From: an uncultured Rhodoblastus sp.
GTDB lineage: Bacteria; Pseudomonadota; Alphaproteobacteria; Rhizobiales; Beijerinckiaceae
Length of the DNA stretch: 64,000 nucleotides
NCBI GenBank assembly: GCA_964634325.1
Contig: CAZWJF010000009.1
Span: 94,028-158,027, forward strand
Reading direction: 5' to 3'
Part shown: positions 1-64,000 of the stretch, piece by piece
Position numbering within the stretch: position 1 is the stretch's first letter
How the letters are laid out: each line of letters opens with the position of its first letter
Notes under the pieces: model-generated
The model's input: the letters and a program-made list of their open reading frames with translations, nothing else
Told to the model about the DNA's origin: nothing
Databases searched by the model: none
Translations under genes and position numbers: made by a program

Positions 1-65
1 GTGCTGCCGCCAGAGCCTCCGCCCGAAGAACGGCCGCCAGCCAAGGCGCGCGGCAAACGCGCGCG

Positions 66-1292
66 CTAGCTCCGGAACGCGCCCGATGCGATCTTGGCGA
101 CGTCCGGTCGCTGAACGCGCGCGTGGCCGTGCTGCAACAGCGCGAAAGCGAAGCCCGACAGCGCGAGCAGGGTGACCCACCACACTGGCGCGACGCCGAG
201 CCCGAAGGCGCTCATGACATAGGCGGACGTGAGGCCTGAAATCAGGAAGGGCGCGAGCGTCGGCCCGGACCGGCCGGCGCGCCGCACGATCTGCGCCCAC
301 AGGACGGCCGCCGTCGCCACGCCGACGAGCCCGAGTTCGAACCAGGCCTCGAACAGCAGCGAGCGGGGAGTGGCCGGCGGCAGGTAGCCCATCGCGACCC
401 CGAGCCGCGCCGCATCGAAGCCATGGCCGACCAGGGCGTAGAAGCCGTCGTGCACGATATAGGAGCCCCAGACCAGCGCCGGCAGGATCGGGCTGGCCGG
501 GGTCATGCGAACGGCGGCGTAGAGGACAAGCGCGACGACGGGCGCAATCAGGAACAGGGCGGCGCCCGCGATCGCAAGCCATCGCGCGGTCGTCTGCTTG
601 TCGGCCATGGCGGCTGCAAAGACGAGCGCGCCGAGCGCGGTCGCCGCCAGGGCCAGCGGCACCGCGGCGAACAACTCGGCGATCACGACGACCACCGCCA
701 GTCCGATCGCCCATTTCGCCTTGTCGCGCACGATCAGCGCGCCGAGCGCCGGCCAGACGAGCAGGGCGAGGCCGAAGGCGGCGCGCGCCACGAGAGAAAC
801 TTCCGGATCTCCCGATCGCAACGACGGCGATTTCGAGATGGCGACCAGCAGAACGATCGCGATCGCGCCCGCCGCAACGCCGATCGGCAGCAGATAGAGG
901 TTCGACGTACGCGTGCGTTCCGGCAGCAGCGCCGCCGCCGTCGCCGCCAGAATGAAGGTGCTCGCGGATTTGACGAAACGCTCGGACGGACCCGTGCCGA
1001 ACGGGGTCCAGATGAGCGACAGCGCCGCCCAGCAGCCGAGAAAGACGACGAGCAGCCCGGTCGACGAGAAGATCGCCGCGCGCAGCTGACGCGGTCCACG
1101 GCCGCCGGGCTCAAGAAGCCAGGCGACCAGCGTCAGCGCCACGCCGACCGGCGCGAGCACGTAGATCGCGCTCCGCGTGCCGACCGAAGCGATAGGAGTA
1201 ACGATAAGAAGAAGCGCGATCGCCAAACGCGTGATCAGATGCGCGGCTTCCGCAGCCGGATCGTCGAAATGGCGCATGGGTTTCACGGTCAT
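66..1292 (-). CDS. Polytopic inner-membrane protein, O-antigen ligase/polymerase-like (Wzy_C-type)
   Basis: 408-aa ORF with about 10 hydrophobic helices. The C-terminal half has a ligase-like loop and helix (GHGFDAARLG...SLLFEAWFELGLVG). Family call by eye only. Confidence 0.5.
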   Translation of the reverse strand: MTVKPMRHFDDPAAEAAHLITRLAIALLLIVTPIASVGTRSAIYVLAPVGVALTLVAWLLEPGGRGPRQLRAAIFSSTGLLVVFLGCWAALSLIWTPFGTGPSERFVKSASTFILAATAAALLPERTRTSNLYLLPIGVAAGAIAIVLLVAISKSPSLRSGDPEVSLVARAAFGLALLVWPALGALIVRDKAKWAIGLAVVVVIAELFAAVPLALAATALGALVFAAAMADKQTTARWLAIAGAALFLIAPVVALVLYAAVRMTPASPILPALVWGSYIVHDGFYALVGHGFDAARLGVAMGYLPPATPRSLLFEAWFELGLVGVATAAVLWAQIVRRAGRSGPTLAPFLISGLTSAYVMSAFGLGVAPVWWVTLLALSGFAFALLQHGHARVQRPDVAKIASGAFRS

Positions 1293-1416
1293 TGCCCAAA
1301 CCTGTGGCCGCCCTGCTCTCGGACAGGCGCGATGGATCGAAGCCTACATCGGGCGCGGCCCGTCGCCTGTATGCGCGCCGCAACACATCGCGGCGATTTT
1401 CGGGCATGGCTAATGA

Positions 1417-1842
1417 TCAGTCATCGTCGGCTGGCCGTCGCCGAAGGGCCTTTCGGCCCGCCGTTGCGCGCTTGGTCTGAAGGCGCTCGCGTTTTTGAGC
1501 GCGGGGCACAGCGGTCTTGCGGCGTGGCGGAGGCGGCGGCTCAGCCGCCTTGCGCACGAGCGCGCTCAGACGGTCGAATGCGTCGCGGCGGTTGGCGTCC
1601 TGCGTCCGAAACCGCTGCGCCTGGATCACCAAAACGCCATCGCGATTGAGGCGACCGCCGGCCAGTCTTGCGAGACGCTCGCGAATGGCGACGGGCAATG
1701 AACTGTTGGCGGCGAGATCGAAGCGCAGCTCGACCGCGGTCGACAGCTTGTTGACGTTTTGTCCTCCGGGGCCGGCGGCCCGGACGAACCGCAGCGTGAG
1801 ATCTCTCTCGTCGATCCACAGGCCGGGCGCAATTTCGATCAT
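1417..1842 (-). CDS. arfB: Alternative ribosome-rescue factor ArfB (peptidyl-tRNA hydrolase, YaeJ family)
   Basis: 141 aa. GGQ motif in AAGPGGQNVNKLSTAVELRF plus a basic C-terminal tail (RRKTAVPRAQKRERLQTKR). Confidence 0.9.
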   Translation of the reverse strand: MIEIAPGLWIDERDLTLRFVRAAGPGGQNVNKLSTAVELRFDLAANSSLPVAIRERLARLAGGRLNRDGVLVIQAQRFRTQDANRRDAFDRLSALVRKAAEPPPPPRRKTAVPRAQKRERLQTKRATAGRKALRRRPADDD

Positions 1843-2036
1843 CTCCTCGCCTCGAAAAACAGGCGCCCAACTATTAAGCGCTTAGAATCTGCTCGCCTAA
1901 GAAATAGGCGAATACGGCTCACGATTTGAGCGCAGAGCGCGGCGCGGATGCTCGTTTCCGCGTCTGGCGCCAAAAAATCGGCCGTCGATGCCGCATCTTG
2001 GGCGAAATGCCTTTGGATTCCAATGCGCTGAACCAA

Positions 2037-2051
2037 TGGCACGCCGGTTGC
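2037..2051 (+). promoter_or_regulatory. Sigma-54 (-24/-12) promoter upstream of urtA
   Basis: TGGCAC-gccgg-TTGC. GG at 2038-2039 and GC at 2050-2051 give the canonical GG-N10-GC spacing. About 70 nt upstream of the urtA ATG. Confidence 0.6.
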
Positions 2052-2122
2052 AGACGATATCGCGTCCGCAAGGACGACAACCGGACCAGGCGAACGGTCC
2101 TGCACCATGATGGGGAACGCGT

Positions 2123-3415
2123 ATGTCCTTTACACGGCGATTTGTGATGCGCGCCGCGGGCTTGGCCGTCAGTGGGGCGATCGCCCTCTCGGCGGTCGGC
2201 GCCAAAGCGGCTGACGATACGATCAAGGTCGGCATCCTCCATTCGCTCTCGGGCACGATGGCCATCAGCGAGACGACGCTGAAGGACGTGATGCTCATGC
2301 TGATCGAAGAGCAGAACAAGAAGGGCGGCCTGCTCGGCAAGAAACTCGAGGCGGTCGTCGTCGATCCCGCCTCCAACTGGCCGCTGTTCGCCGAAAAGGC
2401 GCGCGAGCTGATCGCCAAGGACAAGGTGGCGGCGGTGTTCGGCTGCTGGACGTCGGTGTCGCGCAAGTCGGTGCTGCCGGTCTTCAAGGAGCTCAACAAC
2501 ATCCTGTTCTATCCCGTCCAGTATGAGGGCGAGGAAAGCGAGCGCAACGTCTTCTACACCGGCGCAGCCCCGAACCAGCAAGCCATTCCCGCCGTCGACT
2601 ACCTGATGAAGGAAGAGAAGGTGAAGCGTTGGGTGCTCGCGGGCACCGACTACGTCTATCCGCGCACGACCAACAAGATCCTCGAGGCCTATCTGAAGGC
2701 CAAGGGCGTCGCGCCCGAGGACATCATGATCAACTACACGCCGTTCGGCCATTCCGACTGGCAGACGATCGTCGCCGAAATCAAGAAGTTCGGCTCGGCC
2801 GGCAAGAAGACGGCCGTCGTGTCGACCATCAACGGCGACGCGAACGTTCCCTTCTACAAGGAGCTCGGCAACCAGGGCATCAAGGCCAAGGACATTCCCG
2901 TCGTCGCCTTCTCGGTCGGCGAGGAGGAACTCGCCGGCATCGACACCAAGCCGCTCGTCGGCCATCTGGCGGCGTGGAACTACTTCATGTCGGTCGACAC
3001 TCCGGCCAACAAGGAGTTCATCAAGAAGTGGCAGGCCTTCACCAAGAATCCGAAGCGCGTGACCAACGATCCGATGGAAGCGCATGTCATCGGCTTCAAC
3101 ATGTGGGTGCAGGCGGTTGAAAAGGCCAAGACCACCGATCCGGACAAGGTCATCGACGCCATTGTCGGCGTAAAGGCGCCGAACCTGACGGGCGGCGTGT
3201 CCGAAATGCTGCCGAACCACCACATCACCAAGCCCGTGCTGATCGGCGAGATCAAGGCGGACGGCCAGTTCGACGTGGTGTGGAAGACCGACAAGCTGGT
3301 GCCGGGCGACGCATGGTCCAAGTATCTCGAAGGGTCGAAAGACCTGATCGGGGACTGGAAAGACAAGAAGTGCGGCAACTGGAACACCAAGACCAACAAG
3401 TGCGGCGGCGCCTGA
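2123..3415 (+). CDS. urtA: Urea ABC transporter substrate-binding protein UrtA
   Basis: 430 aa. Signal peptide, then TIKVGILHSLSGTMAISE...AVFGCWTSVSRKSVLPVFKE...FYPVQYEGEE (UrtA-type LivK fold). First gene of a urtABCDE-ordered operon next to urease genes. Confidence 0.93.
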   Translation: MSFTRRFVMRAAGLAVSGAIALSAVGAKAADDTIKVGILHSLSGTMAISETTLKDVMLMLIEEQNKKGGLLGKKLEAVVVDPASNWPLFAEKARELIAKDKVAAVFGCWTSVSRKSVLPVFKELNNILFYPVQYEGEESERNVFYTGAAPNQQAIPAVDYLMKEEKVKRWVLAGTDYVYPRTTNKILEAYLKAKGVAPEDIMINYTPFGHSDWQTIVAEIKKFGSAGKKTAVVSTINGDANVPFYKELGNQGIKAKDIPVVAFSVGEEELAGIDTKPLVGHLAAWNYFMSVDTPANKEFIKKWQAFTKNPKRVTNDPMEAHVIGFNMWVQAVEKAKTTDPDKVIDAIVGVKAPNLTGGVSEMLPNHHITKPVLIGEIKADGQFDVVWKTDKLVPGDAWSKYLEGSKDLIGDWKDKKCGNWNTKTNKCGGA

Positions 3416-3593
3416 TCGCGTCGCATGCGGCAGGGGCGACAAGCGCCCCTGCCGTCTTTCCAGGCGCGATCGGCTGATTGCGCGGCCGGCGCATTGCTGG
3501 CGCAAGTCCAAACGAACCCAACGACGTCCTGCCGTCGCGACCCTCGGTCGCGCACGCGAACTGGACGCCGCCGCCCCGAATTCGAGTGTCGAC

Positions 3594-5198
3594 ATGCGGA
3601 AGTTGATTGCGCGCATCAGTCTCGTCTTCGCGCTGCTTGGGGGCCTGATCCCGGCGCACGCCGCAGGCGCGGACCTTGGAGCCGCGCTCGGCGGTTTCGC
3701 CGCCGACAGCTTTTCAGCGACAGGCGATGCGATCGAAGCGGTCGCGCAGAGCGGAGCGGATCGCGCGCCGACGATCATCGAGGCGCTGCAGGACGAACGC
3801 CTGCTCTACTCGCCGACCACAAAACAGATCATTGTCAAATCCAAATCGGGCGGGCTCGAGGATGCGGCGTCCGGCGCGGCTGTCGCGGCTGCGCCCGACG
3901 ATCTGAAGGCGGTGCGGTTGAACAATCGGCTGCGCCGCGCCGTCGATGCCGCTGTCGGCGCATTGACGCTGATGTCGAGCAATCCCGCCCGCCGCCGGGA
4001 AGCGGCCGGCGCCGTCTTCAAGTCGCGCGACGAAGCCACGCTGCCGACCCTCCAGAAGGCCATCGCCAAAGAGACGGATGACACGATCAGGACCGCGCTC
4101 GAACAGGCGCGGGCTTCCGTTCTTCTCGCCAAGGACGACGCCACCGACGCGCAGAAGATCGACGCGATTTCGACATTGCGCGCGCGCGGCGACCAGGAGG
4201 CTCTGGCGCTTCTGACAGGCGCGGCGTCGGGCCCTGAAACCATCGTCAAACAGGCCGCGCAGGCGGCCGTCGCCGCCATCCAGTCGCGTCTCGCGCTGTG
4301 GCAGAACATCCAGAACGTCTGGTACGGCCTGTCGCTCGGCTCGGTCCTGCTGCTCGCCGCCATCGGCCTCGCCATCACCTTCGGCGTGATGGGCGTCATC
4401 AACATGGCGCATGGCGAAATGGTCATGCTCGGCGCCTACACGACATTCGTCGTTCAGGAATATCTGCGCACGCACAATCCAGGACTGTTCGACTATTCGC
4501 TGTTCATCGCCATTCCGCTCGCTTTTCTGTTCACCGGCGCGGTCGGCGTCGCCATCGAACGGACCATCATCCGCTTCCTCTACGGCCGTCCGCTCGAAAC
4601 GCTGCTGGCGACCTTCGGCGTGTCCTTGATCCTTCAGCAGGCGGTGCGAACGATCTTCGGCGCAAACAACCGCGAGGTCGGCGCGCCCGGGTTCATGTCC
4701 GGGGCGTTCAAGTTCGCCGGTCTTGAAATCACCTACGGTCGTATGTGGATCATCGTCTTCGCGCTGATCGTTTTCGCCGCGCTGCAACTGCTTCTGCGCT
4801 TCACCTCGTTCGGCCTGCGGATGCGCGCCGTCACGCAAAACCGTCGCATGGCCTCGTCCATGGGCATCGACACCAATCGCATCGACGCGCTCGCCTTCGG
4901 TCTCGGGTCGGGCATCGCCGGCATGGCGGGCGTCGCGCTGTCGCAGATCGACAACGTCTCGCCCAATCTCGGCCAGAGCTACATCATCGACAGCTTCATG
5001 GTCGTGGTGTTCGGCGGCGTCGGCAACCTCTGGGGCACGCTGCTCGGCGCGGCCACGCTCGGCGTCGCCAACAAGTTCCTGGAGCCCTTCGCGGGCGCCG
5101 TGCTCGGCAAGATCGCGTTGCTCGTCTTCATCATCCTGTTCATCCAGAAGCGTCCGCGCGGCTTGTTCGCGCTGAAGGGCCGGGCGGTGGAGGCCTGA
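3594..5198 (+). CDS. urtB: Urea ABC transporter permease UrtB, with a long N-terminal secreted extension
   Basis: 534 aa. The C-terminal ~300 aa is a LivH-type permease core (GVINMAHGEMVMLGAYTTF...). The N-terminus has a signal-like MRKLIARISLVFALLGGLIPAHAAG. Confidence 0.9.
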   Translation: MRKLIARISLVFALLGGLIPAHAAGADLGAALGGFAADSFSATGDAIEAVAQSGADRAPTIIEALQDERLLYSPTTKQIIVKSKSGGLEDAASGAAVAAAPDDLKAVRLNNRLRRAVDAAVGALTLMSSNPARRREAAGAVFKSRDEATLPTLQKAIAKETDDTIRTALEQARASVLLAKDDATDAQKIDAISTLRARGDQEALALLTGAASGPETIVKQAAQAAVAAIQSRLALWQNIQNVWYGLSLGSVLLLAAIGLAITFGVMGVINMAHGEMVMLGAYTTFVVQEYLRTHNPGLFDYSLFIAIPLAFLFTGAVGVAIERTIIRFLYGRPLETLLATFGVSLILQQAVRTIFGANNREVGAPGFMSGAFKFAGLEITYGRMWIIVFALIVFAALQLLLRFTSFGLRMRAVTQNRRMASSMGIDTNRIDALAFGLGSGIAGMAGVALSQIDNVSPNLGQSYIIDSFMVVVFGGVGNLWGTLLGAATLGVANKFLEPFAGAVLGKIALLVFIILFIQKRPRGLFALKGRAVEA

Positions 5199-5199
5199 C

Positions 5200-6351
5200 A
5201 TGCTGACGTCCCGCCTTCTCGCGCTGCTCGATCGTCGATCTCTCGTCGCGGTCGCGCTTCTCGCCGCCGCCGCGATCCTCGTGCCGGTTCTTCTCCTGAT
5301 GACGCCGCAGAGCTTTCCGTTGCACATGCCGCCGTATGTCGTGGCGTTGCTCGGAAAATATCTGTGTTACGCGATCCTCGCCGTCGCGCTCGATCTGGTG
5401 TGGGGCTATTGCGGCATTCTCTCGCTCGGCCACGGCGCATTTTTCGCCCTCGGCGGCTACGCCATGGGCATGTATCTCATGCGCCAGATCGGAGCGCGCG
5501 GCGTCTACGCCGACCCGATCCTGCCGGACTTCATGGTCTTCCTCAACTGGAAGGAATTGCCCGTCACCTGGTGGGGGTTCAATTTCTTCCCGTACGCCAT
5601 GTTGATGGTGCTGATCGTGCCGGGCGTTCTAGCCTTCGCCTTCGGCTGGCTGGCCTTTCGTTCGCGCGTGACCGGCGTCTACCTCTCGATCATCACGCAA
5701 GCGATGACCTACGCCCTTCTGCTCGCCTTCTTCCGCAACGATATGGGTTTCGGCGGCAACAACGGCCTCACCGACTTCAAGGACATCCTCGGGTTCAACG
5801 TGCAGTCGGACGCGACCCGCGCCGGCTTGTTCTCGATCACGGCCATCGCCCTCATCGCCTCGATCCTGATCGGTCGCTATCTCGTGACCTCGAAGTTCGG
5901 CAAGGTGCTGATCGCCATTCGCGACGCTGAATCGCGGGCGCGCTTCCTCGGATACCGCGTCGAGAACTACAAGCTCGCCGTCTTCACGCTATCGGCCATG
6001 ATGGCGGGGCTCGCCGGCGCGCTCTACGTGCCGCAGGTCGGCATCATCAATCCTTCGGAATTCTCGCCCGCGCAGTCGATCGAGGCGGTCATCTGGGTCG
6101 CGGTCGGCGGGCGCGGCACGCTGGTCGGCGCGGCGCTCGGCGCGTTGCTCGTCAACTTCGGAAAGACCTACTTCACAGGGGCGCTGCCGGAATACTGGCT
6201 GTTTGCGCTCGGCCTGCTGTTCGTTCTCGTTACGCTCTTCCTTCCGAAGGGCGTCCTGGGCCTGCTCGACAGCCTGCGGAGCAAGAAGGCCGCAGCGTCC
6301 GAAAACGGGGGCTTTCCCGAAGAAACGAAAGCGCCGACTGCGGCGAGCTGA
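5200..6351 (+). CDS. urtC: Urea ABC transporter permease UrtC
   Basis: 383 aa LivM-type permease (LDLVWGYCGILSLGHGAFFALGGY). Starts 1 nt after the urtB stop. Confidence 0.9.
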   Translation: MLTSRLLALLDRRSLVAVALLAAAAILVPVLLLMTPQSFPLHMPPYVVALLGKYLCYAILAVALDLVWGYCGILSLGHGAFFALGGYAMGMYLMRQIGARGVYADPILPDFMVFLNWKELPVTWWGFNFFPYAMLMVLIVPGVLAFAFGWLAFRSRVTGVYLSIITQAMTYALLLAFFRNDMGFGGNNGLTDFKDILGFNVQSDATRAGLFSITAIALIASILIGRYLVTSKFGKVLIAIRDAESRARFLGYRVENYKLAVFTLSAMMAGLAGALYVPQVGIINPSEFSPAQSIEAVIWVAVGGRGTLVGAALGALLVNFGKTYFTGALPEYWLFALGLLFVLVTLFLPKGVLGLLDSLRSKKAAASENGGFPEETKAPTAAS

Positions 6352-6368
6352 GCGAGGACGAGCCAATC

Positions 6369-7124
6369 ATGGACGAAGCGATCCTGACCTCTTCGCTGCT
6401 GTATCTGGACGGCGTCGCGGTTTCCTTTGACGGCTACAAGGCGCTGCGCGGCCTCTCGCTTACGCTCGCGCCCGGCGAGATGCGCGCCATCATCGGTCCG
6501 AACGGCGCCGGCAAGACCACGATGATGGACGTCATCACCGGCAAGACGCGGCCCGACGAAGGCGTCGTCTATTTCGGCGGATCGCACGATCTGACCCAAC
6601 TCGACGAGGCCTCGATCGCCGATCTCGGCATCGGCCGAAAATTCCAGAAGCCGACCGTATTCGAAAGCCAGTCCGTAGAGGACAACATCCTGCTGGCGCT
6701 CAAGGCGCCGCGCACCGCGCGCGCCACCCTGTTTGGCAAGCCAGCGCCAGAGACCGCCGAGCGTATCGACAGGATTCTCGAGACGACCAAGCTGACGGAC
6801 CATCGCGCGCGCATGGCGGCCGATCTGTCGCATGGCCAGAAGCAATGGCTGGAGATCGGCATGCTTCTGGCGCAGGACCCCAAACTGCTCCTGGTCGACG
6901 AACCTGTGGCTGGCATGACCGACGCGGAGACGATGCAAACGGCCGAACTCTTGCGCGAGATCGCCAGGGATCATTCCGTCGTCGTGGTCGAGCACGACAT
7001 GGATTTCGTGCGCGAACTCGGCGTGAAGGTGACGGTTCTGCACGAGGGCGCGGTCCTCGCCGAAGGCCCGTTGGATCAGGTTTCGGCCGATCCGCAGGTC
7101 GTCGAAGTCTATCTGGGACGCTGA
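6369..7124 (+). CDS. urtD: Urea ABC transporter ATP-binding protein UrtD
   Basis: 251 aa. Walker A GPNGAGKTT, signature LSHGQKQWLEIG, Walker B LLLVDEP. Confidence 0.9.
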   Translation: MDEAILTSSLLYLDGVAVSFDGYKALRGLSLTLAPGEMRAIIGPNGAGKTTMMDVITGKTRPDEGVVYFGGSHDLTQLDEASIADLGIGRKFQKPTVFESQSVEDNILLALKAPRTARATLFGKPAPETAERIDRILETTKLTDHRARMAADLSHGQKQWLEIGMLLAQDPKLLLVDEPVAGMTDAETMQTAELLREIARDHSVVVVEHDMDFVRELGVKVTVLHEGAVLAEGPLDQVSADPQVVEVYLGR

Positions 7125-7125
7125 C

Positions 7126-7821
7126 ATGCTGAACGTCGAAGCGATCGACCTCTATTACGGCGCGGCGCAGGCGTTGCGCGGCGTGTCGCTCAAGGCCGCC
7201 GTCGGCAAGGTCACCTGCGTGCTGGGCCGCAACGGCGTCGGCAAGTCCTCGCTGTTGCGCGCCATCGTCGGACATCAGCCGATCAGGGCTGGCGCGATCA
7301 AATGGGACGACGAAGACATTTCCAAGCTCGCGCCGCATATGCGGGCGCGCAAAGGCGTCGCCTATGTGCCGCAGGGTCGCGAAATTTTCCCATTGCTGAC
7401 GGTGAAGGAAAATCTCGAAACCGGCTATGCGGCGGCCCCGAAGGGCGAGCGTTTCACGCCTGACGAAGTGTTCGATCTCTTCCCGGTGCTCGCCACCATG
7501 ATGGGACGGCGCGGCGGCGATCTGTCTGGCGGCCAGCAGCAGCAGCTCGCCATCGGCCGCGCTCTCGTCGCGCGTCCGAAACTGCTCGTGCTGGACGAAC
7601 CGACCGAAGGCATCCAGCCCTCGATCATCAAGGACATCGGGCGCGCCATCCAGTACCTGCGCAACAAGGGCGACATGGCGATCGTGCTGGTGGAGCAATA
7701 TTTCGACTTCGCCAAGGAGCTCGCCGACGATTTCATCGTCATGGACCGCGGGCAGGTGGTCATGGCCGGCGACCGCGCCTCGATGAACGAGACGGACGTG
7801 CGCCAGAGGATTTCGGTGTAG
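7126..7821 (+). CDS. urtE: Urea ABC transporter ATP-binding protein UrtE
   Basis: 231 aa. Walker A GRNGVGKSS, LSGGQQQQLAIGRAL, LLVLDEP. Starts 1 nt after the urtD stop. Confidence 0.9.
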   Translation: MLNVEAIDLYYGAAQALRGVSLKAAVGKVTCVLGRNGVGKSSLLRAIVGHQPIRAGAIKWDDEDISKLAPHMRARKGVAYVPQGREIFPLLTVKENLETGYAAAPKGERFTPDEVFDLFPVLATMMGRRGGDLSGGQQQQLAIGRALVARPKLLVLDEPTEGIQPSIIKDIGRAIQYLRNKGDMAIVLVEQYFDFAKELADDFIVMDRGQVVMAGDRASMNETDVRQRISV

Positions 7822-7862
7822 GGTTCGTCACGAATGAACGCCGCACCCTCTCCCGTGGCCAC

Positions 7863-7884
7863 GAAGTCGGCTGTCGCCGACTTT
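7863..7884. repeat. Hairpin repeat family A, copy 1 (GAAGTCGGC-TGTC-GCCGACTT)
   Basis: 9-bp perfect stem, 4-nt loop, followed by TTTGTTT. Lies 42 nt after the urtE stop. Identical core at 11199-11220. Confidence 0.85.
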
Positions 7885-7930
7885 GTTTGATACGGGGGGC
7901 GGGCAAGGGAGAGAGCAAAGCCGCTCGTTG

Positions 7931-8791
7931 ATGCTGGACGCAAGGCCCCCTCTTCAACTCTCCCCTGCTTCGCGGGAGAGAGGGGCGCAAACATCGCCGA
8001 CGCCCCCCCGCGCCAGAGGCGAAATCCGCGCCGACTTCGCCGCGCACGGCGATCGCACCCGCATCGGCCGGCTGTACGAGACCGGCGGCCTGCGCCTGCG
8101 TTTTCCGAAGGCGCGCGAAGTCTGCGAAGGCGTGATCGTCAATACGGCGGGCGGCGTCGTCGGCGGCGATCGCGCGCAATTGTCATTCAACGCCGCAGCC
8201 GGATCGCGCGTGGTTCTCACCACGCAATCGGCGGAAAAGATCTACCGGACCGACGGCCCGCCTGCCCGTATCGAGACATCGTTGACCCTGGAGGAGGGCG
8301 CGAGCCTCGACTGGCTTCCGCAGGAGACGATCCTGTTCGACCACGCCACGCTTGTTCGCGCGCTCGATGTCGACATGGCTCCCGACGCCCGGCTCGTCGC
8401 CTGTGAAAGCGTCGTCTTCGGCCGCCTCGCGATGGGGGAATTGTGTGCGTCGGGCGGTTTTCGGGATCGCTGGCGCGTGCGGCGCGGCGGCGAACTCATT
8501 TTCGCTGAAGACACGCGACTGGATAACCCCGCCGCGCTGCTCGATCGCCCCGCGATCGGCGCCGGCGCGCGCGCGCTGGCGACGCTCCTCTTCGTCGCGC
8601 CCGACGCCCCCGCGCGGCTCGACGATTGCCGCGCCGCTCTCGCCGACGCCGGCTGCGAGTCCGGCGTTAGCGCGCTCGACGGTTTCCTCGTCGCGCGGCT
8701 CCTTTCGCCCTCGCCAGAAAATTTGCGCGCCGCTATTGTGGCGCTGTTTTCCCGTCTCCTCGGCCGCGCGACGCCGCGGGTCTGGCAGTGA
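7931..8791 (+). CDS. ureD: Urease accessory protein UreD
   Basis: Core GEIRADFAAHGDRTRIGRLYETGGLRLRFP...VIVNTAGGVVGGD...LDWLPQETILF is UreD-like. Start is uncertain: ATG 7931 is the nearest canonical in-frame start (the TTG at 7928 and the ORF start at 7883 lie further upstream), and it places repeat B inside the N-terminus. Confidence 0.8.
   Translation: MLDARPPLQLSPASRERGAQTSPTPPRARGEIRADFAAHGDRTRIGRLYETGGLRLRFPKAREVCEGVIVNTAGGVVGGDRAQLSFNAAAGSRVVLTTQSAEKIYRTDGPPARIETSLTLEEGASLDWLPQETILFDHATLVRALDVDMAPDARLVACESVVFGRLAMGELCASGGFRDRWRVRRGGELIFAEDTRLDNPAALLDRPAIGAGARALATLLFVAPDAPARLDDCRAALADAGCESGVSALDGFLVARLLSPSPENLRAAIVALFSRLLGRATPRVWQ
7958..7985. repeat. Palindromic repeat family B, copy 1 (CTCTCCCC..GC..GGGGAGAG type)
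   Basis: ctctcccctgcttcgcgggagagagggg. Related palindromes at 13539-13566 and 32850-32869. Confidence 0.8.
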
Positions 8792-8812
8792 GGCCAAAAC
8801 GCGGAGGATAAG

Positions 8813-9433
8813 ATGAATCTCACGCCGCGTGAGAAAGACAAATTGCTGATCGCCATGGCCGCCATGGTCGCGCGCCGGCGCCTCGAGCGCGGCGCGAAGC
8901 TCAACCACCCGGAGGCCATCGCGCTCATCACCGATTTCGTGGTCGAAGGCGCGCGCGACGGCAAGAGCGTCGCCGAGCTGATGGAGGCCGGCGCGCATGT
9001 GCTGACGACCGAGCAGGTGATGGATGGCATCGCGGAGATGATCCACGACGTGCAGGTGGAAGCGACTTTCCCGGACGGCACCAAGCTCGTGACCGTGCAT
9101 CATCCGATCCGTGGACCGCATTCGAAACTCACGCCCGGCGAGATCGTCACGCCCGAAGGCGACATCGAGATGAATGTCGGCCGCGAGACGTTGACGCTCA
9201 CCGTCGCCAATACCGGCGACCGGCCGATCCAGGTCGGCTCGCACTATCATTTCTTCGAGACCAACCCCGCTCTCAAATTCGAGCGCGAGCGCACGAAGGG
9301 AATGCGCCTCGACATTCCCGCCGGCACAGCGGTGCGCTTCGAGCCCGGACAATCCCGCGAGGTGCGGCTCGTCGCGATTGCGGGCAAGCGCGAGGTCTAC
9401 GGGTTCAGGCAGGACGTGATGGGCAGGGTGTGA
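8813..9433 (+). CDS. ureAB: Urease gamma-beta fusion subunit (UreA::UreB)
   Basis: 206 aa. Residues 1-~100 are the gamma subunit ([13 protein letters not shown]...[10 protein letters not shown]). After a short linker (RGPHSKL) the beta subunit follows ([19 protein letters not shown]...[15 protein letters not shown]...). GGAGGA Shine-Dalgarno upstream. Confidence 0.9.
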
Positions 9434-9440
9434 GGCGATC

Positions 9441-11162
<1,722 letters not shown>

Positions 11163-11177
11163 TCTGCCGGTTCGCAA

Positions 11178-11300
11178 GCCGTCATTGCGAGCCCGACAGA
11201 AGTCGGCTGTCGCCGACTTCGTCCGAAAGCGAAGCAATCCAACGTCCCGGCGAACCGCATGGATGGATTGCTTTGTCGTTTCATTCCGCGCAATGACGGC
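11178..11300. repeat. Composite nested-palindrome element (MITE/REP-like) containing hairpin A copy 2
   Basis: Outer 12-bp inverted repeat gccgtcattgcg (11178-11189) / cgcaatgacggc (11289-11300). Hairpin A copy at 11199-11220. Inner 9-bp inverted repeat aagcaatcc (11232-11240) / ggattgctt (11265-11273). Confidence 0.8.
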
Positions 11301-11318
11301 GAGGAGGAAACGAACAAC

Positions 11319-11615
11319 ATGATCCATGTCATCGCCACGCTCACCATCAAACCGGAATTGCGCGAGCAGACGCTCGCCGCCGCGCGCATCAACATCGCCG
11401 CGACGCAGCAAGAGGCCGGTTGCGTCTATTACGATATGTATGAAAGCGTCACGCGGCCGGGAACCTATGTCGTCGTGGAGAAATGGGAAGACCGAGAGGC
11501 GCTCAACGCCCACATGAACGCCGAGCATTTCAAGGTCTGGCGTAAGGCCGGCGCGGAAGGCATCACGTCTCGCAAGATCGAGATCGTGATGGGCGGCAAG
11601 GTCGAGGTGATGTGA
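11319..11615 (+). CDS. ABM-domain (antibiotic biosynthesis monooxygenase-like) small protein embedded in the urease operon
   Basis: 98 aa from ATG 11319, preceded by [19 protein letters not shown]...CVYYDMYES...[25 protein letters not shown] is a typical ferredoxin-like ABM fold signature. The longer track ORF (from 11259) would run through the repeat. Confidence 0.7.
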
Positions 11616-11616
11616 G

Positions 11617-12225
11617 ATGACGCAGGTGCGAGCGATTTCTGTAAAGGCGGCCGGCTCCTGGCGCGACGATCCCGTAGACACCGTCGTGCTGGAATTCGAC
11701 GAACGGCATCGTCGGCGCGTGGCGATGACGGGGATTCGTGGCTTCGAATTCCTGCTCGACCTTCCCGAAGCGATCATGCTGCGGTCGGGCGACGCGCTCG
11801 CGCTGGAGGACGGCCGCGTCGTCGAGGTTCTGTCTGCGCCCGAACCGCTCGCCGAAATCTCCGCGCGTGACTCCAAACACCTCGTCCGCGTCGCCTGGCA
11901 TCTCGGCAACCGGCATCTGCCGACGCAGATCCTCGGCTCGAAGCTGCGTATCCGTCGGGATCACGTGATCGAGGAGATGGCGCGCGGCCTCGGCGCGGAA
12001 GTGAAGCAGATCGAGGCGCCCTTCGATCCCGAAGGCGGCGCCTACGCGCAGCACGTGGCGACGCATGGCCACGACCACGCTCACGGACATGAACACGGCC
12101 ACGACCATCATCATGACCACGATCATTGCGGTTGCGGACACGACCATGGCCATGAACATCATGAAGGTCATGATCACGCGCATGGTCAGGGCCACGCGCA
12201 TAAACACGAACACAAGCACGGCTGA
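11617..12225 (+). CDS. ureE: Urease accessory nickel chaperone UreE with a long His-rich tail
   Basis: 202 aa. N-terminal UreE fold ([17 protein letters not shown]...[10 protein letters not shown]). The C-terminal ~55 aa are [53 protein letters not shown]. Confidence 0.9.
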
Positions 12226-12918
12226 ATGCCGCGGCGGGTCAGCTTGTCTCCGGACATCCTTCTTACAATCTGGCTGTCGCCGTCCTTTCCGGTCGGCGCC
12301 TTCGCTTACAGTCACGGCCTCGAATGGGCGGTCGAGGCGGGCGACGTGCGCGATGAGGCGTCTCTCGTCGCGTGGCTGACCGATCTTGTCGAACACGGCG
12401 GCGCCCGCGCCGACGCGATCCTGCTCGCTGAGGCCTGGCGCACGACGAAAGCGCGCGACGCGGCGGCGCTGCGCGAGGTCGACGCTCTCGCGCTTGCGCT
12501 CGCGCCGTCGACGGAGCGCCGTCTCGAAACCGCGCAGCAGGGGCGGTCCTTCCTCTCGGCCCTGAGCGCAGCATGGCCTGCATCCGCGGTCGGCTGGGCC
12601 GAAGACGTATTGCGCGAAGAAGTCGCCTATCCAGTCGCCGTCGGCGTCGCTTGTGCGGCGCATGACGTTCCGCTCGCGCGCGCTTGCGAATCGTTTGCGC
12701 TCGGCTTTGTCGCCAATCTCGTCTCGGCTGCGGTGCGCCTAAGCGTCATCGGGCAGACGCAGGGCCAGAAGGTTCTGGCCGCGCTCACTGCGCCGGTTTC
12801 CGCGCTCGGCGTCTTTGCCGCGGCAGCGACGCTCGACGATCTCGGCTCCGCCGCCTTTCGCTCGGACATCGCCTCCATGCGGCATGAAACGCAATATTCC
12901 CATCTCTTCAGGAGTTGA
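12226..12918 (+). CDS. ureF: Urease accessory protein UreF
   Basis: 230 aa. [28 protein letters not shown] is the UreF N-terminal signature. Abuts the ureE stop. Confidence 0.9.
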
Positions 12919-13535
12919 ACATGGCCTCGTTCAATGGACCGTTGCGCGTCGGCATCGGCGGCCCGGTCGGTTCCGGCAAGACCGCGCTGATGGAAGTCCT
13001 GTGCAAACGTTTGCGTGAAAAATTCGAGATCGCGGCGATCACCAACGACATCTACACGAAGGAGGACGCGCGCATCCTCGCCGAATCCGGCGCGCTCGCC
13101 GCCGACCGCATCATGGGCGTGGAGACCGGCGGCTGCCCGCACACAGCGATCCGTGAGGACGCGTCCATCAATCTCGCGGCCATCGCCGACATGCGGAAGA
13201 AATTTCCCGACCTCGACATCATTCTGGTGGAGTCGGGCGGCGACAACCTGGCGGCGACCTTCTCGCCTGAACTTGCCGATCTCACCATCTACGTGATCGA
13301 TGTGTCGGGAGGCGAGAAAATCCCGCGCAAGGGCGGGCCGGGCGTCACGCGTTCCGACCTGCTGGTCATCAACAAGACTGACCTCGCGCCCTACGTCGGC
13401 GCCTCTCTGGAAGTCATGGCGCGCGACGCCAAGGTCCAGCGCCGCGACCGCCCCTTCGTGATGGCCAACATGAAGACGGGCGAAGGCGCGGATGCGATCG
13501 AGCGGTTCATTCTGGAGCGGGGTGGGTTGGGTTGA
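12915..13535 (+). CDS. ureG: Urease accessory GTPase UreG
   Basis: 206 aa. P-loop [11 protein letters not shown], ...[13 protein letters not shown]..., NKTDLAP. 4-nt overlap with ureF. Confidence 0.95.
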
Positions 13536-13538
13536 TCT

Positions 13539-13566
13539 CCCTCTCCCCGCACAAGCGGGGAGAGGG
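13539..13566. repeat. Palindromic repeat family B, copy 2
   Basis: ccctctccccgcacaagcggggagaggg between the convergent stops of ureG (13535) and the acyl-CoA dehydrogenase (13593). Probably a bidirectional terminator or REP. Confidence 0.8.
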
Positions 13567-13592
13567 CGCAGCCCCCATGTTCGTGCGGCTGA

Positions 13593-14735
13593 TTAGCGCC
13601 CCACCAGTCCTCTTGCCACGATCACACGCATGATCTCGTTCGTGCCCTCGAGAATCTGGTGCACGCGCAGGTCGCGCACGATCTTCTCGATGCCGTAATC
13701 GGCGAGATAGCCGTAGCCGCCGTGCAATTGCAGCGCGGAATTGGCGATCTCGAATCCCGCGTCGGTCGTGAATTTCTTGGCCATGGCGCAGAGCCGCGTG
13801 GCGTCCGCCGATTTCTGATCGAGCGCGGCCGCCGCGCGCCACAAGAAGGTGCGCGCGGCCTCGAGGTCGATCGCCATGTCCGCGAGCTTGAATTGCAGCG
13901 CCTGGAATTCGTCGAGCCTCTTGCCGAAGGCCTTGCGTTCGCCCATGTAGCCGATGGCCTTGTCGAGCGCAGCCTGCGCGCCGCCGAGCGAGCAGGCGGC
14001 GATGTTGAGGCGCCCGCCATCGAGGCCGGCCATCGCGATCTTGAAGCCGATGCCTTCCGGCCCGATGCGGTTTTCGACCGGCACGCGGCATTTGTCGAAG
14101 ATCACGGCGCGCGTCGGCTGCGCGTTCCAGCCCATCTTCTTTTCGTTTGCGCCGAAGGATAGGCCCGGCGTCCCGCCGGGCACGACGATGGTCGAGACGC
14201 CCTTCGGCCCGTCCTCGCCGGTGCGCGCCATCACGACATAGAAATCGTGCGGATTGCCGGCGCCGGAGATGAACTGCTTCTGTCCGGTGATGACGTAGTG
14301 GTCGCCGTCGCGTTCGGCGCGCGTGCGCAGAGCGGCGGCGTCCGAACCCGCGCCCGGCTCGGTCAGGCAATAGGAGGCGAGCTTCTCCATCGTGCAGAGG
14401 TCGGGCAGCCATTTGTGGCGCTGCTCGTCCGAGCCGAAATTGTCGATCATCCACGCGCACATGTTGTGGATGGAAATGTAGGCGGCCACCGTCGGGCAGC
14501 CCGTCGCCAGCGCCTCGAAGATCAGCGCGGCGTCGAGGCGTCCGAGGCCGGAGCCGCCGACGTCTTCCTTGATGTAGACGCCGCCCATGCCGAGCGCCGC
14601 GGCCTCGCGCAGCGTGTCGACGGGAAAAAATTTCTTCTCGTCCCATTCGAGCGCATGGGGGCCGAGCTTTTCACGCGCGAAATCGCGCGCCATGTCGCGA
14701 ATGGCGATCCTGTCCTCGGAAAGGTCGAAATTCAT
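13593..14735 (-). CDS. Acyl-CoA dehydrogenase (short/branched-chain type)
   Basis: 380 aa from ATG 14735 (GAGGA upstream). ...[14 protein letters not shown]..., ...[34 protein letters not shown]... Confidence 0.9.
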
Positions 14736-14835
14736 GCGGCGTTCCTCTGGGCTTTGCCGCTTGCGTAGCAGAAAACCGCGCCGAAGAAACGCCAATCGGC
14801 GGAAGGCGGCTGTGCCGGATTGCGCCTTCGGTGGA

Positions 14836-14912
14836 TGGCGGTCCCGAAGGGATTCGAACCCCTGACCTTCGGTTTAGGAAACCGCTGCTCTATCCTGCTG
14901 AGCTACGGGACC
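14836..14912 (-). tRNA. tRNA-Arg (anticodon CCT)
   Basis: Hand-folded 77 nt: GGTCCCG-TA-GCTC-AGCAGGATA-GAGC-A-GCGGT-TTCCTAA-ACCGA-AGGTC-AGGGG-TTCGAAT-CCCTT-CGGGACC-G-CCA. Encoded CCA end, anticodon loop TT-CCT-AA. Confidence 0.9.
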
Positions 14913-14984
14913 GGCGCGCCTGTCTTGCCGCAATTCGCGAAAAAAGCAAAGACGGGTCCGGGCTCGGCGCATTCAGGAACATCG

Positions 14985-15458
14985 ATGGTTCGCCTGCTGA
15001 AAAGTTTCGTCGCGGGGTTCGCCGGCACGCTCGCGCAGATGACGCTCAGCTATCTCAAGGCGCGCCTCGGCATATTGCCCGAGTTTCAGCCCTACGATGA
15101 ATTCCAGCGCGCGTTGCAGGCGCTGACCGGCGCATCGGTTTCGCCGTCGTTCGCCTATGCGCTCACCTTCGTCAACGGCGCGGTCATCTGGGGTTTCGTT
15201 TTCGCGCGCCTGTACCGGCGGCTGCCGGGCCGCACGCCGTTGCGCAAGGGCCTGTTCTTCGCGCTCTGCGCGTGGATCGGGTCGGGCCTCGTTCTCCTGC
15301 CGTTCATGGGGCTCGGGCCCTTCGCGCTCCGCGCCGGGCTGGGCGTCCGTCCCGCGCTTTTCATGGCGCTGGGGCTTTGCGTCTATTCCTGCGTCATGAG
15401 CTTCGCCTATCGCGCGCTGGTCGGCGACGGGCGGGAGGGCGATGCGGCGCGGCCTTGA
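14985..15458 (+). CDS. Small integral membrane protein (unknown function)
   Basis: 157 aa from ATG 14985 with about 4 hydrophobic helices. The track ORF start at 14820 overlaps the tRNA and was rejected. Confidence 0.5.
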   Translation: MVRLLKSFVAGFAGTLAQMTLSYLKARLGILPEFQPYDEFQRALQALTGASVSPSFAYALTFVNGAVIWGFVFARLYRRLPGRTPLRKGLFFALCAWIGSGLVLLPFMGLGPFALRAGLGVRPALFMALGLCVYSCVMSFAYRALVGDGREGDAARP

Positions 15459-15510
15459 CGCGGAGCGGCTTGCCCGCCCAATCTTGTCCGATCAAAACGG
15501 GAGACAAATT

Positions 15511-16602
15511 ATGAAGGCCGCCGTCCTCACGGAGATCAACAAGCCGCTCGAAATCCTCGACCTCGAGCTCGATCCGCCGAAGGCCGGCGAAGCGCGCGTG
15601 CGCATGAAGGCGTCGGGCGTCTGCATGTCCGACTGGCATATGATGAACGGCGACTGGCCGGCGAAGCTTCCGCTCGTACCCGGCCACGAGGCGGCGGGAA
15701 TCGTCACGGAAGTAGGCCCCGGGCCGTCGCACGTTTCGGTCGGCGACCACGTCATCTTCTCCTTTTCCTCGCATTGCGGCCATTGCCGCTACTGCAATTC
15801 CGGCAAGTCGGTGCTCTGCAACGGCCATTCGGCGCCGGGCTTCCTGCTGCCGGACGGTTCGACCCGCATGCGGTTCAAGGCCGAGCCCGTCTACCAGATG
15901 GCGCGAATCGGCACCTTCCGCGAGGAAGTCGTCTGCTCCACTGAAAATCTCGTGCCGATCCGCAAGGATCTGCCCTGGACGGTCGCGGCCATCATCGGCT
16001 GTTCGGTCGCGACCGGCGTCGGCGCCGTCTATCGCGCGGCGAAGGTGGAGGCGGGCTCGAGCGTCGTGGTCGTCGGCTGCGGCGGCGTCGGCCTCAACAT
16101 CGTTCAGGGCGCAAAGCTCGTCGGCGCCGGCAAGATCATCGCGGTCGACCTGCTCGACAACAAGCTCGAATACGCCAAGCAGTTCGGCGCGACGCACACC
16201 ATCAACGCCAAGACCGCGAACGTCGTGAAGGAAGTGCGCGCGATCACCGGCGGCGGCGCGGATTACGCCTTCGACGCCATTGGCTCTGAGGCGACCGTGC
16301 TGCAGATCGTCGACTGCATCTGCGCTGGCGGCCGCGCCACCATGGTCGGCATTCCCTCGGTCACCGTAAAGGCGGGCATTTCGCCGGCCGGCATGGTCTT
16401 CCAGGAAAAGACGCTGACGTCGTCCTTTTACGGCTCCGTGCAGCCGGACATCGACTTCCCGATCCTCGCCGATCTCTACATGGACAAGAAGCTCGATCTC
16501 GACTCGCTGATCTCGCGCACCTATGCGCTCGACGAGATCAACGAGGGCTTCGAACAATTGCGCAAAGGCGGCGTCGCGCGCGGGGTCGTGGTTTTTGACT
16601 GA
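15511..16602 (+). CDS. Zinc-dependent alcohol dehydrogenase family protein
   Basis: 363 aa from ATG 15511. GVCMSDWHMMNGDW...PLVPGHEAAGIVTEVG, structural-Zn Cys cluster CGHCRYCNSGKSVLC, Rossmann VVVVGCGGVGLN. Confidence 0.85.
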   Translation: MKAAVLTEINKPLEILDLELDPPKAGEARVRMKASGVCMSDWHMMNGDWPAKLPLVPGHEAAGIVTEVGPGPSHVSVGDHVIFSFSSHCGHCRYCNSGKSVLCNGHSAPGFLLPDGSTRMRFKAEPVYQMARIGTFREEVVCSTENLVPIRKDLPWTVAAIIGCSVATGVGAVYRAAKVEAGSSVVVVGCGGVGLNIVQGAKLVGAGKIIAVDLLDNKLEYAKQFGATHTINAKTANVVKEVRAITGGGADYAFDAIGSEATVLQIVDCICAGGRATMVGIPSVTVKAGISPAGMVFQEKTLTSSFYGSVQPDIDFPILADLYMDKKLDLDSLISRTYALDEINEGFEQLRKGGVARGVVVFD

Positions 16603-16685
16603 ATTGTGACAGTCGCGCGCATGAACTAGGTTGTGACACATCTTTCCGCTACAAGCGCTGCGAGGCCGCGTAGCGGAGTTTTGTC

Positions 16686-18110
16686 ATGGCCCGAAAAGAC
16701 GTTTCAGACGACGAAACGCGTCGCGCGCGGTATGCGCGCGGCAAGGCGCTGCGAAAAGCGAACGCGCGCGAGAAGCACGGCGAATTTGCGGGCGAACACG
16801 ATCGCGATCCTGTCGCCATTCTCGGCGAGAGCGACAGCGGCCGCATCGCCAGGCTCCTGCCGCTTCGCTATGCGCGGATGACGCAATCGCCATTCGCCTT
16901 CCTGCGAGGGGCGGCTGCGGTGATGGCCGCCGATCTCGCGAGCGAACCCATCGCTGGCGTCGACGTGCAGGGTTGCGGAGACTGCCATCTGATGAATTTC
17001 GGCGTGTTCGCGTCGCCGGAAGACAACATTCTTTTCGACATCAACGATTTCGACGAGACATTGCCCGGCGTCGACTTCACGCTGGATGTGAAGCGTCTGG
17101 CGGCCTCGGTTGCGGTCGCCGCGCAAGCCGGCGGCAATTCGGATCGTAAGGCGCGCGCTTTCGCGGCGGGCGCGATCGCCGCCTATCGCCGCCACATGCA
17201 GGATCTGGCGCTGCTCTCGCCGATCGAAATCTGGCGCAGCCGCATCGATCTGCCGCTCGAGATCGCAGCCTTTTCCAATCCGTCGCTCGCCAGGCGCCTG
17301 CGCGGCGCCTTGATGAAGGTCGGGCCGGACCTCGATCGCGACGACAACTTTCCGCATCTGGCGACATCGAAGAAAGGCGTCGCGCGCATCGCAGATCGCG
17401 ACGACACGATCTTCCATCTCGATCCGACCGAGGCCGGCGAAGCTTTCGATCCGCAGGCGGCTTTCGCCGGCTATCTCAGAGGCCTGACGCCCGAACGCGC
17501 CGCGCTTCTGGCGCGCTACAGGCTTGTCGACTTCGCGTTCAAGGTCGTCGGCGTCGGCTCTGTCGGCACGTTTTGCGCCATCGGCCTGTTTCTGTCGGGC
17601 GATGGCGAGCCGCTGTTCCTTCAGATCAAGGAAGCCCAGCGTTCCGTGCTGGAGCGGGTCGCACCGCGCTCGGTTTGGGCGCTCGGTCAAGGACGCCGTG
17701 TGGTCGAAGGCCAGCGCGTTCTGCAAGCGGCCAGCGACGTTCTGCTCGGCTGGGTCGAGGAACCCGAGCACAACAGACATTTCTACGTTCGCCAGCTCAA
17801 GAACCGCCATCTTGGCTCGCTCGGCGAAGTTCTGGAAGGCGAGGCCCTGCCGGCCTATGCGCGACTGTGCGGCCGTACGCTGGCGCGCGCGCATGCGCGT
17901 TCGGGCGATCCGGCTGTGATCGCCGGTTACATGGGCCGGAGCGAGGTCTTCGACGACGCGATGGCCTCGTTTGCGATGAAATACGCACGCCAGACACGGA
18001 AGGACCACGCCGCGCTGGTTGCGGCGAAGGGGCCGCCTCCGGGCGCCGCGCCGTCACGGAACAAGGCCGGTAAAGCGAAAGCCAAGGCAGCCGCGAACGC
18101 GTCGGCCTGA
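16686..18110 (+). CDS. DUF2252-family protein
   Basis: 474 aa. RYARMTQSPFAFLRGAAAVMAADL...GDCHLMNFGVF...FDINDFDETLPG matches my recollection of DUF2252. Confidence 0.7.
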   Translation: MARKDVSDDETRRARYARGKALRKANAREKHGEFAGEHDRDPVAILGESDSGRIARLLPLRYARMTQSPFAFLRGAAAVMAADLASEPIAGVDVQGCGDCHLMNFGVFASPEDNILFDINDFDETLPGVDFTLDVKRLAASVAVAAQAGGNSDRKARAFAAGAIAAYRRHMQDLALLSPIEIWRSRIDLPLEIAAFSNPSLARRLRGALMKVGPDLDRDDNFPHLATSKKGVARIADRDDTIFHLDPTEAGEAFDPQAAFAGYLRGLTPERAALLARYRLVDFAFKVVGVGSVGTFCAIGLFLSGDGEPLFLQIKEAQRSVLERVAPRSVWALGQGRRVVEGQRVLQAASDVLLGWVEEPEHNRHFYVRQLKNRHLGSLGEVLEGEALPAYARLCGRTLARAHARSGDPAVIAGYMGRSEVFDDAMASFAMKYARQTRKDHAALVAAKGPPPGAAPSRNKAGKAKAKAAANASA

Positions 18111-18193
18111 TCGGCGGCGCGATCGGGACAGCCCCGATCGCGAAAGTCGCGAACGGCCTGCGAAGCTGAGACGCAGACCGCCCGCGCGCAGCG

Positions 18194-19090
18194 CTACACG
18201 GCGTGGCTGCGGGCGAGCCAATCTTCGCGCGTGATCCAGGCTTCGAGCAGCTTGACGTGCTCGGCTTCCTCCTTGGCGAATTCCTTGGCCGCCGCGACGA
18301 TCTCGGGATCGTTCGAGGTGCCGGCGACGCTGTAGTAGAATTCGTATCCGCGCTTCTCGCCGTCGAGCGCCGCCTTCAGCGCGTCGAGCCGCGTCATGGC
18401 CGGGTCGCCAGCCAGGATCGACGTGCGCTCTGGCGTCGCATGGTCCGGCCACACGTAGTCCGGCGGGATGTGCGCGCTGACATCCTTGCCCTTGCAGCGC
18501 TGCTGCGCCTCCGCCAGATGCAGGCGGGAATAGCCGGCGAGCTGTCGAAACAGCTTTGCGACCTCCGCGTTGCCGCACTGGTCCATTTCTGCCGCCAGCC
18601 CGTCGAAATGGCGCGCGGCTTCCTCCTCCACCTTGACCGCGTGGCCGAGGAAGTGATCGACGGAATTGATCTCGATGCCGCCCTTGAAGCGGCGCGCGGC
18701 GTGCGTCAGGTGCGGCGCCTGCTTGGGCAGCGTCTCGTCGCCCGCGAAGACCACCATGATGTCTTCGTTGCGCACGAAGCATTGGCACGCCAGGCGATAG
18801 CGCGGCGGCATGTCGTTGACTTCGGCGTTGACGATCTCCTCCTTGGTGATCTTGCCGAGTTGCCGCAGCATCTCCTTTTCCTTTTCGGTGAGCGCGATGG
18901 CGTAGGGCCTCTCGCCGCTCAGGTGCTTCACCTCAACCAGGCAGGATCCGCAATTGCCATCCTGGCAATCGAAGGGAATCGGAATCTTGTGCGCCTTGGC
19001 GACCGCCAGAACGGTGCCTCGGTCGCCAGCGACGGCGTAGACGGTGACATCGCGCGCCATCGACGGCGATGAGAAGGTGACATTGGCCAT
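18194..19090 (-). CDS. 2Fe-2S ferredoxin (long-insert, Shethna/FeSII-like) fused to a ferritin/rubrerythrin-like four-helix domain
   Basis: 298 aa from ATG 19090 (AGGAGA upstream). The N-terminal domain has CQDGNCGSC (C-X4-C-X2-C), with the fourth Cys 51 residues later in RLACQC. The C-terminal ~170 aa is helical with ...GEKRGYEFY... and ...KEEAEH... (ExxH). Confidence 0.8.
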   Translation of the reverse strand: MANVTFSSPSMARDVTVYAVAGDRGTVLAVAKAHKIPIPFDCQDGNCGSCLVEVKHLSGERPYAIALTEKEKEMLRQLGKITKEEIVNAEVNDMPPRYRLACQCFVRNEDIMVVFAGDETLPKQAPHLTHAARRFKGGIEINSVDHFLGHAVKVEEEAARHFDGLAAEMDQCGNAEVAKLFRQLAGYSRLHLAEAQQRCKGKDVSAHIPPDYVWPDHATPERTSILAGDPAMTRLDALKAALDGEKRGYEFYYSVAGTSNDPEIVAAAKEFAKEEAEHVKLLEAWITREDWLARSHAV

Positions 19091-19193
19091 TGGCGTTCTC
19101 CTGAGCCGGGACGCGTCACAGCAAGCGCCGGGTCTCGCCGGAGACGGGCGTTGCGATCGCATCGGGTTGCAGACTGGGTCCGGCTGGCGGCGA

Positions 19194-19208
19194 GCAACGC
19201 GCGTGCCA
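19194..19208 (-). promoter_or_regulatory. Sigma-54 (-24/-12) promoter for the ferredoxin::ferritin-like gene
   Basis: The minus strand reads TGGCAC-gcgcg-TTGC (GG-N10-GC), about 105 nt upstream of ATG 19090. A TGT-N10-ACA motif lies at 19238-19253. Confidence 0.55.
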
Positions 19209-19341
19209 GCGGATTCGACGCCGTTTTGTCGGAGATTTGTCCTGATCGCCACAGGTTGGGCCGCGCCCGCACAGTGTTGCGACGGGCGTCCGCGCCATCA
19301 GCAAGCGCGCAGGCTCGCGGCGCCGACGGCGTGTCCAAAGC

Positions 19342-19379
19342 AAAAAAAAAGCCGGCGCGGCGAAATCGCCTGCGCCGGC
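19342..19379 (-). terminator. Rho-independent terminator of efp
   Basis: GC-rich hairpin gccggcgc...gcgccggc (19351-19379) followed on the minus strand by a run of 9 T (19342-19350), 20 nt after the efp stop. Confidence 0.75.
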
Positions 19380-19399
19380 TTGAAGCGAAACGGTCGCGC

Positions 19400-19969
19400 T
19401 CAGTCCTTGGCGCGTTCCACGTAGGAGCCGTCTTCCGTCTGAACGACGACGCGCGTGCCGGTCTGGATGTGCGGCGGCACCATGATCTTGGCGCCGTTCG
19501 ACAGGATCGCCGGCTTGTAGGACGAGGACGCCGTCTGGTTCTTGATCGCCGGCTCCGTCTCGGTGATTTCCAGCGTCACGCGCGGCGGCAGCTGGATGGC
19601 GACCGCATTGCCGTTGAAGATCGACAGGATGACCTTCATGCCCTCCTGAAGCCACACGGCCTGATCGCCGATCGTATCCTTGGTGACGATCACCTGCTCG
19701 TAGTTCTCGTCGTTCATGAAGGTGTAGCCGTCGCCGTCCTCGTAGAGATACGAGAAGTCGTGGTCTTCCACGAAGGCGCGCTCGACCTGCTCGGTCGTCT
19801 TGTAGCGGTTCGACACCTTGGTGCCGTCCGACAGGCGGCGCATGTCGATCTGCGTGGTCGGGGTGCCCTTGCCCGGATGAAAGCTTTCGGCGGTCAGCAC
19901 GACGTAGAGCTGGCCGTCTTCGTGCTCGATGATGTTGCCCTTGCGGATGGAAGAGGCGATGACTCTCAT
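19400..19969 (-). CDS. efp: Elongation factor P
   Basis: 189 aa. [18 protein letters not shown]...[17 protein letters not shown] (modifiable Lys in the PGKG loop)...[17 protein letters not shown]. Confidence 0.95.
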
Positions 19970-20073
19970 TGTGGTCCTCGATTGATGGCTGCGGGCGCCC
20001 GGACTATGGTCCGCCGGACTTCAGGGGACGCCCTTCGGCGATCCGGCCTGCCGCAACAAACAGAAATGGTCTG

Positions 20074-21117
20074 ATGCTCGAAGCTTCGCCCTGGTGGGCG
20101 CCGCACGTTTACGCCGATCGCCGTGATTTCCTCAAGGCGCGCGGCCGGATTGCTATAGCGTGCCGCGCCTTTTTTCAAGCCGAGGGTTTTGCCGAGGTCG
20201 AGACCGCCTGCCTGCAGGTCTCGCCCGGCAATGAGATCCACCTGCGCGCCTTTGCGACCGATCTCGTCGCCGGCGACGGCTCGACCTCGCGCATGTACCT
20301 GCACACCTCGCCTGAATTCGCCTGCAAGAAGCTGCTGGTGGCGGGCGAGGAAGCAATCTTCACCTTCGCCCGCGCCTTCCGCAACGGCGAGCGCTCGGCC
20401 CTCCACCATCCCGAATTCACGATGCTCGAATGGTATCGGGCCCGCGCGCCCTATGCCGCGATCATGGCCGATTGCGTGGCGCTCGCGCGCGCCGTCGCCG
20501 AGGCCGCGGGCGGGCGCACGTTGAGCTGGCGCGGCCAGACGGCCGATCCCTTCGCCGAGCCTGAAATCCTGACCGTGGCGGAGGCTTTTTCCCGTCACGC
20601 TGGCCTCGAACTCATGGGGGCGCTCGACGACCGCGCGGCGCTGGCCGAAACCGCGCGCCGTCTGTCGATCCGGGTGGCGGACGACGACGACTGGTCCGAC
20701 CTGTTCTCGAGAATTCTGAACGTCGCCATCGAGCCCGAACTCGGCCGGGGGCGGCTGACGCTGCTGACCGAATATCCGGCCCGCGAGGCGGCGCTGGCGC
20801 GGCTCAAGCCCGGCGACGCGCGCGTCGCCGAGCGGTTCGAGATGTACGCCTGCGGCGTGGAGCTGGCGAACGGCTTTGGCGAGCTGGTCGACCCCGTCGA
20901 GCAGCGCGCGCGTTTCTTGGCCGCTATGGCCGAGAAGCAGAAGCGCTACGGGGAGGCCTATCCGATCGACGAGGATTTTCTGCGGGCCCTGCAAATCATG
21001 CCCGAAGCGAGCGGCGTCGCGCTCGGCTTCGATCGGCTTGTGATGCTGGCCGCCGGCGCCGAACGGATCGAGCAGGTCTTGTGGACCCCGGTGGCGAACG
21101 GCGGTTCGCCGGTGTAA
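20074..21117 (+). CDS. epmA: EF-P-lysine lysyltransferase EpmA (PoxA/GenX)
   Basis: 347 aa from ATG 20074. Truncated class II LysRS-like: ...LHTSPEFACKKLL..., FRNGE...HHPEFTMLEWY, ...ELANGFGEL... Divergent from efp. Confidence 0.85.
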   Translation: MLEASPWWAPHVYADRRDFLKARGRIAIACRAFFQAEGFAEVETACLQVSPGNEIHLRAFATDLVAGDGSTSRMYLHTSPEFACKKLLVAGEEAIFTFARAFRNGERSALHHPEFTMLEWYRARAPYAAIMADCVALARAVAEAAGGRTLSWRGQTADPFAEPEILTVAEAFSRHAGLELMGALDDRAALAETARRLSIRVADDDDWSDLFSRILNVAIEPELGRGRLTLLTEYPAREAALARLKPGDARVAERFEMYACGVELANGFGELVDPVEQRARFLAAMAEKQKRYGEAYPIDEDFLRALQIMPEASGVALGFDRLVMLAAGAERIEQVLWTPVANGGSPV

Positions 21118-21125
21118 GCCGAGCC

Positions 21126-22190
21126 ATGAGCCGCCCCGAGCCGCCCCGTCCCCGTACGCTGACCACGCCCGACGACTTCGTCGCCGCAGGCTTGATCGCG
21201 CCGGAGGCCGCTGCGGCCGCCGCTCGCGTGACCGCGCGCTATTCGGCGGCCATGACGCGCCGCCTTGTGGACCTCGTCGATCGCGCGGACCCCGCCGATC
21301 CCATCGCCCGCCAGTTCACGCCCGATCCGCGCGAACTCGCCATATCGCCGCAAGACCGCGCAGACCCCATCGGCGATAGCGCGCATTCGCCTTGCGAAGG
21401 GCTTGTCCATCGCTATCCGGATCGCGTGCTGCTCAAGCTCGTGTCCGCCTGCCCGGTCTACTGCCGATTCTGTTTCCGCCGCGAGACCGTGGGCGCGGCC
21501 AAGGGCGGGATGCTGGCGCCCGAGAAGGTCGCCGCTGCGCTCGATTACGTCCGCGCGCGGCCGGAAATCTGGGAGGTGATCCTGACCGGCGGCGACCCGC
21601 TGGCCCTTTCGCCGCGCCGGCTCGCCGACGCCGTTCGCGCCATCGCCGCGATCGGCCACGTGAAGGTGGTCCGCATCCATACGCGCGTCCCGGCGGTTGC
21701 GCCCGACCTCGTCACCGGCGATCTCGTCGCAGCGCTCAAGGCCCCGGGCGTGTCGACCTGGGTGGCGTTGCACGCCAACCATCCGCGTGAGCTGACGCAG
21801 CTCGCGCGCGAAAAGCTGGCGATGTTCACGGAGGCGGGCGTTCCGCTGGTCAGCCAGACGGTGCTGCTGCGCGGGATCAACGACGATCCGGACACGCTCG
21901 CCGCGCTGATGCGCGCCTTCGTCGAGGCCGGCGTCAAACCCTATTACCTGCACCATCCCGATCTCGCGCCCGGCACCGGTCATTTCCGGCTGCCGATCGA
22001 GGAGGGCCGCCGGATCGTCGCGGAACTGATGCGCCGCGTCTCGGGCCTCGCCCGACCCGCCTACGTTCTGGATATTCCCGGCGGCTACGGAAAGATTTTG
22101 CTCACGTCGGAGGCGGCGGCGCCGGACGGCGCCGGGGGCTGGCGACTGACCGATCCGGCGGGCCGCGTCCATTCCTACTCCGACGATTGA
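21126..22190 (+). CDS. epmB: EF-P beta-lysylation protein EpmB (lysine 2,3-aminomutase-like radical SAM)
   Basis: 354 aa from ATG 21126. CPVYCRFCFRRE radical-SAM cluster, ...EVILTGGDPL... Immediately after epmA. Confidence 0.85.
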   Translation: MSRPEPPRPRTLTTPDDFVAAGLIAPEAAAAAARVTARYSAAMTRRLVDLVDRADPADPIARQFTPDPRELAISPQDRADPIGDSAHSPCEGLVHRYPDRVLLKLVSACPVYCRFCFRRETVGAAKGGMLAPEKVAAALDYVRARPEIWEVILTGGDPLALSPRRLADAVRAIAAIGHVKVVRIHTRVPAVAPDLVTGDLVAALKAPGVSTWVALHANHPRELTQLAREKLAMFTEAGVPLVSQTVLLRGINDDPDTLAALMRAFVEAGVKPYYLHHPDLAPGTGHFRLPIEEGRRIVAELMRRVSGLARPAYVLDIPGGYGKILLTSEAAAPDGAGGWRLTDPAGRVHSYSDD

Positions 22191-22266
22191 AGCGCAACGG
22201 CGCGAAACCGTGCGGCGTCGCCCGATCCGTGCGAAATTCGCCGCAATCCGATTCGATTTGCCGGCC

Positions 22267-24786
22267 ATGACCGTTCGCCTCGTCCGCACTCTGCTCAGCG
22301 CCGCGCTCGCCGCAGCCGTCGTCTGGCCGCTCGCCCTCCATGCGCAAGCCCCGGCGGCGGCGCCGCCGGCGAGCCAGGCCGCGCCTGCTCCGGCGCCCGA
22401 CGCCGCGCCGGCGCCCGCGCCCCGCGTCGCGCCCGGCTCGCCCGACGCGACCGAACCGCCGCGCGTGCGCACCTCGGAACTCATCGAGCAGGCGAAGAGC
22501 AGGCTCGATCAGGTGACAGCCGCGCTGCGCCGCGATTCGCTCGACGATGCGACGTTGTCGACCCTCAGGGACTCGTTGACGCCTGCGGCCGACCAGATCA
22601 AACAGGCGATCGCGACGCTGACGCCGCGCATCGCCGAAGCCAAGGATCGTCTCGACAAGCTCGGCCCGAAGCCCGACGCCAAGGCGCCGCCGGAAAGCGC
22701 CGACGTCGCGGCCGACCGGGCCGAGCAGCAGCGCCGCTTCGACCGCGCGACCGATCTTTTGAAGCGCGCGCAATTGCTCGCCGTTCAGATAGACCAGACG
22801 AGCGCGCGGATCGTTTCGCGCCGTCGCGAATTATTCGTCGGCACGCTGATGCAGCGCTCCTACAGTCTTCTGTCGCCGGCCCTTTGGGCGGCGGCGGTCA
22901 AGGAACTGCCGGGCGATTTTCGCGCGCTGGGCCTGGTGGCCGGAGACTTCGTCGGCAACGCCGCCGACCGGCTGGCCGGCTGGCGCCTCGCGGCGTTCTT
23001 TGCGCTCGCCGCGCTGGTCGCCTCCCTCAACGGTCCGATCTATCGCTACGCCCGGCGCGTGCTCAGCCGCGAGCCGACGGTTGCGGAGCCGACGCGCTTG
23101 CGCAAGGCGCTCGGCGCCTGCTGGACGGCGCTTCTCGTGGCGGCGCCGCCGCTCGTGACGATCTTCGCGCTGTTCGCGCTGCTCGACGCGTTCGATCTCA
23201 TGAGCGTCCGGCTGACGCCCTTCAAGCGCGCCTTCATCGAGGGCGTCGCCCGGGTGGCTTTCGTCGCTGGCGTGGCGCGCGGCCTGTTTGCGCCGTCGCG
23301 GCCGAGCTGGCGGCTGATGCCCGTCTCCGATGTAACCGCCGAACGTCTGAGCCGGCTCGCCATCGCGCAGGCTGCGATCGTCTCGATCGTCAATGTCGCG
23401 GAAGCCCTGACCGACATCTCCGCGTCCTCGTTGCCGGTCACGGCCGCGGTTCAGGGCGTCGGCGCGGTCGTATTCGGCGCCGTCACGGCGGGCGCCATCT
23501 ACGGCCTCGGCGAAGATGACGAAGACGACGAATGCCTCGGACCGCGCGTGACGCCGCGTCCGCGCTGGATCGGCTTCGTCCGCCTCGTCGCCTGGATCGT
23601 GGTCGCGGTCATGATGCTGGCGGCGTTCGCCGGCTATATTCCGGCCGCCTGGTTTCTCAGCGAGCAGTTCGTTTGGGCGGCCGGCGTCGTGGGCCTTGTG
23701 TCGATCGCGCTTCCGCTGGCGATGTCCGCGATCGAGGCGACCTTTCAGCCGACCACGCCGTTCGGCCGGACGATGATGTCCGGCCTCGGGGTGCGGCGCG
23801 ACGGCGTCACGCAGCTCGGCATAATCCTGTCGGGCGTCGTTCACATTCTGCTGTTCGTCGTGGCGCTGGTCGCGATCGTGGCGCCCTGGGGCCTTCAGTC
23901 GGACGATCTGTTCGGCGGCCTGCGCAACGCCTATTTCGGCTTCAAGGTCGGCGGCGTCACCATCTCGCCATCGAATGTCGTGGTCGCCGTCGTGCTGTTC
24001 GCGCTCGGCTATCTGGCGACTCGCGCGCTGCAGAACTGGCTGGACGACAGGCTGATGCCTGCCACCAGCCTCGACGCCGGTCTGCGCAATTCGATCCGCA
24101 CCAGCGTCGGCTACGTCGGCGTGTTCGTGGCGCTTGCGATGGCGCTCGGCCAGGTCGGTCTCGGCATCCAGAAGATCGCCATCGTCGCCGGCGCGCTTTC
24201 GGTCGGTATCGGTTTCGGCCTCCAGTCGATCGTCAACAATTTCGTCTCCGGCCTCATTCTGCTGTGGGAGCGTTCGATCCGAGTCGGCGACTGGGTCGTG
24301 GTCGGCGACGAGCAGGGCTATGTGCGTAAGATCAATGTACGCTCGACGGAGATCGAGACCTTCGACCGCGCCACGATGATCGTGCCGAATTCCAATCTCA
24401 TCTCCGGCGTCGTGAAGAACTGGGTGCGCAACGACCGCGTCGGCCGAATTCGCGTTCCGCTGACGCTCAATACGGGCGTCGATCCCGAAAAGGTGCGCGA
24501 AATCATGACCGGCGCGGCGAAAGGTCACGAGAAGGTTTCGAAGATTCCCGCGCCCACTACGCTGTTCGTCGGGATGGAGCCGACCGGGCTCAAGTTCGAG
24601 CTCATCTGTTTCGTCGACGACGTCGAGGCCTCGGGCCGGATCAAGAGCGATCTCCACTACGAGATATTCCGGGAGTTTTCCGAGGCCGGCATCTCGATCG
24701 CGGCGCCCGCGGCCGTATCGCAGGTGGCGTTGCAGGGGCCGGTCGCCGAGGCCGTCGCCGACGCCATTCGCAAGACCGGCGCGTAG
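22267..24786 (+). CDS. Large MscS-family mechanosensitive channel (MscK/DUF3772-type)
   Basis: 839 aa from ATG 22267. Signal peptide, Pro/Ala-rich linker, coiled-coil periplasmic domain, multiple TM helices, MscS core (GFGLQSIVNNFVSGLILLWERSIRVGDWVVVGDEQGYVRKINVRSTEIETFDRATMIVPNSNLI). Confidence 0.85.
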   Translation: MTVRLVRTLLSAALAAAVVWPLALHAQAPAAAPPASQAAPAPAPDAAPAPAPRVAPGSPDATEPPRVRTSELIEQAKSRLDQVTAALRRDSLDDATLSTLRDSLTPAADQIKQAIATLTPRIAEAKDRLDKLGPKPDAKAPPESADVAADRAEQQRRFDRATDLLKRAQLLAVQIDQTSARIVSRRRELFVGTLMQRSYSLLSPALWAAAVKELPGDFRALGLVAGDFVGNAADRLAGWRLAAFFALAALVASLNGPIYRYARRVLSREPTVAEPTRLRKALGACWTALLVAAPPLVTIFALFALLDAFDLMSVRLTPFKRAFIEGVARVAFVAGVARGLFAPSRPSWRLMPVSDVTAERLSRLAIAQAAIVSIVNVAEALTDISASSLPVTAAVQGVGAVVFGAVTAGAIYGLGEDDEDDECLGPRVTPRPRWIGFVRLVAWIVVAVMMLAAFAGYIPAAWFLSEQFVWAAGVVGLVSIALPLAMSAIEATFQPTTPFGRTMMSGLGVRRDGVTQLGIILSGVVHILLFVVALVAIVAPWGLQSDDLFGGLRNAYFGFKVGGVTISPSNVVVAVVLFALGYLATRALQNWLDDRLMPATSLDAGLRNSIRTSVGYVGVFVALAMALGQVGLGIQKIAIVAGALSVGIGFGLQSIVNNFVSGLILLWERSIRVGDWVVVGDEQGYVRKINVRSTEIETFDRATMIVPNSNLISGVVKNWVRNDRVGRIRVPLTLNTGVDPEKVREIMTGAAKGHEKVSKIPAPTTLFVGMEPTGLKFELICFVDDVEASGRIKSDLHYEIFREFSEAGISIAAPAAVSQVALQGPVAEAVADAIRKTGA

Positions 24787-24862
24787 AACGCGCGAGGCGT
24801 TCACACCGTCTTAGCCACGCGCGCGCTATCTGCGTCCGCTACCGATCAAGTCAGGTGCCTCC

Positions 24863-25375
24863 ATGACACGTTTTGCGCCCGCCGCCCTGCTTCTGCCGCT
24901 GCTGATCGCCGGGTGCGCCGACTCGCCGACGCCGGCGCTCGCGCCCGCGTCGCAGGAGCCGTCCATGTATCGCTCGCTCGCGGCGCCCGGCGCTGTCGTT
25001 GACGCCGAGGCTGCGCGCTCGATGATCTCCCTCTACCGCTCCAACAAGGGGCTCGGGCCCCTCGCGGTCGATCCGGGGTTGCAGCGCATCGCCGAAGCGC
25101 AGGCGCGCGCCATGGCCGCCGACGGCAAGATCAGCCACGACGCGCACGGTTCGCTGGCGCAACGGCTGAACGCTGCGGGTTACGGCAAGAACGCCGCGGT
25201 CGAGAACGTCTCGGCCGGCTATCACACGCTGGCCGAGGCTTTTTCCGGCTGGCGCGATTCGCCGCCGCACAACGCCAACATGCTGGCCAAAGGCGCAAGG
25301 CGCATGGGGATCGCCGCGGCCTACGCGCCCGGCGCGAAATACAAGGTGTTCTGGACGCTGGTGATGACGGACTAG
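24863..25375 (+). CDS. CAP/SCP-domain lipoprotein
   Basis: 170 aa. Lipobox LLIAGC. ...GWRDSPPHNANML...VFWTLVM is typical of the CAP (cysteine-rich secretory/PR-1) domain. Confidence 0.75.
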   Translation: MTRFAPAALLLPLLIAGCADSPTPALAPASQEPSMYRSLAAPGAVVDAEAARSMISLYRSNKGLGPLAVDPGLQRIAEAQARAMAADGKISHDAHGSLAQRLNAAGYGKNAAVENVSAGYHTLAEAFSGWRDSPPHNANMLAKGARRMGIAAAYAPGAKYKVFWTLVMTD

Positions 25376-26208
25376 ACGGGCGCTGCGGCCATTGCCGGCG
25401 CCGCGTCCCGACTGAACGCTTCCGCCGGGCGTCGCGTCTCCCGCTTTTCGCCGCTGGCCAGCCAGTTGCGCAGGAACGTGTCGAGCCATGCGCCGACCGC
25501 GCGGTCGTGCTGGAACCAGCCTGACAAATGTTCGTGCGGCTGCTGGGCGTTGGGCGACTGCATGCGCTCGAAGGCCCGGGTCGTCCAGCGGCACATCATC
25601 GCGTAGGTGACTTCGGGGTGGAATTGCAGCGCGACCGCGTTCGGCCCGTAGACGAACGCTTGCGTGTGGAACAGATCGCCTTCCGCCAGAAGCCGCGCGC
25701 CGTTCGGCAGGCCGAACCCTTCTCGATGCCACTGATAGACGACGCGGGGCATCGGACCGCCGAAACAGGCGTCTCCAGCTTGCGTCGGGCGGATCGGGTA
25801 ATAGCCGATCTCCGCCGAGCCGCAGGGTTGCGAATAGACCTTGTCGCCGAGGTGGCGCGCCAGCATCTGGCCGCCGAGGCACACGCCGAGAAAAGGCTTC
25901 TTCTCCCTGAGCGGCACGCCGATCCAGTCGGTCTCGCGGGTCAACCAGTCGTCGGGATCGTTGGCGCTCATTGGGCCGCCGAAAATCACCGCGCCGGCGT
26001 GGCCCTCCATCGTCTCTGGCAGGGGGTCGCCGAAGCGCGGCCGCCGGATGTCGAGTTCGCAGCCCTGCTCCTCGAGCAGGCGACCGATCCTGCCCGGCGT
26101 CGAATGTTCCTGGTGCAGGATGAGCAGAACGCGACGCTGGGGAGAATTCGGGGTCATTTCAGCTGTGTTTCCGTCGGTTTGCAGTCCATTGCAAGCGTTT
26201 GTGGTCAT
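25372..26208 (-). CDS. Class I glutamine amidotransferase-like protein
   Basis: GATase1 blocks (VIFGGPMSANDP..., KPFLGVCLGGQMLA, ...LQFHPEV). Start set at ATG 26208, which overlaps the upstream SDR stop as ATGA. ATG 26157 is an alternative. Confidence 0.7.
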   Translation of the reverse strand: MTTNACNGLQTDGNTAEMTPNSPQRRVLLILHQEHSTPGRIGRLLEEQGCELDIRRPRFGDPLPETMEGHAGAVIFGGPMSANDPDDWLTRETDWIGVPLREKKPFLGVCLGGQMLARHLGDKVYSQPCGSAEIGYYPIRPTQAGDACFGGPMPRVVYQWHREGFGLPNGARLLAEGDLFHTQAFVYGPNAVALQFHPEVTYAMMCRWTTRAFERMQSPNAQQPHEHLSGWFQHDRAVGAWLDTFLRNWLASGEKRETRRPAEAFSRDAAPAMAAAPV

Positions 26209-27008
26209 TTTTCGTTCGCCGGCCGTCTGTTGGCCTGCCGGGCGGCGATCTTCGGCAGGGTCAGCGAATGCGGGATCCATGCCAGTCCCGCGGCGAGCGC
26301 CTGGTTGACGAGGCCGGGGGTAACGACCCGGCGCCCCGCCATCAGCCCGTCGTAGCCGGCTTCCACGGTTTCGCGCGCGCCGGAGACGCCGGGCGGCGCG
26401 GCCGAAGCCGAGGCCGCCATGCCCGCCCGGTTCTGGAAGCCGGTCGCGACCGGTCCCGGGCAGAGGGCGGTCACGCGCACGCCGTGCGGCCGCAGCTCCT
26501 CCGCCAGAGCTTCTGACAGGGACAGAACATAGGCCTTGGTCGCGTAATAGACCGCCATCCCGGGGCCCGGCGCAAAGGCGGCGATCGAGGCGACGTTGAG
26601 CATGCCGCCGCGATTGGCGCGCAGGTCCGGCGAAAACCGATGGGCGAGCGCTGTCAGCGCGCGGACGTTGACGTCGATCATCGCCAGTTCGTCGTCGAGC
26701 GGCAGCGCGTCGAACGGTCCGTTCAGGCCGTAGCCGGCGTTGTTGACCAGATATTCGACACTGGCGTCGGCCTCCGCCATCGCGGCGACCAAGAGAGCCG
26801 GCGCCTCCGGTCTGGCCAGATCGAGCGGAACGACGAGCGGGCGAAGCCGGCCCCGGCCGGCGATCTCGTCGGCCAGAGCCTCGAGCCGGCCGGCGCGCCG
26901 CGCGACCAGCGCGAGGTCATGGCCGCGTTCGGCGAACAGTCGCGCGAATTCGACGCCGAGCCCTTCGGAAGCGCCGGTGACGAGCGCGACCTTTCGCGGT
27001 TGCGTCAT
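26205..27008 (-). CDS. SDR-family oxidoreductase
   Basis: 267 aa from ATG 27008. VALVTGASEGLG, NNAG, YYATKAYV (YxxxK). ATGA overlap with the upstream terB-like gene. Confidence 0.85.
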   Translation of the reverse strand: MTQPRKVALVTGASEGLGVEFARLFAERGHDLALVARRAGRLEALADEIAGRGRLRPLVVPLDLARPEAPALLVAAMAEADASVEYLVNNAGYGLNGPFDALPLDDELAMIDVNVRALTALAHRFSPDLRANRGGMLNVASIAAFAPGPGMAVYYATKAYVLSLSEALAEELRPHGVRVTALCPGPVATGFQNRAGMAASASAAPPGVSGARETVEAGYDGLMAGRRVVTPGLVNQALAAGLAWIPHSLTLPKIAARQANRRPANEK

Positions 27009-27505
27009 ATGCCGCCTCCCGCGTCGTCCCAGGGGTTCTCGGGAAGCCCCTCGGCGCCGGCGGCTTGCGACTTGCGTTTCAGCTCCATGCGGTCGCGCGT
27101 GGACACGCCCAGCAACTCGGCGATGCGCCAGACGATGTTTTCTTCGAGTTCGTCCGCGGCGCCGTCGGCGTAGGCCATGTCCCACAGGAGTTCGACGACC
27201 GCGACGCGGCCCGGCTCGTCGAGCGTACGTTTCAGAACGCTGGTGAACTGGAAAAGATCGACGGCCTCGCGCTCGCTTTCCTCGGCGCGGCGGATCAGGC
27301 GGCGCGCGGCGGCAGGCTCCAGCTCGAAACGCTGTTCGACGATCCGGCGCAGGCGCCTTTGCTCCTGCGGCGCGACATGCCCGTCGGCCATCGCCATATG
27401 GACCAGCAGGGCGGCGGCCGCGATGCGATAATCGTCCGGCGCGAAGTCCCGCGTGGGGCCGCTGCCGCGGAGATCGTCGAAAAAAGACTTGAGCTTGAAC
27501 CGCAT
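27005..27505 (-). CDS. TerB-family (tellurite-resistance-like) protein
   Basis: 166 aa. AAAALLVHMAMADGHVAPQEQ...VVELLWDMAYADGAADELEENIVWRIAELLGV is the TerB two-repeat pattern. Confidence 0.7.
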   Translation of the reverse strand: MRFKLKSFFDDLRGSGPTRDFAPDDYRIAAAALLVHMAMADGHVAPQEQRRLRRIVEQRFELEPAAARRLIRRAEESEREAVDLFQFTSVLKRTLDEPGRVAVVELLWDMAYADGAADELEENIVWRIAELLGVSTRDRMELKRKSQAAGAEGLPENPWDDAGGGI

Positions 27506-27700
27506 CGCCCCCTCATGCTGCCGCGGAATTGGTTAACAATATGCTGACGGCTGGGTCAAAATGGAACGCCGCAAGCTCGGCGGAAACGTCTCTTGCAGGC
27601 CGGCCGACGCTCGATCGGCGGCGTTCATGGAAGAAATATTACATTCACATAGAAGGATAGGTCCTTCTTGACATTGCGCGCCGAGCCGCGAGCGCGCGGC

Positions 27701-28141
27701 CTAGGGGCATTCCTGCGGCTTCACGTCGATCAGCGGCGTACCGTCGACGCAATCGAGCCCGCGGACCAGCAGCCCGTCCGGCTCCACCGCCTCCAGTTTC
27801 AGCACGGACGAAGCAATCGGATTCGGCCGGACCGGCGACCGCAACGCGAACGTGCCGTATAGCGCGTCCTTGCCCTTGGGCGCCTGCAGAAGCAGGTCGC
27901 GGCGGGCCAGATGCATGAAATAGAGCGCCTGAACGTAGGCGCGCCCTTCGAGCCCCTTCAGCGCCGGGCGCCAGCGGTCGTCGATTTCGAGTCGGCAGAG
28001 GGGGCCGTCATGCGCCCCGCGCCGCGGACATTCGCCGCGCTCGCGCCACGGGGTGCGGATGCGCCCGATAAAGTAGAGCCCGGCGTCGAACGTCTCGGGC
28101 AGGCTCCCGGCGATCTCGCCGGGACGAATGTCGAAATCCAT
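27701..28141 (-). CDS. TsaA/TrmO-like tRNA methyltransferase family protein
   Basis: 146 aa. ...IGRIRTPW...GTFALRSPVRPNPIASSVLKL...GLDCVDGTPLIDVKP is the YaeB/TsaA beta-barrel signature. Confidence 0.75.
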   Translation of the reverse strand: MDFDIRPGEIAGSLPETFDAGLYFIGRIRTPWRERGECPRRGAHDGPLCRLEIDDRWRPALKGLEGRAYVQALYFMHLARRDLLLQAPKGKDALYGTFALRSPVRPNPIASSVLKLEAVEPDGLLVRGLDCVDGTPLIDVKPQECP

Positions 28142-28234
28142 TTGTGCACCCCGTCCGGAAGTCGTCTCCGAAGTCCGGACGGATCATAGATCGTCGATGG
28201 CGCGCCCGCTTGAAATTGCGCAAGCGCCCATAAA

Positions 28235-28462
28235 TTAGGCAGCCGTGATCACCAGTTGAGCGTCCGAGCCGAGATCGCGGATCGCGGCGTGCAAAGCCGA
28301 TTCGACCTCCTCCGCGCGCCCGCGCGAGGGCTTCAGGCGCACATTGACCATCACTTGAGGCGCGGCCGGCGCCTTGGCGGCCGAAAATTGCGGCGCGCCG
28401 ATCTTCCCCTCGGCCACAAAAGGCGCGAGGCGGCGGCGAACCTTGTCTTCGATGACGCTCAT
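28235..28462 (-). CDS. Hypothetical small protein
   Basis: 75 aa from ATG 28462. No family recognised. Coding status rests only on ORF context. Confidence 0.3.
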   Translation of the reverse strand: MSVIEDKVRRRLAPFVAEGKIGAPQFSAAKAPAAPQVMVNVRLKPSRGRAEEVESALHAAIRDLGSDAQLVITAA

Positions 28463-28572
28463 GCAGTGGCTCCGTAACTTGAGTGCGCGGAGACCCATGC
28501 AAATTTCAGGCCCCGCTTCCGGCTACCATCGCTCCGTGACAACGATGCGACGCGGGTTCGGGACAGGCGGCC

Positions 28573-29232
28573 TCAGAGCGACCGAAAACGCCAGACATGC
28601 GTCTTCTTGATTTCCGCGTCCTCGAGCGCGCGCGTCACCGGCACGCGATAGCACGCGATCGGCTCCAGCCGCTCGCGCGCCAGATAGGACCGGCCGGGGT
28701 CGCCGATCAGGACGGTCGCGCCGCGCCGCGCCAAACTCGCCAGCCAATCAGTGACTTGCGCAGCCATGTCGCGTTCGTAGGAGACGTCGCCCGCCAGCAC
28801 CACGTCCCAGCCCTCGTCGAGACCGATCACGTCGCCGGCGCGCGGCGCGACTTGCACGCCGTTCGCCTGCGCGTTGATCGAAATCGCCTCGATCGCGAAG
28901 TCGTCGATTTCGCTCGCCTCGACCTTCGCGGCGCCCGCCCTGGCCGCCGCAATGGCGACCAGCCCCGAGCCCGAGGCGAAATCCAGCGCGCGTTTGTCGG
29001 CGACGATGTCGGGATTGTCGAGAATGTGACGCGCGAGCGCTTGCCCTCCCGCCCAGGCGAAGGCCCAGAACGGCGGCGGAAGCCCGATCTCGCCGAGCTC
29101 CTCTTCGGTCTTCTCCCACAGCGCGGTCGCTTCGTCGGCGAGTTGCAGGGAAATCTCAGGCGCGTGCGGAACCTGAAGCAGCCGTGTGTTCGCGCGAATG
29201 AAGGCGGCGCGGTCGGAGATCGGTTTGGTCAT
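28573..29232 (-). CDS. Class I SAM-dependent methyltransferase
   Basis: 219 aa from ATG 29232. ...ALDFASGSGLVAIAAARAGA (motif I)...VVLAGDVSYE... ATGA overlap with the upstream GNAT gene. The long N-terminal extension of the track ORF was rejected. Confidence 0.75.
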   Translation of the reverse strand: MTKPISDRAAFIRANTRLLQVPHAPEISLQLADEATALWEKTEEELGEIGLPPPFWAFAWAGGQALARHILDNPDIVADKRALDFASGSGLVAIAAARAGAAKVEASEIDDFAIEAISINAQANGVQVAPRAGDVIGLDEGWDVVLAGDVSYERDMAAQVTDWLASLARRGATVLIGDPGRSYLARERLEPIACYRVPVTRALEDAEIKKTHVWRFRSL

Positions 29233-29669
29233 GAGTTCGACAGGTTCAAGACGAATTTCTGTTCGCGGACTTTGACGCCCCAGCTCTCGGCGTCGAGCGC
29301 CAGAGCGAGCCGGAAGCCGCGCGCTTCGTACAGGCGGCGCGCGGCGTGAAGACCTTCGAAGGTCCACAGATACAGGCTCTCGAAGCCCGATTCGCGGCTG
29401 AACGCGACGGCCTCGTCGAGCAGCGCCGCGCCCAGGCCCGTTCCCCGCGCATCGTCGTCGAGAATGAACCAGCGCAGATGCGCGCCCGCCTCGGCTGCGC
29501 GCCGCCCATCGATTGCGATCGAGCCGATGGCGCGGCCGTCGCGCAGGGCGAACCAGAGCCGCGAGTCGGGTCGCGGCAGGGCGCTCAGGAATTCTGCGGC
29601 CTCCGCGGCCACGCGCGCCTCGAAGAAGGCGCCGAATCCCCACGCGCGCGCGTAATAGGCCGCGTGCAT
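29229..29669 (-). CDS. GNAT-family N-acetyltransferase
   Basis: 146 aa. ...WFILDDDARGTGLGAALLDEAVAFSRE...LYLWTF...ARRLYEARGF (acetyl-CoA binding Q/RxxGxG/A motif). The N-terminus may be incomplete (see findings). Confidence 0.75.
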   Translation of the reverse strand: MHAAYYARAWGFGAFFEARVAAEAAEFLSALPRPDSRLWFALRDGRAIGSIAIDGRRAAEAGAHLRWFILDDDARGTGLGAALLDEAVAFSRESGFESLYLWTFEGLHAARRLYEARGFRLALALDAESWGVKVREQKFVLNLSNS

Positions 29670-29902
29670 CTCGATGAGGCGGCCGAGCGCGCCGGGCGAA
29701 TAGTCGGCTGTGATTTCGGCGCGGTCGAAGATGCAGTTGCTCCCGGCGGTGAGGCCGCGCAGCGCGCGGCGGCGACCGACCGCGTCAAATCAACGCGAAA
29801 GCAGACGCGCGGTCAAACAATCGCCTTGGCGAGGTTGCATTGCGCCTCCTGCGCAAACCGGCTAGGCAGGCCGGCGATCGGGGCGAAATCGGAGCGCGTT
29901 GA

Positions 29903-31204
29903 ATGCGCATAGCGATGATTGGTTCGGGCTATGTCGGGCTCGTGTCTGGCGTATGCTTTTCGGATTTCGGCCACGACGTCGTGTGCATCGACAAGGATGC
30001 GGCCAAGATCGCTCAGCTCGAAGCTGGCGTCATGCCGATTTACGAACCGGGTCTCAAGGAGATCGTCGACAAGAACGTCCGCGAGGGGCGGTTGTCGTTC
30101 ACGACCGATCTCCCGGCGGGCGTGAAGGGCGCGAAGGCCATCTTCATCGCGGTCGGCACGCCTTCGCGCCGTGGCGACGGCTACGCGGATCTGTCCTATG
30201 TCTATGCGGCGGCCAAAGAGCTCGCCGAGCACGCCGATCGCGACGCGGTCGTCGTCACCAAGTCGACCGTGCCGGTCGGCACTGGCGACGAGGTCGAACG
30301 CATCGTGCGCGAGATCAGGCCCAATTCGCAGATCGCGGTCGTCTCCAATCCAGAATTCCTGCGCGAAGGCGCCGCCATCGCCGACTTCAAACATCCCGAC
30401 CGCATCGTCATCGGCACGGACGATGCTCGCGCCCGCGACGTGATGCAGGAGGCCTATCGGCCGCTCTATCTCAATAATCAGCCGCTGCTGTTCATGGCGC
30501 GCCGTACGGCGGAGCTGACCAAATACGCGGCCAACGCCTTTCTGGCGACCAAGATCACCTTCATCAACGAAATCGCCGATCTCTGCGAGGCGACCGGCGC
30601 CAACGTGCAGGACGTCGCCCGCGGCATCGGCCTCGACAACCGCATCGGCCGCAAGTTCTTGCACGCTGGCCCCGGCTACGGCGGAAGCTGCTTCCCGAAG
30701 GATACGCTCGCGCTGGTCAAGACCGGGCATGACGCAGGCAGCCCGCTGCGCATCGTGGAGACGGTCGTCGCCATCAACGATCAGCGCAAGCGCGCGATGG
30801 CGCGAAAAGTGATTGCGGCCTGCGGCGGCTCGGTGCGCGGCAAGACGATCGCGCTGCTCGGCCTGACCTTCAAGCCGAACACCGACGACATGCGCGACGC
30901 GCCCTCGCTGATGATCATTCCGGCGCTGCAGGACAATGGCGCGAAGGTGCGCGCCTACGATCCCGAAGGCATGGGCCAGGCGAAGGCTCTGCTCGACAAC
31001 GTCGAATTTGCGCAGAGCGCCTATGCGGCGATCGAAGGCGCCGACGCGCTCGTGATCGTCACCGAATGGGACGCCTTCCGCGCCCTCGATCTCGGCAAGG
31101 TCAAGACTTTGCTGAAGTCTCCCGTCGTCGTCGACCTTCGCAACGTCTACCGGCCCGATGAAATGGAGCGGCTCGGCTTCGACTATGTGAGCGTTGGCCG
31201 CTGA
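29903..31204 (+). CDS. ugd: UDP-glucose 6-dehydrogenase
   Basis: 433 aa. MRIAMIGSGYVGLVSG..., ...GPGYGGSCFPKD (catalytic Cys)..., LGLTFKPNTDDMRDAP. Confidence 0.93.
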   Translation: MRIAMIGSGYVGLVSGVCFSDFGHDVVCIDKDAAKIAQLEAGVMPIYEPGLKEIVDKNVREGRLSFTTDLPAGVKGAKAIFIAVGTPSRRGDGYADLSYVYAAAKELAEHADRDAVVVTKSTVPVGTGDEVERIVREIRPNSQIAVVSNPEFLREGAAIADFKHPDRIVIGTDDARARDVMQEAYRPLYLNNQPLLFMARRTAELTKYAANAFLATKITFINEIADLCEATGANVQDVARGIGLDNRIGRKFLHAGPGYGGSCFPKDTLALVKTGHDAGSPLRIVETVVAINDQRKRAMARKVIAACGGSVRGKTIALLGLTFKPNTDDMRDAPSLMIIPALQDNGAKVRAYDPEGMGQAKALLDNVEFAQSAYAAIEGADALVIVTEWDAFRALDLGKVKTLLKSPVVVDLRNVYRPDEMERLGFDYVSVGR

Positions 31205-31329
31205 TTTTGGCGCGTTGATTTCATTCTGCGGAACGACCGCCCGCTTGCCGAACGGGCGCGCGCCCTGCATTCTCCGGCTCGAGAAGTCGCGCTGAAAGTC
31301 GCGACACGGGAAACGCCAGAGCAGGGCTC

Positions 31330-32841
31330 ATGAACGCGACAGCGACACTCGAGCGTCCGGCTGCAAGAGCCGGCGCAAAGACCGAACATTTCGACGTACT
31401 TATCGTCGGCGCGGGCATCTCCGGCGTCGGCTCGGCCTATCATCTGATTCATCAATGCCCCGGCATGAGCTTCGTCGTGCTCGAGACCCAGGAAAGTTTC
31501 GGCGGCACCTGGATCACGCACAAATATCCCGGCATCCGTTCGGACAGCGATCTCCACACCTTCGGCTATCGTTTCAAGCCATGGGTCGGCAAACCGATCG
31601 CGACGGCCGAGGAGATTCTGAAATACATGGGCGAGGTGATCGAGGAGAATGTTCTTTCGCCCCACATCCGCTATCGCCACAAGATTCGCGATGCGCGCTG
31701 GTCGAGCGCGGACAATCTCTGGACGATCGACGCGGAGCGTCTCGACACCGGCGAGCGGCTGACCTTCACCTGCAACTTCCTGTGGATGTGCCAGGGCTAT
31801 TACCGCCATTCCGAAGGCTACACGCCGGAATGGAAGGACATGGACAAATATGAGGGCCGCATCGTCCATCCGCAGACCTGGCCGCAAGACCTGGATTACA
31901 AGGGCAAGCAGGTTCTCGTCATCGGCTCCGGGGCGACGGCGGCGACCGTCATTCCGGCGATGGCGCCCGACGCTGCGCATGTGACGATGTTGCAGCGTTC
32001 GCCGACCTATTTCATTCCCGGCCGCAACGCGATCGACATCGCCGAGCAATTGCGCAAGCTGCAGATCGACGAGGCCTGGATTCACGAGATCGTACGCAAG
32101 CAGATCCTCTACAACCAGGCCGACTTCACGCGCCGCTGCCTCGAGGAGACCGAGGCGGTGAAGAAGGAATTGCTCGGCGCTGTGCGCGCCTATCTCGGCC
32201 CCGACTATGATATCGAGAAGCATTTCACACCGAAATACCGCCCGTGGCGCCAGCGCATCGCCTTCGTGCCGGACGGCGATCTCTTCAAGGGCATCGCGTC
32301 GGGCAAGGCGAGCGTCGTCACGGACGAGATCGATCGTTTCACGAAGAAGGGCGTGCTCCTGAAATCCGGCAAGGAGCTCGAGGCCGACATCACCGTCACC
32401 GCGACTGGCTTCAACCTCTGCATGATGGGCGACATCGCCTTCGAGATCGACGGCCAACCGTTGAACTGGGCCGACACGATCACCTATCGCGGCCTGATGT
32501 TCACCGGCGTGCCGAACCTCGCCTGGGTGTTCGGCTACTTCCGCGCGAGCTGGACGCTGCGCACCGACATGGTGGCCGATTTCGTCTGCGCGCTGCTCAA
32601 CCACATGAAGGCGAAGGGCGCGAAGCGGGTTGAAGTGGCGCTGCGGCCGCAGGACCGCGACGAACCCGTCCTGCCGTGGATCGATCCCGAGAATTTCAAT
32701 CCCGGCTACATGATGCGCGGCATGGACATCCTGCCCAAACGACTCGACAAGCCGGAATGGCAGCACAGCCAGGATTACTGGACCGAGAAGGACGAGATTC
32801 CGAAAACGAATTTCGACGACGCGGCGTTCGTGTATTCGTGA
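31330..32841 (+). CDS. Flavin-dependent (Baeyer-Villiger / EthA-type) monooxygenase
   Basis: 503 aa. FAD GxGxxG (VLIVGAGISGVG), BVMO fingerprint-like FGGTW...YPGIRSDSD, second dinucleotide site VLVIGSGATA. Confidence 0.85.
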   Translation: MNATATLERPAARAGAKTEHFDVLIVGAGISGVGSAYHLIHQCPGMSFVVLETQESFGGTWITHKYPGIRSDSDLHTFGYRFKPWVGKPIATAEEILKYMGEVIEENVLSPHIRYRHKIRDARWSSADNLWTIDAERLDTGERLTFTCNFLWMCQGYYRHSEGYTPEWKDMDKYEGRIVHPQTWPQDLDYKGKQVLVIGSGATAATVIPAMAPDAAHVTMLQRSPTYFIPGRNAIDIAEQLRKLQIDEAWIHEIVRKQILYNQADFTRRCLEETEAVKKELLGAVRAYLGPDYDIEKHFTPKYRPWRQRIAFVPDGDLFKGIASGKASVVTDEIDRFTKKGVLLKSGKELEADITVTATGFNLCMMGDIAFEIDGQPLNWADTITYRGLMFTGVPNLAWVFGYFRASWTLRTDMVADFVCALLNHMKAKGAKRVEVALRPQDRDEPVLPWIDPENFNPGYMMRGMDILPKRLDKPEWQHSQDYWTEKDEIPKTNFDDAAFVYS

Positions 32842-32849
32842 TCATTCTC

Positions 32850-32869
32850 TCTCCCCGCTTGCGGGGAGA
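32850..32869. repeat. Palindromic repeat family B, copy 3
   Basis: tctccccgcttgcggggaga between the convergent stops at 32841 and 32876. Confidence 0.8.
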
Positions 32870-32875
32870 AGGAGA

Positions 32876-33706
32876 TCACTTCCCCCACCCCACGTTCCAC
32901 GCGGGCTTTCGTTTCTCGACGAACGCCCGCGTGCCTTCAGCGCCCTCCGGACTGCGAACCGCCGACACGAAATCCTCCGCCGCGCGGTCGAGCAAGGAAT
33001 CCATCGGCTCGCCGCCCTTGGCGACGCGATGCATCAGCGCCTTGGTGACCGCGACCGCTTCCGGCGCGCATTTGAGGATTTGCGCGATCGTGGCGTCAAT
33101 CAGCGCCTCCAGCGCTTCGGACGTCTCGGCGACCTCGTGCGCAATGCCGACATCGCGCGCCTGAAATCCATTGAGCTTGGCGCCCGAAACGCCGAAACGC
33201 CGCGCCGCGGTCAGGCCGATCCGGCGCACGACAAAGGGCGAGATCTGCGCCGGCACGATGCCGAGCATCGTCTCGCTCATCGCGAATTGCGCATCGGCCT
33301 TCGCGATCGTGATGTCGCCGAGACACGCCATTCCAAAGCCGCCGCCCATGGCGAAGCCTTCGACCACGACGATGACCGCCTGTCGGGCCTCGTCGATCAT
33401 CTGAAACAGCGCGCCGCCCTGCCGGTTCGCTTCCTTCAGCGCATCGTGCTCGCCCGGCGCGAGCGGTTTCGATGCGGCGCTGAACCCCTTGATGTCGCCG
33501 CCGGCGCAAAACGTGCCGCCCGCGCCGCGCAGCACGGCCACGCGCACGTCGGGCATGTCCTGCAGCGCCGCGAATGTTCGCCGCAGTTCCGCGCCCATGC
33601 CGGCCACCAGCGCATTGCGCGCCTCGGGCTTGTTCAGCCAGACGGTGAGGACGGGCCCCTTGCGTTCGAGCTTGATGAATTCCGGCGTTTCCGGCAGGCC
33701 CGCCAT
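32876..33706 (-). CDS. Enoyl-CoA hydratase/isomerase (crotonase) family protein
   Basis: 276 aa. ...VAVLRGAGGTFCAGGDIKGF...VVEGFAMGGGFGMAC... oxyanion-hole motifs. Confidence 0.85.
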   Translation of the reverse strand: MAGLPETPEFIKLERKGPVLTVWLNKPEARNALVAGMGAELRRTFAALQDMPDVRVAVLRGAGGTFCAGGDIKGFSAASKPLAPGEHDALKEANRQGGALFQMIDEARQAVIVVVEGFAMGGGFGMACLGDITIAKADAQFAMSETMLGIVPAQISPFVVRRIGLTAARRFGVSGAKLNGFQARDVGIAHEVAETSEALEALIDATIAQILKCAPEAVAVTKALMHRVAKGGEPMDSLLDRAAEDFVSAVRSPEGAEGTRAFVEKRKPAWNVGWGK

Positions 33707-33839
33707 TGATTTTTCTCCCGTTTCGCGGCCGTGCGCGGCCGTCTCGAATCCGATCTTACGAAATTCTGAGGATGGTTCAAATTTTTCCGCGGGGCGGGTA
33801 TGATGAGGCCAATCACAGAATTTTCAGGGAAGAAACGCC

Positions 33840-35654
33840 ATGGCCAGCGACGCGAAAAAATCCATCCGCATCGGCGGCGCCTCGGGCTATTGGGGCGATT
33901 CGAACGCCGCGCCCGCGCAACTCGTCGACAAGGGGAACATCGACTATCTCGTTTTCGATTATCTCGCCGAAGTGACGATGGCGATCCTCGCCAAACTCAA
34001 GAGCCGCAAGGACGATCAGGGCTACGCGCACGATTTCGTCTACGGCGTGATGAAGCCGCTGATCAAGAAGATCGCTGACAAGAAGATCAAGGTCATCGCC
34101 AACGCCGGCGGCGTCAATCTGGAAGCGTGCCGCAAGGCGCTCGAACAGGTGGCGCAGGAAGCGGGCGTCACGCTGAAGATCGGCACCGTCGAGGGCGACA
34201 ATCTCCTCGCGCGCGAAGACGAATTGCGCGCGATGGACATCAAGGAAATGCAGTCCGGCGCGCCGCCGCCGGCCAAACTGATGAGCGTCAACGCCTATCT
34301 TGGCGCCTTTCCGATCGCCGCCGCGCTCGACGCCGGCGCCGATATCGTCCTCACCGGCCGCTGCGTGGATTCGGCCGTCTCGCTCGCGCCCCTCATCCAT
34401 GAATTCGGGTGGAAGCCGACTGATTACGATCTGCTCGCGCAAGGCTCGCTCTGCGGCCATCTGCTCGAGTGCGGCGCGCAGGTCACGGGCGGCAATTTCA
34501 CCGATTGGAAAGACGTGGAAGCCGGTTGGGAAGATGTCGGCTGGCCGGTGGCGGAATGCTTCGCCGACGGGTCCTTCATCGTCACCAAGCCCGAAGGCAC
34601 GGGCGGCGCTGTCACGCCGCTGACCGTGGCCGAACAGATGCTCTACGAGATCGGCGATCCAGCCGCCTACATTCTGCCCGACGTCGTATGCGATTTCACC
34701 GGCGTGACGATGGTTCCGGACGGCGCGGATCGCGTGCGCGTCGCCGGCGCCAAAGGCCGGACGCCCACCCGCACCTACAAGGTTTCCGCGACTTATCCCG
34801 GCGGCTTCCGTCTTGTCTCTTCATCGGTGATCGCCGGCTACGACGCGCCTCTGAAAGCGCGGCGCGTCGCCGCGGCGGTGCTCAATCGCGTCGGCAAGAT
34901 GCTCGCCGACGCCGGCCTCGCGCCTTTCGGCGACGTCGCCGTCGACGTCATCGGCGACGAGGCGCTCTACGGCGCCAGCGCCGATCCGCGCCGCACGCCG
35001 CCGCGCGAAGTCGTGTTGCGCGTCTGCGTGCAGCACGCACGCCCGGAAGCCTGCGAATTATTCGCCAAGGAGAGCGTCGGCACGGCGCTGGCCATGACGA
35101 CCGGGCGTTGCGCCATCGACGCCGGACGCCCGTCCGCCTCGCCGATGGTGCGACTTTACTCGTTCCTGATCGACAAGGCGTTCGTGAAGATTTCCGTACG
35201 TCTCGACGGCGCCGAGATTCCGTTCGCGCCGTTCCTGCCTCCGAAAGACCACGTCGATGTCGTTACGCATCCGACGGTCGCGGACACGCCGCTGCCGGCC
35301 GGCCGACGTATCGAGGTTCCGCTCGTCAGGCTTGCGGTCGCGCGCTCCGGCGACAAGGGCGACGGCTCGAACATCGGCGTGATCGCGCGCAGGCCGGACT
35401 ATTGGCCAGCGATTCGCGCCAGCCTCACGGCCGATGCGGTGAAGGCCTATTTTGCGCATTACGCGAAGGGCGAAGTCCAGCGGTTCGACTTGCCCGGCGT
35501 GCACGCGGTCAATTTCCTGCTGCACAACAGCCTCGGCGGCGGCGGCACGTCGTCGGTCCGGCTCGACACGCAAGCCAAGACCTTCGGGCAATTGCTGCTG
35601 TCGATCCCCGTATCGGTGCCGGAGGCCTGGAGTAACGAACTCGGCGCGGCTTGA
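33840..35654 (+). CDS. AtuA-like (DUF1446) acyclic-terpene-utilisation family protein
   Basis: 604 aa. IRIGGASGYWGDS...IDYLVFDYLAEVTMAIL... is the DUF1446 N-terminal signature as I recall it. Confidence 0.7.
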   Translation: MASDAKKSIRIGGASGYWGDSNAAPAQLVDKGNIDYLVFDYLAEVTMAILAKLKSRKDDQGYAHDFVYGVMKPLIKKIADKKIKVIANAGGVNLEACRKALEQVAQEAGVTLKIGTVEGDNLLAREDELRAMDIKEMQSGAPPPAKLMSVNAYLGAFPIAAALDAGADIVLTGRCVDSAVSLAPLIHEFGWKPTDYDLLAQGSLCGHLLECGAQVTGGNFTDWKDVEAGWEDVGWPVAECFADGSFIVTKPEGTGGAVTPLTVAEQMLYEIGDPAAYILPDVVCDFTGVTMVPDGADRVRVAGAKGRTPTRTYKVSATYPGGFRLVSSSVIAGYDAPLKARRVAAAVLNRVGKMLADAGLAPFGDVAVDVIGDEALYGASADPRRTPPREVVLRVCVQHARPEACELFAKESVGTALAMTTGRCAIDAGRPSASPMVRLYSFLIDKAFVKISVRLDGAEIPFAPFLPPKDHVDVVTHPTVADTPLPAGRRIEVPLVRLAVARSGDKGDGSNIGVIARRPDYWPAIRASLTADAVKAYFAHYAKGEVQRFDLPGVHAVNFLLHNSLGGGGTSSVRLDTQAKTFGQLLLSIPVSVPEAWSNELGAA

Positions 35655-35726
35655 TCTGTCGCAATTTCATCGGAGCGGCCGAGGGCTATCAGATCGCCCC
35701 GGTCGCAATGGAGCCGATGAGGACAG

Positions 35727-36179
35727 ATGTCGACGCCTGAGATCGCTGCGTCCCCCACGTTTTCAGTGACGCGGAAAATCCGTTTCGGTCACACCGATTC
35801 GGCAGGCATCGTCTATTACCCGCATTATTTCGACATGTTCAACGGCGTGGTCGAGGACTTCTTCGACGATTGCGTCGGCGCGTCGTTTCAGGCGATGCGT
35901 GCGGCCCATTCGGTCGTCACGCCGCTGCGAAACGTGGAGGCGGATTTCGTCGCGCCATGCCGCATCGGCGACAAGCTCGACCTGTCGCTGACGCTGGTCG
36001 AACGCGGACGCACGTCGCTGAAATTGCGGATCGACGGCGCCGTCGACGGCAGCCCGCGCCTGCGCGCCAAACTCGCCATCGTCTTCGTCTCGACGGTCGA
36101 CGGGCGGGCGGTCGAGCCGCCGGCTCCGGTCGCCGCGCGGCTGAAGGAGCTCGCCGCCGCCGGCTGCGCGGGGCGCTGA
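35727..36179 (+). CDS. 4HBT/YbgC-type acyl-CoA thioesterase
   Basis: 150 aa. ...IRFGHTDSAGIVYYPHYFDMF... hotdog-fold thioesterase motif. Confidence 0.75.
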   Translation: MSTPEIAASPTFSVTRKIRFGHTDSAGIVYYPHYFDMFNGVVEDFFDDCVGASFQAMRAAHSVVTPLRNVEADFVAPCRIGDKLDLSLTLVERGRTSLKLRIDGAVDGSPRLRAKLAIVFVSTVDGRAVEPPAPVAARLKELAAAGCAGR

Positions 36180-36319
36180 TCACGCGTGTCGGCCGCCGTC
36201 CTGGCCCGTAAATGTTGGATTTGCGCCGTCTCCGAAATTTGTTATGATTCATACCTAATTGCGCCGTCGCCGCTGTGCGGACAGGAGAGCGCAAGGGTCG
36301 AATCGAACGGGAGGCGAGA

Positions 36320-37987
36320 TTGTCCGAGCCGCTGGCCGCGACGCCCTATGCCGCAAAACCCTGGCTGGCGCTCTATACGCAGGGCCTACCGAAGCGGATC
36401 GCGCCGGCGCATGGCGACGCTCTTTCCATGTTTCGCGCCGCCGTCGCGCGCGCGGCGGACAGACCGGCGCTGATCTATTTCGACGGCGCGCTGTCGTACC
36501 GCGACCTCGACCGCATGAGCGACGCGCTTGCGGCCGTGCTCGTCGCACGCGGCTTTGCGGCCGGCGATCGCCTCGCGATCTACATGCAGAACATGCCGCA
36601 ATTCCTGATCGCCGCGCTCGGCGCATGGAAGGCGGGCGGCGTCGCGGTTCCCATCAATCCCATGAACCGCGAGCGCGAGCTGACGCTGATCTTTCAGGAC
36701 GCGCAGCCCAAGGCGCTCGTTTGCCTCGATACTCTTTGTGCAGAAGTCGTCGACATCCTCCCGGCCGCGGTCGCGCGCCCCGCGATCGTGCTGACGACCT
36801 CACCCCTCGACCTCCAGACCCGCAACGACGCGCGCGTCCTGCCGCACGCGCGAGCAGCGACCCCGGGCGGCGCGGAAGATTTGCTCGCCGCCATCGCCGC
36901 GCACCAGGACGCGCCGCCGGCGCAGACCTCGCCCACACCCGACGACATCGCCTTCCTCGTCTACACCTCGGGCACGACGGGACTGCCGAAAGCGGCGATG
37001 AACACCCACGCCAACGTCGCCTTCAACGCGCAGGCGATCGCCGACTGGTATTCCTTGCAGGACGGCGACGCCATTCTCGGGATGGCGCCGCTGTTTCACG
37101 TCACGGGCCTGATCGCGCATGTCGCCATGTCCTGGCGGCTCGCCGCGCCGCTCATCCTGTCCTTCCGCTTCGATCCGGGCGTCGTGCTTGAAGCGCTCGC
37201 CGAGCGGCGGCCCGCCTATATGGTCAGCGCGATCACCGCCTTCATCGCGCTGCTCAATCATGCCGACTGCACGGCCGACAAATTCGCGAGCCTCAAGGCC
37301 GTCGTCTCGGGCGGCGCGCCGATCCCGCCCGCCGTCGTCGACGAATTTCGCGCGCGCACCGGCCATTACATTCACAACGGCTATGGCCTGACCGAGACCA
37401 ACGCCGGCGTGATCGCCGTGCCGCACAAGGTTGTCGCTCCGGTCGATCCGGCCAGCGGCGCGCTGGCGATCGGCGTTCCGAAATTCAACGCCGACGTCTG
37501 GATCGCCGACGAGACGGGCGCGCCCGCGCCGGTCGGGCAGCCCGGCGAAATCGTCGTCAGCGGGCCGAGCGTCTCGCCGGGCTATTGGCGCAAGCCGGCC
37601 GAGACTGCGGACGCGATGCGCGGCGACGGTTTCCGCACCGGCGACGTCGCGTTCATGGACGAGCGCGGCTGGTTCTATATCGTCGATCGCAAGAAGGACA
37701 TGATCGTCGCATCGGGCTTCAAGGTCTGGCCGCGCGAGGTGGAGGACGTGCTCTACATGCATCCTGCGGTGCGCGAGGCCGCCGTGATCGGCGTCAAGGA
37801 CGCCTATCGCGGCGAGACGGTCAAGGCCGTGGTCAGTCTGCGGCCCGGCGCGCAAGCGACGCGGGAAGAGCTCGTCGAGCATTGCCGCGCGAAAATGGCC
37901 GCCTACAAAAGACCGCAGGACATCGAGATCGTCGACGACCTGCCCAAGACCGTGACCGGCAAGATTTTGCGGCGCATGCTGCGCTGA
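36320..37987 (+). CDS. AMP-dependent acyl-CoA synthetase/ligase
   Basis: AMP motif LVYTSGTTGLPKAAM, ...GYGLTET..., ...FRTGDVA..., ...PKTVTGKILRR. Start set at TTG 36320 (GGGAGG 6 nt upstream). The GTG at 36275 is possible. Confidence 0.85.
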   Translation: MSEPLAATPYAAKPWLALYTQGLPKRIAPAHGDALSMFRAAVARAADRPALIYFDGALSYRDLDRMSDALAAVLVARGFAAGDRLAIYMQNMPQFLIAALGAWKAGGVAVPINPMNRERELTLIFQDAQPKALVCLDTLCAEVVDILPAAVARPAIVLTTSPLDLQTRNDARVLPHARAATPGGAEDLLAAIAAHQDAPPAQTSPTPDDIAFLVYTSGTTGLPKAAMNTHANVAFNAQAIADWYSLQDGDAILGMAPLFHVTGLIAHVAMSWRLAAPLILSFRFDPGVVLEALAERRPAYMVSAITAFIALLNHADCTADKFASLKAVVSGGAPIPPAVVDEFRARTGHYIHNGYGLTETNAGVIAVPHKVVAPVDPASGALAIGVPKFNADVWIADETGAPAPVGQPGEIVVSGPSVSPGYWRKPAETADAMRGDGFRTGDVAFMDERGWFYIVDRKKDMIVASGFKVWPREVEDVLYMHPAVREAAVIGVKDAYRGETVKAVVSLRPGAQATREELVEHCRAKMAAYKRPQDIEIVDDLPKTVTGKILRRMLR

Positions 37988-38020
37988 ATCCGAGACAGAC
38001 CTACTCGACTGGAGCCTGAG

Positions 38021-39808
38021 ATGACCTATCGCGCGCCTGTTTCCGACATGATCTTTGCGATGAACCACGCAGCCGGCCTGCAAAGCGGGATCGAGAGCGG
38101 CGTGTACGCCGATCTTGCGGACGGCATGGCCGAGACGATGCTCAACGAGGCCGCGAAATTTGCCGAGAACGTTCTCAATCCCCTGCATCGCGACGGAGAC
38201 CGCATCGGCGCGAAGTGGGCGGACGGAGTCGTCACGACGCCGCCCGGCTGGATCGACGCCTATCGCCAGTTCGTCGAGGGCGGCTGGCAGAGCATGACTG
38301 GCGGCGCCGGCCACGGCGGGATGGGTCTGCCGCAGGTGCTGCTGGCGGGCTGTCTCGACATGTGGAGCGCCGCCAACATGGCCTTCATGCTCGGTCCCGT
38401 GCTCACCTTCGGCGCGATCGACGCGCTGGAGGCTCATGCGTCGGACGAGATCAAGCACACCTATCTCGAGAAGATGATCTCCGGCGTCTGGCCGGCGACC
38501 ATGAACCTGACCGAGCCCGGCGCCGGCTCCGACCTGAACCCGCTGCGCACAAAGGCCGAGCGCCAGCCGGATGGAACCTACAGGATTTCCGGGCAGAAGA
38601 TTTTCATCACCTACGGCGAGCACGATATGGCGGAGAACATCGTCCACCTCGTGCTTGCGCGCCTGCCGGATGCGCCGGGGGGGACAAAGGGCATCTCGCT
38701 GTTCGTCGTGCCGAAGTTTCTGGTGAACGCCGACGGTTCGCTTGGCGCGCGCAACGACGTGCGCTGCGCCGGCATCGAACACAAGATGGGCATTCACGGA
38801 TCGCCGACCTGCATCATGGTCTATGGCGACGCCGGCGGCGCCACGGGCTATCTCGTCGGCGAGGAGAACAAGGGGCTGGCCTGCATGTTCACGATGATGA
38901 ACGACGCACGGCTCGCCACCGGCCTGCAGGGCGTCGCCATCGGCGAGGCCTCGTATCAGCATGCGCTGGCCTACGCGCAGGAGCGAAAGCAGGGCCGCGC
39001 CGAAGGCGCTCCCGGATTAGCGCCGATCATCGCCCATCCAGACGTCAAGCGTATGCTGATGACCATGAAGGCGCTGACCGAGAGCGCGCGGGCGATCTGC
39101 TATCTCACCGCCGGCGTGATCGACCGCTCGCGTCGCGAAGCCGACCCCGCCGCGCGCAAGGCGGCTGGCGATCGCGCCGGCCTGCTGACGCCCATCGCCA
39201 AGGCCTATTCCGGCGACATCGGCAACGAAGTGTCCTCGCTCGGCGTGCAGGTTCATGGCGGCATGGGCTTCATCGAGGAGACGGGCGCGGCGCAGTTCAT
39301 GCGCGATTCCCGCATCATCTCGATTTACGAAGGCACGAACGGCATCCAGGCGATCGACCTCGTCACGCGCAAGCTGCCGCTCTCCGGCGGCGCCGTGATT
39401 CGCGCCGAAATCGCCGACATGCGCGCCGTTGCGGAAGCCCTGCGCGCGACCAACGATCCGGCGTTCGGCGCGAGCGCGCAGCGTCTCGCGGAAGCGATCG
39501 ACGCGTTCGATCGCGCGACCGCTTTCATGCTCGACAAGGTCGCCAGCGCGCCGCAGGACGCGCTGGCTGGCGCGACGCCCTATCTGCGGCTGTTCGGCCT
39601 CGTTCGCGGCGGCGCCTCGCTCGGCGCCATTGCGCTAGCCGCCCATGCCGCGCGCGTCGCCGGCGAGAGCGCGCCGACCCATGCGAGCCGCATCGCTGTC
39701 GCGCGCTTCTTCGCCGAGAATATCGTGACGGGCGCGGGCGGACTCGAGACGGCGATCGTCGGCGCGGCGGAGTCGGTTCTGTCGGCGGACATCGCGCTCG
39801 CGATGTGA
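38021..39808 (+). CDS. Large acyl-CoA dehydrogenase with extra C-terminal domain (FadE/AidB-like)
   Basis: 595 aa. ...[11 protein letters not shown]..., ...QVHGGMGFIEETGAAQFMRDSRIISIYEGTNGIQ..., plus ~150 aa of additional helical C-terminus. Confidence 0.85.
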   Translation: MTYRAPVSDMIFAMNHAAGLQSGIESGVYADLADGMAETMLNEAAKFAENVLNPLHRDGDRIGAKWADGVVTTPPGWIDAYRQFVEGGWQSMTGGAGHGGMGLPQVLLAGCLDMWSAANMAFMLGPVLTFGAIDALEAHASDEIKHTYLEKMISGVWPATMNLTEPGAGSDLNPLRTKAERQPDGTYRISGQKIFITYGEHDMAENIVHLVLARLPDAPGGTKGISLFVVPKFLVNADGSLGARNDVRCAGIEHKMGIHGSPTCIMVYGDAGGATGYLVGEENKGLACMFTMMNDARLATGLQGVAIGEASYQHALAYAQERKQGRAEGAPGLAPIIAHPDVKRMLMTMKALTESARAICYLTAGVIDRSRREADPAARKAAGDRAGLLTPIAKAYSGDIGNEVSSLGVQVHGGMGFIEETGAAQFMRDSRIISIYEGTNGIQAIDLVTRKLPLSGGAVIRAEIADMRAVAEALRATNDPAFGASAQRLAEAIDAFDRATAFMLDKVASAPQDALAGATPYLRLFGLVRGGASLGAIALAAHAARVAGESAPTHASRIAVARFFAENIVTGAGGLETAIVGAAESVLSADIALAM

Positions 39809-39886
39809 CGAAAACGTAGTGAACGAAACCTTTTCGATACCAATCCTGCCTTAGACTGCCGCCTCGTTCCACCGAGGCGGGCTCTC

Positions 39887-40561
39887 TTGCAAGTCGATCT
39901 GTCGGGCAGGGTTGCGCTGGTGACAGGCGCGAGCAGGGGCATCGGCGCCGCCGTTGCGTTCGCTCTGGGCTCCGCCGGCGCGAGAGTGGTCGGTGTCTCT
40001 CGAGCGCAGGGCGTCGACCTGCTCGATCGCGACAGCCGCGCAAAGCTCGATGCGGATGTCGACATCCTCGTGAACTGCGCCGGCATGCAGGCGTCGTCTC
40101 CGGCGCTCGACTATCGGCTCGATATCTGGGACCGCGAAATCGAGATCAATCTGACGGCGATGTTCGATCTCGCGCGTCGCGCCGCGCCCTTCATGATCGC
40201 GCGCGGCTGGGGGCGCATCGTCAATTTCACGAGCATTGCGGGAATTCAGGGCACGCGCGGAATCGTCGGCTATTCGGTCGCCAAGGCCGGCGTGATCGAA
40301 CTGACCAAATGCCTCAGCAACGAATGGAGCCCTCACGGCGTCACGGTCAATTGCGTCGCGCCCGGTTACATCGAAACCGAGATGCTGAGGCCCCTGACCG
40401 GCAACCCCGCCGCGGCTGAGACGACCAAAGGACGAATCCCGATCGGACGGTTCGGCGCGCCTGAAGAAGTGGCGAGCGCGGTCCTGTATCTGTGCAGCAA
40501 TGAATCGAAATACATCACCGGCGTCACGCTGCCGGTCGATGGAGGATGGATGGCGAGATGA
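39887..40561 (+). CDS. Short-chain dehydrogenase/reductase (compact, 224 aa)
   Basis: TTG start. VALVTGASRGIG, NCAG, YSVAKAGV (YxxxK), PGYIETEM. Its stop overlaps the radical-SAM start as ATGA. Confidence 0.8.
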   Translation: MQVDLSGRVALVTGASRGIGAAVAFALGSAGARVVGVSRAQGVDLLDRDSRAKLDADVDILVNCAGMQASSPALDYRLDIWDREIEINLTAMFDLARRAAPFMIARGWGRIVNFTSIAGIQGTRGIVGYSVAKAGVIELTKCLSNEWSPHGVTVNCVAPGYIETEMLRPLTGNPAAAETTKGRIPIGRFGAPEEVASAVLYLCSNESKYITGVTLPVDGGWMAR

Positions 40562-41598
40562 AGATTCAAACGATCGACCTTCGGCATAACAAGCGGGTCA
40601 ATCTCGGCGAGGCGGCCCCGTTGCCCGCGCCGTTTTCGCTGTACCTCGAGCCAACCAGCCTGTGCAACATGCGCTGCGAATTCTGCCCGACCGGCGATGC
40701 GAACCTGCGCAAGCAGCGCCCTAACGGCATGATGGATCTGGCGCTGGTCGACAAGCTCGTCGCCGATATCAAGGATTGGGGGATCCAGCTTCGCCGCATC
40801 AATCTCTACAAGGACGGCGAGCCTACGCTGCACAAGCAATTCGTGGAGATCGTCGAGACCCTCAAACGGGGCGCCGTTGCCCGAGAATTGTGGACCAAGA
40901 CGAACGGCCTGCTGCTGAACCCCGATCTCAACCAGCGGCTGATCGGAAGCGGACTCGACATGATCGGCGTGTCGATCAACGCGGTCAGCGGCGACGGCTA
41001 CATGCGGGTGACGCGCACGAAACTCGATTACGACAGACTCGTCGCCGGCGTGACAGACCTGTGCGAGCGCGCAAAGTCGGCGAATGTCCGCGTCCTCGTG
41101 AAGATCGCGGATTCGGGCTTCACGCCGGAGGAAATCCAGAAATTCCATTCGGACTTCGCAGCGGCGCAATATCTGTCGGTCGAGCAATTGCACGGCTGGG
41201 CCGCGTCCGACGCCAAGGACTGGACGCTCGGCACGAACCCCACGACATTCGAGGGCGCTGCGCTGACCGACAAGATCGCGTGCCCGCTCCCCTTCTTCAT
41301 GCTCGCTGTCAACTGGAACGGAACGGTCGGCCTGTGCAACGACGACTGGCTGCACGCCACATTGTGCGGCGATCTGCGCAAGCAGTCTCTGAAGGACATC
41401 TGGCACGGCGAGGAGTTGCGCAAGCTGCGTCTCATGCATCTCGAGGACCGTCGCCGGGAGAACGGGGCCTGTGGCAATTGCAGCAACCTGCGCACGCTGC
41501 CGGACAACATCGACGCTCATCGCCTCGGCATCTGGAAGCGGATGCACGAGCGCAGCGAGGCAGAGGCGGGGAGCGACGCCGGCAGGATCGCGGTGTAG
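40558..41598 (+). CDS. Radical SAM enzyme with C-terminal SPASM/twitch-like Cys-rich domain
   Basis: 346 aa from ATG 40558. CNMRCEFC (CxxxCxxC). C-terminal cysteines CPLPFF...GLCNDDW...LCGDL...ACGNCSN. Confidence 0.8.
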   Translation: MKIQTIDLRHNKRVNLGEAAPLPAPFSLYLEPTSLCNMRCEFCPTGDANLRKQRPNGMMDLALVDKLVADIKDWGIQLRRINLYKDGEPTLHKQFVEIVETLKRGAVARELWTKTNGLLLNPDLNQRLIGSGLDMIGVSINAVSGDGYMRVTRTKLDYDRLVAGVTDLCERAKSANVRVLVKIADSGFTPEEIQKFHSDFAAAQYLSVEQLHGWAASDAKDWTLGTNPTTFEGAALTDKIACPLPFFMLAVNWNGTVGLCNDDWLHATLCGDLRKQSLKDIWHGEELRKLRLMHLEDRRRENGACGNCSNLRTLPDNIDAHRLGIWKRMHERSEAEAGSDAGRIAV

Positions 41599-41610
41599 GC
41601 CCGCAACGCG

Positions 41611-42576
41611 TCAGAAGTTGATGCGTTCCTTCTCGATCACGAGCGGAAAATTGCGCGCGTAGTTCAGCAAGAGGCCAATGTATTCTCCGACGACGCCGAG
41701 CGCGAAGAGCTGTATCGAACTCAGGAAGAACACCGCGATCAGAACCGGCGCGACCCCGATCGGAAAGCTGTTCCAGAAGAGCAGCTTGACGATGAGGTAG
41801 ACCAACCCGGCCGCGAAACTGAGCAACGACGCGAAAAAGCCGAGAAACGTCATCAGCCGCAGCGGCGCGCGCGAGGAAGTCGACAGGCCGACAAGCGCGT
41901 AGTCTGCGAGCGAATACAGCGTGTAGCTGGAGCGCCCGTGCCGGCGGGGCGGCTGTTCGTATTCGACGAATGCGCGCTCGAACCCGACTTCCATCACGAG
42001 GCCCCGGAAGTAGGGTTCCGGTTCGTTGAGGGCGCGCATGGCGTCGATCACGCAGCGATCGTAGAGCCCGTATCCCATGTAATGCGGGATTTGTTCGATC
42101 TTCGACAGCCGCCGGATGAGCCAGTAGAAGGCGCTGCGCGCGAGCCCCAGAAGCGGATTCTCGGGCATCGGCTTCTTGACCGCGATGACGGTCTTGGCGC
42201 CCTGTCGCCACAGGCGAACCATTTCGGGGATGAGCGACGGCGGGGTCTGCAGGTCGGCCAGGACGGGCACGACCGCGTCGCCGCTCGCCAGAAGCGTCGC
42301 GTGGAACGGCGACCGCTGCGGCCCGAAATTGCGGGAATTGACGATCACCTTGACGCGCTTGTCGCCGGCGGCGATCTCCCGCAGCAGATCGACCGTACGG
42401 TCGCGCGAGCAATTGTCGATGAAGATGTGCTCGTAGGAGACGTCCGCCAGGTCGCGCGCCATGACGTCGCGGACGCTCTCGTAGCAGGCGACGATGCCGC
42501 CTTCCTCATTGTAGCAGGGCGTGACGATGCTCAGGACGGGCATGGACGAAGGCTCGGTAGCGTAAGCGCGCACCAT
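41611..42576 (-). CDS. GT2 polyprenyl-phosphate glycosyltransferase (GtrB/ArnC/DPM1-like)
   Basis: 321 aa. LSIVTPCYNEE...FIDNCSRD (DxD-like)...SRNFG... and two C-terminal TM helices ending VVGEYIGLLLNYARNFPLVIEKE, the hallmark of lipid-phosphate sugar synthases. Confidence 0.85.
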   Translation of the reverse strand: MVRAYATEPSSMPVLSIVTPCYNEEGGIVACYESVRDVMARDLADVSYEHIFIDNCSRDRTVDLLREIAAGDKRVKVIVNSRNFGPQRSPFHATLLASGDAVVPVLADLQTPPSLIPEMVRLWRQGAKTVIAVKKPMPENPLLGLARSAFYWLIRRLSKIEQIPHYMGYGLYDRCVIDAMRALNEPEPYFRGLVMEVGFERAFVEYEQPPRRHGRSSYTLYSLADYALVGLSTSSRAPLRLMTFLGFFASLLSFAAGLVYLIVKLLFWNSFPIGVAPVLIAVFFLSSIQLFALGVVGEYIGLLLNYARNFPLVIEKERINF

Positions 42577-42588
42577 GCCGGATCATCA

Positions 42589-43736
42589 TTAATTTTCCGC
42601 CATCGCGCCGGCCGTCAGGTTCGGAGGCTCTGCGACGCGCATGCGTTTCAGCCAAGCGGTCAGGCGACGATTGGCTGGCGCTTCGAATTTCGTGTGAATG
42701 GCCGAGGCGAGCGCCATGGCGAGCGCGGCGAACAGCAGCGTGGCGATCTCGCCCGTCCACGCATTCGCAAGCAGGGCCGGAGCGAACAGCAGCAGCGCGA
42801 TCTTGTAGAGCGGCAGCGCGAGCGCGTGCGTCATGTAGAGCGCGAAGGAAGCCTCGCCCGCTGCGACGAGCGGCTTCCAATGCAGGAACGACGCCCTGCC
42901 GGCCATGTCGCGCGCACCCAGCGACGCGATGAGAACGAGCGCGCCCGGAACGAATAGATAGTTGAGCGTCGCTTCGCTCTGGACATTCTGCGCGCCGTCG
43001 CGATGCAGCGCAAACGCGACGACCATCAGGCCGAGGCCGAGAAGCGGATGACCGAAACGCCATCGCCGCGCACCAGGACGGCGGCGAGCCCGCCGAGCGC
43101 GAACTCCGCGAAATGCGGCAGGGGATGGTGCTTCAGAAAGTCTGACGCTCCCGCCGCGTCCGTCGCGGCGGCTGCGATCGCCGCGCCGAGGACGCCGACA
43201 TAGGCGCCGCATGCGATTGTCCCGACCGACACGCGATTGGCCAGCAAGGCGCGGAAGAACGAGGGCGCGACAAGGTAGAAGGCGAATTCGCAGGACAGCG
43301 ACCATGACACGCCGTTCCATGCCTGCCGGATTTCCGGAGCGCCGATCGTCAGGTCGTGCAGCAGCAGGAAGTTGAGAACGGTCCCGCCAGGCGTTCCCTC
43401 GTAGCCTCCGATCGGCGCGCCGAGCAGGGCGAACAGCCAGAGCGAGACGAGCAGCGTCGCGACATGCAGCGGATAGATGCGAAAGATGCGGCGGGCGATG
43501 AAATCGCCCCATGTCGCGCGCCGGTCGAAGCCGTACATCAGCACGAAGCCCGACAGGACGAAAAACAGCGGCACGCCGAGCCAGCCGACCTCGCCGAGCG
43601 CGCGGACGACAGGAAAATGCGGCCAGGCGTCGCGCGTGTGATGCACCACGACCGCCAGCGCCGCGAAGGCGCGCAGCGACGTGAGCGCCGGAAGGACGCG
43701 CGGAGGCGAAGGCGTAGGGGCGACGGCCTGGTGCAT
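42589..43736 (-). pseudogene. Acyltransferase-3 (OafA-type O-acyltransferase) gene interrupted by a frameshift
   Basis: The N-terminal 2/3 is in one frame (43736->43026: LTSLRAFAALAVVVHH...WSLSCEFAFY...). The C-terminal 1/3 is in another frame (about 43075->42589: GHPLLGLGLMVV...LVAAGEASFALYMTHALAL...). The span is 1148 nt, not divisible by 3. Confidence 0.7.
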
Positions 43737-43813
43737 GGCCGCAATTTAGACGACGCGCATTGAACGCCTGTTCCAGGCTTGTCTCAAAGCCGATGCGCTT
43801 TGTTAAGCCGGTG

Positions 43814-45223
43814 TTAACCGGCGCGACGAGCCAGCGACGCCAGCGCCGAGACCGGCAGCAGGCGGTCGTCGATATAGAAGTCCGCGGCCGGTTTGCCGAA
43901 GTGCAATTCGTGATAACGCAGGCCCCAGCGCGCAAATTGATCCTCGGTCACCTTCCGCCAGTCCATGCCTGTGGCCGATCCGCGTGCGGTGAACATCACG
44001 ATGCGATGGCCCTGGTCGAAGAGCTCGTTGACCGCCGCAATCGCCTGCTCCAACGGTTCGGCGAGCGTGTAGTCATTGCCGGGCGTGAGGCTTGCGACGA
44101 CGCCGTCCACATCGACGACGAAGGTCAGCCGCGCATCGCTTGCATGTTCGTTCCGGTGGAGCGCCGGGCTCGGCGCGGGCGAGTGGCTTCGCGCGCGGGC
44201 ATGGTCGACCGTCTTGAGGATCGCCGAATCGAGCGACGTCCAGACGTCGAGGCCGAGCGCACGCGCCCGCGCGATCGAGGGAATGTAACGCGACCGCGCT
44301 GCATTCGCGTTCGCTTCGCCCTTGATGATTGCGCGTCGCCCGTCGGCCGCATGATGCGCGGCCTTGCGCGCGAGATCGCCAATCGCAATCGGCTCGTCGG
44401 AGCCGACGTTATAGGCGGCCCCCGCGCGGCCTTTCGCCAGCAGCGTCAGAAGCCATACTGCAAGATCGCCGGCGTAAAGATAGCTGCGCAAGGGCGAGCC
44501 GTCGCCCGCGACGACAACGTCGCGCCCGGCGACCGCGTCGCCAATGAAATTGCCGATCGCGAAATGCGCATCGAGCGGCAGGCCGGGTCCAACGAAGGCG
44601 AAGGCGCGCGCGATCACCGGCTGCAATGCGCCCTTCGCCATGGCGCATACGCACATCTGTTCGGCGACCCGCTTCGCCTGTCCGTAGGCCGAGCGTGGAT
44701 CGCATGGATCTGGCGCGCCACGATAATCCTCGTCGATGGCGTCGATGTCGGTTGGTTGGGGGCCGTAGACCGCGCCTGAACTGACGTAGAGCAGGCGCTC
44801 GGCGCGGGCCGCCGCGGCGAACTCGAGCACGCGCGCCGTTCCCGAGACAATCGTGTCGATCAGCGTCGCGGAATCGGAATCGGCCGCGACGCTTGTGTCC
44901 GTCGCCGCGTGAATGACATGACTGAAGCGGCCTTTCGGAAATTCGAAATAGCGCACGTCGCCATGCGCGAGGCTGATCGCCGCATGGTCTGCGAGCGCAG
45001 GATATGCAGCCCGGAACGCTTGCGGATTGCGCGTGAGCGCTGTGGCGCGAATGCCGAATTGGCGGTGCGCGCGCGCGATCGTCGCAAGCAGCCAGCGCCC
45101 GAAGAATCCCGTGCCGCCGGTGATGAACAGATTTGCGCCGCGCAGGCTCTCGAGCGCCGGGCCGCAATGCGCGATCGCCTCGTCGAGATCGCGCGGATCG
45201 AGCCCGTCGTAATCCTCGGTCAT
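43814..45223 (-). CDS. NAD-dependent sugar epimerase/reductase (extended SDR) fused to a HAD-like phosphatase domain
   Basis: 469 aa. N-terminal ~330 aa has ITGGTGFFG and SAYGQAK (YxxxK). The C-terminal ~120 aa has FVVDVDGVV (DxDG nucleophile motif)...MFTARG...GKPAADFYIDDR. ATGA overlap with the upstream ThDP enzyme. Confidence 0.8.
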   Translation of the reverse strand: MTEDYDGLDPRDLDEAIAHCGPALESLRGANLFITGGTGFFGRWLLATIARAHRQFGIRATALTRNPQAFRAAYPALADHAAISLAHGDVRYFEFPKGRFSHVIHAATDTSVAADSDSATLIDTIVSGTARVLEFAAAARAERLLYVSSGAVYGPQPTDIDAIDEDYRGAPDPCDPRSAYGQAKRVAEQMCVCAMAKGALQPVIARAFAFVGPGLPLDAHFAIGNFIGDAVAGRDVVVAGDGSPLRSYLYAGDLAVWLLTLLAKGRAGAAYNVGSDEPIAIGDLARKAAHHAADGRRAIIKGEANANAARSRYIPSIARARALGLDVWTSLDSAILKTVDHARARSHSPAPSPALHRNEHASDARLTFVVDVDGVVASLTPGNDYTLAEPLEQAIAAVNELFDQGHRIVMFTARGSATGMDWRKVTEDQFARWGLRYHELHFGKPAADFYIDDRLLPVSALASLARRAG

Positions 45224-47106
45224 GCCGGTTCGCGCGCCGCGGCTTTCGGCAGGAGATGCGCTGGCGCGGAGTCAGACGCGGGGTCGAGCGGTACGATCAT
45301 GTTGGCCCGCAGTTCGTCGCGCGGCAGAAGCGGCGACATGTCTTCGAGCGGCATGGAGCGCATCGATCCGTCGGCCTGCGGCAGCGCGGCCGATTTCGGG
45401 AAGAGCGCTTCGTCGGCGACGACTTTCACGTCGACCAGCAGCGGCCCGCAATGCGACAGCGCGCGTTGCAGACCCTCGTGCAGATCGGCCGCGTCTTCGA
45501 TCCGGAAGGCTTCCCATCCGAATGTCTTCGCCAGCGCCACGAAATCCGGAATGTCGAGCTTTCCGGCAGATCCGCTGCCGACATATCGGCCATCGAAGTA
45601 GTTGCGCTGCGTATTGCGGATCGAGGCGTAGCCGTTGTTGTTGAATACGATCAGCCGTAGCGGAATCTTCTGGCTGGCGATGGTCTGCATCTCCTGCAGA
45701 TTCATCATCAGCGAACCGTCGCTTTCGATTCCCACGAACGGCCGGCGATCCGACGCCATATAGGCGCCGATCATAGCGGGCAGCCCATAGCCCATCGCAC
45801 CGAGGCCCGAAGTCAGGAAGACGCGCTGGCCTTCCTTGTTCTGAAAGCCCGTGTAGAAAAATTCGATTGCGAGGCCCGAGCTTCCGGTGACGATCAGCGA
45901 ATGCGCCGGCAATTCATCGGACAGCGCTTGCGTCAAATGGAAGTGGCTGATGGGGCCGCGCGTCGGAAACGGGGCGCCGTCGTTGATCGGATAACGCCGC
46001 TTCCAGTCCGCGCAGCGCGCGAGCCACGCGCTGCGGTCGCGCGGGTTCGACTGGCGCGCAATCGGGATCATCGTCTCGATGAAATCGCGCGCGTCAGCCT
46101 GCACGCGCAGGACGAAGCTTTCGACGCCATCGAACTTGGCGAGCTCAGCCGGGTCGACGTCGACCATCACTTTCTTCGCATGTCGTCCGAATTTTTCCGG
46201 ATTGTGCGCGGTCACCACATTGTCCAGCCGGGCGCCGACAGCGATCACGAGATCGGAATTCTGGATCGCGAAATTCGGAGCGCGCAATGCGACGACGCCC
46301 GGCTTGCCGACGCTGAGCGGATGATCGGCGGGCGCCAGGTCGGTCGCGTTCCAGGTCGTCACGACCGGAATGCGCAAGGTCTCGTAGAGCGTGCGAAACT
46401 GCTCGGCGGCTTCCGCCAGACGAACGCCGTGGCCAGCAAGGATGATCGGCCGCTCGGCCTCCTCGATCAGGTCCATGATTTGCGCGCAAGCGTCGCTAAG
46501 CGCGGCGCTCGAATCTGAAGAAACCGGGGCGTCGAAAGGACGAAGCGAGGCGGGATCGATGGAAGCCGCCTGCACGTCGAGCGGTATGTCGATCCAGACG
46601 GGGCCGCGCCGGCCTGTCGTCGCCAGATGGACAGCTTGTTCGAGATGAACACGTATGTCCTGCGGATCGAGCACGGTCGCCGCATACTTGGTGATCGGCC
46701 GGACGATGGAGACGATGTCGACTTCTTGCGGCCCCATCTGGCGCACACCGCTGTCGCCCATCATGTCGGACCGTTTCACCTGACCCGAAATGATAAGAAG
46801 CGGCACGGATTCGATCCACGCGCCGGCGCAGGCCGTCACGGCGTTCGTGCCGCCGGGCCCCGTCGTCACGAGCGCGCAGCCGAGATGGCCGTTGACGCGC
46901 GAATAGGCTTCCGCAGCGATCGAGGACGCCTGTTCGTGATGGTTGGGCACATAGTCGAGCCCCGGCGTATTGCCGAAGGCGTCGCAGAGATACATCGCTC
47001 CGCCGCCGGGGACGAGAAACACAGAGCCGACGCCCTGGTCGCGAACGAAGGCGGCGACATAGTCCGCGAGACGAATCGTATTCGGGCCGGTCATGCGCGC
47101 GTCCAT
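45220..47106 (-). CDS. Thiamine-diphosphate enzyme of the acetolactate-synthase superfamily (YerE-like candidate)
   Basis: 628 aa. N-terminal Pyr domain (VFLVPGGGAMY...HHEQASSIAAEAYSR...TTGPGGTNA). ThDP motif IESDGSLMMNLQE-X-LIVFNNNGY (DG-X24-NN). Confidence 0.85.
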   Translation of the reverse strand: MDARMTGPNTIRLADYVAAFVRDQGVGSVFLVPGGGAMYLCDAFGNTPGLDYVPNHHEQASSIAAEAYSRVNGHLGCALVTTGPGGTNAVTACAGAWIESVPLLIISGQVKRSDMMGDSGVRQMGPQEVDIVSIVRPITKYAATVLDPQDIRVHLEQAVHLATTGRRGPVWIDIPLDVQAASIDPASLRPFDAPVSSDSSAALSDACAQIMDLIEEAERPIILAGHGVRLAEAAEQFRTLYETLRIPVVTTWNATDLAPADHPLSVGKPGVVALRAPNFAIQNSDLVIAVGARLDNVVTAHNPEKFGRHAKKVMVDVDPAELAKFDGVESFVLRVQADARDFIETMIPIARQSNPRDRSAWLARCADWKRRYPINDGAPFPTRGPISHFHLTQALSDELPAHSLIVTGSSGLAIEFFYTGFQNKEGQRVFLTSGLGAMGYGLPAMIGAYMASDRRPFVGIESDGSLMMNLQEMQTIASQKIPLRLIVFNNNGYASIRNTQRNYFDGRYVGSGSAGKLDIPDFVALAKTFGWEAFRIEDAADLHEGLQRALSHCGPLLVDVKVVADEALFPKSAALPQADGSMRSMPLEDMSPLLPRDELRANMIVPLDPASDSAPAHLLPKAAAREPA

Positions 47107-47111
47107 GCCTC

Positions 47112-48638
47112 TCAGATCCAGTAGCGCAGGATCGTCTTGCGGTTCGGATTCTCGTTGATCGCTTCATCGGTGTAGAAGGAGTCGTTGACGAAATGCGTCG
47201 ACGAAATCTCCTCGAACACCGCGCCGGTGTCGCTCTCGAAAGCGTGCCGGACGCCCGGCGCGATGGTCACGACCGCGCCCGGTCCGCAGATGCGCTCTTC
47301 GCCGTCGAGCTGCAATTTCAATTCGCCATGCAGGACGTGGAAGGTCTCTTCCTTCAGCTTGTGGAATTGCTCGGGATGTCGCTGACCGGGCAGGACGACG
47401 ATGAGCTTCTTGCAGTAGCCGCGGTTCACGACGGTCACCATGGTCAGGCCATAGGCGTCGAACCGCTCGATCCCGAAGTGATGCGAAATCTCCAGTTCCG
47501 CCTCGCCTGGCACGACGCCCTTGCTCTCCTTGAGCAATTGCTTCACCCGTCCGACGATGGACAGCACCTTGGCGCGAACTTCCTTGCGCTCGGTCGCTTC
47601 CGCCATGACGGGCGCGTCGGCCGGCAGGTCGCGCGTCGCCGTGAATTGCGAATACTTCGACCAGTCGTTGGCGGTTATCTGTCCGGACTGCGTCGGAATC
47701 GCGAAGAACACGTCGTCCGATTTGATCCTTTGTCCCTTGGCGACCGGGCGTTTGAGGAACGCGCCGCGACGCAAATCGCGCAAGGCGGCGAGTTCGTCCG
47801 GGGTGGGATCGATGCGCTCGCCGACGACGCCGGCGATTTGATAGGCCTTGCGCGCCGCTTCGAGCCAGGCGCGGGCCTGCTGCGGATTGGCGGAATAGTT
47901 GTTCAACGGATAGGCGTCGGTCGGCACGCCGATATGCTTCTCGAACAACGCCGCGCCTTTGGCGATCGCCATGGCCACAGGCATGGTCTCGTTCGGATCC
48001 TCGTGCGTCGAATAGCCGATGCGCAGCTGCGGATAGCGATGCTTCAATATGTCGATCTGGTTGAGCTGCAACGCCGCGTTCTGCGTCGGATATTGCGCGA
48101 CGCAGGCCATCAGCGCGAAATCCTTGTCGCGGTGCGTCAGGAACGCCACGACATTGTCCATGTCGGAATATTCGACGCCCGCAGTCGAGCCGACGATCGG
48201 CAGATTGACGGTCGCGATCTTTTCGAGCAGCGGCCAGTCCGTGAACGAGCAACTGGCGATTTTCAGTATGTCGAACCCGTCTTCGACGATGCGGTCCACG
48301 GACGGTTCGTCAAACGGCGTGCACATCGCCAGAAAGTCGTTGGACTTGATCTCGTCCACCAGACGTCTCGTCTCGTCACGGCTCAACCGCGTTTCCGAAA
48401 AGCGCTTGATGTACTTGATGTCCATACGGCCCTTGAAGGCCGGATGGATGAAGGTGTCGAGCTCGCGAAACTGCAGCTTGAAGGCGAAAGTGAAATCGAA
48501 ATCCTTCGCGAGAGCGCCGAACTCCCGGATGACGCGCAGTCCGTGTTCGACGTCGCCCATGTGATTGTTGGCGAGTTCGAAGATGAACAGCGGATTGGGC
48601 AGGCTGTTGCGCGGCATGGCGACCGTCTTGTCCAGCAT
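47112..48638 (-). CDS. NeuB-type sialic-acid-synthase-like domain + SAF domain + C-terminal cupin (D-lyxose/mannose-isomerase-like)
   Basis: 508 aa from ATG 48638 (GAGGGA upstream). LFIFELANNHMGD...FKLQ...KIASCSFTDWPLLEKIA...PIVGSTAG...YSTHE...FEKHIG (NeuB TIM barrel). LRRGAFLKRPVAKGQRIKSDDV (SAF). QRHPEQFHKLKEETFHVLHGELKL...GVRHAF (cupin). Confidence 0.8.
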   Translation of the reverse strand: MLDKTVAMPRNSLPNPLFIFELANNHMGDVEHGLRVIREFGALAKDFDFTFAFKLQFRELDTFIHPAFKGRMDIKYIKRFSETRLSRDETRRLVDEIKSNDFLAMCTPFDEPSVDRIVEDGFDILKIASCSFTDWPLLEKIATVNLPIVGSTAGVEYSDMDNVVAFLTHRDKDFALMACVAQYPTQNAALQLNQIDILKHRYPQLRIGYSTHEDPNETMPVAMAIAKGAALFEKHIGVPTDAYPLNNYSANPQQARAWLEAARKAYQIAGVVGERIDPTPDELAALRDLRRGAFLKRPVAKGQRIKSDDVFFAIPTQSGQITANDWSKYSQFTATRDLPADAPVMAEATERKEVRAKVLSIVGRVKQLLKESKGVVPGEAELEISHHFGIERFDAYGLTMVTVVNRGYCKKLIVVLPGQRHPEQFHKLKEETFHVLHGELKLQLDGEERICGPGAVVTIAPGVRHAFESDTGAVFEEISSTHFVNDSFYTDEAINENPNRKTILRYWI

Positions 48639-48749
48639 CGACTGCTCCCTCGGATCGCCGGCTGCGTCGGCGCAAATCAATTGATGTCGGCGCTCGCGGG
48701 CGCCTGATGAGACTCACGACCAGTCTCGCGGCGGAGGGTAAATTTTTCC

Positions 48750-50339
48750 TTAGCGGCTGTCCGCCTTTGGAACAGTTTTCCCGCTCACTCCAGGGGAGAA
48801 GGTCGGATCGACGCCATAGCCGAAATCCGGCCAGCACTGGCGCACGTCGACGGGGCGATGCGTCGCGCCGTCGGAGTTCATCAACCAGGCCGGCATCGTC
48901 CGGCGGTCGACCGCGTAATTGCTCGGCGCGTCCTCGCCGGCCAACGCCGCATTGGCTTCAAACAGCGAGCAATCGCTGATCGGATACCGCTGGAAGACGG
49001 CGGCGCGCGTGAGTTCGACGGCGGCCGAGGGCGCGCAGAGCCCGAGGACCAGAGCGCCGAGATAGCGTGCGAACGTGCCGCGGCGCGCCGGATCGAGCAG
49101 GACAGAGCCGAAGCAGAAGGCCACAATCGTAAGCGCCGAAATCGAGCCGCGCATCACCAGATCGTTGGCAGGTCCAAACCGCCCGAGCGGCAGGGCGACG
49201 AGCAGGATCAGGCTGAAGATCAGCAGACCGCGGTCCGCGGAGGGCACGTAGCGTCGGTACAGCGCGATATAGCCGACAGGAACGAAAGCGGCGAGGATGA
49301 AGACGATATAAAGCAGCCAGAATTCTTCGCGGTCGCTGCTCAATCCGTGATCGATCGTCTCCGCGCCGATGACCATATAGGCCGCGACCGGGATGAAGCC
49401 CACGGCGACCGCGGCCACCGACCACAGTCGCGCGGAGGTCAGGCTGACCCGAAAATTCGCGGCGATCCGAAGCACGATCCACAAGGCTGCGGGCAGGATG
49501 GCTAGCGGCGACCAGAACAGGGCGCCGCCGATGGAAACGGCCACGGTCGCCTCGTCGAGCTGACGTCGCGCGAGCAGCAACAGCAGCATGGCCAGCCACC
49601 AGCCTGGCAGCGCATGGTTCGGAACCCAGAAGAACTGGACGAGAGACGCGGAATACTGGAAATGCGGGTTCCAGGAATCAAAGCCGATATAAAGCAACCG
49701 GCCGAGCGTGAGCGGCATTTCGCCGACCATCACCAGCACGATGCCCAGCGCCGAACAGCCAGCGAGCAGAACCATGACGACGACATGCCGGAACCCGTGT
49801 CCGATCGTGGCGATCAGATAGAAGACGGCGCCGAGAAACAGGCTGTTCTGCGCGAACAACGCGACATGAGCGGCGTACAGGCCAAACGCGCGGCCGACGA
49901 GGGCCGGCAGCATATACATGCCGAGCGGCGCGCGCGTGACGTAGTCGACGCCTTTGTAGTCGTAGGCAGACGGAAAACCCGTCGTGACGAGATCGCCGAG
50001 CACCGCGTCGCGGATGCGCCAGTCGAGCGGCGTGTGAAGCAGATGCAACTGTCCGCCCAGAAGGAAGATCGCTGCGGCGAACGCGACCGCGACCGCAAGA
50101 CGGTTGCGCTGGATCGGTTCGTCGAGAAGGCCGTCGCAGGACGGCGCGCGCGCGATGAGGACCATCGCGCCGACGCACGCTCCAAGAAGAAGGGCTGCAG
50201 GCGCAGGGCGCAAATGCAACGCAAGCAACGCCGACGACGCGAACATCAGGAACGAGGTGAAAGCGACGAGCGCGCGGTTGGTCAGCGTCGCGCTGCGGAC
50301 CGATGCGCTGACGTCCGAACCAACCGCGAAATCGCTCAT
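48750..50339 (-). CDS. Large polytopic membrane protein, candidate GT-C-type lipid-carrier-dependent glycosyltransferase (GtrC analogue)
   Basis: 529 aa from ATG 50339 (ATGA overlap with the gtrA stop). More than 12 predicted TM helices and a ~100-aa non-hydrophobic C-terminus. The function is positional inference only. Confidence 0.5.
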   Translation of the reverse strand: MSDFAVGSDVSASVRSATLTNRALVAFTSFLMFASSALLALHLRPAPAALLLGACVGAMVLIARAPSCDGLLDEPIQRNRLAVAVAFAAAIFLLGGQLHLLHTPLDWRIRDAVLGDLVTTGFPSAYDYKGVDYVTRAPLGMYMLPALVGRAFGLYAAHVALFAQNSLFLGAVFYLIATIGHGFRHVVVMVLLAGCSALGIVLVMVGEMPLTLGRLLYIGFDSWNPHFQYSASLVQFFWVPNHALPGWWLAMLLLLLARRQLDEATVAVSIGGALFWSPLAILPAALWIVLRIAANFRVSLTSARLWSVAAVAVGFIPVAAYMVIGAETIDHGLSSDREEFWLLYIVFILAAFVPVGYIALYRRYVPSADRGLLIFSLILLVALPLGRFGPANDLVMRGSISALTIVAFCFGSVLLDPARRGTFARYLGALVLGLCAPSAAVELTRAAVFQRYPISDCSLFEANAALAGEDAPSNYAVDRRTMPAWLMNSDGATHRPVDVRQCWPDFGYGVDPTFSPGVSGKTVPKADSR

Positions 50340-50791
50340 GTCGCGCTCCGGAAGACAAAGTCGCGGCTCAGGACGTAGGAAATCGTCACGGCGCCGGGCA
50401 GAAGCAGCAGGCCGGCGAGCCATGGTGCGACATGAGCTTGCTCCAGAGCCGCGAGACCAGCCGCGTTGTAGACGAACACCACGCCATAGACGCCGAAGAA
50501 CCGGACGAGATTGCCGGCGCCGTGGGCGCGGAACACGAAGCGTCCGGTCGTGCGGAAGTTGAACAGAATGCCGAGGATCGTCGAGATGACGAGCGCAGAA
50601 AACGTCGTCGGCATGATCGCCAGCGCGACAAGGAATAATCCGTATCCGAAAGCCGTATTCACGCCGCCGACGATCAGAAACCGCAAGACTCGGTGGCGTT
50701 CCAGCAGGCCGCGCGTCGAGGCGACGATGTTGTGAAGCCCAGCGCGGCGTGGCGCGGGTCGCTCCTCGCGATCGTCGACGGACGGAATCAC
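50336..50791 (-). CDS. gtrA: GtrA-family small membrane protein (lipid-linked sugar translocation)
   Basis: 151 aa. ...[18 protein letters not shown]... and four TM helices ending [14 protein letters not shown] overlap with the upstream ddhC stop. Confidence 0.8.
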
Positions 50792-52131
50792 GCGACCTCG
50801 CGCGGCAGATTGCGGGCGAGGCCGCGCAGCGTCTCGATGACGAAATCGATTTCAGCCTCGCCGAGGCCCGGATAGACGCCGATCCAGAATGTACGGTCGA
50901 CCACGATATCGGCGTTCGTCAGCGGGCCGGCGATGCGATAGTCGCGGCCCTTCATGTACGGCTGGCGCACGAGATTTCCGCCGAACAGCAGACGTGTGCC
51001 GATGTTGCGCGCCTGCAGTTCGAGCAGCAGAGCATGGCGCGACAGCGGCGCGTCCTTGCGCAGGGTGATCGGAAATCCGAACCACGAGGGTTCCGTTCCC
51101 GGCGTCGCCTCCGGCAGGATGAACACGTCCTCAAGCGACGCGAGGCCATCGCGCAACCGTGCGAAATTGCGACGGCGCGCGGCGATGAATTCGTCGAGGC
51201 GTTCGAGCTGCGCGACGCCCACCGCCGCCTGCATGTCGGTGATCTTCAGATTGTAGCCGAGATGCGAATAGACGTACTTGTGATCGTAGCCCTTGGGCAG
51301 GTCGCCGAGCCGCCAGCCGTAGCGCTTGTTGCAGCTGTTGTCCTTGCCTGGATCGCAATAGCAGTCGCGGCCCCAGTCGCGAAACGATTCCATGATCTTG
51401 TCGAGATTGGCGTCGTTCGTGAACACAGCGCCGCCCTCGCCCATCGTGATGTGATGGGCGGGATAGAAGCTCAGCGTGCCGATGTCGCCGAACGTGCCGA
51501 CATGCTTTCCGCCCACGGTCGCGCCGAGCGCGTCGCAGCAATCTTCGATCAGAAACAGGCCATGCCGATCGCACAACTTGCGGAGCGCCAGCACGTCGAA
51601 CGGATTGCCGAGCGTGTGGGCGACCATGATCGCGCGCGTGCGCGGTCCGATCGCCGCTTCCAGGGCCGCGACGTCGATGTTGTAGGTCGGTATGTCCACA
51701 TCGACAAAGACGGGGACCATATTGTGTTGCAGGATCGGATTGACGGTGGTCGGAAACCCGGTCGCACAGGTTACGACCTCGTCGCCGGGCTTGAGTTGAC
51801 GCTGCTTGAGGCGCGGCGAGGTGAGCGCCGAAAACGCGACCAGATTGGCCGACGAGCCGGAATTGACGGTCAACGCGTATTTTGCGCCGATGCGGCGGGC
51901 GAGTCTGTCCTCGAATTCGTCGTTGAACCGGCCCGTCGTCAGCCAGAAGTCGAGTGCGGAATCGACCAGCATCTGCATGTCGCGCGCGCCGTAGACGCGG
52001 CCCGACACCGGGACGTTGGGGCGTGAAGGATCGAAGGGCGCACGCTGATGCGCGGCCGCGTGATAGCGCGCGGTCAATTCGAGAATCTGGGCGCGCAGCG
52101 CCTGCGGATCGTCAGGCGCGCTTGCGCTCAT
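50788..52131 (-). CDS. ddhC: CDP-6-deoxy-L-threo-D-glycero-4-hexulose-3-dehydrase (E1; RfbH/DdhC)
   Basis: 447 aa DegT/DnrJ-fold. [14 protein letters not shown] (His in place of the Schiff-base Lys). Cys pattern DC-C...(57 residues)...[11 protein letters not shown] equals C-X57-C-X1-C-X7-C. Confidence 0.9.
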
Positions 52132-53242
52132 GGCGGGGCTCTTGTGTCGGGCGGTCGACGACGCCGGCGTGGGGAGCGTCGAGACGCACGCGTTGACCGA
52201 GATAGGAATCGACCTGTTCGAATGTCGCGCGCCGCACGTCGTCGCCGCGTGCGTAGGCGCCGTACCAGGCGGCCGTCCACGCGAGCGCTTCGTCGAAATC
52301 GAGCAGCGGGCGCCAGCCGAGCGTCGCGTTCGCGCGCGACGTGTCGAGCCGCAGGAGATTGGCTTCGTGCGGATGATGCGCCCGATCGTGCGTCCATCCG
52401 CCGTCGACGCCCATCGCGCGATAGAAGGCGTCGAGCAATTGCGCGACGTTGCGCTCGCCTTCGACGCCCGGACCGAAATTGAATCCGCCTGATACTCCCT
52501 CCTGCGTCAGCGTTCGTTCCGCGAGCAGAAGGTAGCCGTAGAGCGGCTCCAGCACGTGCTGCCAGGGCCGCACGGCGCCGGGGCTGCGAACCATCAGCTT
52601 TTCGCCGGCGATCCGAGCGCGCACGGCGTCGGGCAGGATCCGGTTTTCCGCGAAGTCGCCGCCGCCGATGACATTGCCGGCGCGCGCCGATACGACGCGT
52701 ACGCCGGTCGCGGCGAGAAAGCTCTCGGAATAGGCGGAGGTCACGAGTTCAGCGCAGGCCTTGCTGCTGGCGTAAGGATCGCGGCCGCCGAGACGGTCGG
52801 TCTCGCGATAGCCCCAAACCCATTCCCGGTTGTCGTAGCACTTGTCGGTGGTGACCACGACGACGGCGCGCACGCTCGGCGTTCTGCGAACGGCCTCCAG
52901 CAGCGCGACTGCGCCCATCACGTTCACGCGGTAGGTCTCGACCGGATCGCGATAGCCCCAGCTGACCAGAGGCTGCGCGGCCATGTGGAACACGATGTCC
53001 GGTTCGCTCGCAGCCAGCGCCGCCTCGAGCGGGGCGAGGTCGGCGATGTCCCCGCGCCGGTCGTCGATCAGCGCCCCGGCGCCGATCATGTCGAACAAGC
53101 TCGGATTGGTCGGCGGCGCCAGTGCGTAGCCGGTCGCGCGCGCATTCAGCCGCTCCAGCATCGCCGACAGCCATGCGCCCTTGAAGCCCGTGTGGCCGGT
53201 GACGAAGACGCGTTTGCCGCTCCAGAAGGAGGAGGAGATCAC
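52112..53242 (-). CDS. rfbG: CDP-glucose 4,6-dehydratase
   Basis: 376 aa from GTG 53242 (GTGA overlap with the rfbF stop). [20 protein letters not shown]..., YASSKACAE (YxxxK). The 73-codon upstream extension of the track ORF overlaps rfbF and was rejected. Confidence 0.88.
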
Positions 53243-54009
53243 CAGCGCCTCCACTTCGCCTGGTCCGACGCCCATTCCTCTTCCAGGAACATCTTGTCGC
53301 GCAGCGTATCCATGGGATGCCAGAAGCCGTCGTGCAGATAGGCGCGCATCTGGTCCTCGTCGACCAGACTCGACATGGGGCCGCGCTCCCAGATCGTTTC
53401 GTCGCCCTCGATGCGGTCGATCACGCGCGGCGACAGCAGGAAGAAGCCGGCGCTGACCCAATCTTCGCGGTTTTCAGGCTTTTCGCGGAACGAGAGAATT
53501 CGGTCGCCGGTCAGGTTGATCTCGCCGAACTGGCGCTTCGGCCGGACGGCGGCCACCGTAGCAAGCCTGCCGTGCGCGCGATGAAACGCAAGCTCCGCCC
53601 TGAGGTCGATGTCGGAGACGCCGTCGCCATAGGTCAGCGCGAAAACGTCGTCGTCTTGCAGATGGTCGCGGACGCGCTTGATTCGCCCGCCGGTCATCGT
53701 CCTTTCGCCCGTATCCACCAGCGTGACGCGCCAGGGTTCGGCGGTCTGGCGATGCACTTCCATGCGATTGTTGGCCAGGTCGAACGTGACGTCCGACATG
53801 TGCAGGAAGTAGTTCGCGAAAAATTCCTTGATGTAATAGCCCTTGTATCCCAGGCAGATCACGAACTCGTTGAACCCCTGCGACGAGTATATTTTCATGA
53901 TGTGCCAGAGGATCGGCCGGCCGCCGATTTCGACCATGGGCTTGGGCCGGATCGTCGTTTCCTCGACGAGCCGCGTGCCTAGCCCGCCGGCGAGGATGAC
54001 GACCTTCAT
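53239..54009 (-). CDS. rfbF: Glucose-1-phosphate cytidylyltransferase
   Basis: 256 aa. MKVVILAGGLGTRL.EET..RPKPMVEIGGRPILWHIMKIYS..GF.EFVICLGYKGY.IKEFF.NY is the RfbF signature. Confidence 0.92.
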   Translation of the reverse strand: MKVVILAGGLGTRLVEETTIRPKPMVEIGGRPILWHIMKIYSSQGFNEFVICLGYKGYYIKEFFANYFLHMSDVTFDLANNRMEVHRQTAEPWRVTLVDTGERTMTGGRIKRVRDHLQDDDVFALTYGDGVSDIDLRAELAFHRAHGRLATVAAVRPKRQFGEINLTGDRILSFREKPENREDWVSAGFFLLSPRVIDRIEGDETIWERGPMSSLVDEDQMRAYLHDGFWHPMDTLRDKMFLEEEWASDQAKWRRW

Positions 54010-54134
54010 GGGTTTCCGTTTCGCGTCTGCGCCGCGCGGGCGCTCCGCCGCGAATTTTCAGGCGAACTCACTTAAATTTCGGTGAATTTGGGCCCTGTCG
54101 CGGTAACAATTCGCGCCGGCCGACGTCGCTTTCG

Positions 54135-56009
54135 TCAGCTCAGGATTTTCAGGATCGCCTCGACGCAGGCGTCGGGATCGAGTTCGGCGGTCAGCAGATG
54201 CGCCTCCGGCGCCTGCGGCGGCTCGTAGGGGCTGTCGACGCCGGTGAAGTTCTTGAGCTTTCCGGCGCGGGCGAGCGCATAGAGCCCCTTGGCGTCGCGC
54301 CGTTCGCACTCTTCGATCGGCGCGTCGACGAAGGCCTCCTTGAAGGTTCCTTCAGCGAACAGATTGCGCGCCATCTGCCGCTCGCTGCGGAAGGGCGAGA
54401 TGAAGCTGACGAGCACGATCAGTCCCGCGTCCACCATCAGCCGGGCGACTTCCGCGACGCGGCGGATGTTCTCGACGCGGTCCGCCTCTGTGAATCCGAG
54501 GTCGCGATTGAGCCCGTGACGTACGTTGTCGCCGTCGAGCAGATAGGTATGGCGACCTTCGGCGTTGAGGCGCTTGTCGAGCAGATTGGCGATCGTCGAC
54601 TTGCCGGACCCCGAAAGGCCGGTGAACCAGACGCACTGCGGCGTTTGATGCTTCTGCGCCGCGCGCGAGGCGGGACGGACCTCGATCGCCTGCCAATGGA
54701 TGTTGCGGGCCCGACGCAGGGCGAAGTCGATCGTTCCCGCGCCGACGGTCGCAAACGTCAGCTTGTCGATCAGGATGAACGAACCGAGCGAGCGATTGAC
54801 GCCATAAGGTTCGAACGGCAATTGCGCGCCCGTTGAGAACGTGATGCGGCCGATTTCGTTCAGGGCCAGCGTCTTGGTCGAAAGATGCGCGCCGGTGTCG
54901 ACGTCTTCCCGATATTTGATTTCGGAAATCGTCGCAGTCGTTTCCTTTGCGCCGAGCTTGAGGAGATATTGGCGCCCCGCGGCCATCGGATTTTCGTCCA
55001 GCCACAGGAGCCGGCCTTCGAACTGATCGGCGGCCTCCGATGGCGCGGCGGCTGCGACGAGCGCATCGCCGCGGCTGATGTCGATCTCGTCGTCCAGCGT
55101 CAGCGTCACGGAATCGCCTGCGCGTGCGTCGACCGCCTGATCGAAGCCGCGGAGAATCGAACGAACGCGCGTCGTCGTTCCCGACGGTACGACGCGAACC
55201 GGATCGCCGGGTCGGACCTCGCCTTGCGCGATCCGCCCGCAATACCCGCGGAAGTCGAGATTCGGACGATTGACGAACTGGACGGACATCCGAAACGGCC
55301 TGTCGACCGCCGCATCCCCGATCTCGATCGCGTCGAGTGCGTCCATGAGGCAAGCGCCAGCGTACCAAGGCGTCGCGGCGCTCTTGGTCATGACGTTGTC
55401 GCCGGCGAGCGCCGAAACCGGAATTGCGGCTATTGTCGCAAGATCGAAACCGGCGGCGAAGGCGCGGTAATCGTCGACGATCCGTTCGAACACGACGCGG
55501 TCGTAGCCGACAAGGTCCATCTTGTTGATGGCGAGAATGACATGACGCACGCCCATCATGGCGACGATGCGCGTATGGCGGCGCGTCTGCACGAGCACGC
55601 CCTTGCGCGCATCGATCAGCAGGACGGCGACGTCGGCCGTTGAAGCGCCCGTCGCCATGTTGCGCGTGTATTGTTCGTGGCCCGGCGTGTCCGCGACGAT
55701 GTAGCGCCGGCGTTCGCTGGCGAAATAGCGGTAGGCGACGTCGATTGTGATGCCCTGCTCGCGCTCGGCTTGCAGGCCGTCGACGAGCAGGGCGAAATCG
55801 ATCTTCTCGCCCTGAGTGCCATATTGGCGAGAGTCGGATTCGAGCGATTGCAGCTGATCGTCGAAGATGCTCTTGCTTTCGAACAGCAGCCGGCCGATCA
55901 GCGTGCTCTTGCCGTCGTCGACGCTGCCGCACGTGATGAACCGCAGCGTGGTCTTGTCGCGTTGCGCGGCGAGGGTCGCTCCGACCAGATGAGACGCAGG
56001 CTGCGGCAT
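54135..56009 (-). CDS. cysNC: Bifunctional sulfate adenylyltransferase subunit 1 / adenylylsulfate kinase (CysN-CysC, NodQ-type)
   Basis: 624 aa. GTPase [33 protein letters not shown]-terminal APS kinase [17 protein letters not shown]. Confidence 0.93.
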
Positions 56010-56893
56010 CAGAAATAGCCTTCCTGCTTGCGTTGCTCCATCGACGCCGGCCGGTCGAAATCGATCAACCGACCCTGCCGTTCGGAGCTGCGTGCGGCGA
56101 AGGTTTCTGCGATGACCTCTTCAATGGTCGAAGCCTCGCTCTCGATCGCTGCGGTCAGCGGCCAGCAGCCGAGCGTACGGAATCGAACCTTGAGCATTTC
56201 GGGCTTTTCGTCCGGCTCGAACGGAAAGCGCTCGTCGTCGACCATCAACAGCTGGCCGTCGCGCCGCACGACCGGACGTTCCGCCGCGAGGTAGAGCGGA
56301 ACGATCGGAATGTTCTCCTGATGGATGTATTGCCAGACGTCCAGTTCGGTCCAGTTGCTCAGCGGAAAGACGCGGATCGTCTCGCCGGGTTTGATATGCG
56401 TGTTGTAGAGCGACCAGAGTTCCGGGCGCTGGCTCTTGGGGTCCCAGCGATGGCCGGGCGCGCGAAACGAGAAGATGCGCTCCTTGGCGCGGCTCTTTTC
56501 CTCATCGCGTCGCGCGCCGCCGAAGACGATGTCGAACTTGTGGAGATCGAGCGCGTCCTTCAGCGCCTGCGTCTTCATCACGTCGGTATGGTAGTTGCTG
56601 CCGTGCGTGAACGGGCCGACGCCGGCCGCGACCCCTTCCGGATTGATATAGGTGAGCAGTTTCGCGCCGCTTTCGGCGACCATGCGGTCGCGATGCGCGT
56701 ACATCGCCTTGAACTTCCAGCCGGTGTCGATGTGCAGCAGTGGAAACGGCGGCGGCGCCGGATAGAAGGCCTTGCGTGCGAGATGGAGAAGGACCGACGA
56801 ATCCTTGCCGATCGAATAGAGCATGACCGGATTGAGCGCGGACGCCACGGCTTCACGAATGATCTCGATCGATTCGGATTCGAGTGAACTCAT
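56009..56893 (-). CDS. cysD: Sulfate adenylyltransferase subunit 2
   Basis: 294 aa. ...[20 protein letters not shown]...[11 protein letters not shown]... Its stop shares one base with the cysNC ATG (TGATG). Confidence 0.93.
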
Positions 56894-57073
56894 TTCCCCC
56901 GTCCGCAGGCCGGATGCGTCGCGACGTCAAAGCCAAGTTCAAGCCAGTGCGGCCGACGTCATGGTCGCCGATGTACTGAAGGCGGCGACCATTTGTTCCT
57001 CCTAGTCGATCCATCTGGCGTTGCAAAGCGACCAAAGTCGATGCGCGCCCTGCGATGCAGGGACGTCACACCA

Positions 57074-57877
57074 TCACCTGCAGGCCCGGGCGCGAAGCAG
57101 CTCCGCTGTAGCTTCGTCGGCGGGATAGAATGTTTCGATCGCCAGCTCCGATAAGGTGATGTCGACAGGCGTGCCGAAGATTGTGATCGTCGAAATGAAC
57201 GAAAGGAGGCTGTCGCCGGATCGCAGAAAAAGCGGAACCGCGATCGCCGGCGCCTCGTTCGACGTGCGCTCGGACCGGGGCCGGCTCTGCGCGCCTGAAG
57301 GCGGCGCATAGGACAGGACCTCGTCGAGCAGGTCCGCGAGGCCGGCGTCGCCGCTCGTGGCGAACTGTTGTTGCAGACGCGCGACGAGATGCGCGCGCCA
57401 TTCCCCGAAATTGACGATGTGCGGCGCAAGACCTTCCGGATGCAGCGCCAGACGCATCGCGTTGGGCTTGTCGAGCAGCGCCGGCGCGACGCCGTCCAGG
57501 AAGCCAGCGGCGCCTGCGTTGAACGCGACGATATTCCACAATCGGTCGACCGCTAGGGCAGGGAAGGGCGCACAGCCCGCCAGCACCGCGTCGACCGCGG
57601 CGCGCGCCGCCGACATCGCAGGATCGTCCAGCGTCCTTTCCGCGTAGAGCGGCGCGAAGCCCGCGGCGAGCAGGATGGCGTTGCGCTCGCGCAGCGGCAC
57701 GGCCAGCGTCTCGGCGAGATGCACGATCATGTCGCGCGAGGGCTGCGCGCGGCCGGTCTCCACGAAACTCAGATGGCGCGCGGAAATCTCGGCTTCGAGC
57801 GCGAGTTCGAGCTGGCTCATGCGCCGACGCTGGCGCCACTGGCGCAGGTATTCGCCTGCAGGTCGGTGGTATCCCAT
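57074..57877 (-). CDS. MmyB-like XRE-family helix-turn-helix transcriptional regulator
   Basis: 267 aa. YLRQWRQRRRMSQLELALEAEISARHLSFVETGRAQPSRDMIVHLAETLAVPLRERN, then an MmyB-type ligand domain. Confidence 0.8.
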   Translation of the reverse strand: MGYHRPAGEYLRQWRQRRRMSQLELALEAEISARHLSFVETGRAQPSRDMIVHLAETLAVPLRERNAILLAAGFAPLYAERTLDDPAMSAARAAVDAVLAGCAPFPALAVDRLWNIVAFNAGAAGFLDGVAPALLDKPNAMRLALHPEGLAPHIVNFGEWRAHLVARLQQQFATSGDAGLADLLDEVLSYAPPSGAQSRPRSERTSNEAPAIAVPLFLRSGDSLLSFISTITIFGTPVDITLSELAIETFYPADEATAELLRARACR

Positions 57878-58000
57878 GTCCGCAATCTAGCGCGCCGGCG
57901 CGGCCATCCAATTACCTCGCGCGTAATCGACGCCAGCGTCCCCCTGGCTCAGGCTTTCTCCATTCCGCTTTCCGCAGCGGTCGAAGAAAGGAGAAGTTCC

Positions 58001-58396
58001 ATGCGCTTCGTCGTCCCGTCCCCGCTCTTGCGCAATGTCCTGATCGTCGACGCCGCCTTCAGCGGCGCGTCGGGCCTGACGCTCGCCGCGGCGGCCGAGC
58101 CGTTGGCCGCCGCCTTCGCGTTGCCGCACGCGCTCCTGCTGGGCGCCGGCGTGTTCTGCATGGTCTACGCCGTCATTGTCGGCTCGCTCGGCCTGGCGGC
58201 CATGCTGCCGCGCGGCCTCGTGTGGTTCGTCGTGGCGGGCAACGCGCTCTGGACGATCGAAAGTCTCGTCCTGCTCGCGCAAACCTCGCCGACGTCGCTT
58301 GGGATCGCCGCGGTCGTCGCGCAGGCGACGGTCGTCGCGGCGATTGCGGCGGGACAGTGGATCGGGCTGAAGCGGTCCGAGCCCGCGCCGGCCTGA
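58001..58396 (+). CDS. Small membrane protein divergent from the MmyB-like regulator
   Basis: 131 aa from ATG 58001 (AGGAGA upstream) with four hydrophobic helices. The longer track ORF (from 57719) overlaps the regulator gene. Confidence 0.5.
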   Translation: MRFVVPSPLLRNVLIVDAAFSGASGLTLAAAAEPLAAAFALPHALLLGAGVFCMVYAVIVGSLGLAAMLPRGLVWFVVAGNALWTIESLVLLAQTSPTSLGIAAVVAQATVVAAIAAGQWIGLKRSEPAPA

Positions 58397-58413
58397 CGCT
58401 TCGGCGTCAGCGC

Positions 58414-58917
58414 CTAACGGCCGATCAGCGGCGCGAATGCGGCGACGACCTGCTCGTAGACTTCCCGCTTGAACGGGATGATCAGGTCTGGCAATCGCGC
58501 CGCCTCTTCCCAGCGCCAGGCGTCGAATTCCGGCTTGTGGCCGGGGCCGGGATCGTGAATGTCGATTTCGCTTTCCTCGCCGGTGAACCGCAGCGCGAAC
58601 CATTTCTGCGTCTGCCCGCGATAGCCGCCGCGCCAGCTCTTCCTCGCCACATTGTTTGGCAGGTCGTAGGAATACCAATCCGGCGCTTCCGCCATCAATT
58701 CGACCGAGCGAACGTTGGTCTCCTCGCGCAGTTCCCGGAGGGCGGCTGCGTAGGGCTCCTCCCCCGGGTCGATGCCGCCCTGCGGCATCTGCCATTCGTG
58801 TCCCGGCGCGACGTGCTCGGGTTGGCGCTTGTTCTTGCGGCGGCCGACGAAGACCAGGCCTTGCGGGTTCACCAGCATTACGCCGACGCAGGGGCGGTAT
58901 GGAAGCGACTTGGTCAC
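58414..58917 (-). CDS. rppH: RNA pyrophosphohydrolase RppH (Nudix)
   Basis: 167 aa, GTG start. [11 protein letters not shown]...[27 protein letters not shown] (Nudix box). Confidence 0.88.
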
Positions 58918-60146
58918 GGGCGTCTGTTCTCGGCTTGCGGGGCGCTTGCACGCAACAATATGGCGCTCGCCGGCACGAGCGCGACGCCGCGCTTCTCGAG
59001 GCCGCGCGCGAAACGGTCGACGAGCGCGATGCTCTGGGGGATCGCGCTCGCCACGCCGAGCGCGTAGCCCTTCGTCCGCGCGATGGTCTCGAGCCGCGTC
59101 AGCGCGGCCTCGATGGACTCGGCTCGTTGGTCGGCGTCGATCACGACGTCGGCGCGCGCCATCGCCGCCCCGACGCTCGCGCCGACCTGGGCGGAAAGGG
59201 ATTGCGGCGCCGATCCGTCGTCCACGAACGCGACGCCGCGTTGCGCCAGCTCGCGCAGCACCGGTGTGAGGGCCGCCGAATTGGACAGGAACCGCGCGCC
59301 GAGAAAATTCATCACCCCGACATAGCCGGTAAAGCGGCTCATCAGCCAGTGGAGGTCGCCGGTCAGCTCCTGATCGGAGGCGCGGGCGGTCAGCGTATGC
59401 GGGCCAGGGTCGTTCTGGGGATAGTCGAACGGCTCCATGGGCGCCTGCAGAAACGCCTCATGCCCGCGGTCGCGCGCACGTGCGGCGAGGCTTTGCAGGT
59501 CGTTTCCGTAGGGGGCGAAGGCGAAAGAGATGTCGGCCGGCAGCCTGTCCATCGCCGCGTCGGTCGTCGTCGACGACAGCCCGAGGCCGCCCACGATCAC
59601 CGCGATGCGCGGCGCATCGCTCTTCAGCTTCTGCGACGTCACTACCGGGCGCGCGTAGACTTCATATGACTTCGAGCCGTCGGCGCCGATGCGCGGCAGC
59701 GGACCTGCGCGGCCGCGTTCGATCAGGCGCTTGTCAGGCGCCGGGGCGAGACTGACGCCCGAAGGCTGGTCGAGCTGGATGATCAGCGCGCCCGGCGCGC
59801 CGCCGCCGCCCGCGCGCGTCACTTTCACGCCCGACTGGTTCTCGACGTCCTGCGCAGTCTGGCGCTCGGAGTGCTGCAATTCGGTCTGCCGCTGGCCGAC
59901 GGTCCCTGTCGGCGCGCTATCGCGTTGGCTTGCGATCGGCGGCGGCGCGTAGGGTTCGATCTTCGCTACGACCCGCGGCCAGCCGCCGTTCGGGTCGCCG
60001 TACTTGAGGACGTAGGCGCCGGCGGAGAGGATCGTCGCGCTCGCGGCGACCGTCAGGATGGCCTTTGGCGAAATGCGCCGCTGCACGCCGGGCGTCGCCC
60101 GCTGTGGCGCGCCCTGGCCGAGAGGTTGGTGGAGTTCGTCCGACAT
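58914..60146 (-). CDS. Divergent polysaccharide deacetylase family protein (YibQ-like)
   Basis: N-terminal TM helix, then ...[12 protein letters not shown]...ISFAFAPYG...[16 protein letters not shown]... Start is uncertain (ATG 60146 or 60194). Confidence 0.72.
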
Positions 60147-60301
60147 CCGCCGATTTCCGCCGCCTTGAGCCACGTCGTCCCCGGGGCGCTCCACGCTCGC
60201 GAATCGGTCCCGCGAATCAGACGCCCGGCGCGCATTCTGTCGATGCGGGCCGGGCGCGTCGAGGCGGCGAGAGCAGGGCGCGGCTGGACGCCGCGCCTGC
60301 G

Positions 60302-61708
60302 TCAGTTCTTCTTGTCGCTATCGAGGGTCTTGCCGTCCGGCAGCGCGTCCTTCGGCGTATCCTTGGTTTCAGGCGCCTTGGGTTCGACCGAAACCGCCGG
60401 TTGCTGCTGGGCGAGCTGCTGGGCGGTTTTGATTCCGCGCAGCAGTTCGTCGGCGGCGATCAACTGCCTGTCCTTGGACGCGTCCGGCGGAACATAGGCC
60501 TGCGAGCCATGTTCTTCGGCGTCGCCGTTCTTCAGGTGGCCCTTGAGCGAGGCCTCGCCCTTGAGATCGTCCTTGCCTTTCAGTTCGGCCGGAACCTCCT
60601 GCAGGACGACGATGTCGGGCTCGATGCCCTTGGCCTGGATCGAGCGGCCCGACGGCGTGTAGTAGCGCGCCGTGGTCAGCCGCAGCGCGCCGTTGTTCTG
60701 GCCGAGCGGGATGATGGTCTGGACCGACCCCTTGCCGAACGAGCGCGTGCCGATCAAGGTCGCGCGCTTGTGGTCCTGCAGCGCGCCCGACACGATTTCG
60801 GACGCCGACGCGGACCCGCCGTTGATCAGCACGACCAGCGGCTTGCCTTTCGAAATGTCGATCGGCCGGGCGTTGTAGCGCTGGGTCTCGTCGGCGTTGC
60901 GGCCGCGCGTCGAGACGATCTCGCCGCGGTCGATGAACGCGTTCGAGACGGCGACCGACTGGTCGAGCAGGCCGCCCGGGTTGTTGCGCAGGTCGAGCAC
61001 ATAGCCCTTGAACTTGTCGGCCGGAATTTCCTGCTGGAACTTCTGCATCGCGGCCTTCAGCCCGTCGTAGGTCTGCTCGTTGAACTGCGTGATGCGGATA
61101 TAGCCGATGTCGTCGCCTTCCTTGCGCGAACGCACCGACTTGATCTGGATGATCGCGCGCGTGAGCTTCACTTCGAGCTTGTTCTTGTCCTTCCCGCGCA
61201 GAACGGTCAGCGTGACGTTGGTGTTCACCGCGCCGCGCATCTTGTCGACGGCCTGATTGAGCGTCATGCCCTGCACGGTTTCCCCGTCGATGGCGGTGAT
61301 GAAATCGCCCGCCAGAATGCCCGCGCGCGCGGCCGGGGTGTCGTCGATCGGCGTCACGACCTTGACGACGCCCTCTTCCTGCGTGACTTCGATCCCGAGC
61401 CCGCCGAACTCGCCGCGCGTCTGCACCTGCATGTCGCGGAAGCTCTTTGAATCCATGTAGCTCGAGTGCGGATCGAGCGAGGTGAGCATGCCGTTGATCG
61501 CGGCCTCGACCAGCTTCTGGTCGTCCGGCTTCTCGACATAGTCGCTGCGGACCTTCTCGAAGACGTCGCCGAACAGATTCAGACTGCGATAGGTGTCCGA
61601 AACGGCGGCCGTGGCCGGAGCGCCGAACAGATCGGCCTTGTGCGCGACGGCCAAGGCCGACGCGCCGATCACGGCGCCAACGAGCACGAGATTCACATTG
61701 CGCATCAT
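60302..61708 (-). CDS. ctpA: Carboxy-terminal processing (S41) peptidase
   Basis: 468 aa. PDZ (GILAGDFITAIDG) and S41 core (LVVLINGGSASASEIVSGALQD...GTRSFGKGSVQT). ATGA overlap with the upstream envC-like stop. Confidence 0.9.
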   Translation of the reverse strand: MMRNVNLVLVGAVIGASALAVAHKADLFGAPATAAVSDTYRSLNLFGDVFEKVRSDYVEKPDDQKLVEAAINGMLTSLDPHSSYMDSKSFRDMQVQTRGEFGGLGIEVTQEEGVVKVVTPIDDTPAARAGILAGDFITAIDGETVQGMTLNQAVDKMRGAVNTNVTLTVLRGKDKNKLEVKLTRAIIQIKSVRSRKEGDDIGYIRITQFNEQTYDGLKAAMQKFQQEIPADKFKGYVLDLRNNPGGLLDQSVAVSNAFIDRGEIVSTRGRNADETQRYNARPIDISKGKPLVVLINGGSASASEIVSGALQDHKRATLIGTRSFGKGSVQTIIPLGQNNGALRLTTARYYTPSGRSIQAKGIEPDIVVLQEVPAELKGKDDLKGEASLKGHLKNGDAEEHGSQAYVPPDASKDRQLIAADELLRGIKTAQQLAQQQPAVSVEPKAPETKDTPKDALPDGKTLDSDKKN

Positions 61709-63030
61709 CCACGAACCTTTTTCAAATCGGGCCGGGCCCACCAGGGTGTCGGGTCGATCGGGGCGCCGTCTTTTCTGAACTCAACATAGAGGACGGGCTG
61801 GCTTGCGCCAATGGCGACGGCCGAGGCTGTCCGCGTCGATCCATCGCCCATGACGCCAATCGGTTCGCCCGCCAGAACGAATTGTCCGACCGCGACATTG
61901 ATCCTGTCCATGCCGGCCAGGACTATATAATAGCCGTCCCCTGCGTTGACGATGAGCAATTGCCCATAAGTTCGATAGGGGCCGGCGAAAAGCACCCAGC
62001 CGTCGGCGGGGGAGACCACGGTGGCGCGCGGACGCACGCCGATGGACAGCCCTTTTTCCGAGCCGCCGAACGCGTCCGCCGCGCCGAACGTCTTGACGAT
62101 TTCGCCGCTGGCCGGCATCGGCAGTCGCCCGCGCGTCTTGGAAAAGGCCACGGCCGGCGCGAGCCGTGCGGGGTCCTTGAACGGCGAAGCCTCTATTTTT
62201 GCTTGCTGTTCCTGCGTTTCGGCGGCCGCCTTCGCCTGGCGCTCCTCGTCCGCCTTGCGCGCCTCTTCGGCGGCTTTCCGCGCGGCGGCGCTGTCGCGCT
62301 CCATCCGCGCGATCAGGTCTTTCAGGCTGGTCGCCTGGCCGGCGAGCTCCGCGGCCCGCTTCTGCTCTGCCTCCAGCGCGCTCTGCGCCTCGCCCAGCGC
62401 CGTCTGGCGCGCCTCGATCAGCGCGGCAAGACGCAGCCGCTGCTCGTCGAGCCCCTTGCGCTCGCGGGCCAGATTGTCCTTTTCGCTGGCGATCGCGGCG
62501 CGCAGATTGACGAGGTCCCTGAGATCGCCGGCCAGCGCCTCGGTCTCCGAGCGCAGTTGCGGCAGGACGGCGCCCAGCGTCATCGAGGTGCGGATCGCTT
62601 GCAGCACGTCCTCCGGGCTCACCAGCAGGGCGGGCGGGGTGCGATGGCCCATGCGCTGGAGCACCGCGAGCACGTTGGCGACGACTTCGCGGCGGCCTTC
62701 GAGCGAGCGGCGGATCGCCTCCTCGCTGCCGGTCAGCCGGTCGAGACGTTGCTCCACCTTCGCCAGGCGGTCGTCGGCGGCCTCGACCTTGCCCGAAGCG
62801 TCCAGAAGCGCCTGATTGAGCTTGGCGCGATCGGCGCTGATCGACTCGATTTCCTTCTGGATCTGCGCGCGCTGTTCGGCGGAGGCCGCGATCGTATCCT
62901 CGACGCCCCGCAACTCCATGCGTTTGCCGACGACCGGATCGGCGGCGGGCTCGGTCGCAGGCTGGGCGGAGGCCGGCGCAGCCGACAGCGCCGTCGCCGC
63001 GCAGGCGGCGACTGCGGCGAAGCGGCGCAT
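61705..63030 (-). CDS. EnvC-like murein hydrolase activator (coiled-coil + M23/LytM domain)
   Basis: 441 aa from ATG 63030. Signal peptide MRRFAAVAACAATALSAAPASA, long coiled coil, C-terminal LytM-type domain (GWVLFAGPYRTYGQLLIVNAGDGYYIVLAGM). The 714-aa track ORF was rejected because it overlaps rlmH. Confidence 0.85.
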   Translation of the reverse strand: MRRFAAVAACAATALSAAPASAQPATEPAADPVVGKRMELRGVEDTIAASAEQRAQIQKEIESISADRAKLNQALLDASGKVEAADDRLAKVEQRLDRLTGSEEAIRRSLEGRREVVANVLAVLQRMGHRTPPALLVSPEDVLQAIRTSMTLGAVLPQLRSETEALAGDLRDLVNLRAAIASEKDNLARERKGLDEQRLRLAALIEARQTALGEAQSALEAEQKRAAELAGQATSLKDLIARMERDSAAARKAAEEARKADEERQAKAAAETQEQQAKIEASPFKDPARLAPAVAFSKTRGRLPMPASGEIVKTFGAADAFGGSEKGLSIGVRPRATVVSPADGWVLFAGPYRTYGQLLIVNAGDGYYIVLAGMDRINVAVGQFVLAGEPIGVMGDGSTRTASAVAIGASQPVLYVEFRKDGAPIDPTPWWARPDLKKVRG

Positions 63031-63131
63031 CGTCGTAAGTCCCAGAAGCAAATGCGTCCCGCAAACCGGTCCGGAGCTGTCGGCTCCCGTCAATAATCCC
63101 GCGAATGCGCCGGTATTGCGGCGCGATTCGG

Positions 63132-63614
63132 TCACGCGCGATGATAGGGATGGCCGGCGAGGATGGAAATCGCGCGATAGAGCTGCTCGGCGACGAGCGC
63201 GCGCACGATCTGGTGCGGCAGAGTGGCCGCGCCGAACGAGAACGTCAGCGCCGCCTGCGCCCGCAATGTCGAATCGAGGCCGTCCGCCCCGCCGATCACG
63301 AAGCACAGATCGCGCTGGCCGGCGTCGCGCCAGCCGCCGATCTCGGCGGCGAATTGTTTGCTGGTCAGAGCCTTGCCGCGTTCGTCGAGCGCGACGATCC
63401 GGGCGCCTTGCGGAATCGCACCGCCCAGCGCCCGCGCTTCCTCGGCCTTGCGGTCTTCGGGCCGCCGTGCGCGGCTTTCGTCGATCTCCCGCAGGGCCAG
63501 TTCGCTGAGGCCGACCGTTTTTCCGGTCGCCGCGATGCGCTCCACGTATCGCGCGAACAATTCCCGCTCCGGGCCGGCCTTCATGCGGCCGACCGCAGCC
63601 AGTGTGAGGCGCAT
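63132..63614 (-). CDS. rlmH: 23S rRNA (pseudouridine1915-N3)-methyltransferase RlmH
   Basis: 160 aa. SPOUT knot C-terminus ...FVIGGADGL...LSFGAATLPHQIVRALVAEQLYRA. Confidence 0.92.
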   Translation of the reverse strand: MRLTLAAVGRMKAGPERELFARYVERIAATGKTVGLSELALREIDESRARRPEDRKAEEARALGGAIPQGARIVALDERGKALTSKQFAAEIGGWRDAGQRDLCFVIGGADGLDSTLRAQAALTFSFGAATLPHQIVRALVAEQLYRAISILAGHPYHRA

Positions 63615-63632
63615 GGCGGTCGCTCGGGCCCG

Positions 63633-64000
63633 TCAGCCCGCGCGCCGCGCGCTCGGCTTCGTCGCTCCGGCGGCTTTCGGCGCGGGCCGGTCGCTCGGCC
63701 GGTCGCCGCTCCACATCTTCTCGAGATTGTAGAATTGCCGCACCTCGGGCCGGAAGATGTGGACGATCACGTCGCCCGCATCGACCAGCACCCAGTCGTT
63801 GTGCGGCATGCCCTCGACCCGCGGCGCGGCGACGCCCATTTCCTTGCACGCCTTGATGACGCGCTCGGCGATGGCGCCGACATGCGTGTTCGAACGGCCC
63901 GAGGCGATCGCCATCGTATCGGCCAGCGTGGTCTTGCCGGCCAATCCGATCGCGACGACGTTTTCCGCCTTGGAATCGTCGAGGCTGTCGAGGATTTTTT
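63633..64000 (-). CDS. rsfS: Ribosome silencing factor RsfS (5' end beyond the window)
   Basis: ...LDDSKAENVVAIGLAGKTTLADTMAIASGRSNTHVGAIAERV...WVLVDAGDVIVHIFRPEVRQFYNLEKMW. The reading frame stays open to the window edge. Confidence 0.85.
   Translation of the reverse strand, partial: KILDSLDDSKAENVVAIGLAGKTTLADTMAIASGRSNTHVGAIAERVIKACKEMGVAAPRVEGMPHNDWVLVDAGDVIVHIFRPEVRQFYNLEKMWSGDRPSDRPAPKAAGATKPSARRAG

Follow-up and report, generated by a model that had tools for sequence, protein, structure and literature searches.

The window analysed here, a 64-kb stretch of DNA from a Rhodoblastus-like host, carries a gene for a 298-amino-acid protein in which a ferredoxin domain of the FeSII (Shethna protein II) type is joined by a conserved linker to a ferritin-like four-helix bundle. 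Homology was found for both domains, and the redox-switch residues, the metal-ligand columns and a sigma-54 promoter are conserved in the family, members of which are linked to nif/fix genes. The reading that we prefer, with moderate confidence, is that the product is a NifA/sigma-54-controlled, FeSII-type factor protecting nitrogenase from O2, with a metal domain tethered to it; the protective function is inferred.

FeSII itself is already known. A published description of the fusion, of alphaproteobacterial FeSII homologues or of the structure 2OH3 was not found in the full-text literature searched, which leaves room for a remark in Narehood et al. 2025 (PMC11812610), and experiments on any member of the fusion family were not found there either. 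Judged by this lack of a published description, the fusion is uncharacterised yet common in many nitrogen-fixing bacteria, which is consistent with the view of the first-pass annotation that such a fusion is not known to be characterised. The features of the locus are given below in window positions.

18194..19090, minus strand: coding sequence of the fusion protein, 298 amino acids, stop codon 18194-18196, ATG 19088-19090 (translation, GC3 frame analysis)
18197..18661, minus strand: ferritin-like four-helix bundle, residues 144-298, predicted helices 144-171, 175-198, 234-258 and 262-295 (AF2)
18662..18736, minus strand: inter-domain linker, residues 119-143, x-T-L-P122 ... A131-A ... G137-G138, conserved in 62 fusions
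18737..19090, minus strand: FeSII-type [2Fe-2S] ferredoxin domain spanning residues 1-118, with C42, C47, C50 and C102 as cluster ligands
18806..18916, minus strand: FeSII-specific N-loop insertion, residues ~59-95, with predicted lid helix hN1 (69-77) and hN2 (83-91) (AF2 secondary structure)
19096..19102, minus strand: Shine-Dalgarno-like AGGAGAA, 5 nt before the start codon (read from the sequence)
19194..19208, minus strand: sigma-54 (-24/-12) promoter TGGCACgcgcgTTGC, TGGCAC-N5-TTGC, perfect consensus
19238..19253, no strand assigned: NifA-type upstream activator motif TGT-N10-ACA, minus-strand reading TGTGGCGATCAGGACA, centre ~-63
19342..19379, minus strand: intrinsic terminator belonging to efp, the gene upstream, GCCGGCGC...GCGCCGGC and then T9 (read by eye)

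Gene start, promoter and activator motif

The first-pass annotation had listed the locus as 18194-19253. The sequence features it described were confirmed, with one correction of coordinates: the gene starts at the ATG at 19090, from which translation gives an N-terminus of MANVTFSSP.... The start motif M-[ASTG]-N-[VI]-T-F-S-S-P is common to all 62 full-length fusion homologues analysed, the alignment with FeSII of Azotobacter vinelandii begins at residue 1 of the fusion protein, and an identical 298-aa gene was called on 23 metagenome contigs (each of 7.5 kb or less). A longer ORF of 352 aa, which opens with GTG 19252, was discarded as an artefact because it contains the promoter and because both FeSII and the homologues place the start at 19090.

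The gene lies between efp on one side and a DUF2252 gene on the other. The terminator of efp would set it apart as its own transcription unit, an inference made from sequence alone; this terminator was not listed by the consensus promoter/terminator scan, as its loop exceeds the limit of the scan. The same scan returned no sigma-70 promoter, and an Rfam scan of the window gave no match in the 5' UTR of the gene.

As the first-pass annotation stated, a sigma-54 element runs from 19208 to 19194; it is exact and conserved in the family. Only two exact TGGCAC-N5-TTGC matches occur in the 64-kb window (0.13 expected), the other being at 2037-2051, before a urea-type ABC transporter operon. Transcription is predicted to start at ~19182, giving a 5' UTR of ~92 nt. 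Sigma-54-like sites, defined by a score of at least 10 of 12 within 200 nt upstream, were found at 33 of 65 homologous loci, against an expectation of 0.0097 per locus. As a sequence, the promoter is real and conserved across the fusion family; its dependence on RpoN is inferred.

The TGT-N10-ACA motif, reported earlier at 19238-19253 and about 60 nt upstream of the start, was also confirmed, 45 nt upstream of the -24 element. Taken alone it is unremarkable, as the whole window contains two such motifs against 3.1 expected; the first-pass annotation had warned that it could occur by chance. In the family, however, it is enriched, being present at -300 to -60 in 19 of the 65 homologous loci (0.024 expected per locus), and the orthologue in the closest relative, L087, keeps the sigma-54 site, the motif (TGTGGCAAGCGCAACA) and the 45-nt spacing. 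In other lineages, canonical TGTCG-N6-CGACA sites lie 78-149 nt ahead of the -24 element. NifA sites usually lie 80-150 nt upstream of the start, and in both the window and L087 the centre at ~-63 is nearer to the promoter than this. Because the motif is conserved in this nifHDK-adjacent orthologue and canonical sites occur in other lineages, NifA is the most likely activator, acting via TGT-N10-ACA; NifA dependence is inferred.

An FeSII-type ferredoxin domain joined to a ferritin-like bundle

Residues 1-118 align without gaps with FeSII of A. vinelandii and A. beijerinckii (PDB 5ffi/9iey; E 1.6e-36 to 3.2e-37), with ~52% identity to the A. vinelandii protein, and match Pfam Fer2 at 39.6 bits (cut-off 21). 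The first-pass annotation had recognised a likeness to FeSII in the insertion after the Cys cluster. This held and was exceeded, the whole N-domain being a full-length FeSII homologue and not the insert alone. Its description of C-X4-C-X2-C with a fourth Cys 51 residues on was likewise right (C42-X4-C47-X2-C50-X51-C102), and each of the four Cys positions is kept in 61-62 of 62 fusions. So was its helical, charged insert, whose sequence includes TEKEKEMLRQLGKITKEEIVNAE: the helices predicted by AF2 at 69-77 and 83-91 correspond to hN1 (69-78) and hN2 (84-91) of FeSII (PMC11754109). The top Foldseek matches of the domain are FeSII chains, the best being 9cu1_N (TM 0.73), which is FeSII inside the MoFeP:FeP:FeSII complex.

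The redox-switch and contact residues of FeSII were assigned by Franke et al. 2025 (PMC11754109). The assigned C42/47/50/102, R24, D44, K70, E71, R99 and D93 are retained in 56 to 62 of the 62 fusions. R24, D44, E71, R99, D93 and D118 are invariant, as are E85, A89 and E90, and K70 is present in 56. The hN1 core E69-[K70]-E71-K72-E73 is kept and varies only at K70. Residues for the D44-K70 and E71-R99 salt bridges are thus present in the fusions, which concerns the residues only, as the bridges were not observed. Conservative swaps of fusion for FeSII residues, at positions where FeSII contacts the Fe protein, are K72 for R72, R/K76 for K76, D41 for E41 and D118 for E118. Other positions have changed: N73, a contact on hN1 with the Fe protein, is an invariant Glu in the fusions; among the MoFe-protein contacts R24 is invariant and K63 is replaced by Tyr, His or Cys; K53 has become Glu, and R92 is Asn in 60 of the 62. 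The idea that R92 was lost when fusion removed the free C-terminus was dropped, R92 being also absent from other stand-alone FeSII-like representatives.

The fusion resembles FeSII (A. vinelandii PDB 5FFI, 8RHO, 8RHP, 9CU0-2; A. beijerinckii 9IEY) in its Cys spacing, in its N-loop with hN1/hN2 and in D44, K70, E71, R99 and R24, and differs from it at R92, K63, K53 and N73. FeSII is a stand-alone protein of 122 amino acids, whereas the fusion adds the linker and a 155-aa ferritin-like domain. In Azotobacter FeSII the free C-terminal carboxylate (A122) caps the [4Fe-4S] cluster of NifH, and in the reduced state the C-terminus is clamped by R92'. The fusion has no such terminus and mostly lacks R92. 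Its linker takes over at the point, about residue 122, at which the FeSII chain ends, and the chain of the fusion runs 176 residues further. Within the linker, P122 and A131 are invariant in 62 fusions and G137 and G138 nearly so. The AF2 model has low pLDDT at 124-138 (below 50 in the linker) and a pTM of 0.51, so that its predicted inter-domain geometry is unreliable.

The ferritin/rubrerythrin-like C-domain proposed by the first-pass annotation is supported by Pfam, by PDB 2oh3 and by AF2, and its GEKRGYEFY and KEEAEH elements are both present. Pfam Rubrerythrin scores 34.9 bits (cut-off 22.8). The domain matches 2oh3 with E 7.5e-20 (4.1e-33 with a profile) and a Foldseek TM of 0.74; solved rubrerythrins resemble it only marginally (E 1e-3 to 3e-2), and the Foldseek matches include ferritins, Dps-like proteins and encapsulated ferritins. 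The putative metal ligands are E155, H191, E245, E275 and H278, and S188 stands at the position of a canonical Glu. In an alignment of 70 fused and stand-alone ferritin-like proteins, E155, S188, H191, E245, E274, E275 and H278 are invariant.

The canonical di-iron set E...ExxH...E...ExxH is nevertheless not met, as the first ExxH reads S188-R-L-H191; the other five ligands are present. The first-pass annotation had warned that the first ExxH was not evident, which held, the motif being SxxH with an invariant Ser. It had also said that a C-domain lacking metal-binding residues on alignment would refute its proposal; the ligand columns proved invariant, with Ser standing for the first Glu. With that bridging Glu of the canonical first ExxH replaced, the presence of a di-iron peroxidase site cannot be taken for granted. 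The protein TM1526 carries ExxH where the C-domain has SxxH. PDB 2OH3 (COG1633, Magnetospirillum magnetotacticum) and the 159-aa paralogues described below have the same bundle and the same E / SxxH / E / ExxH pattern, 2OH3 reading FSTLH at the SxxH position, but they occur unfused, lack a ferredoxin domain and have no assigned function. Rubrerythrin/erythrin (PF02915) also joins a ferritin-like bundle to an iron-based electron-transfer module, and its oxidative-stress logic would fit; its rubredoxin domain, however, is replaced in the fusion by the N-terminal [2Fe-2S] domain, a rubredoxin-type Cys4 domain is absent from the fusion protein, and the first ExxH is SxxH.

Distribution and nif context

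The fusion family comprises 1059 clusters and was found in Methylocystis, Rhodoblastus, Bradyrhizobium, Rhodopila, Azospirillum, Derxia, Burkholderiales and Acidobacteria. Stand-alone FeSII proteins that share 75-100% identity with that of A. vinelandii make up a gammaproteobacterial clade of 196 clusters. A nif/fix marker (nifA, nifB, nifH, nifD or fixABC) lies within 10 kb of the fusion gene in 24 of 80 species. The gene of the closest relative, L087 (89% identical), is divergent from nifH-nifD-nifK and adjoins nifT, and in another genome (L043) the order is nifA-nifB-fdxN-nifZ-[fusion]-nifHD. Neighbours in the family include nifB, nifZ, nifQ-type and fdxN assembly genes. The link to NifA and nitrogenase drawn by the first-pass annotation is supported by this linkage and by the conservation in L087, and the protective function remains an inference.

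In 44 of the 80 species, a stand-alone ferritin-like paralogue adjoins the fusion gene; the window has none. These paralogues are 159 aa long, are annotated 'ferritin family protein' and are 39-46% identical to the C-domain of the window. A split-gene (Rosetta-stone) check gave no support from the FeSII genes of A. vinelandii and Amphritea, which are without a ferritin-like neighbour, and the contigs of the stand-alone FeSII-like representatives P0247, P0280, P0271 and P0265 are only 0.6-1.3 kb long and uninformative on neighbours. The FeSII gene of A. vinelandii is not nif-linked; the fusion gene of the window has a sigma-54/NifA-type promoter.

The first-pass annotation had suggested a check for nif genes. 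This was done for the window only: a six-frame translation of the 64 kb contained no nifH, no GAFTGA activator and no RpoN box, leaving the window without a nif gene or sigma-54 activator. For this reason the diazotrophy of the source organism rests on its affinity to Rhodoblastus and is inferred. Rhodoblastus fixes N2.

Proposed function and alternative explanations

In the preferred reading, the product is an accessory protein of the nitrogen-fixation regulon, built of two domains, and its gene is transcribed alone from the sigma-54 promoter. When O2 rises the cluster would be oxidised, the D44-K70 link of the cluster loop to the lid would break and the N-loop with hN1 and hN2 would be freed. 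The N-domain may then dock on the nitrogenase Fe protein by the basic face of hN1 (K72, R76) and next on the MoFe protein (R24), which would switch the enzyme off reversibly. Nitrogenase binding and an O2-triggered, reversible complex are inferred. Past the N-domain the chain passes via the conserved linker into the bundle, whose putative metal site, E / SxxH / E / ExxH, is invariant, and the tethered C-domain would act at the docking site, most likely by reducing O2 or H2O2, although any catalysis by it is likewise inferred. NifH is able to reduce the FeSII cluster, according to Franke et al. (PMC11754109), and electrons may run from reduced NifH to the [2Fe-2S] cluster and on to the metal site, an arrangement that would be rubrerythrin-like with the ferredoxin standing in for the rubredoxin module. 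The C-domain may also provide oligomerisation, in most species with the adjacent stand-alone paralogue that is missing from the window.

Several observations stand against the preferred reading. A 20-kDa domain placed at the point of the FeSII C-terminus could clash with an Azotobacter-type ternary complex. The A122 cap is missing, and R92, K63, K53 and N73 of FeSII are replaced. The bridging Glu is a Ser, the activator motif is centred at ~-63, and the AF2 inter-domain geometry is unreliable. The window, moreover, contains no nif gene or sigma-54 activator.

A known protein offers a parallel. FdxD of Rhodobacter capsulatus is fesII-like, NifA-activated and encoded in the nif cluster, and supports N2 fixation with O2 present (PMC11301756, PMC8777916). 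Like the fusion in the preferred reading it is a [2Fe-2S] ferredoxin under NifA control with a proposed role in the O2 protection of nitrogenase; unlike it, FdxD is a single-domain ferredoxin (the sequences were not compared).

The strongest alternative makes the protein a soluble peroxidase or oxidase coupled to its own ferredoxin, analogous to rubrerythrin with [2Fe-2S] in place of rubredoxin, which would be co-expressed with nitrogenase to lower O2/H2O2 without docking on it. The architecture, an electron-carrier domain with an erythrin-like bundle, speaks for it, as do the missing NifH-capping C-terminus of FeSII and the differences at several Azotobacter contact residues. Rubrerythrin-type proteins are also known to guard nitrogenase from peroxide in cyanobacterial heterocysts. 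Against it, the N-loop is exclusive to FeSII-type ferredoxins and serves nitrogenase docking, and its hN1 core E69-E73 is almost invariant in the 62 fusions, which would be unexpected if nothing but internal electron transfer mattered; the SxxH in place of the first ExxH of a di-iron site is a further point against. We regard this explanation as unlikely.

Still less probable is an iron-handling factor for the maturation or repair of nitrogenase, in which the ferritin-like domain and the free paralogue would hold or capture iron, to be reduced and released by the ferredoxin domain, on the model of bacterioferritin with the ferredoxin Bfd that is associated with it. That pair is a ferritin-fold protein matched with a [2Fe-2S] ferredoxin; Bfd, however, belongs to another ferredoxin family and is unfused, bacterioferritin is a 24-mer with haem, and the likeness to the fusion is conceptual only. 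The combination of a ferritin-like fold with a [2Fe-2S] domain, the assembly genes nifB, nifZ, nifQ-type and fdxN among the neighbours, and the ferritins, Dps-like proteins and encapsulated ferritins among the Foldseek matches favour the idea. The closest relatives, 2oh3 and TM1526, are nonetheless small bundle proteins not annotated as cage-forming ferritins, the N-domain is of the FeSII and not the Bfd type, and the data hold no sign of a mineral core. Equally remote is the possibility that the efp-adjacent copy of the source organism is a relocated paralogue under NtrC or another sigma-54 activator, with a general nitrogen- or oxidative-stress role unrelated to nitrogenase. The gene is outside any nif cluster and without its partner paralogue, the activator motif is unusually near the promoter, and the only other exact sigma-54 promoter of the window precedes the urea-type ABC transporter operon, an operon type that is a typical NtrC target. 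The promoter layout, including TGT-N10-ACA, is nevertheless shared with the nifHDK-adjacent orthologue, to which the protein also has 89% identity, and all family-invariant residues are kept.

Beyond the preferred reading, a bolder one is possible and not excluded. FeSII-type conformational protection may be a widespread nif-regulon module in alpha- and betaproteobacterial and acidobacterial diazotrophs, of which the commoner form would be tethered to a dimetal ferritin-like domain exactly where the NifH cluster is capped. With the free paralogue assisting, this shield would burn off O2/H2O2 with Fe-protein electrons via the [2Fe-2S] cluster. If true, it would be a self-powered O2-scavenging guard and not a passive plug.

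O2 sensitivity is the main obstacle to the transfer of nitrogenase into aerobic hosts and crops, and FeSII is the one protein shield of the enzyme known to be understood at the structural level. A 2024 paper stated that FeSII protection had been demonstrated in Azotobacter alone, and that comparable mechanisms might exist in other diazotrophs but were still unidentified (PMC11301756). The findings point to a large, nif-linked and, judged by its promoters, sigma-54-controlled family that combines an FeSII-type docking module with an extra metal domain and spans methanotrophs, purple bacteria, photosynthetic and free-living Bradyrhizobium, Azospirillum, Derxia and Acidobacteria. The orphan ferritin-like proteins of the 2OH3 type gain a testable function. 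If the inferred function is true, the family would explain O2 "switch-off" beyond Azotobacter, would show a passive shield combined with oxygen chemistry, and would supply a second, possibly better, part for engineering O2-tolerant nitrogen fixation.

Gene and transcription unit of the fusion

The region 18194-19253 contains a single real gene, located on the minus strand and encoding the fusion of an FeSII-type [2Fe-2S] ferredoxin with a ferritin-like domain. The features of the gene and its surroundings are as follows.

18194-19090, minus strand: fusion CDS, 298 aa, with ATG at 19090
5 nt before ATG 19090, minus strand: AGGAGAA, read from the sequence
19194-19208, minus strand: sigma-54 promoter TGGCAC-N5-TTGC, an exact match, of which the 64-kb window has two (0.13 expected)
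19238-19253: TGT-N10-ACA, centred at about -63
19342-19379: intrinsic terminator 3' of efp, read from the sequence
19400-19969, minus strand: efp
19969-21117: ORF of a class-II lysyl-tRNA-synthetase-like gene (tRNA-synt_2), divergent from efp, product called as 347 aa
21081-22190: radical-SAM gene on the divergent flank of efp
14836-14912, minus strand: tRNA-Arg(CCT), the sole tRNA in the window

The start was placed at ATG 19090 because the 298-aa gene call is repeated on 23 independent metagenome contigs, the N-terminus M-x-N-[VI]-T-F-S-S-P is common to all fusion homologues, and the alignment with FeSII (Shethna protein II of Azotobacter) begins at residue 1. A 352-aa ORF opening at GTG 19252 was rejected on the same grounds. 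Since a terminator follows efp, the fusion gene forms its own transcription unit, with a predicted transcription start at about 19182 and a 5' UTR of about 92 nt. The tRNA-synt_2 and radical-SAM genes beside efp (19400-22190) are inferred to be an EpmA/EpmB-type EF-P lysylation pair of a Rhodoblastus-like alphaproteobacterium.

Domains of the fusion protein

The first-pass annotation had proposed a 2Fe-2S ferredoxin/ferritin-like fusion with a long cysteine spacing and a likeness to FeSII, and each of these claims held. The cysteines are spaced C42-X4-C47-X2-C50-X51-C102, and Pfam matched Fer2 (39.6 bits) and Rubrerythrin (34.9 bits), each above its cut-off. In a search of all PDB sequences, residues 1-118 aligned without gaps to FeSII at about 52% identity (E-values of 3.2e-37 for A. 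beijerinckii and 1.6e-36 for A. vinelandii). The N-loop of FeSII is defined by the lid helix hN1 (69-78) and hN2 (84-91), which are missing in other adrenodoxin-type ferredoxins (PMC11754109). In an AlphaFold2 model of the fusion (mean pLDDT 74), the segments 69-77 and 83-91 are predicted to be helical and coincide with the hN1/hN2 positions, and the top Foldseek match was 9cu1_N (TM 0.73), which is FeSII within the MoFeP:FeP:FeSII filament.

We mapped the residues discussed by Franke et al. (PMC11754109) onto 62 full-length fusions from different species. The four Cys, R24, D44, K70, E71, R99 and D93 are retained; according to the same authors, R24 of FeSII lies over the P-cluster axis, and D44-K70 form a salt bridge that is lost upon oxidation. 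Conservative replacements from FeSII to the fusions are R72 to K, K76 to R/K, E41 to D and E118 to D, and the positions not kept are N73 (E), K63 (Y/H), K53 (E) and R92 (N). The loss of R92 is not linked to the fusion, because other stand-alone FeSII-like proteins also lack it. The biggest difference from Azotobacter FeSII, in which the A122 carboxylate sits directly over the NifH [4Fe-4S] cluster (Franke et al., PMC11754109), is that the fusion chain runs on past the FeSII C-terminus.

The linker (119-143) was modelled with low confidence, yet P122 and A131 are invariant and G137 and G138 near-invariant in the 62 fusions. Residues 144-295 form four long helices in the model. Among solved structures they are nearest to the uncharacterised Magnetospirillum protein 2OH3 (PDB 2OH3, COG1633; E 7.5e-20, improving to 4.1e-33 when a family profile is used; TM 0.74), followed at marginal scores by TM1526, encapsulated ferritins, rubrerythrins and Dps-like proteins. 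When 41 fusions were aligned with 29 free paralogues (stand-alone ferritin-like proteins), E155, S188, H191, E245, E274, E275 and H278 were invariant across all 70 sequences. Of the six canonical di-iron ligands, the domain thus has five (E155, H191, E245, E275 and H278). The absence of the first ExxH, remarked on in the first-pass annotation, was confirmed: unlike TM1526, which keeps this Glu, fusions and free paralogues always have Ser. From the conserved ligands the C-terminal domain likely holds a metal site, whose nuclearity and chemistry are not settled.

Promoter elements and genomic neighbourhood

The 200 nt before each start codon were searched for sites that agree with TGGCACG-N4-TTGCW at 10 or more of its 12 consensus positions, GG and GC being fixed. 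Such a sigma-54-like site precedes the fusion in 33 of 65 loci, against 0.0097 expected per locus from the background rate within the same loci. TGT-N10-ACA was found at -300 to -60 in 19 of 65 loci (0.024 expected per locus), and several sites are the canonical TGTCG-N6-CGACA, 78-149 nt upstream of the -24 element.

For the window elements the comparison with locus L087 is decisive. Its fusion, P0002, is the closest relative of the window protein (89% identity, sister branch in the tree), and the gene is divergent from nifH-nifD-nifK with nifT on the flank. The blocks AACCTGTGGC...ACAAA and TGGCA..CGC.TTGCT are common to both upstream regions at equal distances (-161/-116 in L087, -163/-118 in the window), and the sequence between them has diverged; TGT-N10-ACA in the window is therefore a conserved element. 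This answers the earlier worry that so short a motif could occur by chance, and its unusual closeness to the promoter stands.

In 12 Methylocystis loci (L011, L013, L015, L018-L024, L028, L031) a perfect palindrome, TGTCTGAG(T/A)TCAGACA, lies just 5' of the ribosome-binding site, 31-39 nt upstream of the fusion start codon; it is possibly a lineage-specific operator or a 5'-UTR hairpin. The sigma-54-like site of these loci is weak (TGGCGAGAyTTCTGCT, about 145-153 nt upstream).

Apart from the fusion promoter, the window has a single exact sigma-54 promoter (2037-2051, plus strand). It lies upstream of ORFs 2123-3415, 3594-5198 and 5200-6351, an ABC transporter operon encoding a binding protein (Peripla_BP_5, 543 bits) and two permeases (BPD_transp_2). 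The transporter (2123-6351) resembles a urea/short-amide (Urt-type) system, and the promoter before it suggests that urea uptake is regulated by NtrC/sigma-54. A full-length Rfam '5_ureB_sRNA' match downstream of these genes (9608-9894, minus strand, 115 bits) probably reflects the 5' part of the urease gene ureB and not a separate sRNA. Genes for urea uptake and urease thus seem to occupy the left quarter of the window.

The fusion family is tight yet very large: it comprises 1059 clusters at 90% identity, and the listed members share 72-89% identity with the window protein. It is encoded in 88 stretches, one genome per species, from Methylocystis, Rhodoblastus, Bradyrhizobium, Rhodopila, Roseiarcus, Zavarzinia, Skermanella, Azospirillum, Novosphingobium and other sphingomonads, Derxia, Pelomonas/Roseateles, and Terriglobia and other Acidobacteria. 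Neighbouring ORFs were clustered, and their representatives were recognised from motifs and conserved stretches of sequence; the NifH, NifD-type and SIR2_2 labels were confirmed by Pfam on the L087 contig. The neighbours include NifB, NifA, NifH, NifD, NifZ, FdxN, FixABC and a SIR2_2-family protein. Within 10 kb of the fusion, 24 of 80 loci carry one or more nif or fix markers, and 21 of 80 carry NifA, NifB, NifH or NifD. The order is nifA-nifB-fdxN-nifZ-SIR2-[fusion]-nifH-nifD in a Rhodoblastus MAG (L043), and nifH<-...<-nifB<-nifA followed by the divergent ->[fusion] in Rhodopila. The 64-kb window has no nif gene and no GAFTGA-type activator. Its EF-P falls in the same 90% cluster as Rhodoblastus proteins; Rhodoblastus is a genus of diazotrophic purple bacteria.

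The SIR2_2 (PF13289) gene, of about 280 aa, is a recurrent member of nif clusters, where it mostly sits between nifZ and nifH or adjoins the fusion (L087 5700-6554; cluster c7 in L033, L037-L039, L042, L043, L045, L046, L049, L057 and L081). Between nifH and the fusion, L087 also has a 66-aa ORF (4153-4353) ending ...LSARNQLEGEIVEIVKGA, which is Mop/TOBE (molybdenum-pterin-binding)-like and has no counterpart in the window.

The free paralogue directly adjoins the fusion in 44 of 80 loci (e.g. L034 11001-11480, L041 10929-11408, L089 10985-11461), and in Burkholderiales it is divergent and upstream. It has 159 aa, 39-46% identity to the window C-domain and the same E/SxxH/E/ExxH motif set, and is a relative of 2OH3. 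The window lacks it, as do the nif-embedded copies in Rhodopila and L087. Canonical stand-alone FeSII differs in being a 122-aa protein of a gammaproteobacterial clade (196 clusters, 75-100% identity to A. vinelandii FeSII) that includes Azotobacter, Amphritea, Neptuniibacter and Alteromonadaceae; no ferritin-like neighbour was found in the two genomes inspected. With 217 representative clusters among 1.84 billion, the FeSII-like superfamily as a whole is small.

Proposed function

The FeSII-type ferredoxin, the conserved metal-type bundle, the recurrent nif/fix linkage and the sigma-54 and NifA-type signals are shown; docking by the ferredoxin and dependence on RpoN and NifA are inferred. From these together we infer FeSII-manner protection of nitrogenase from O2 with a tethered metal domain, a reading we favour by a modest margin, in which function, nitrogenase binding and C-domain chemistry remain inferences. 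The first-pass annotation had suggested such a role; it is supported for homology, regulation signals and genomic association, and the function is not experimentally shown. The C-domain would be active at the docking site; it leaves the ferredoxin exactly where the terminal carboxylate of FeSII sits over the NifH cluster. The most economical chemistry would be for the metal site to reduce O2 or H2O2 with electrons from NifH via the FeSII-type cluster. Electron transfer from NifH to the FeSII cluster was noted by Franke et al. (PMC11754109), and the proposed path parallels the rubredoxin-to-di-iron route of rubrerythrins. Alternatively or additionally, the bundle may drive oligomerisation, possibly involving the free paralogue.

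Several doubts bear on the protection reading: a 20-kDa domain may not fit sterically in an Azotobacter-type ternary complex, contact residues are altered, the metal site has Ser, and there is no experiment on the fusion. Among the rival readings, that of the fusion as a free peroxidase or oxidase appears unlikely. We give still less weight to an iron-handling factor, or to the window fusion being a relocated copy with a non-nif role, both of which are very unlikely.

In the full-text literature searched, which did not cover one of two 2025 Nature papers, we found no description of the fusion, nor of FeSII homologues beyond the discussion of Azotobacter, FdxD and Gluconacetobacter. According to a 2024 paper, Azotobacter is the only case in which FeSII protection has been demonstrated, and like mechanisms may exist in others but are yet to be identified (PMC11301756). 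By homology the fusion is a new form of a known FeSII-type protein, and by inference it would shield nitrogenase from O2 the FeSII way.

Follow-up and report, generated by a model that had tools for sequence, protein, structure and literature searches.

A Rhodoblastus operon combining a predicted YerE-type branched-sugar pathway with a putative Gtr-like lipid-carrier module

Acyl-branched 3,6-dideoxyhexoses are made by RfbF, RfbG and E1 together with a ThDP enzyme and an SDR, a biosynthetic logic known as YerE/YerF (PMC9306805). It is represented by the yersiniose A pathway of Yersinia pseudotuberculosis, with kin in ErwE (erwiniose), MMAR_2332 (caryophyllose) and clusters of R. palustris CGA009. 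These classical clusters are O-antigen or LOS loci with ordinary transferases, and their donor is either pyruvate or the product of a pyruvate aldolase (BphI/HpcH type); YerE-like enzymes use such aldolase-made, functionalised alpha-keto acids (PMC9306805). The lipooligosaccharide of Mycobacterium gastri, a solved glycan, carries a C7-branched 3,6-dideoxyhexose, "gastriose", and the ThDP enzyme of that species, MyGE, is encoded near an 'aldolase MygI' and a reductase (MygF) (PMC9306805). A second relevant system is the three-component O-antigen glucosylation of Shigella and Salmonella phages (GtrA, GtrB and a Gtr-type-specific transferase), with relatives in ArnC/ArnT, Rhizobium RgtE/RgtA-D and mycobacterial Rv3631/Rv3632/Rv3779. 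Polyprenol-linked donors supplied by DPM-like GT2s have been proposed earlier for mycobacterial LOS clusters (PMC4403928).

The window analysed here is the whole stretch of 64,000 nucleotides from an uncultured Rhodoblastus sp. It carries an operon of ten minus-strand genes, running from 54009 to 41611, and a plus-strand pair convergent on it:

53239..54009, minus strand: rfbF, glucose-1-phosphate cytidylyltransferase, giving CDP-glucose (TIGR02623 equivalog, 413 bits, cut-off 300)
52112..53242, minus strand: rfbG, CDP-glucose 4,6-dehydratase (TIGR02622 equivalog, 450 bits, cut-off 278)
50788..52131, minus strand: rfbH/ddhC (E1), CDP-4-keto-6-deoxyglucose 3-dehydrase (NF011936 RfbH equivalog, 724 bits, cut-off 423)
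50336..50791, minus strand: GtrA-family small membrane protein, putative flippase partner for a lipid-linked sugar (PF04138, 53.7 bits, cut-off 26.1)
48750..50339, minus strand: 529-aa polytopic membrane protein, putative GT-C-like periplasmic transferase (fold matches)
47112..48638, minus strand: NeuB (TIM barrel plus SAF) fused to a D-lyxose/D-mannose-isomerase-like cupin (PF03102, 120 bits; PF07883)
45220..47106, minus strand: YerE-like ThDP-dependent carboligase (three TPP domains)
43814..45223, minus strand: extended SDR (YerF-like side-chain ketoreductase) fused to a small cap-less HAD phosphatase (PF01370, 127 bits)
42589..43736, minus strand: acyltransferase-3 (O-acetyltransferase type), frameshifted near 43030-43090 (PF01757, N-terminal part only)
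41611..42576, minus strand: GtrB-type GT2, polyprenyl-phosphate glycosyltransferase (full-length match to Synechocystis GtrB 5ekp, 4e-49)
40558..41598 (alternative start 40546), plus strand: radical SAM/SPASM enzyme, convergent on the operon (PF04055, PF13186)
39887..40561, plus strand: classical short-chain SDR, coupled to the radical SAM gene (PF13561, PF00106)

Overlaps of 4 nt join the rfbF stop to the GTG start of rfbG (GTGA, 53239-53242), E1 to gtrA (GTGA, 50788-50791), gtrA to the 529-aa gene (ATGA, 50336-50339) and the ThDP gene to SDR::HAD (ATGA, 45220-45223), so that gtrA is tied to both of its neighbours; an ATGA at 40558-40561 likewise links the plus-strand SDR stop to the radical SAM start. 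An earlier note on this DNA had described the ten-gene run and the four minus-strand overlaps, all of which are found where it placed them, and its domain assignments hold in profile searches (Pfam, NCBIfam). Among the assignable ORFs of the 64-kb window there is, as that note had also claimed, no Wzx, Wzy or Wzz, no ABC exporter, no initiating phosphoglycosyltransferase and no E3 reductase; a CMP-sugar synthetase is equally absent from these ORFs, and the window contains no methyltransferase, flagellar, pilin or S-layer genes.

By its class assignment, E1 is PMP- and [2Fe-2S]-dependent. Its cysteines are spaced C199-x57-C257-x-C259-x7-C267 and, in the motif 'FYPAHH', a histidine replaces the PLP lysine of aminotransferases, a combination that we take to be the signature of an E1. 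Judged by sequence, RfbF, RfbG and E1/RfbH with the ThDP enzyme and the SDR are the published YerE-type route to 4-C-acyl-branched 3,6-dideoxyhexoses: as in YerE-type clusters, the predicted acceptor is CDP-4-keto-3,6-dideoxyglucose, the branch at C-4 would be formed by a ThDP carboligase and completed by an NAD(P)H reductase. What differs is the supply of the donor, for which the window has a putative PEP-dependent NeuB-type synthase fused to a cupin. Neither the lack of E3 nor that of a terminal reductase need count as an oddity of this locus: the M. gastri locus and four further annotated loci also lack E3, and a terminal reductase is not expected because branching consumes the 4-keto group.

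The ThDP protein reaches the cut-off of no acetolactate-synthase equivalog. Among solved structures it comes closest to JanthE of Janthinobacterium sp. HH01 (PDB 8rph/8rpi/8rpj; 2e-114 to 8rph), a YerE-like enzyme that accepts ketones, and the ThDP motif is non-canonical in both, SDG...NN in the window and CDG in JanthE. At only 34% identity, the two are not regarded as orthologues. On these similarities, the enzyme of the window most likely branches the keto sugar at C-4 with an acyl group.

Immediately upstream lies the NeuB::cupin gene, a putative PEP-dependent synthase of a 3-deoxy-2-ulosonic acid that would be the donor for the ThDP enzyme. The NeuB part matches PDB 3g8r (2e-125), and the cupin profile matches the D-lyxose isomerases 2y0o (5e-14) and 7nzo over nearly its full length; isomerase activity of the cupin is uncertain, because an invariant Gln stands where the HxH metal site usually has its first His. 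At least 364 NeuB::cupin matches came up when species-representative genomes were scanned. In 71 of the 74 loci from other species with enough flank, a YerE-like ThDP gene lies directly downstream, and this adjacency spans several phyla. Where 8 kb or more is available on each side (55 loci), a ThDP gene is always present, 47 of these 55 have E1 within 10 kb, and the commonest order is rfbF-rfbG-rfbH-NeuB::cupin-ThDP. Sialic acid and KDN-9-phosphate synthase pathways share with the window a NeuB TIM barrel with SAF and a HAD phosphatase in the operon, whereas the window has neither a CMP-synthetase nor a 2-epimerase and shows in addition a fused lyxose-isomerase-like cupin and an obligatory linkage to ThDP. 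A separate sialic-acid gene was rejected as an identity for NeuB::cupin, given the ThDP gene at its 3' end in those 71 loci. The earlier note had counted NeuB::cupin as an independent second C-C bond-forming activity; a role in providing the donor of the ThDP enzyme fits it better.

The closest match in overall architecture is a locus of M. gastri (L028), where the NeuB::cupin protein is 62% identical to that of the window and the ThDP protein, encoded directly downstream, 69%. This ThDP gene putatively encodes MyGE, and MygI would then be the NeuB::cupin protein. Common to both loci are rfbF, rfbG, E1, NeuB::cupin, ThDP, a HAD phosphatase, an extended SDR, a GtrB-type GT2 (3e-67 to 5ekp in M. 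gastri), GtrA and a polytopic membrane protein. Differences are also present: the M. gastri locus sits in a PKS/LOS cluster, beside a PKS, and has two methyltransferases; its HAD is a separate HAD_2 protein and not an SDR fusion; its membrane proteins, one of them GT87-like, have no sequence similarity to the 529-aa protein; and only the window has the broken acyltransferase-3 gene and the radical SAM/SDR pair. The M. gastri sugar is di-O-methylated; the window, being without methyltransferases, cannot yield an identical product. The earlier note had stated that no characterised system has this combination, which is not supported, as the YerE/YerF logic is published (PMC9306805) and the whole architecture recurs in M. 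gastri. With respect to a same gene set at a locus of solved glycan structure, which that note had named as grounds for refutation, the M. gastri locus comes close.

In the SDR::HAD protein, the C-terminal portion of about 110 aa matches TIGR01689 weakly and the 'capsule biosynthesis protein' PDB 9iqw at 5e-10, and the HAD motifs DxDxV, T and K..DD are legible. Phosphatases of two unrelated types recur: that of the window is cap-less and part of a fusion, and M. gastri and Pseudomonas WCS358 have a separate HAD_2 gene directly after the ThDP gene. The acyltransferase-3 gene (1148 nt, not a multiple of 3, split over two frames) yielded no homologue in any of 85 comparison loci and is a decayed accessory. 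The convergent radical SAM/SDR pair may tailor the sugar. The SPASM region of the radical SAM enzyme matches BtrN (1e-11); in one related locus (L015) a 76% identical copy adjoins the GT2 and has next to it a counterpart of the plus-strand SDR (78% identical), and radical SAM genes of 26–33% identity occur in 13 of the 55 full-flank loci. Membership of the plus-strand SDR in the pathway is uncertain. This gene extends a same-strand run of acyl-CoA synthetase and acyl-CoA dehydrogenase genes, and such genes also flank the island in a related MAG (L006).

The remaining genes resemble a Gtr system in having a GtrB-type GT2, a GtrA-family protein and a polytopic membrane protein in one operon. The GT2 aligns over its full length, membrane part included, with GtrB and ArnC (1e-21 to ArnC), two hydrophobic helices are legible at its C-terminus, and its matches to NCBIfam PgfS and ArnC fall below the cut-offs. 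In contrast to phage Gtr systems, the locus has neither a prophage context nor an integrase or adjacent tRNA, and its donor is predicted to be a CDP-sugar, not UDP-glucose; we know of no GtrB-type enzyme that uses a CDP-sugar. The third component also differs, as the 529-aa protein falls outside all described families (neither it nor any of 36 relatives is matched by Pfam or NCBIfam) and matches no viral structure. Its AF2 model (pLDDT 90.3) gave high-probability Foldseek matches (0.85–0.96) that were all GT-C proteins (AglB, PglB, AftD, AftB, EmbA, ArnT and ALG9), though weak ones (E 0.02–0.2, TM 0.3–0.42), which makes it a putative GT-C-like transferase on model evidence. Residues D106, W107, R110, D111 and D116 are invariant, a 37%-identity relative is found within the same cassette of another genome, and one homologue (P0194) is fused to a GtrA domain.

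A higher use of A/T-ending codons in the island, particularly at 40.5–41.6 and 47.1–48.7 kb, had been proposed but is not seen: the island has a GC3 of 0.816 and the 31 other window genes one of 0.830 (Mann-Whitney p = 0.24), and the values are 0.85 and 0.83 in the radical SAM and NeuB::cupin stretches, where the lower overall GC comes from codon positions 1 and 2. The idea of recent horizontal acquisition is likewise not supported, as the composition equals that of the flanks, no tRNA or integrase was found flanking the island, and a related Beijerinckiaceae MAG has it at the same chromosomal site.

Several other readings of these genes can be weighed. NeuB enzymes normally feed CMP-sugar pathways, and KDN synthesis is known to pair NeuB with a HAD phosphatase, so that the locus might hold two independent pathways, one in which the ThDP enzyme uses pyruvate to make yersiniose A (C2 branch) and one in which NeuB::cupin and HAD make a separate KDN- or Kdo-like ulosonic acid. 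YerE uses pyruvate, and a short branch is possible because MyGE accepts pyruvate in vitro (PMC9306805). However, a CMP-ulosonic acid synthetase is missing from the window and likewise from the annotated loci L003, L004, L005, L087 and L028, the M. gastri branch is C7 and not C2, and independent pathways would not maintain the NeuB::cupin-ThDP adjacency across phyla, leaving this arrangement quite improbable. A locus in decay is very improbable. The acyltransferase-3 frameshift, the missing E3 and the syntenic island of L006, which is without rfbF, rfbG and gtrA, would fit such a remnant, but only one of the ten genes is broken, the other nine being intact and of full length relative to their families; their GC3 matches that of genes expressed in this genome, the start/stop overlaps are kept, and on two independent metagenome contigs NeuB::cupin recurs unchanged and the 529-aa protein either unchanged or at 99% identity.

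The locus could also supply only a nucleotide sugar for conventional O-antigen or capsule assembly encoded elsewhere, in which case the direct substrate of the GT2 would be a lipid-linked oligosaccharide, and the 529-aa protein would be a polymerase, ligase or transporter. Most proteobacterial loci have the sugar core without GtrA or the 529-aa family (by tblastn, a window-like GT2 is found in 21 and GtrA in 6 of the 55 full-flank loci), the GT-C fold match is weak, and direct action of DPM-like GT2s on LOS intermediates has been kept open (PMC4403928). We consider a supply-only role unlikely, given the full-length alignment of the GT2 with polyprenyl-phosphate glycosyltransferases, the translational coupling of gtrA between E1 and the membrane protein gene, the existence of a GtrA-membrane-protein fusion, and the absence of Wzx, Wzy and ABC genes from the 64 kb. 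If the same chemistry and lipid carrier served a protein acceptor (flagellin, pilin or S-layer protein), this would accord with Pseudomonas capeferrum WCS358, where the sugar cassette directly follows fliC, fliD and fleQ, a position in which flagellin glycosylation islands are usually found, and with the protein oligosaccharyltransferases AglB and PglB being among the best fold matches of the 529-aa protein. Such an acceptor is nevertheless fairly unlikely, as the window lacks genes for all three kinds of protein, neither GtrA nor the 529-aa family occurs in the Pseudomonas locus, and a Methylocystis heyeri paralogue lies beside a polysaccharide locus with Wzx-like, GT1 and WecG genes.

Our preferred reading, which we consider probable but by no means certain, is that the product of the operon is a CDP-activated 3,6-dideoxyhexose whose C-4 bears a long polyhydroxyalkyl branch, and that a lipid carrier takes this sugar to a periplasmic acceptor. 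The analysis shows what the genes are, that their linkage is conserved and that they are homologous to genes of characterised enzymes; from this we infer all substrates, the reaction order and the acceptor. RfbF, RfbG and E1 would convert glucose-1-phosphate to CDP-4-keto-3,6-dideoxyglucose, with the role of E3 taken by a reductase encoded elsewhere. The cupin domain (lyxose/mannose-isomerase type) would turn a ketose into an aldose or aldose phosphate, which the NeuB domain would condense with PEP to a 3-deoxy-2-ulosonic acid, probably C8 and from a pentose by analogy with M. gastri; the HAD domain would strip the phosphate if the aldose was phosphorylated. The YerE-like enzyme would decarboxylate this alpha-keto acid and add the acyl anion to the C-4 ketone, and the SDR domain would reduce the new side-chain ketone. 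The GtrB-type GT2 would then move the sugar from CDP to undecaprenyl phosphate, GtrA would help the lipid-linked sugar across the membrane, and the 529-aa GT-C-like protein would transfer it to an existing envelope molecule, most probably LPS.

Homology and conserved synteny thus support the earlier note in that the locus would make an unusual CDP-activated branched sugar, use a Gtr-like module for transfer via a polyprenyl-phosphate carrier and not be a classical O-antigen cluster, and its model of a decoration system follows by inference. Rather than an unknown system, the locus is most likely a member of the already described sugar pathway of yersiniose, caryophyllose and gastriose.

Ten closely spaced genes were called on the minus strand, encoding RfbF, RfbG, the CDP-4-keto-6-deoxyglucose 3-dehydrase (E1, RfbH/DdhC), a GtrA protein, a 529-aa protein, a NeuB::cupin protein, a ThDP enzyme, an SDR::HAD fusion, an acyltransferase-3 and a GT2. 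This is the gene content given in the earlier note, and each of its assignments held in profile searches, with the 529-aa protein left without a family. The features referred to below are:

54009 down to 41611, minus strand: ten closely spaced genes (gene calling)
48750-50339, minus strand: 529-aa protein, putative transferase
45220-47106, minus strand: ThDP enzyme, putative carboligase
42589-43736, minus strand: acyltransferase-3 gene (Acyl_transf_3), 1148 nt, spread over two frames with the frame change near 43030-43090; Pfam match to the N-terminal part only

The four 4-nt overlaps described previously are present (GTGA at 53239-53242 and 50788-50791, ATGA at 50336-50339 and 45220-45223), and a fifth, also ATGA, joins the stop of the convergent plus-strand SDR gene to the start of the radical-SAM gene at 40558. 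No promoter-like sites were detected across 39.5-57.5 kb, and terminator-like sites there were at chance level. The acyltransferase-3 gene, which has no homologue among the 85 comparison loci, is either a pseudogene or the product of a sequencing error. Upstream (5') of rfbF, on the same strand and after a 125-nt gap, lie cysD and a cysN::cysC fusion (54135-56893), resembling the NodPQ genes of PAPS synthesis; the window showed no sulfotransferase, which leaves a role in glycan sulfation as no more than a possibility. The plus-strand run that converges on the operon (36275-41598) encodes an acyl-CoA synthetase, an acyl-CoA dehydrogenase, a short SDR and a radical SAM/SPASM protein; in L015, a locus from another genome, only the SDR/radical SAM pair is adjacent (76-78% identity).

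All sizeable ORFs of the 64 kb were profiled with Pfam. The window has a GC content of 65.6%, and outside the operon it holds ordinary metabolic and housekeeping genes (urea transport, urease, EF-P, a mechanosensitive channel, UDP-glucose dehydrogenase, fatty-acid-type enzymes, CysD, CysNC, CtpA, RlmH and RsfS). The urea ABC transporter and urease genes (ureD, a ureAB fusion, ureC and ureG) occupy 2111-13535, and the sole tRNA gene is tRNA-Arg(CCT) at 14836-14912. The previously noted absence of Wzx, Wzy, Wzz, an ABC exporter, an initiating phosphoglycosyltransferase and E3, the reductase partner of E1 (AscD/DdhD), was confirmed among the assignable ORFs of the window, which also include no CMP-sugar synthetase. 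A classical O-antigen or capsule locus, as recognised by a flippase, polymerase or ABC exporter, a chain-length regulator and an initiating phosphoglycosyltransferase, is not found within the 64 kb.

The equivalogs for CDP-glucose synthesis, 4,6-dehydration and C-3 deoxygenation all scored above their NCBIfam cut-offs: RfbF (TIGR02623) with 413 bits against 300, RfbG (TIGR02622) with 450 against 278, and E1/RfbH (NF011936) with 724 against 423. The Fe-S cysteines of E1 are arranged as C199-x57-C257-x-C259-x7-C267 and a histidine occupies the position of the PLP-lysine of aminotransferases, which together form the E1 signature. E3, of the ferredoxin-NADP-reductase type, was found neither in the window nor in the M. 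gastri locus or four other annotated loci, so that it is not a defining trait of this subgroup. The ThDP enzyme has three TPP domains and falls under the cut-off of every acetolactate-synthase equivalog. Its best solved relative is JanthE from Janthinobacterium sp. HH01, a YerE-like, ketone-accepting enzyme (2e-114), and PpYerE (5ahk) matches too; with an identity of only 34%, JanthE was rejected as an orthologue. The ThDP-binding motif starts with SDG (residues 462-464), and JanthE has been reported as unusual for having CDG at this motif, where GDG is canonical (PMC12247030). The gene directly 3' of the ThDP gene, overlapping it by ATGA, encodes an extended SDR that ends in a small HAD domain and corresponds to the YerF-like NAD(P)H reductase of such clusters.

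This arrangement follows the published logic for 4-C-acyl-branched 3,6-dideoxyhexoses, in which a ThDP enzyme and a reductase act with RfbF, RfbG and E1 and are encoded after them (PMC9306805; review PMC12247030). In the yersiniose A pathway, YerE takes a C2 unit from pyruvate and joins it to CDP-4-keto-3,6-dideoxyglucose, after which YerF reduces the product. The donors of ErwE, MMAR_2332 and MyGE are longer, functionalised alpha-keto acids, formed by an aldolase encoded close by, and the products are erwiniose, caryophyllose and the M. gastri sugar with its C7 branch, respectively (PMC9306805). Judged on sequence, the locus is a putative new alphaproteobacterial member of the YerE/MyGE-type branched-sugar clusters, equipped with a Gtr-like transfer module.

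A pyruvate aldolase is lacking, and the position of the donor enzyme is taken by NeuB::cupin, in which NeuB, SAF and Cupin_2 domains were identified by profile search. NeuB-type enzymes make a 3-deoxy-2-ulosonic acid from PEP and an aldose; this is an alpha-keto acid, and so belongs to the substrate class that YerE-like enzymes decarboxylate. The marks of a nonulosonic acid pathway are missing: the NeuB domain scores 120 against a cut-off of 400 for NeuB_NnaB and 95 against 340 for PseI, no NeuA or NeuC homologue was detected with Pfam or NCBIfam, and none of the annotated related loci has a CMP-synthetase. Homologues of NeuB::cupin with 56-85% identity occur in Alpha-, Beta- and Gammaproteobacteria, Mycobacterium, Acidobacteria, Elusimicrobia and others. 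Exact matches to NeuB::cupin were limited to two short metagenome contigs, there was none to CysNC, and the best relatives belong to Beijerinckiaceae, Rhodoblastus and Methylocystis. When a single genome was screened for each species, at least 364 matches were confirmed, from which 80 loci were retrieved. A YerE-like ThDP gene abuts NeuB::cupin in 71 of the 74 loci with sufficient downstream sequence; in one of the other three it lies 1.7 kb away, and it is absent from two Magnetococcales contigs. Where at least 8 kb was available on both sides (55 loci), the ThDP gene was always present (55/55), accompanied by E1 in 47 and an SDR in 44, and the commonest gene order was rfbF-rfbG-rfbH-NeuB::cupin-ThDP. 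NeuB::cupin is assigned to the branched-sugar pathway, as its putative alpha-keto-acid donor synthase.

The cupin domain matches D-lyxose isomerases nearly end to end (2y0o, 5e-14; 7nzo), which suggests that it supplies the aldose from a ketose. In motif 1 of the cupin domain (domain at 47112-47585, minus strand) an invariant Gln replaces the first His of HxH, giving G-x5-Q-x-H-x4-E-x6-G, and an invariant His is found three residues upstream; this cupin may differ from standard lyxose/mannose isomerases. Two unrelated kinds of phosphatase recur, one fused and cap-less, as here and in some Alpha- and Betaproteobacteria, the other encoded by a separate HAD_2 gene, found directly after the ThDP gene in M. 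gastri and Pseudomonas. This recurrence points to a phosphorylated intermediate, and the KDN-9-phosphate route likewise proceeds through one. The NeuB part is matched at 2e-125 by PDB entry 3g8r, a 350-aa 'probable spore coat polysaccharide biosynthesis protein E' without a cupin. The synthase domain therefore already has a very close relative of solved structure, to which no function appears to have been assigned.

The closest link to a solved glycan is provided by M. gastri, in the lipooligosaccharide of which a C4-branched 3,6-dideoxyhexose bears a C7 side chain rich in hydroxyl groups (PMC9306805). In strain DSM 43505 (L028), a single block beside a PKS encodes GtrA, RfbG, E1, RfbF, a GtrB-type GT2 (5ekp, 3e-67), NeuB::cupin (62% identical), the ThDP enzyme (69% identical), a HAD protein, two methyltransferases, an SDR and a weakly GT87-like membrane protein. 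The published 'aldolase MygI' of M. gastri may correspond to this NeuB::cupin gene. The M. gastri branch is 1,3-di-O-methyl-4,5,6,7-tetrahydroxyheptyl; this has the 2'-deoxy pattern expected of a 3-deoxy-octulosonic acid donor (PEP + pentose), and its two methyl groups would fit the two methyltransferases of the block. The statement that no characterised system has this combination of genes has to be withdrawn, since YerE/MyGE-type clusters are known and the Gtr-like module is also found in M. gastri. NeuB or ThDP genes are not mentioned in the M. kansasii LOS paper, and a full-text literature search returned no paper joining cytidylyltransferase, acetolactate synthase and neuraminate synthase. 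BLASTP revealed no similarity between the 529-aa protein and the two M. gastri membrane proteins.

The alignments of the GT2 with Synechocystis GtrB (5ekp, 4e-49) and with ArnC (1e-21) span its whole length; both of these enzymes load sugars onto polyprenyl phosphate. GtrA (PF04138, 53.7 bits against a cut-off of 26.1) overlaps the genes on both sides. These two proteins correspond to GtrB (putative polyprenyl-phosphate loading) and GtrA in the three-component Gtr system. The 529-aa protein belongs to a small family (223 matches, mostly in Beijerinckiaceae, Methylocystis and Rhodoblastus) for which Pfam and NCBIfam gave nothing, as did Pfam at E <= 1 on 36 relatives. AF2 modelled the protein with confidence (pLDDT 90.3), and the high-probability Foldseek matches (0.85-0.96) are all GT-C proteins (AglB, PglB, AftD, AftB, EmbA, ArnT and ALG9), yet weak (E 0.02-0.2, TM 0.3-0.42). 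Conserved acidic residues are located at 106-116. In another genome a relative with 37% identity lies inside the same sugar cassette, and a 679-aa homologue (P0194), encoded on a metagenome contig of 3.96 Mb, has a fused GtrA domain (PF04138), a hint that GtrA and the 529-aa protein may act together. On these grounds the 529-aa protein is treated as a likely but still putative GT-C-like periplasmic transferase. The Gtr systems of phages differ in their prophage or serotype-conversion context, with an integrase and a tRNA attachment site, which the window does not have, and a Foldseek search of the model against viral structures, aimed at phage Gtr transferases, returned nothing. Polyprenol-linked donors made by DPM-like GT2s of LOS clusters, for extracytoplasmic addition, have been proposed earlier (PMC4403928).

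The impression that the genes of the island use more A/T-ending codons was not borne out. Island GC3 is 0.816, compared with 0.830 in 31 other genes of the window (p = 0.24), and the two stretches singled out by eye have values of 0.85 and 0.83; a compositional island was rejected. The window contains neither an integrase nor a phage gene, and its only tRNA gene is 25 kb away. In L006, from a Beijerinckiaceae MAG, the locus has the same neighbours on both sides. CtpA, a polysaccharide deacetylase and an MmyB-type regulator lie to one side of it, and a radical SAM gene (32% identity), acyl-CoA dehydrogenase and acyl-CoA synthetase to the other; cysD-cysNC, rfbF, rfbG and gtrA are missing from this syntenic site. 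The flank-like composition and the shared site with missing genes indicate a mosaic locus and argue against a recent insertion.

Over longer times the core cassette has moved between phyla, as shown by alphaproteobacterial and mycobacterial proteins that are 60-70% identical and by the IS elements around the M. marinum copy. In that strain (L004, GCA_964110705.1, 1000-17500) the cassette, distinct from the MMAR_2331-2333 caryophyllose genes, has IS21-type and rve-type transposase genes and a sulfotransferase gene at its flanks, which suggests recent mobility within mycobacteria. Cultured relatives with the cassette include Methylocystis heyeri, Rhodoblastus acidophilus DSM 137 and Enterovirga aerilata. 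In M. heyeri (CP046052.1; L003 and L086) the cassette adjoins nif genes (nifB-like, nifZ, nifT), and a second paralogue of the 529-aa protein is encoded elsewhere, with an IS and a Wzx-like/GT1/WecG polysaccharide locus next to it. Two acceptor-specific transferases that draw on one lipid-linked donor would fit this picture. In Pseudomonas capeferrum WCS358 (L053, 611-20945) the order rfbF-rfbG-rfbH-NeuB::cupin-ThDP-HAD-methyltransferase-SDR-pyruvyl transferase-two methyltransferases-GT2 comes right after fliC, fliD and fleQ, the usual site of flagellin glycosylation islands, and suggests that one sugar module serves different glycoconjugates in different lineages. The published description of the WCS358 O-antigen lists glucose and quinovosamine only, and no branched sugar.

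The observation of the earlier note is largely right, the claim that nothing comparable had been characterised does not stand, and the decoration system proposed there is the best-supported model. We consider its full scheme (branched sugar, lipid carrier, transfer) somewhat probable, the branched-sugar core being more certain than the whole and the acceptor less so. A specific route is put forward more tentatively, with the odds slightly against it: a PEP-dependent NeuB::isomerase, in place of a pyruvate aldolase, would form a 3-deoxy-octulosonic-type acid, from which the ThDP enzyme would build a 13-carbon branched CDP-sugar, to be loaded by the GtrB-type enzyme onto undecaprenyl phosphate and transferred by an uncatalogued GT-C-like family. 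If true, this would be the first GtrB to use a CDP-sugar, and the at least 364 matches in species-representative genomes would mean that giant branched sugars are widespread, and largely unseen, in bacterial envelopes and flagella.

Branched 3,6-dideoxyhexoses that carry long side chains are difficult to detect by chemistry, and few solved glycans are known to contain them (yersiniose, erwiniose, caryophyllose, the M. gastri sugar and the R. palustris sugar). NeuB::cupin and the ThDP gene form a tight, portable module shared by hundreds of species that range from Proteobacteria to Actinobacteria, and the settings in which it lies are LPS-type, lipooligosaccharide or flagellar. The pair can serve as a sequence marker by which such sugars may be predicted. 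It also points to a class of physiological donors for YerE-like biocatalysts, the natural substrates of at least one well-studied example of which (JanthE) are still unknown. The useful remainder is the uncatalogued GT-C-like family and a testable role for NeuB::cupin, otherwise met as an abundant 'sialic acid synthase family/cupin' protein. For the organism itself, the prediction is an envelope decoration that could alter recognition by phages, hosts or antibodies.

Follow-up and report, generated by a model that had tools for sequence, protein, structure and literature searches.

The open reading frame at 45220..47106 on the minus strand of the window (the whole 64,000-nucleotide stretch of DNA, from an uncultured Rhodoblastus sp., that was analysed) probably encodes a carboligase of the MMAR_2332/MyGE subclass, accompanied by a pathway to a caryophyllose-like sugar. 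As predicted from sequence, the most likely product is a caryophyllose-type C12-C13 4-C-branched 3,6-dideoxyhexose and not yersiniose, because orthology, a conserved neighbourhood and membership of a clade associated with a NeuB-cupin gene point in this direction, with PpYerE outside that clade. The locus extends a known scheme without changing it; the MMAR_2332/MyGE subgroup is already described. The genes involved are the following:

41611..42576, minus strand: GtrB/ArnC/PgfS-like GT2 with two C-terminal TM helices, candidate polyprenyl-phosphate sugar synthase (PF00535, 77 bits)
42589..43736, minus strand: Acyl_transf_3 (OafA-type) gene in two frames, with a frameshift near 43026-43077
43814..45223, minus strand: extended SDR, candidate YerF/MygF-like side-chain ketoreductase, with a small HAD-type phosphatase domain (Pfam Epimerase, 127 bits)
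45220..47106, minus strand: probable ThDP-dependent carboligase of the MMAR_2332/MyGE type ("YerE-like" in a broad sense), 628 aa, ATG start
47112..48638, minus strand: NeuB-type TIM barrel, SAF and C-terminal cupin, putative long 3-deoxy-2-ulosonic (alpha-keto) acid synthase (Pfam NeuB, 120 bits)
48750..50339, minus strand: 529-aa polytopic membrane protein, possible GT-C-type glycosyltransferase with a GtrC-like role (weak fold matches)
50336..50791, minus strand: GtrA-family small membrane protein (PF04138, 53.7 bits)
50788..52131, minus strand: RfbH/DdhC (E1), CDP-6-deoxy-4-hexulose 3-dehydrase (NF011936, 724 bits against a cut-off of 423)
52112..53242, minus strand: RfbG, CDP-glucose 4,6-dehydratase (TIGR02622, 449 bits against a cut-off of 278)
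53239..54009, minus strand: RfbF, glucose-1-phosphate cytidylyltransferase (TIGR02623, 413 bits against a cut-off of 300)

The nucleotide-sugar operon with E1 that the preliminary description reported is present, as RfbF, RfbG and RfbH are all encoded on the minus strand and all score over curated cut-offs. The true start of rfbG is probably the ATGA overlap with rfbF; the TIGR02622 match begins at residue 79 of the long ORF. The ATGA coupling described between the ThDP gene and the SDR gene downstream is also found (the stop at 45220-45222 overlaps the ATG at 45221-45223), and only 5 nt separate the ThDP gene from the NeuB-SAF-cupin gene upstream of it. About 17 kb long, the locus forms a patchily distributed island and is missing from the same site in one same-genus genome. 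An SDR and radical-SAM pair and a second cysD-cysNC copy are also carried on the island.

The 628-aa protein belongs, as had been proposed, to the acetolactate synthase superfamily, with Pfam TPP_enzyme_N, TPP_enzyme_M and TPP_enzyme_C each far over its cut-off. The DG-X24-NN spacing claimed for its ThDP motif is exact (...GIE-S-D-G-SLMMNLQEMQTIASQKIPLRLIVF-NN-NG), a Ser ahead of DG replacing the first Gly of the canonical GDG, and the catalytic Glu is found within HHEQA. In PDB searches, the top solved structure was JanthE from Janthinobacterium sp. HH01 (8rph, also 8rpi and 8rpj; E 2e-114, residues 8-608), compared with 8e-82 for E. coli AHAS I and 8.6e-71 for PpYerE (5ahk). JanthE, a promiscuous, long-donor and ketone-accepting enzyme, also has a non-canonical first GDG residue (Cys, where the window protein has Ser), and the two proteins have in common a C-terminal extension (...PLEDMSPLLPR...) that runs past the ends of the AHAS matches. 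By contrast, identity between them is 34%, and JanthE lies in a separate clade with Bacteroidota enzymes, where the NeuB-cupin neighbour is absent.

It could be argued that the protein is an ordinary metabolic ThDP enzyme (an AHAS isozyme, a catabolic acetolactate synthase, a glyoxylate carboligase or Xsc) merely lying beside sugar genes, as AHAS models are its highest-scoring NCBIfam matches and it resembles the AHAS large subunit (IlvB/IlvI) in fold, ThDP motif and catalytic Glu. This reading is effectively refuted. The protein falls under all curated cut-offs (housekeeping AHAS was rejected at 388.9 bits against the 538.35 of TIGR00118), while a bona fide AHAS large subunit, to which it is 31% identical, is already encoded on contig C1 of the genome and exceeds that cut-off with 806.6 bits. 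Additionally, no small regulatory subunit gene is found beside the ORF, which is translationally coupled within the sugar operon, a context other than that of AHAS, and its product carries the extra C-terminal segment common with JanthE and is 69% identical to characterised branching enzymes. The YerE-like assignment made previously is therefore kept in part: the protein is not a housekeeping AHAS and is probably a sugar-branching carboligase, but PpYerE, at 29% identity, is no nearer to it than AHAS.

Identity is 69% over 623 residues with the M. marinum MMAR_2332-like protein (P0080, taken as such) and 69% with M. gastri P0081 (UniRef A0A1X1V9W3_MYCGS), which was taken as MyGE by organism and context. 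In an ML tree that included PpYerE and was built without YpYerE, ErwE and R. palustris sequences, the window protein falls in a 41-member clade with both mycobacterial enzymes (SH-aLRT 96), and the same support (SH-aLRT 96) was obtained for the subclade uniting the mycobacterial pair with Hyphomicrobiales sequences. A phylogeny had been suggested as a check of the YerE relationship; it groups the protein with the sugar-branching carboligases MMAR_2332-like and MyGE and leaves PpYerE outside the clade. A NeuB-cupin gene is found nearby in 37 of the 41 tree members; it lies directly upstream in 37 of the 43 fetched clade loci with enough upstream sequence and at 2.2 kb or less in 4 more. RfbH is conserved in 34 clade loci, mycobacterial ones included, whereas the sister clade (sphingomonads and Bradyrhizobium canariense) is without either NeuB-cupin or RfbH. 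Judged by identity, clade and neighbours, the protein is, at the level of sequence comparison, an orthologue of the MMAR_2332-like protein and MyGE.

The similarity extends to the rest of the locus. RfbF is 48%, RfbG 46-48%, RfbH 56% and the GT2 33% identical to their counterparts in the mycobacterial LOS loci (where the GT2 adjoins the NeuB-cupin gene), GtrA occurs in both, an SDR is part of the common set, and the carboligases also share the C-terminal extension. There are differences as well: the mycobacterial hosts are actinobacterial, while the window host is alphaproteobacterial (Hyphomicrobiales by nearest relatives); the ThDP motif begins with Ser in the window protein and not with Gly; the PKS/LOS context is absent from the window; and the island adds the putative GT-C-like membrane protein, the split acyltransferase, the SDR/radical-SAM pair and the second cysD-cysNC copy. 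The NeuB-cupin-associated clade covers about 50 species of Hyphomicrobiales, Magnetococcales, Methylophaga, Methylophilaceae, Acidobacteriota and Omnitrophota, and the mycobacterial enzymes branch from within the proteobacterial ones, a pattern suggesting that the whole pathway has spread horizontally.

The YerF-like role proposed for the downstream SDR fits, because SDR homologues are found near the ThDP genes in most related loci, with all three clades represented. Identity of the window SDR is 43-49% with the SDR beside the sister-clade enzymes and 30-36% with the 353-aa mycobacterial SDR. The ORF also encodes a C-terminal HAD-type domain of approximately 125 aa (about residues 345-469), absent from the preliminary description, with a DVDGV motif, weak TIGR01689 and HAD-IIIA matches, and resemblance to the "capsule biosynthesis protein" PDB 9iqw (E 5e-10). 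In the mycobacterial loci there is instead a separate 235-aa HAD gene, whose domain shows no detectable relationship to that of the window.

The gene at 47112..48638 is the sole NeuB-family gene of the genome. Its product matches PDB 3g8r (E 2e-125), shows Cupin_2 (42 bits) and a weak Lyx_isomer match in Pfam, and is 62-63% identical to its mycobacterial counterpart, encoded directly upstream of the MMAR_2332-like and MyGE genes. Its position, together with what the papers describe, leads us to infer that it corresponds to MMAR_2331/MygI, the "aldolase". No CMP-sugar activating gene (NeuA/KdsB-type) was seen among the island ORFs scanned and, thus, the NeuB product is not obviously meant as a glycosyl donor itself. 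PEP is the usual substrate of the NeuB family; the NeuB-cupin counterpart has been described as an "aldolase" using pyruvate (Steitz et al. 2022, PMC9306805).

Several characterised systems help to delimit the function of these genes. MMAR_2332 and MyGE have been assigned to C6 and C7 polyhydroxyacyl branching, in caryophyllose and "gastriose" (Steitz et al. 2022, PMC9306805), and, together with ErwE, they accept gamma-hydroxylated and long alpha-keto acids (PMC9306805). Caryophyllose is missing in Delta-MMAR_2331, -2332 and -2333 mutants (PMC9306805, PMC5706390). A similar scheme has been proposed for the erwiniose (C4 branch) enzyme ErwE of Pectobacterium atrosepticum, a ThDP enzyme that would join to a CDP-ketosugar a gamma-hydroxy alpha-keto acid supplied by an adjoining enzyme, but that donor comes from a BphI/BphJ-type pyruvate aldolase/dehydrogenase pair and not from a NeuB-type enzyme. 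In the same order, the alphaproteobacterium Rhodopseudomonas palustris CGA009 carries an O-antigen sugar branched at C-4, and a gene cluster matching it has been proposed (Marchetti et al. 2018; Steitz et al. 2022, PMC9306805), so that the earlier remark of not being aware of such a sugar in this kind of alphaproteobacterium is outdated. By description, its C6 branch is equivalent to that of caryophyllose and the cluster encodes a ThDP enzyme, a reductase and an "aldolase" 58% identical to that of M. marinum; however, the sugar is 3-O-methylated and the cluster has a SAM methyltransferase, while the window has RfbH and no methyltransferase was seen in the island.

Within this framework, RfbF, RfbG and RfbH (E1), with some electron donor replacing E3, would produce CDP-4-keto-3,6-dideoxy-D-glucose. 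The 3-deoxygenation step is incomplete on paper, because a search of the window, of 82 related loci and of the 96%-complete genome (Pfam FAD_binding_6 and a simple motif screen) turned up no [2Fe-2S]-flavin reductase of the E3/AscD type. The acid formed by the NeuB-SAF-cupin enzyme would be a gamma-hydroxylated C7-C8 alpha-keto acid of the 3-deoxy-2-ulosonic type, produced, to judge by the enzyme family, through condensation of PEP and an aldose that the cupin might supply by isomerisation. The ThDP enzyme would then decarboxylate this acid and join the resulting C6-C7 acyl-anion equivalent to the CDP-sugar at its C-4 ketone, giving a tertiary alcohol, after which the side-chain C-1' ketone may be reduced by the SDR domain of the fusion in a YerF-like step; its HAD domain may take phosphate off some intermediate. 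Finally, the caryophyllose-like 4-C-(polyhydroxyalkyl)-3,6-dideoxyhexose would be passed to polyprenyl phosphate by the GtrB-like GT2 and flipped by GtrA, and the 529-aa membrane protein would attach it to an envelope glycan outside the cytoplasm. Gene identities, orthology, synteny, the clade and the patchy island were computed, and donor range, stereochemistry and the M. marinum LOS phenotypes are taken from the literature; what we infer is the actual donor and acceptor, the order in which the steps follow each other, what the phosphatase does and the route via a lipid carrier.

Of a possible Gtr-type set, two members are recognisable in the window, GtrA and the GT2 with two C-terminal hydrophobic helices (NF047588 PgfS 162 bits and ArnC 97 bits, each under its cut-off), and the third is only weakly GT-C-like. 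Pfam and NCBIfam searches returned nothing for this 529-aa membrane protein; it has conserved counterparts, 34-50% identical, in 8 related loci of Hyphomicrobiales. In Foldseek searches with its AF2 model (pLDDT 77.7, pTM 0.85), every high-probability match was a GT-C enzyme, yet the matches were weak (E >= 0.013, TM 0.3-0.4), and the model-based GT-C assignment is consequently a weak one.

The two-carbon branching of the preliminary description corresponds to true YerE-type chemistry, in which pyruvate would provide an acetyl (C2) branch, the SDR would reduce it to 1-hydroxyethyl, a yersiniose-like C8 sugar would result and the NeuB-cupin protein would serve otherwise. The superfamily, the acceptor pathway genes and the SDR partner all match this option. 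Yersinia pseudotuberculosis YerE and its structural homologue PpYerE are likewise ThDP-dependent, AHAS-like, three-domain enzymes; YerE joins an acyl-anion equivalent to CDP-4-keto-3,6-dideoxyglucose at its C-4 ketone before SDR reduction by YerF. No NeuB-cupin partner is known for the yersiniose pathway, whereas the window has a dedicated NeuB-cupin gene, which nearly all of the clade has kept immediately upstream and which the sister clades lack. MyGE also uses pyruvate in vitro (40% conversion with benzaldehyde; PMC9306805), so a short donor may be used here too. YerE donors are limited to pyruvate or 2-oxobutyrate (C2-C3; PMC12247030). The donor preference of MMAR_2332 resembles that of ErwE (review PMC12247030), which rejects pyruvate (PMC9306805). 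As the window protein shares its orthology and synteny with the C6/C7-branching enzymes, we consider a two-carbon branch very unlikely.

It is also unlikely that an enzyme of the MMAR_2332/MyGE subclass acts here on another acceptor or towards another product, such as one with a side-chain length or oxidation state unlike that of caryophyllose. Without E3, 3-deoxygenation may not happen, and the branch may go onto CDP-4-keto-6-deoxyglucose. The resulting branched sugar would be 6-deoxy with a 3-OH, resembling the O-antigen monosaccharide of R. palustris CGA009, whose 3-O-methyl group shows that O-3 is retained. The lack of a recognised E3-like gene and a sister clade that manages without RfbH would favour such an acceptor, and more tailoring of the product is hinted at by the HAD domain and by the additional pair of SDR and radical-SAM genes. 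By contrast, RfbH is a full-length E1 conserved in the clade, the mycobacterial loci yield a 3,6-dideoxy product with, likewise, no E3 within the +/-10 kb fetched per side, and no methyltransferase was seen in the island.

A more specific form of the caryophyllose-type proposal may be put forward tentatively, although we regard it as rather doubtful: an undescribed C12-C13 4-C-branched 3,6-dideoxyhexose in a Beijerinckiaceae/Rhodoblastus-like host, with KDO-like side-chain logic and Gtr-type delivery. Here, a cupin aldose-ketose isomerase would precede NeuB-type PEP condensation on a phosphorylated aldose and the action of the HAD phosphatase, and decarboxylative fusion of the acid onto the CDP-ketosugar would replace CMP activation. 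From a CDP donor, the product would then reach a periplasmic acceptor by the Gtr-type polyprenyl-phosphate route, and extra tailoring by the radical-SAM/SDR pair, or sulfation involving the second cysD-cysNC copy, might follow.

The caryophyllose type is known so far from Burkholderia caryophylli, M. marinum and M. gastri, with a modified form in R. palustris. The caryophyllose-type reading would make such a rare envelope sugar, complex in structure, predictable from sequence in soil and peat alphaproteobacteria where nobody has looked. Additionally, enzymes whose ThDP motif has Ser in place of Gly become further candidates for long-donor, ketone-accepting biocatalysts producing chiral tertiary alcohols. 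Among the remaining genes of the island, the Acyl_transf_3 gene has positions 3-200 of its Pfam profile in one frame and 205-319 in another.

The ThDP enzyme encoded at 45220-47106 (- strand) was confirmed as a 628-aa ORF that starts with ATG, and the DG-X24-NN spacing ascribed to it in the preliminary description is exact, the full cofactor motif being GIE-SDG-X24-NN-NG. The catalytic glutamate (HHEQA) and the TPP_enzyme_N, M and C domains of Pfam (110, 118 and 126 bits, respectively) are also found. A housekeeping role as AHAS, or any other role of a metabolic ThDP enzyme, is ruled out by its score of 389 bits with TIGR00118 (cut-off 538), by scores below all other curated AHAS models and by the presence of a bona fide AHAS large subunit (807 bits) on contig C1 of the same genome. 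Among solved structures, the top match is 8rph (E 2e-114, residues 8-608), which corresponds to JanthE; the literature describes JanthE as 'YerE-like', with CDG in its motif and a capacity for long donors and ketone acceptors. PpYerE (5ahk, E 8.6e-71) is no better match than an AHAS (E. coli AHAS I, 8e-82).

A unifying scheme for sugar-branching enzymes has been proposed, and partly demonstrated, by Steitz et al. 2022 (PMC9306805). In this scheme, YerE transfers acetyl from pyruvate onto CDP-4-keto-3,6-dideoxyglucose, and hydroxylated acyl chains are added by ErwE (C4, P. atrosepticum), MMAR_2332 (C6, M. marinum) and MyGE (C7, M. gastri), an adjoining 'aldolase' supplying the alpha-keto acid donors and a reductase that uses NAD(P)H working afterwards (PMC9306805). 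Pyruvate is rejected by ErwE, and gamma-hydroxy keto acids are converted by MMAR_2332 and MyGE (PMC9306805), the latter of which also uses pyruvate in vitro. Additionally, the Delta-MMAR_2331, -2332 and -2333 mutants accumulate LOS-II*, without caryophyllose (PMC9306805, PMC5706390); we assign these three names to genes following the papers' descriptions.

In a large protein database, the ThDP enzyme has its nearest relatives, at 76-87% identity, in Beijerinckiaceae, Rhodoblastus, Methylocystis, Methylobacterium and Enterovirga, and at ~69% there are mycobacterial proteins (Mycobacterium marinum, M. gastri, M. szulgai, M. canettii). Among the latter are an M. gastri protein (P0081, A0A1X1V9W3_MYCGS) and an M. 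marinum protein (P0080), mapped to MMAR_2332 of strain M by organism name and context; BLASTP gave 69% identity across 623 residues. On sequence grounds, the ThDP enzyme belongs with the long-branch sugar carboligases of the MMAR_2332/MyGE class, which is already published. The preliminary description had recognised a real enzyme and classified its type correctly, but the two-carbon, yersiniose-like branching that it proposed is not the best reading. Its suggestion that such a sugar would be new to this kind of alphaproteobacterium is out of date, as a matching cluster was pointed out in Rhodopseudomonas palustris CGA009 (PMC9306805), whose O-antigen sugar is C-4-branched and 3-O-methylated (Marchetti et al. 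2018).

Genes of the window cluster and its immediate neighbours
54135-56893, - strand: cysD and fused cysN-cysC, just upstream of rfbF, within the island
53239-54009, - strand: RfbF, over curated NCBIfam cut-off
52112-53242, - strand: RfbG, over curated NCBIfam cut-off
50788-52131, - strand: RfbH/E1, over curated NCBIfam cut-off
50336-50791, - strand: GtrA-family protein (PF04138)
48750-50339, - strand: 529-aa polytopic membrane protein, no family matches
47112-48638, - strand: NeuB-SAF-cupin protein, adjoining the ThDP enzyme on its upstream side
43814-45223, - strand: SDR-HAD fusion, Pfam Epimerase (127 bits) plus C-terminal HAD-type domain
42589-43736, - strand: Acyl_transf_3 (OafA-type, Pfam) gene, in two frames
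41611-42576, - strand: GtrB/ArnC/PgfS-like GT2 with two hydrophobic helices at its C-terminus
39887-41598, + strand: FabG-like SDR and radical-SAM/SPASM gene, convergent with the cluster

The ATGA overlap between the ThDP enzyme stop and the ATG of the next ORF (45220-45223) was confirmed, and the downstream gene is, as had been claimed, an extended SDR. Its C-terminal domain (~125 aa) carries the HAD nucleophile motif DVDGV and weakly matches TIGR01689 ('capsule biosynthesis phosphatase') and PDB 9iqw. The NeuB-SAF-cupin gene is the only NeuB-family gene of the genome; the TIM-barrel part of its product is very near PDB 3g8r (E 2e-125), and the cupin part weakly matched D-lyxose/mannose isomerases. 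The 529-aa membrane protein is conserved, and its AF2 model (pLDDT 78, pTM 0.85) gave high-probability fold matches to GT-C enzymes only (PglB, AftD, ArnT, EmbB, AftB), all of them weak (E >= 0.013, TM 0.3-0.4). The Acyl_transf_3 gene changes frame near 43026-43077, being either a pseudogene or the product of an assembly error; L003, the closest related locus, has no gene at this place. ORF 40366-41547 (- strand) and the N-terminal part of ORF 42589-43935 (- strand) were discarded as wrong-frame artefacts caused by high GC.

In species-representative genomes, a scan covering pattern-matching relatives only returned 79 loci; cultured carriers include Rhodoblastus acidophilus DSM 137 (L017), Enterovirga aerilata (L007) and Methylobacterium dankookense (L011). 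The first group comprises loci with a ThDP protein of ~54% identity or more, together with three Omnitrophota-type loci at 45%. Of the 43 loci here that offer sufficient upstream sequence, 37 have the NeuB-cupin gene directly upstream; four more have it within 2.2 kb, and RfbH is seen in 34 loci. In the second group (L051-L081; 40-44% identity; sphingomonads and, as L061, Bradyrhizobium canariense), the loci contain RfbF, RfbG, a GT2 and, immediately upstream of the ThDP gene, an SDR, and they lack both NeuB-cupin and RfbH, which suggests that the CDP-ketosugar branched by these enzymes is 6-deoxy, not 3,6-dideoxy, and that the donor differs. The Bacteroidota enzymes (36%) form a third, JanthE-like group (E 2e-176 to 8rph), and its loci contain RfbF and RfbH, RfbG in two of three, and no NeuB-cupin.

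These groups were compared in a maximum-likelihood tree (74 sequences, LG+G4, SH-aLRT) rooted on five paralogues from the window's own genome; YpYerE, ErwE (WP_011093010) and R. palustris sequences were not part of it, and those of PpYerE and JanthE were taken from PDB alignments. The window protein falls in a 41-member clade (support 96), 37 members of which have a NeuB-cupin neighbour. Both mycobacterial enzymes lie inside this clade, sister to Hyphomicrobiales sequences (support 96) and nested among proteobacterial ones. Sister to the 41-member clade are the sphingomonads, followed by JanthE with the Bacteroidota; PpYerE stands outside on a long branch. Long branches make the root region and the position of PpYerE uncertain, but not the placement of the window protein. 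In the ThDP motif (residues 462-464, codons 45718-45726), the position of the first Gly in canonical GDG is held by Ser in the window protein and 27 fetched relatives (28 of the 75 aligned sequences), all in the NeuB-linked clade; JanthE has Cys here, whereas the mycobacterial and Methylophaga members have Gly. The Ser is a lineage-typical variant, comparable to the one studied in JanthE.

The M. gastri-type (L001/L002) and M. marinum (L082) loci contain GtrA, an RfbG-like SDR, DegT/E1, an NTP-transferase, a GT2, NeuB+Cupin (511 aa), the ThDP enzyme, a 353-aa SDR, a HAD gene that overlaps the ThDP enzyme stop, and large membrane proteins, one of them with a faint GT87 (GT-C) match. By tblastn, conservation between the window and these loci is highest for the two side-chain-specific proteins, NeuB-cupin (62-63%) and the ThDP enzyme (69%), and lower for RfbH (56%), RfbF (48%), RfbG (46-48%), the SDR (30-36%) and the GT2 (33%). 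The nesting of the mycobacterial ThDP enzymes and these unequal identities (62-69% versus 33-56%) are consistent with a side-chain module that moved by horizontal transfer. Both lineages have a HAD phosphatase along with the ThDP gene, but BLAST shows no relationship between the two phosphatases: in the window, the small TIGR01689/9iqw-like domain (43814-44200, - strand) is fused to the SDR, whereas mycobacteria have a separate 235-aa HAD_2-type gene (L082:11889-12596). In several Methylocystis and Enterovirga loci, neither type was seen within 10 kb.

Enzymes of the NeuB family form 3-deoxy-2-ulosonic acids by condensing PEP and an aldose. The donor would most likely be the NeuB-cupin product, and the acceptor CDP-4-keto-3,6-dideoxyglucose, produced by RfbF, RfbG and RfbH. 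A C7/C8 ulosonic acid decarboxylated on ThDP would yield exactly the caryophyllose/'gastriose' branch (2'-deoxy polyhydroxy C6-C7), which the SDR would reduce at C-1'. The HAD phosphatase in both lineages, despite its unrelated types, suggests a phosphorylated intermediate; the island ORFs that were scanned showed no CMP-activating enzyme for an ulosonic acid. GtrA, the GtrB-like GT2 and the conserved 529-aa membrane protein suggest transfer via polyprenyl phosphate. Neither next to the RfbH genes of this type of cluster nor anywhere in the genome of the window (96% complete) was an AscD/E3-type [2Fe-2S]-flavin reductase found. The three FAD_binding_6 (Pfam) matches of this genome were rejected as AscD, being a 4Fe-4S ferredoxin-FNR fusion, a VanB-type protein with a C-terminal 2Fe-2S domain and a plain Fpr, and a crude regex screen of the window and 82 loci for [2Fe-2S] plus FNR motifs gave zero matches, to be read as 'not found', not as 'absent'.

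Orthologues of the ThDP enzyme (E <= 1e-170) were found in none of 400 sampled same-order genomes, one of the same genus among them, and can be called rare in the order, with no finer figure. In the same-genus genome G394 (contig C54), homologues of window 38021-39801 (the flanking acyl-CoA dehydrogenase gene) and 57115-57253 are only 59 nt apart; therefore, ~17.3 kb (window ~39802-57115) are missing at the syntenic site, comprising the SDR/radical-SAM pair, the entire glycan cluster and cysNC-cysD. The glycan island is horizontally distributed. CysD and CysN-CysC serve PAPS synthesis, and the island cysD-cysNC is a second copy, as paralogues of cysD/cysN lie on contigs C11 and C137. The window has no recognisable sulfotransferase, and in the 82 related loci cysD-cysNC is never adjacent to the cluster.

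At the other end of the island, the FabG-like SDR overlaps the start of the radical-SAM/SPASM gene. Homologues of the latter also lie close to the NeuB-cupin/ThDP pair in 13 related loci, none of them mycobacterial, at 30-34% identity, rising to 76% in L014, where the SDR (79%) is found alongside.
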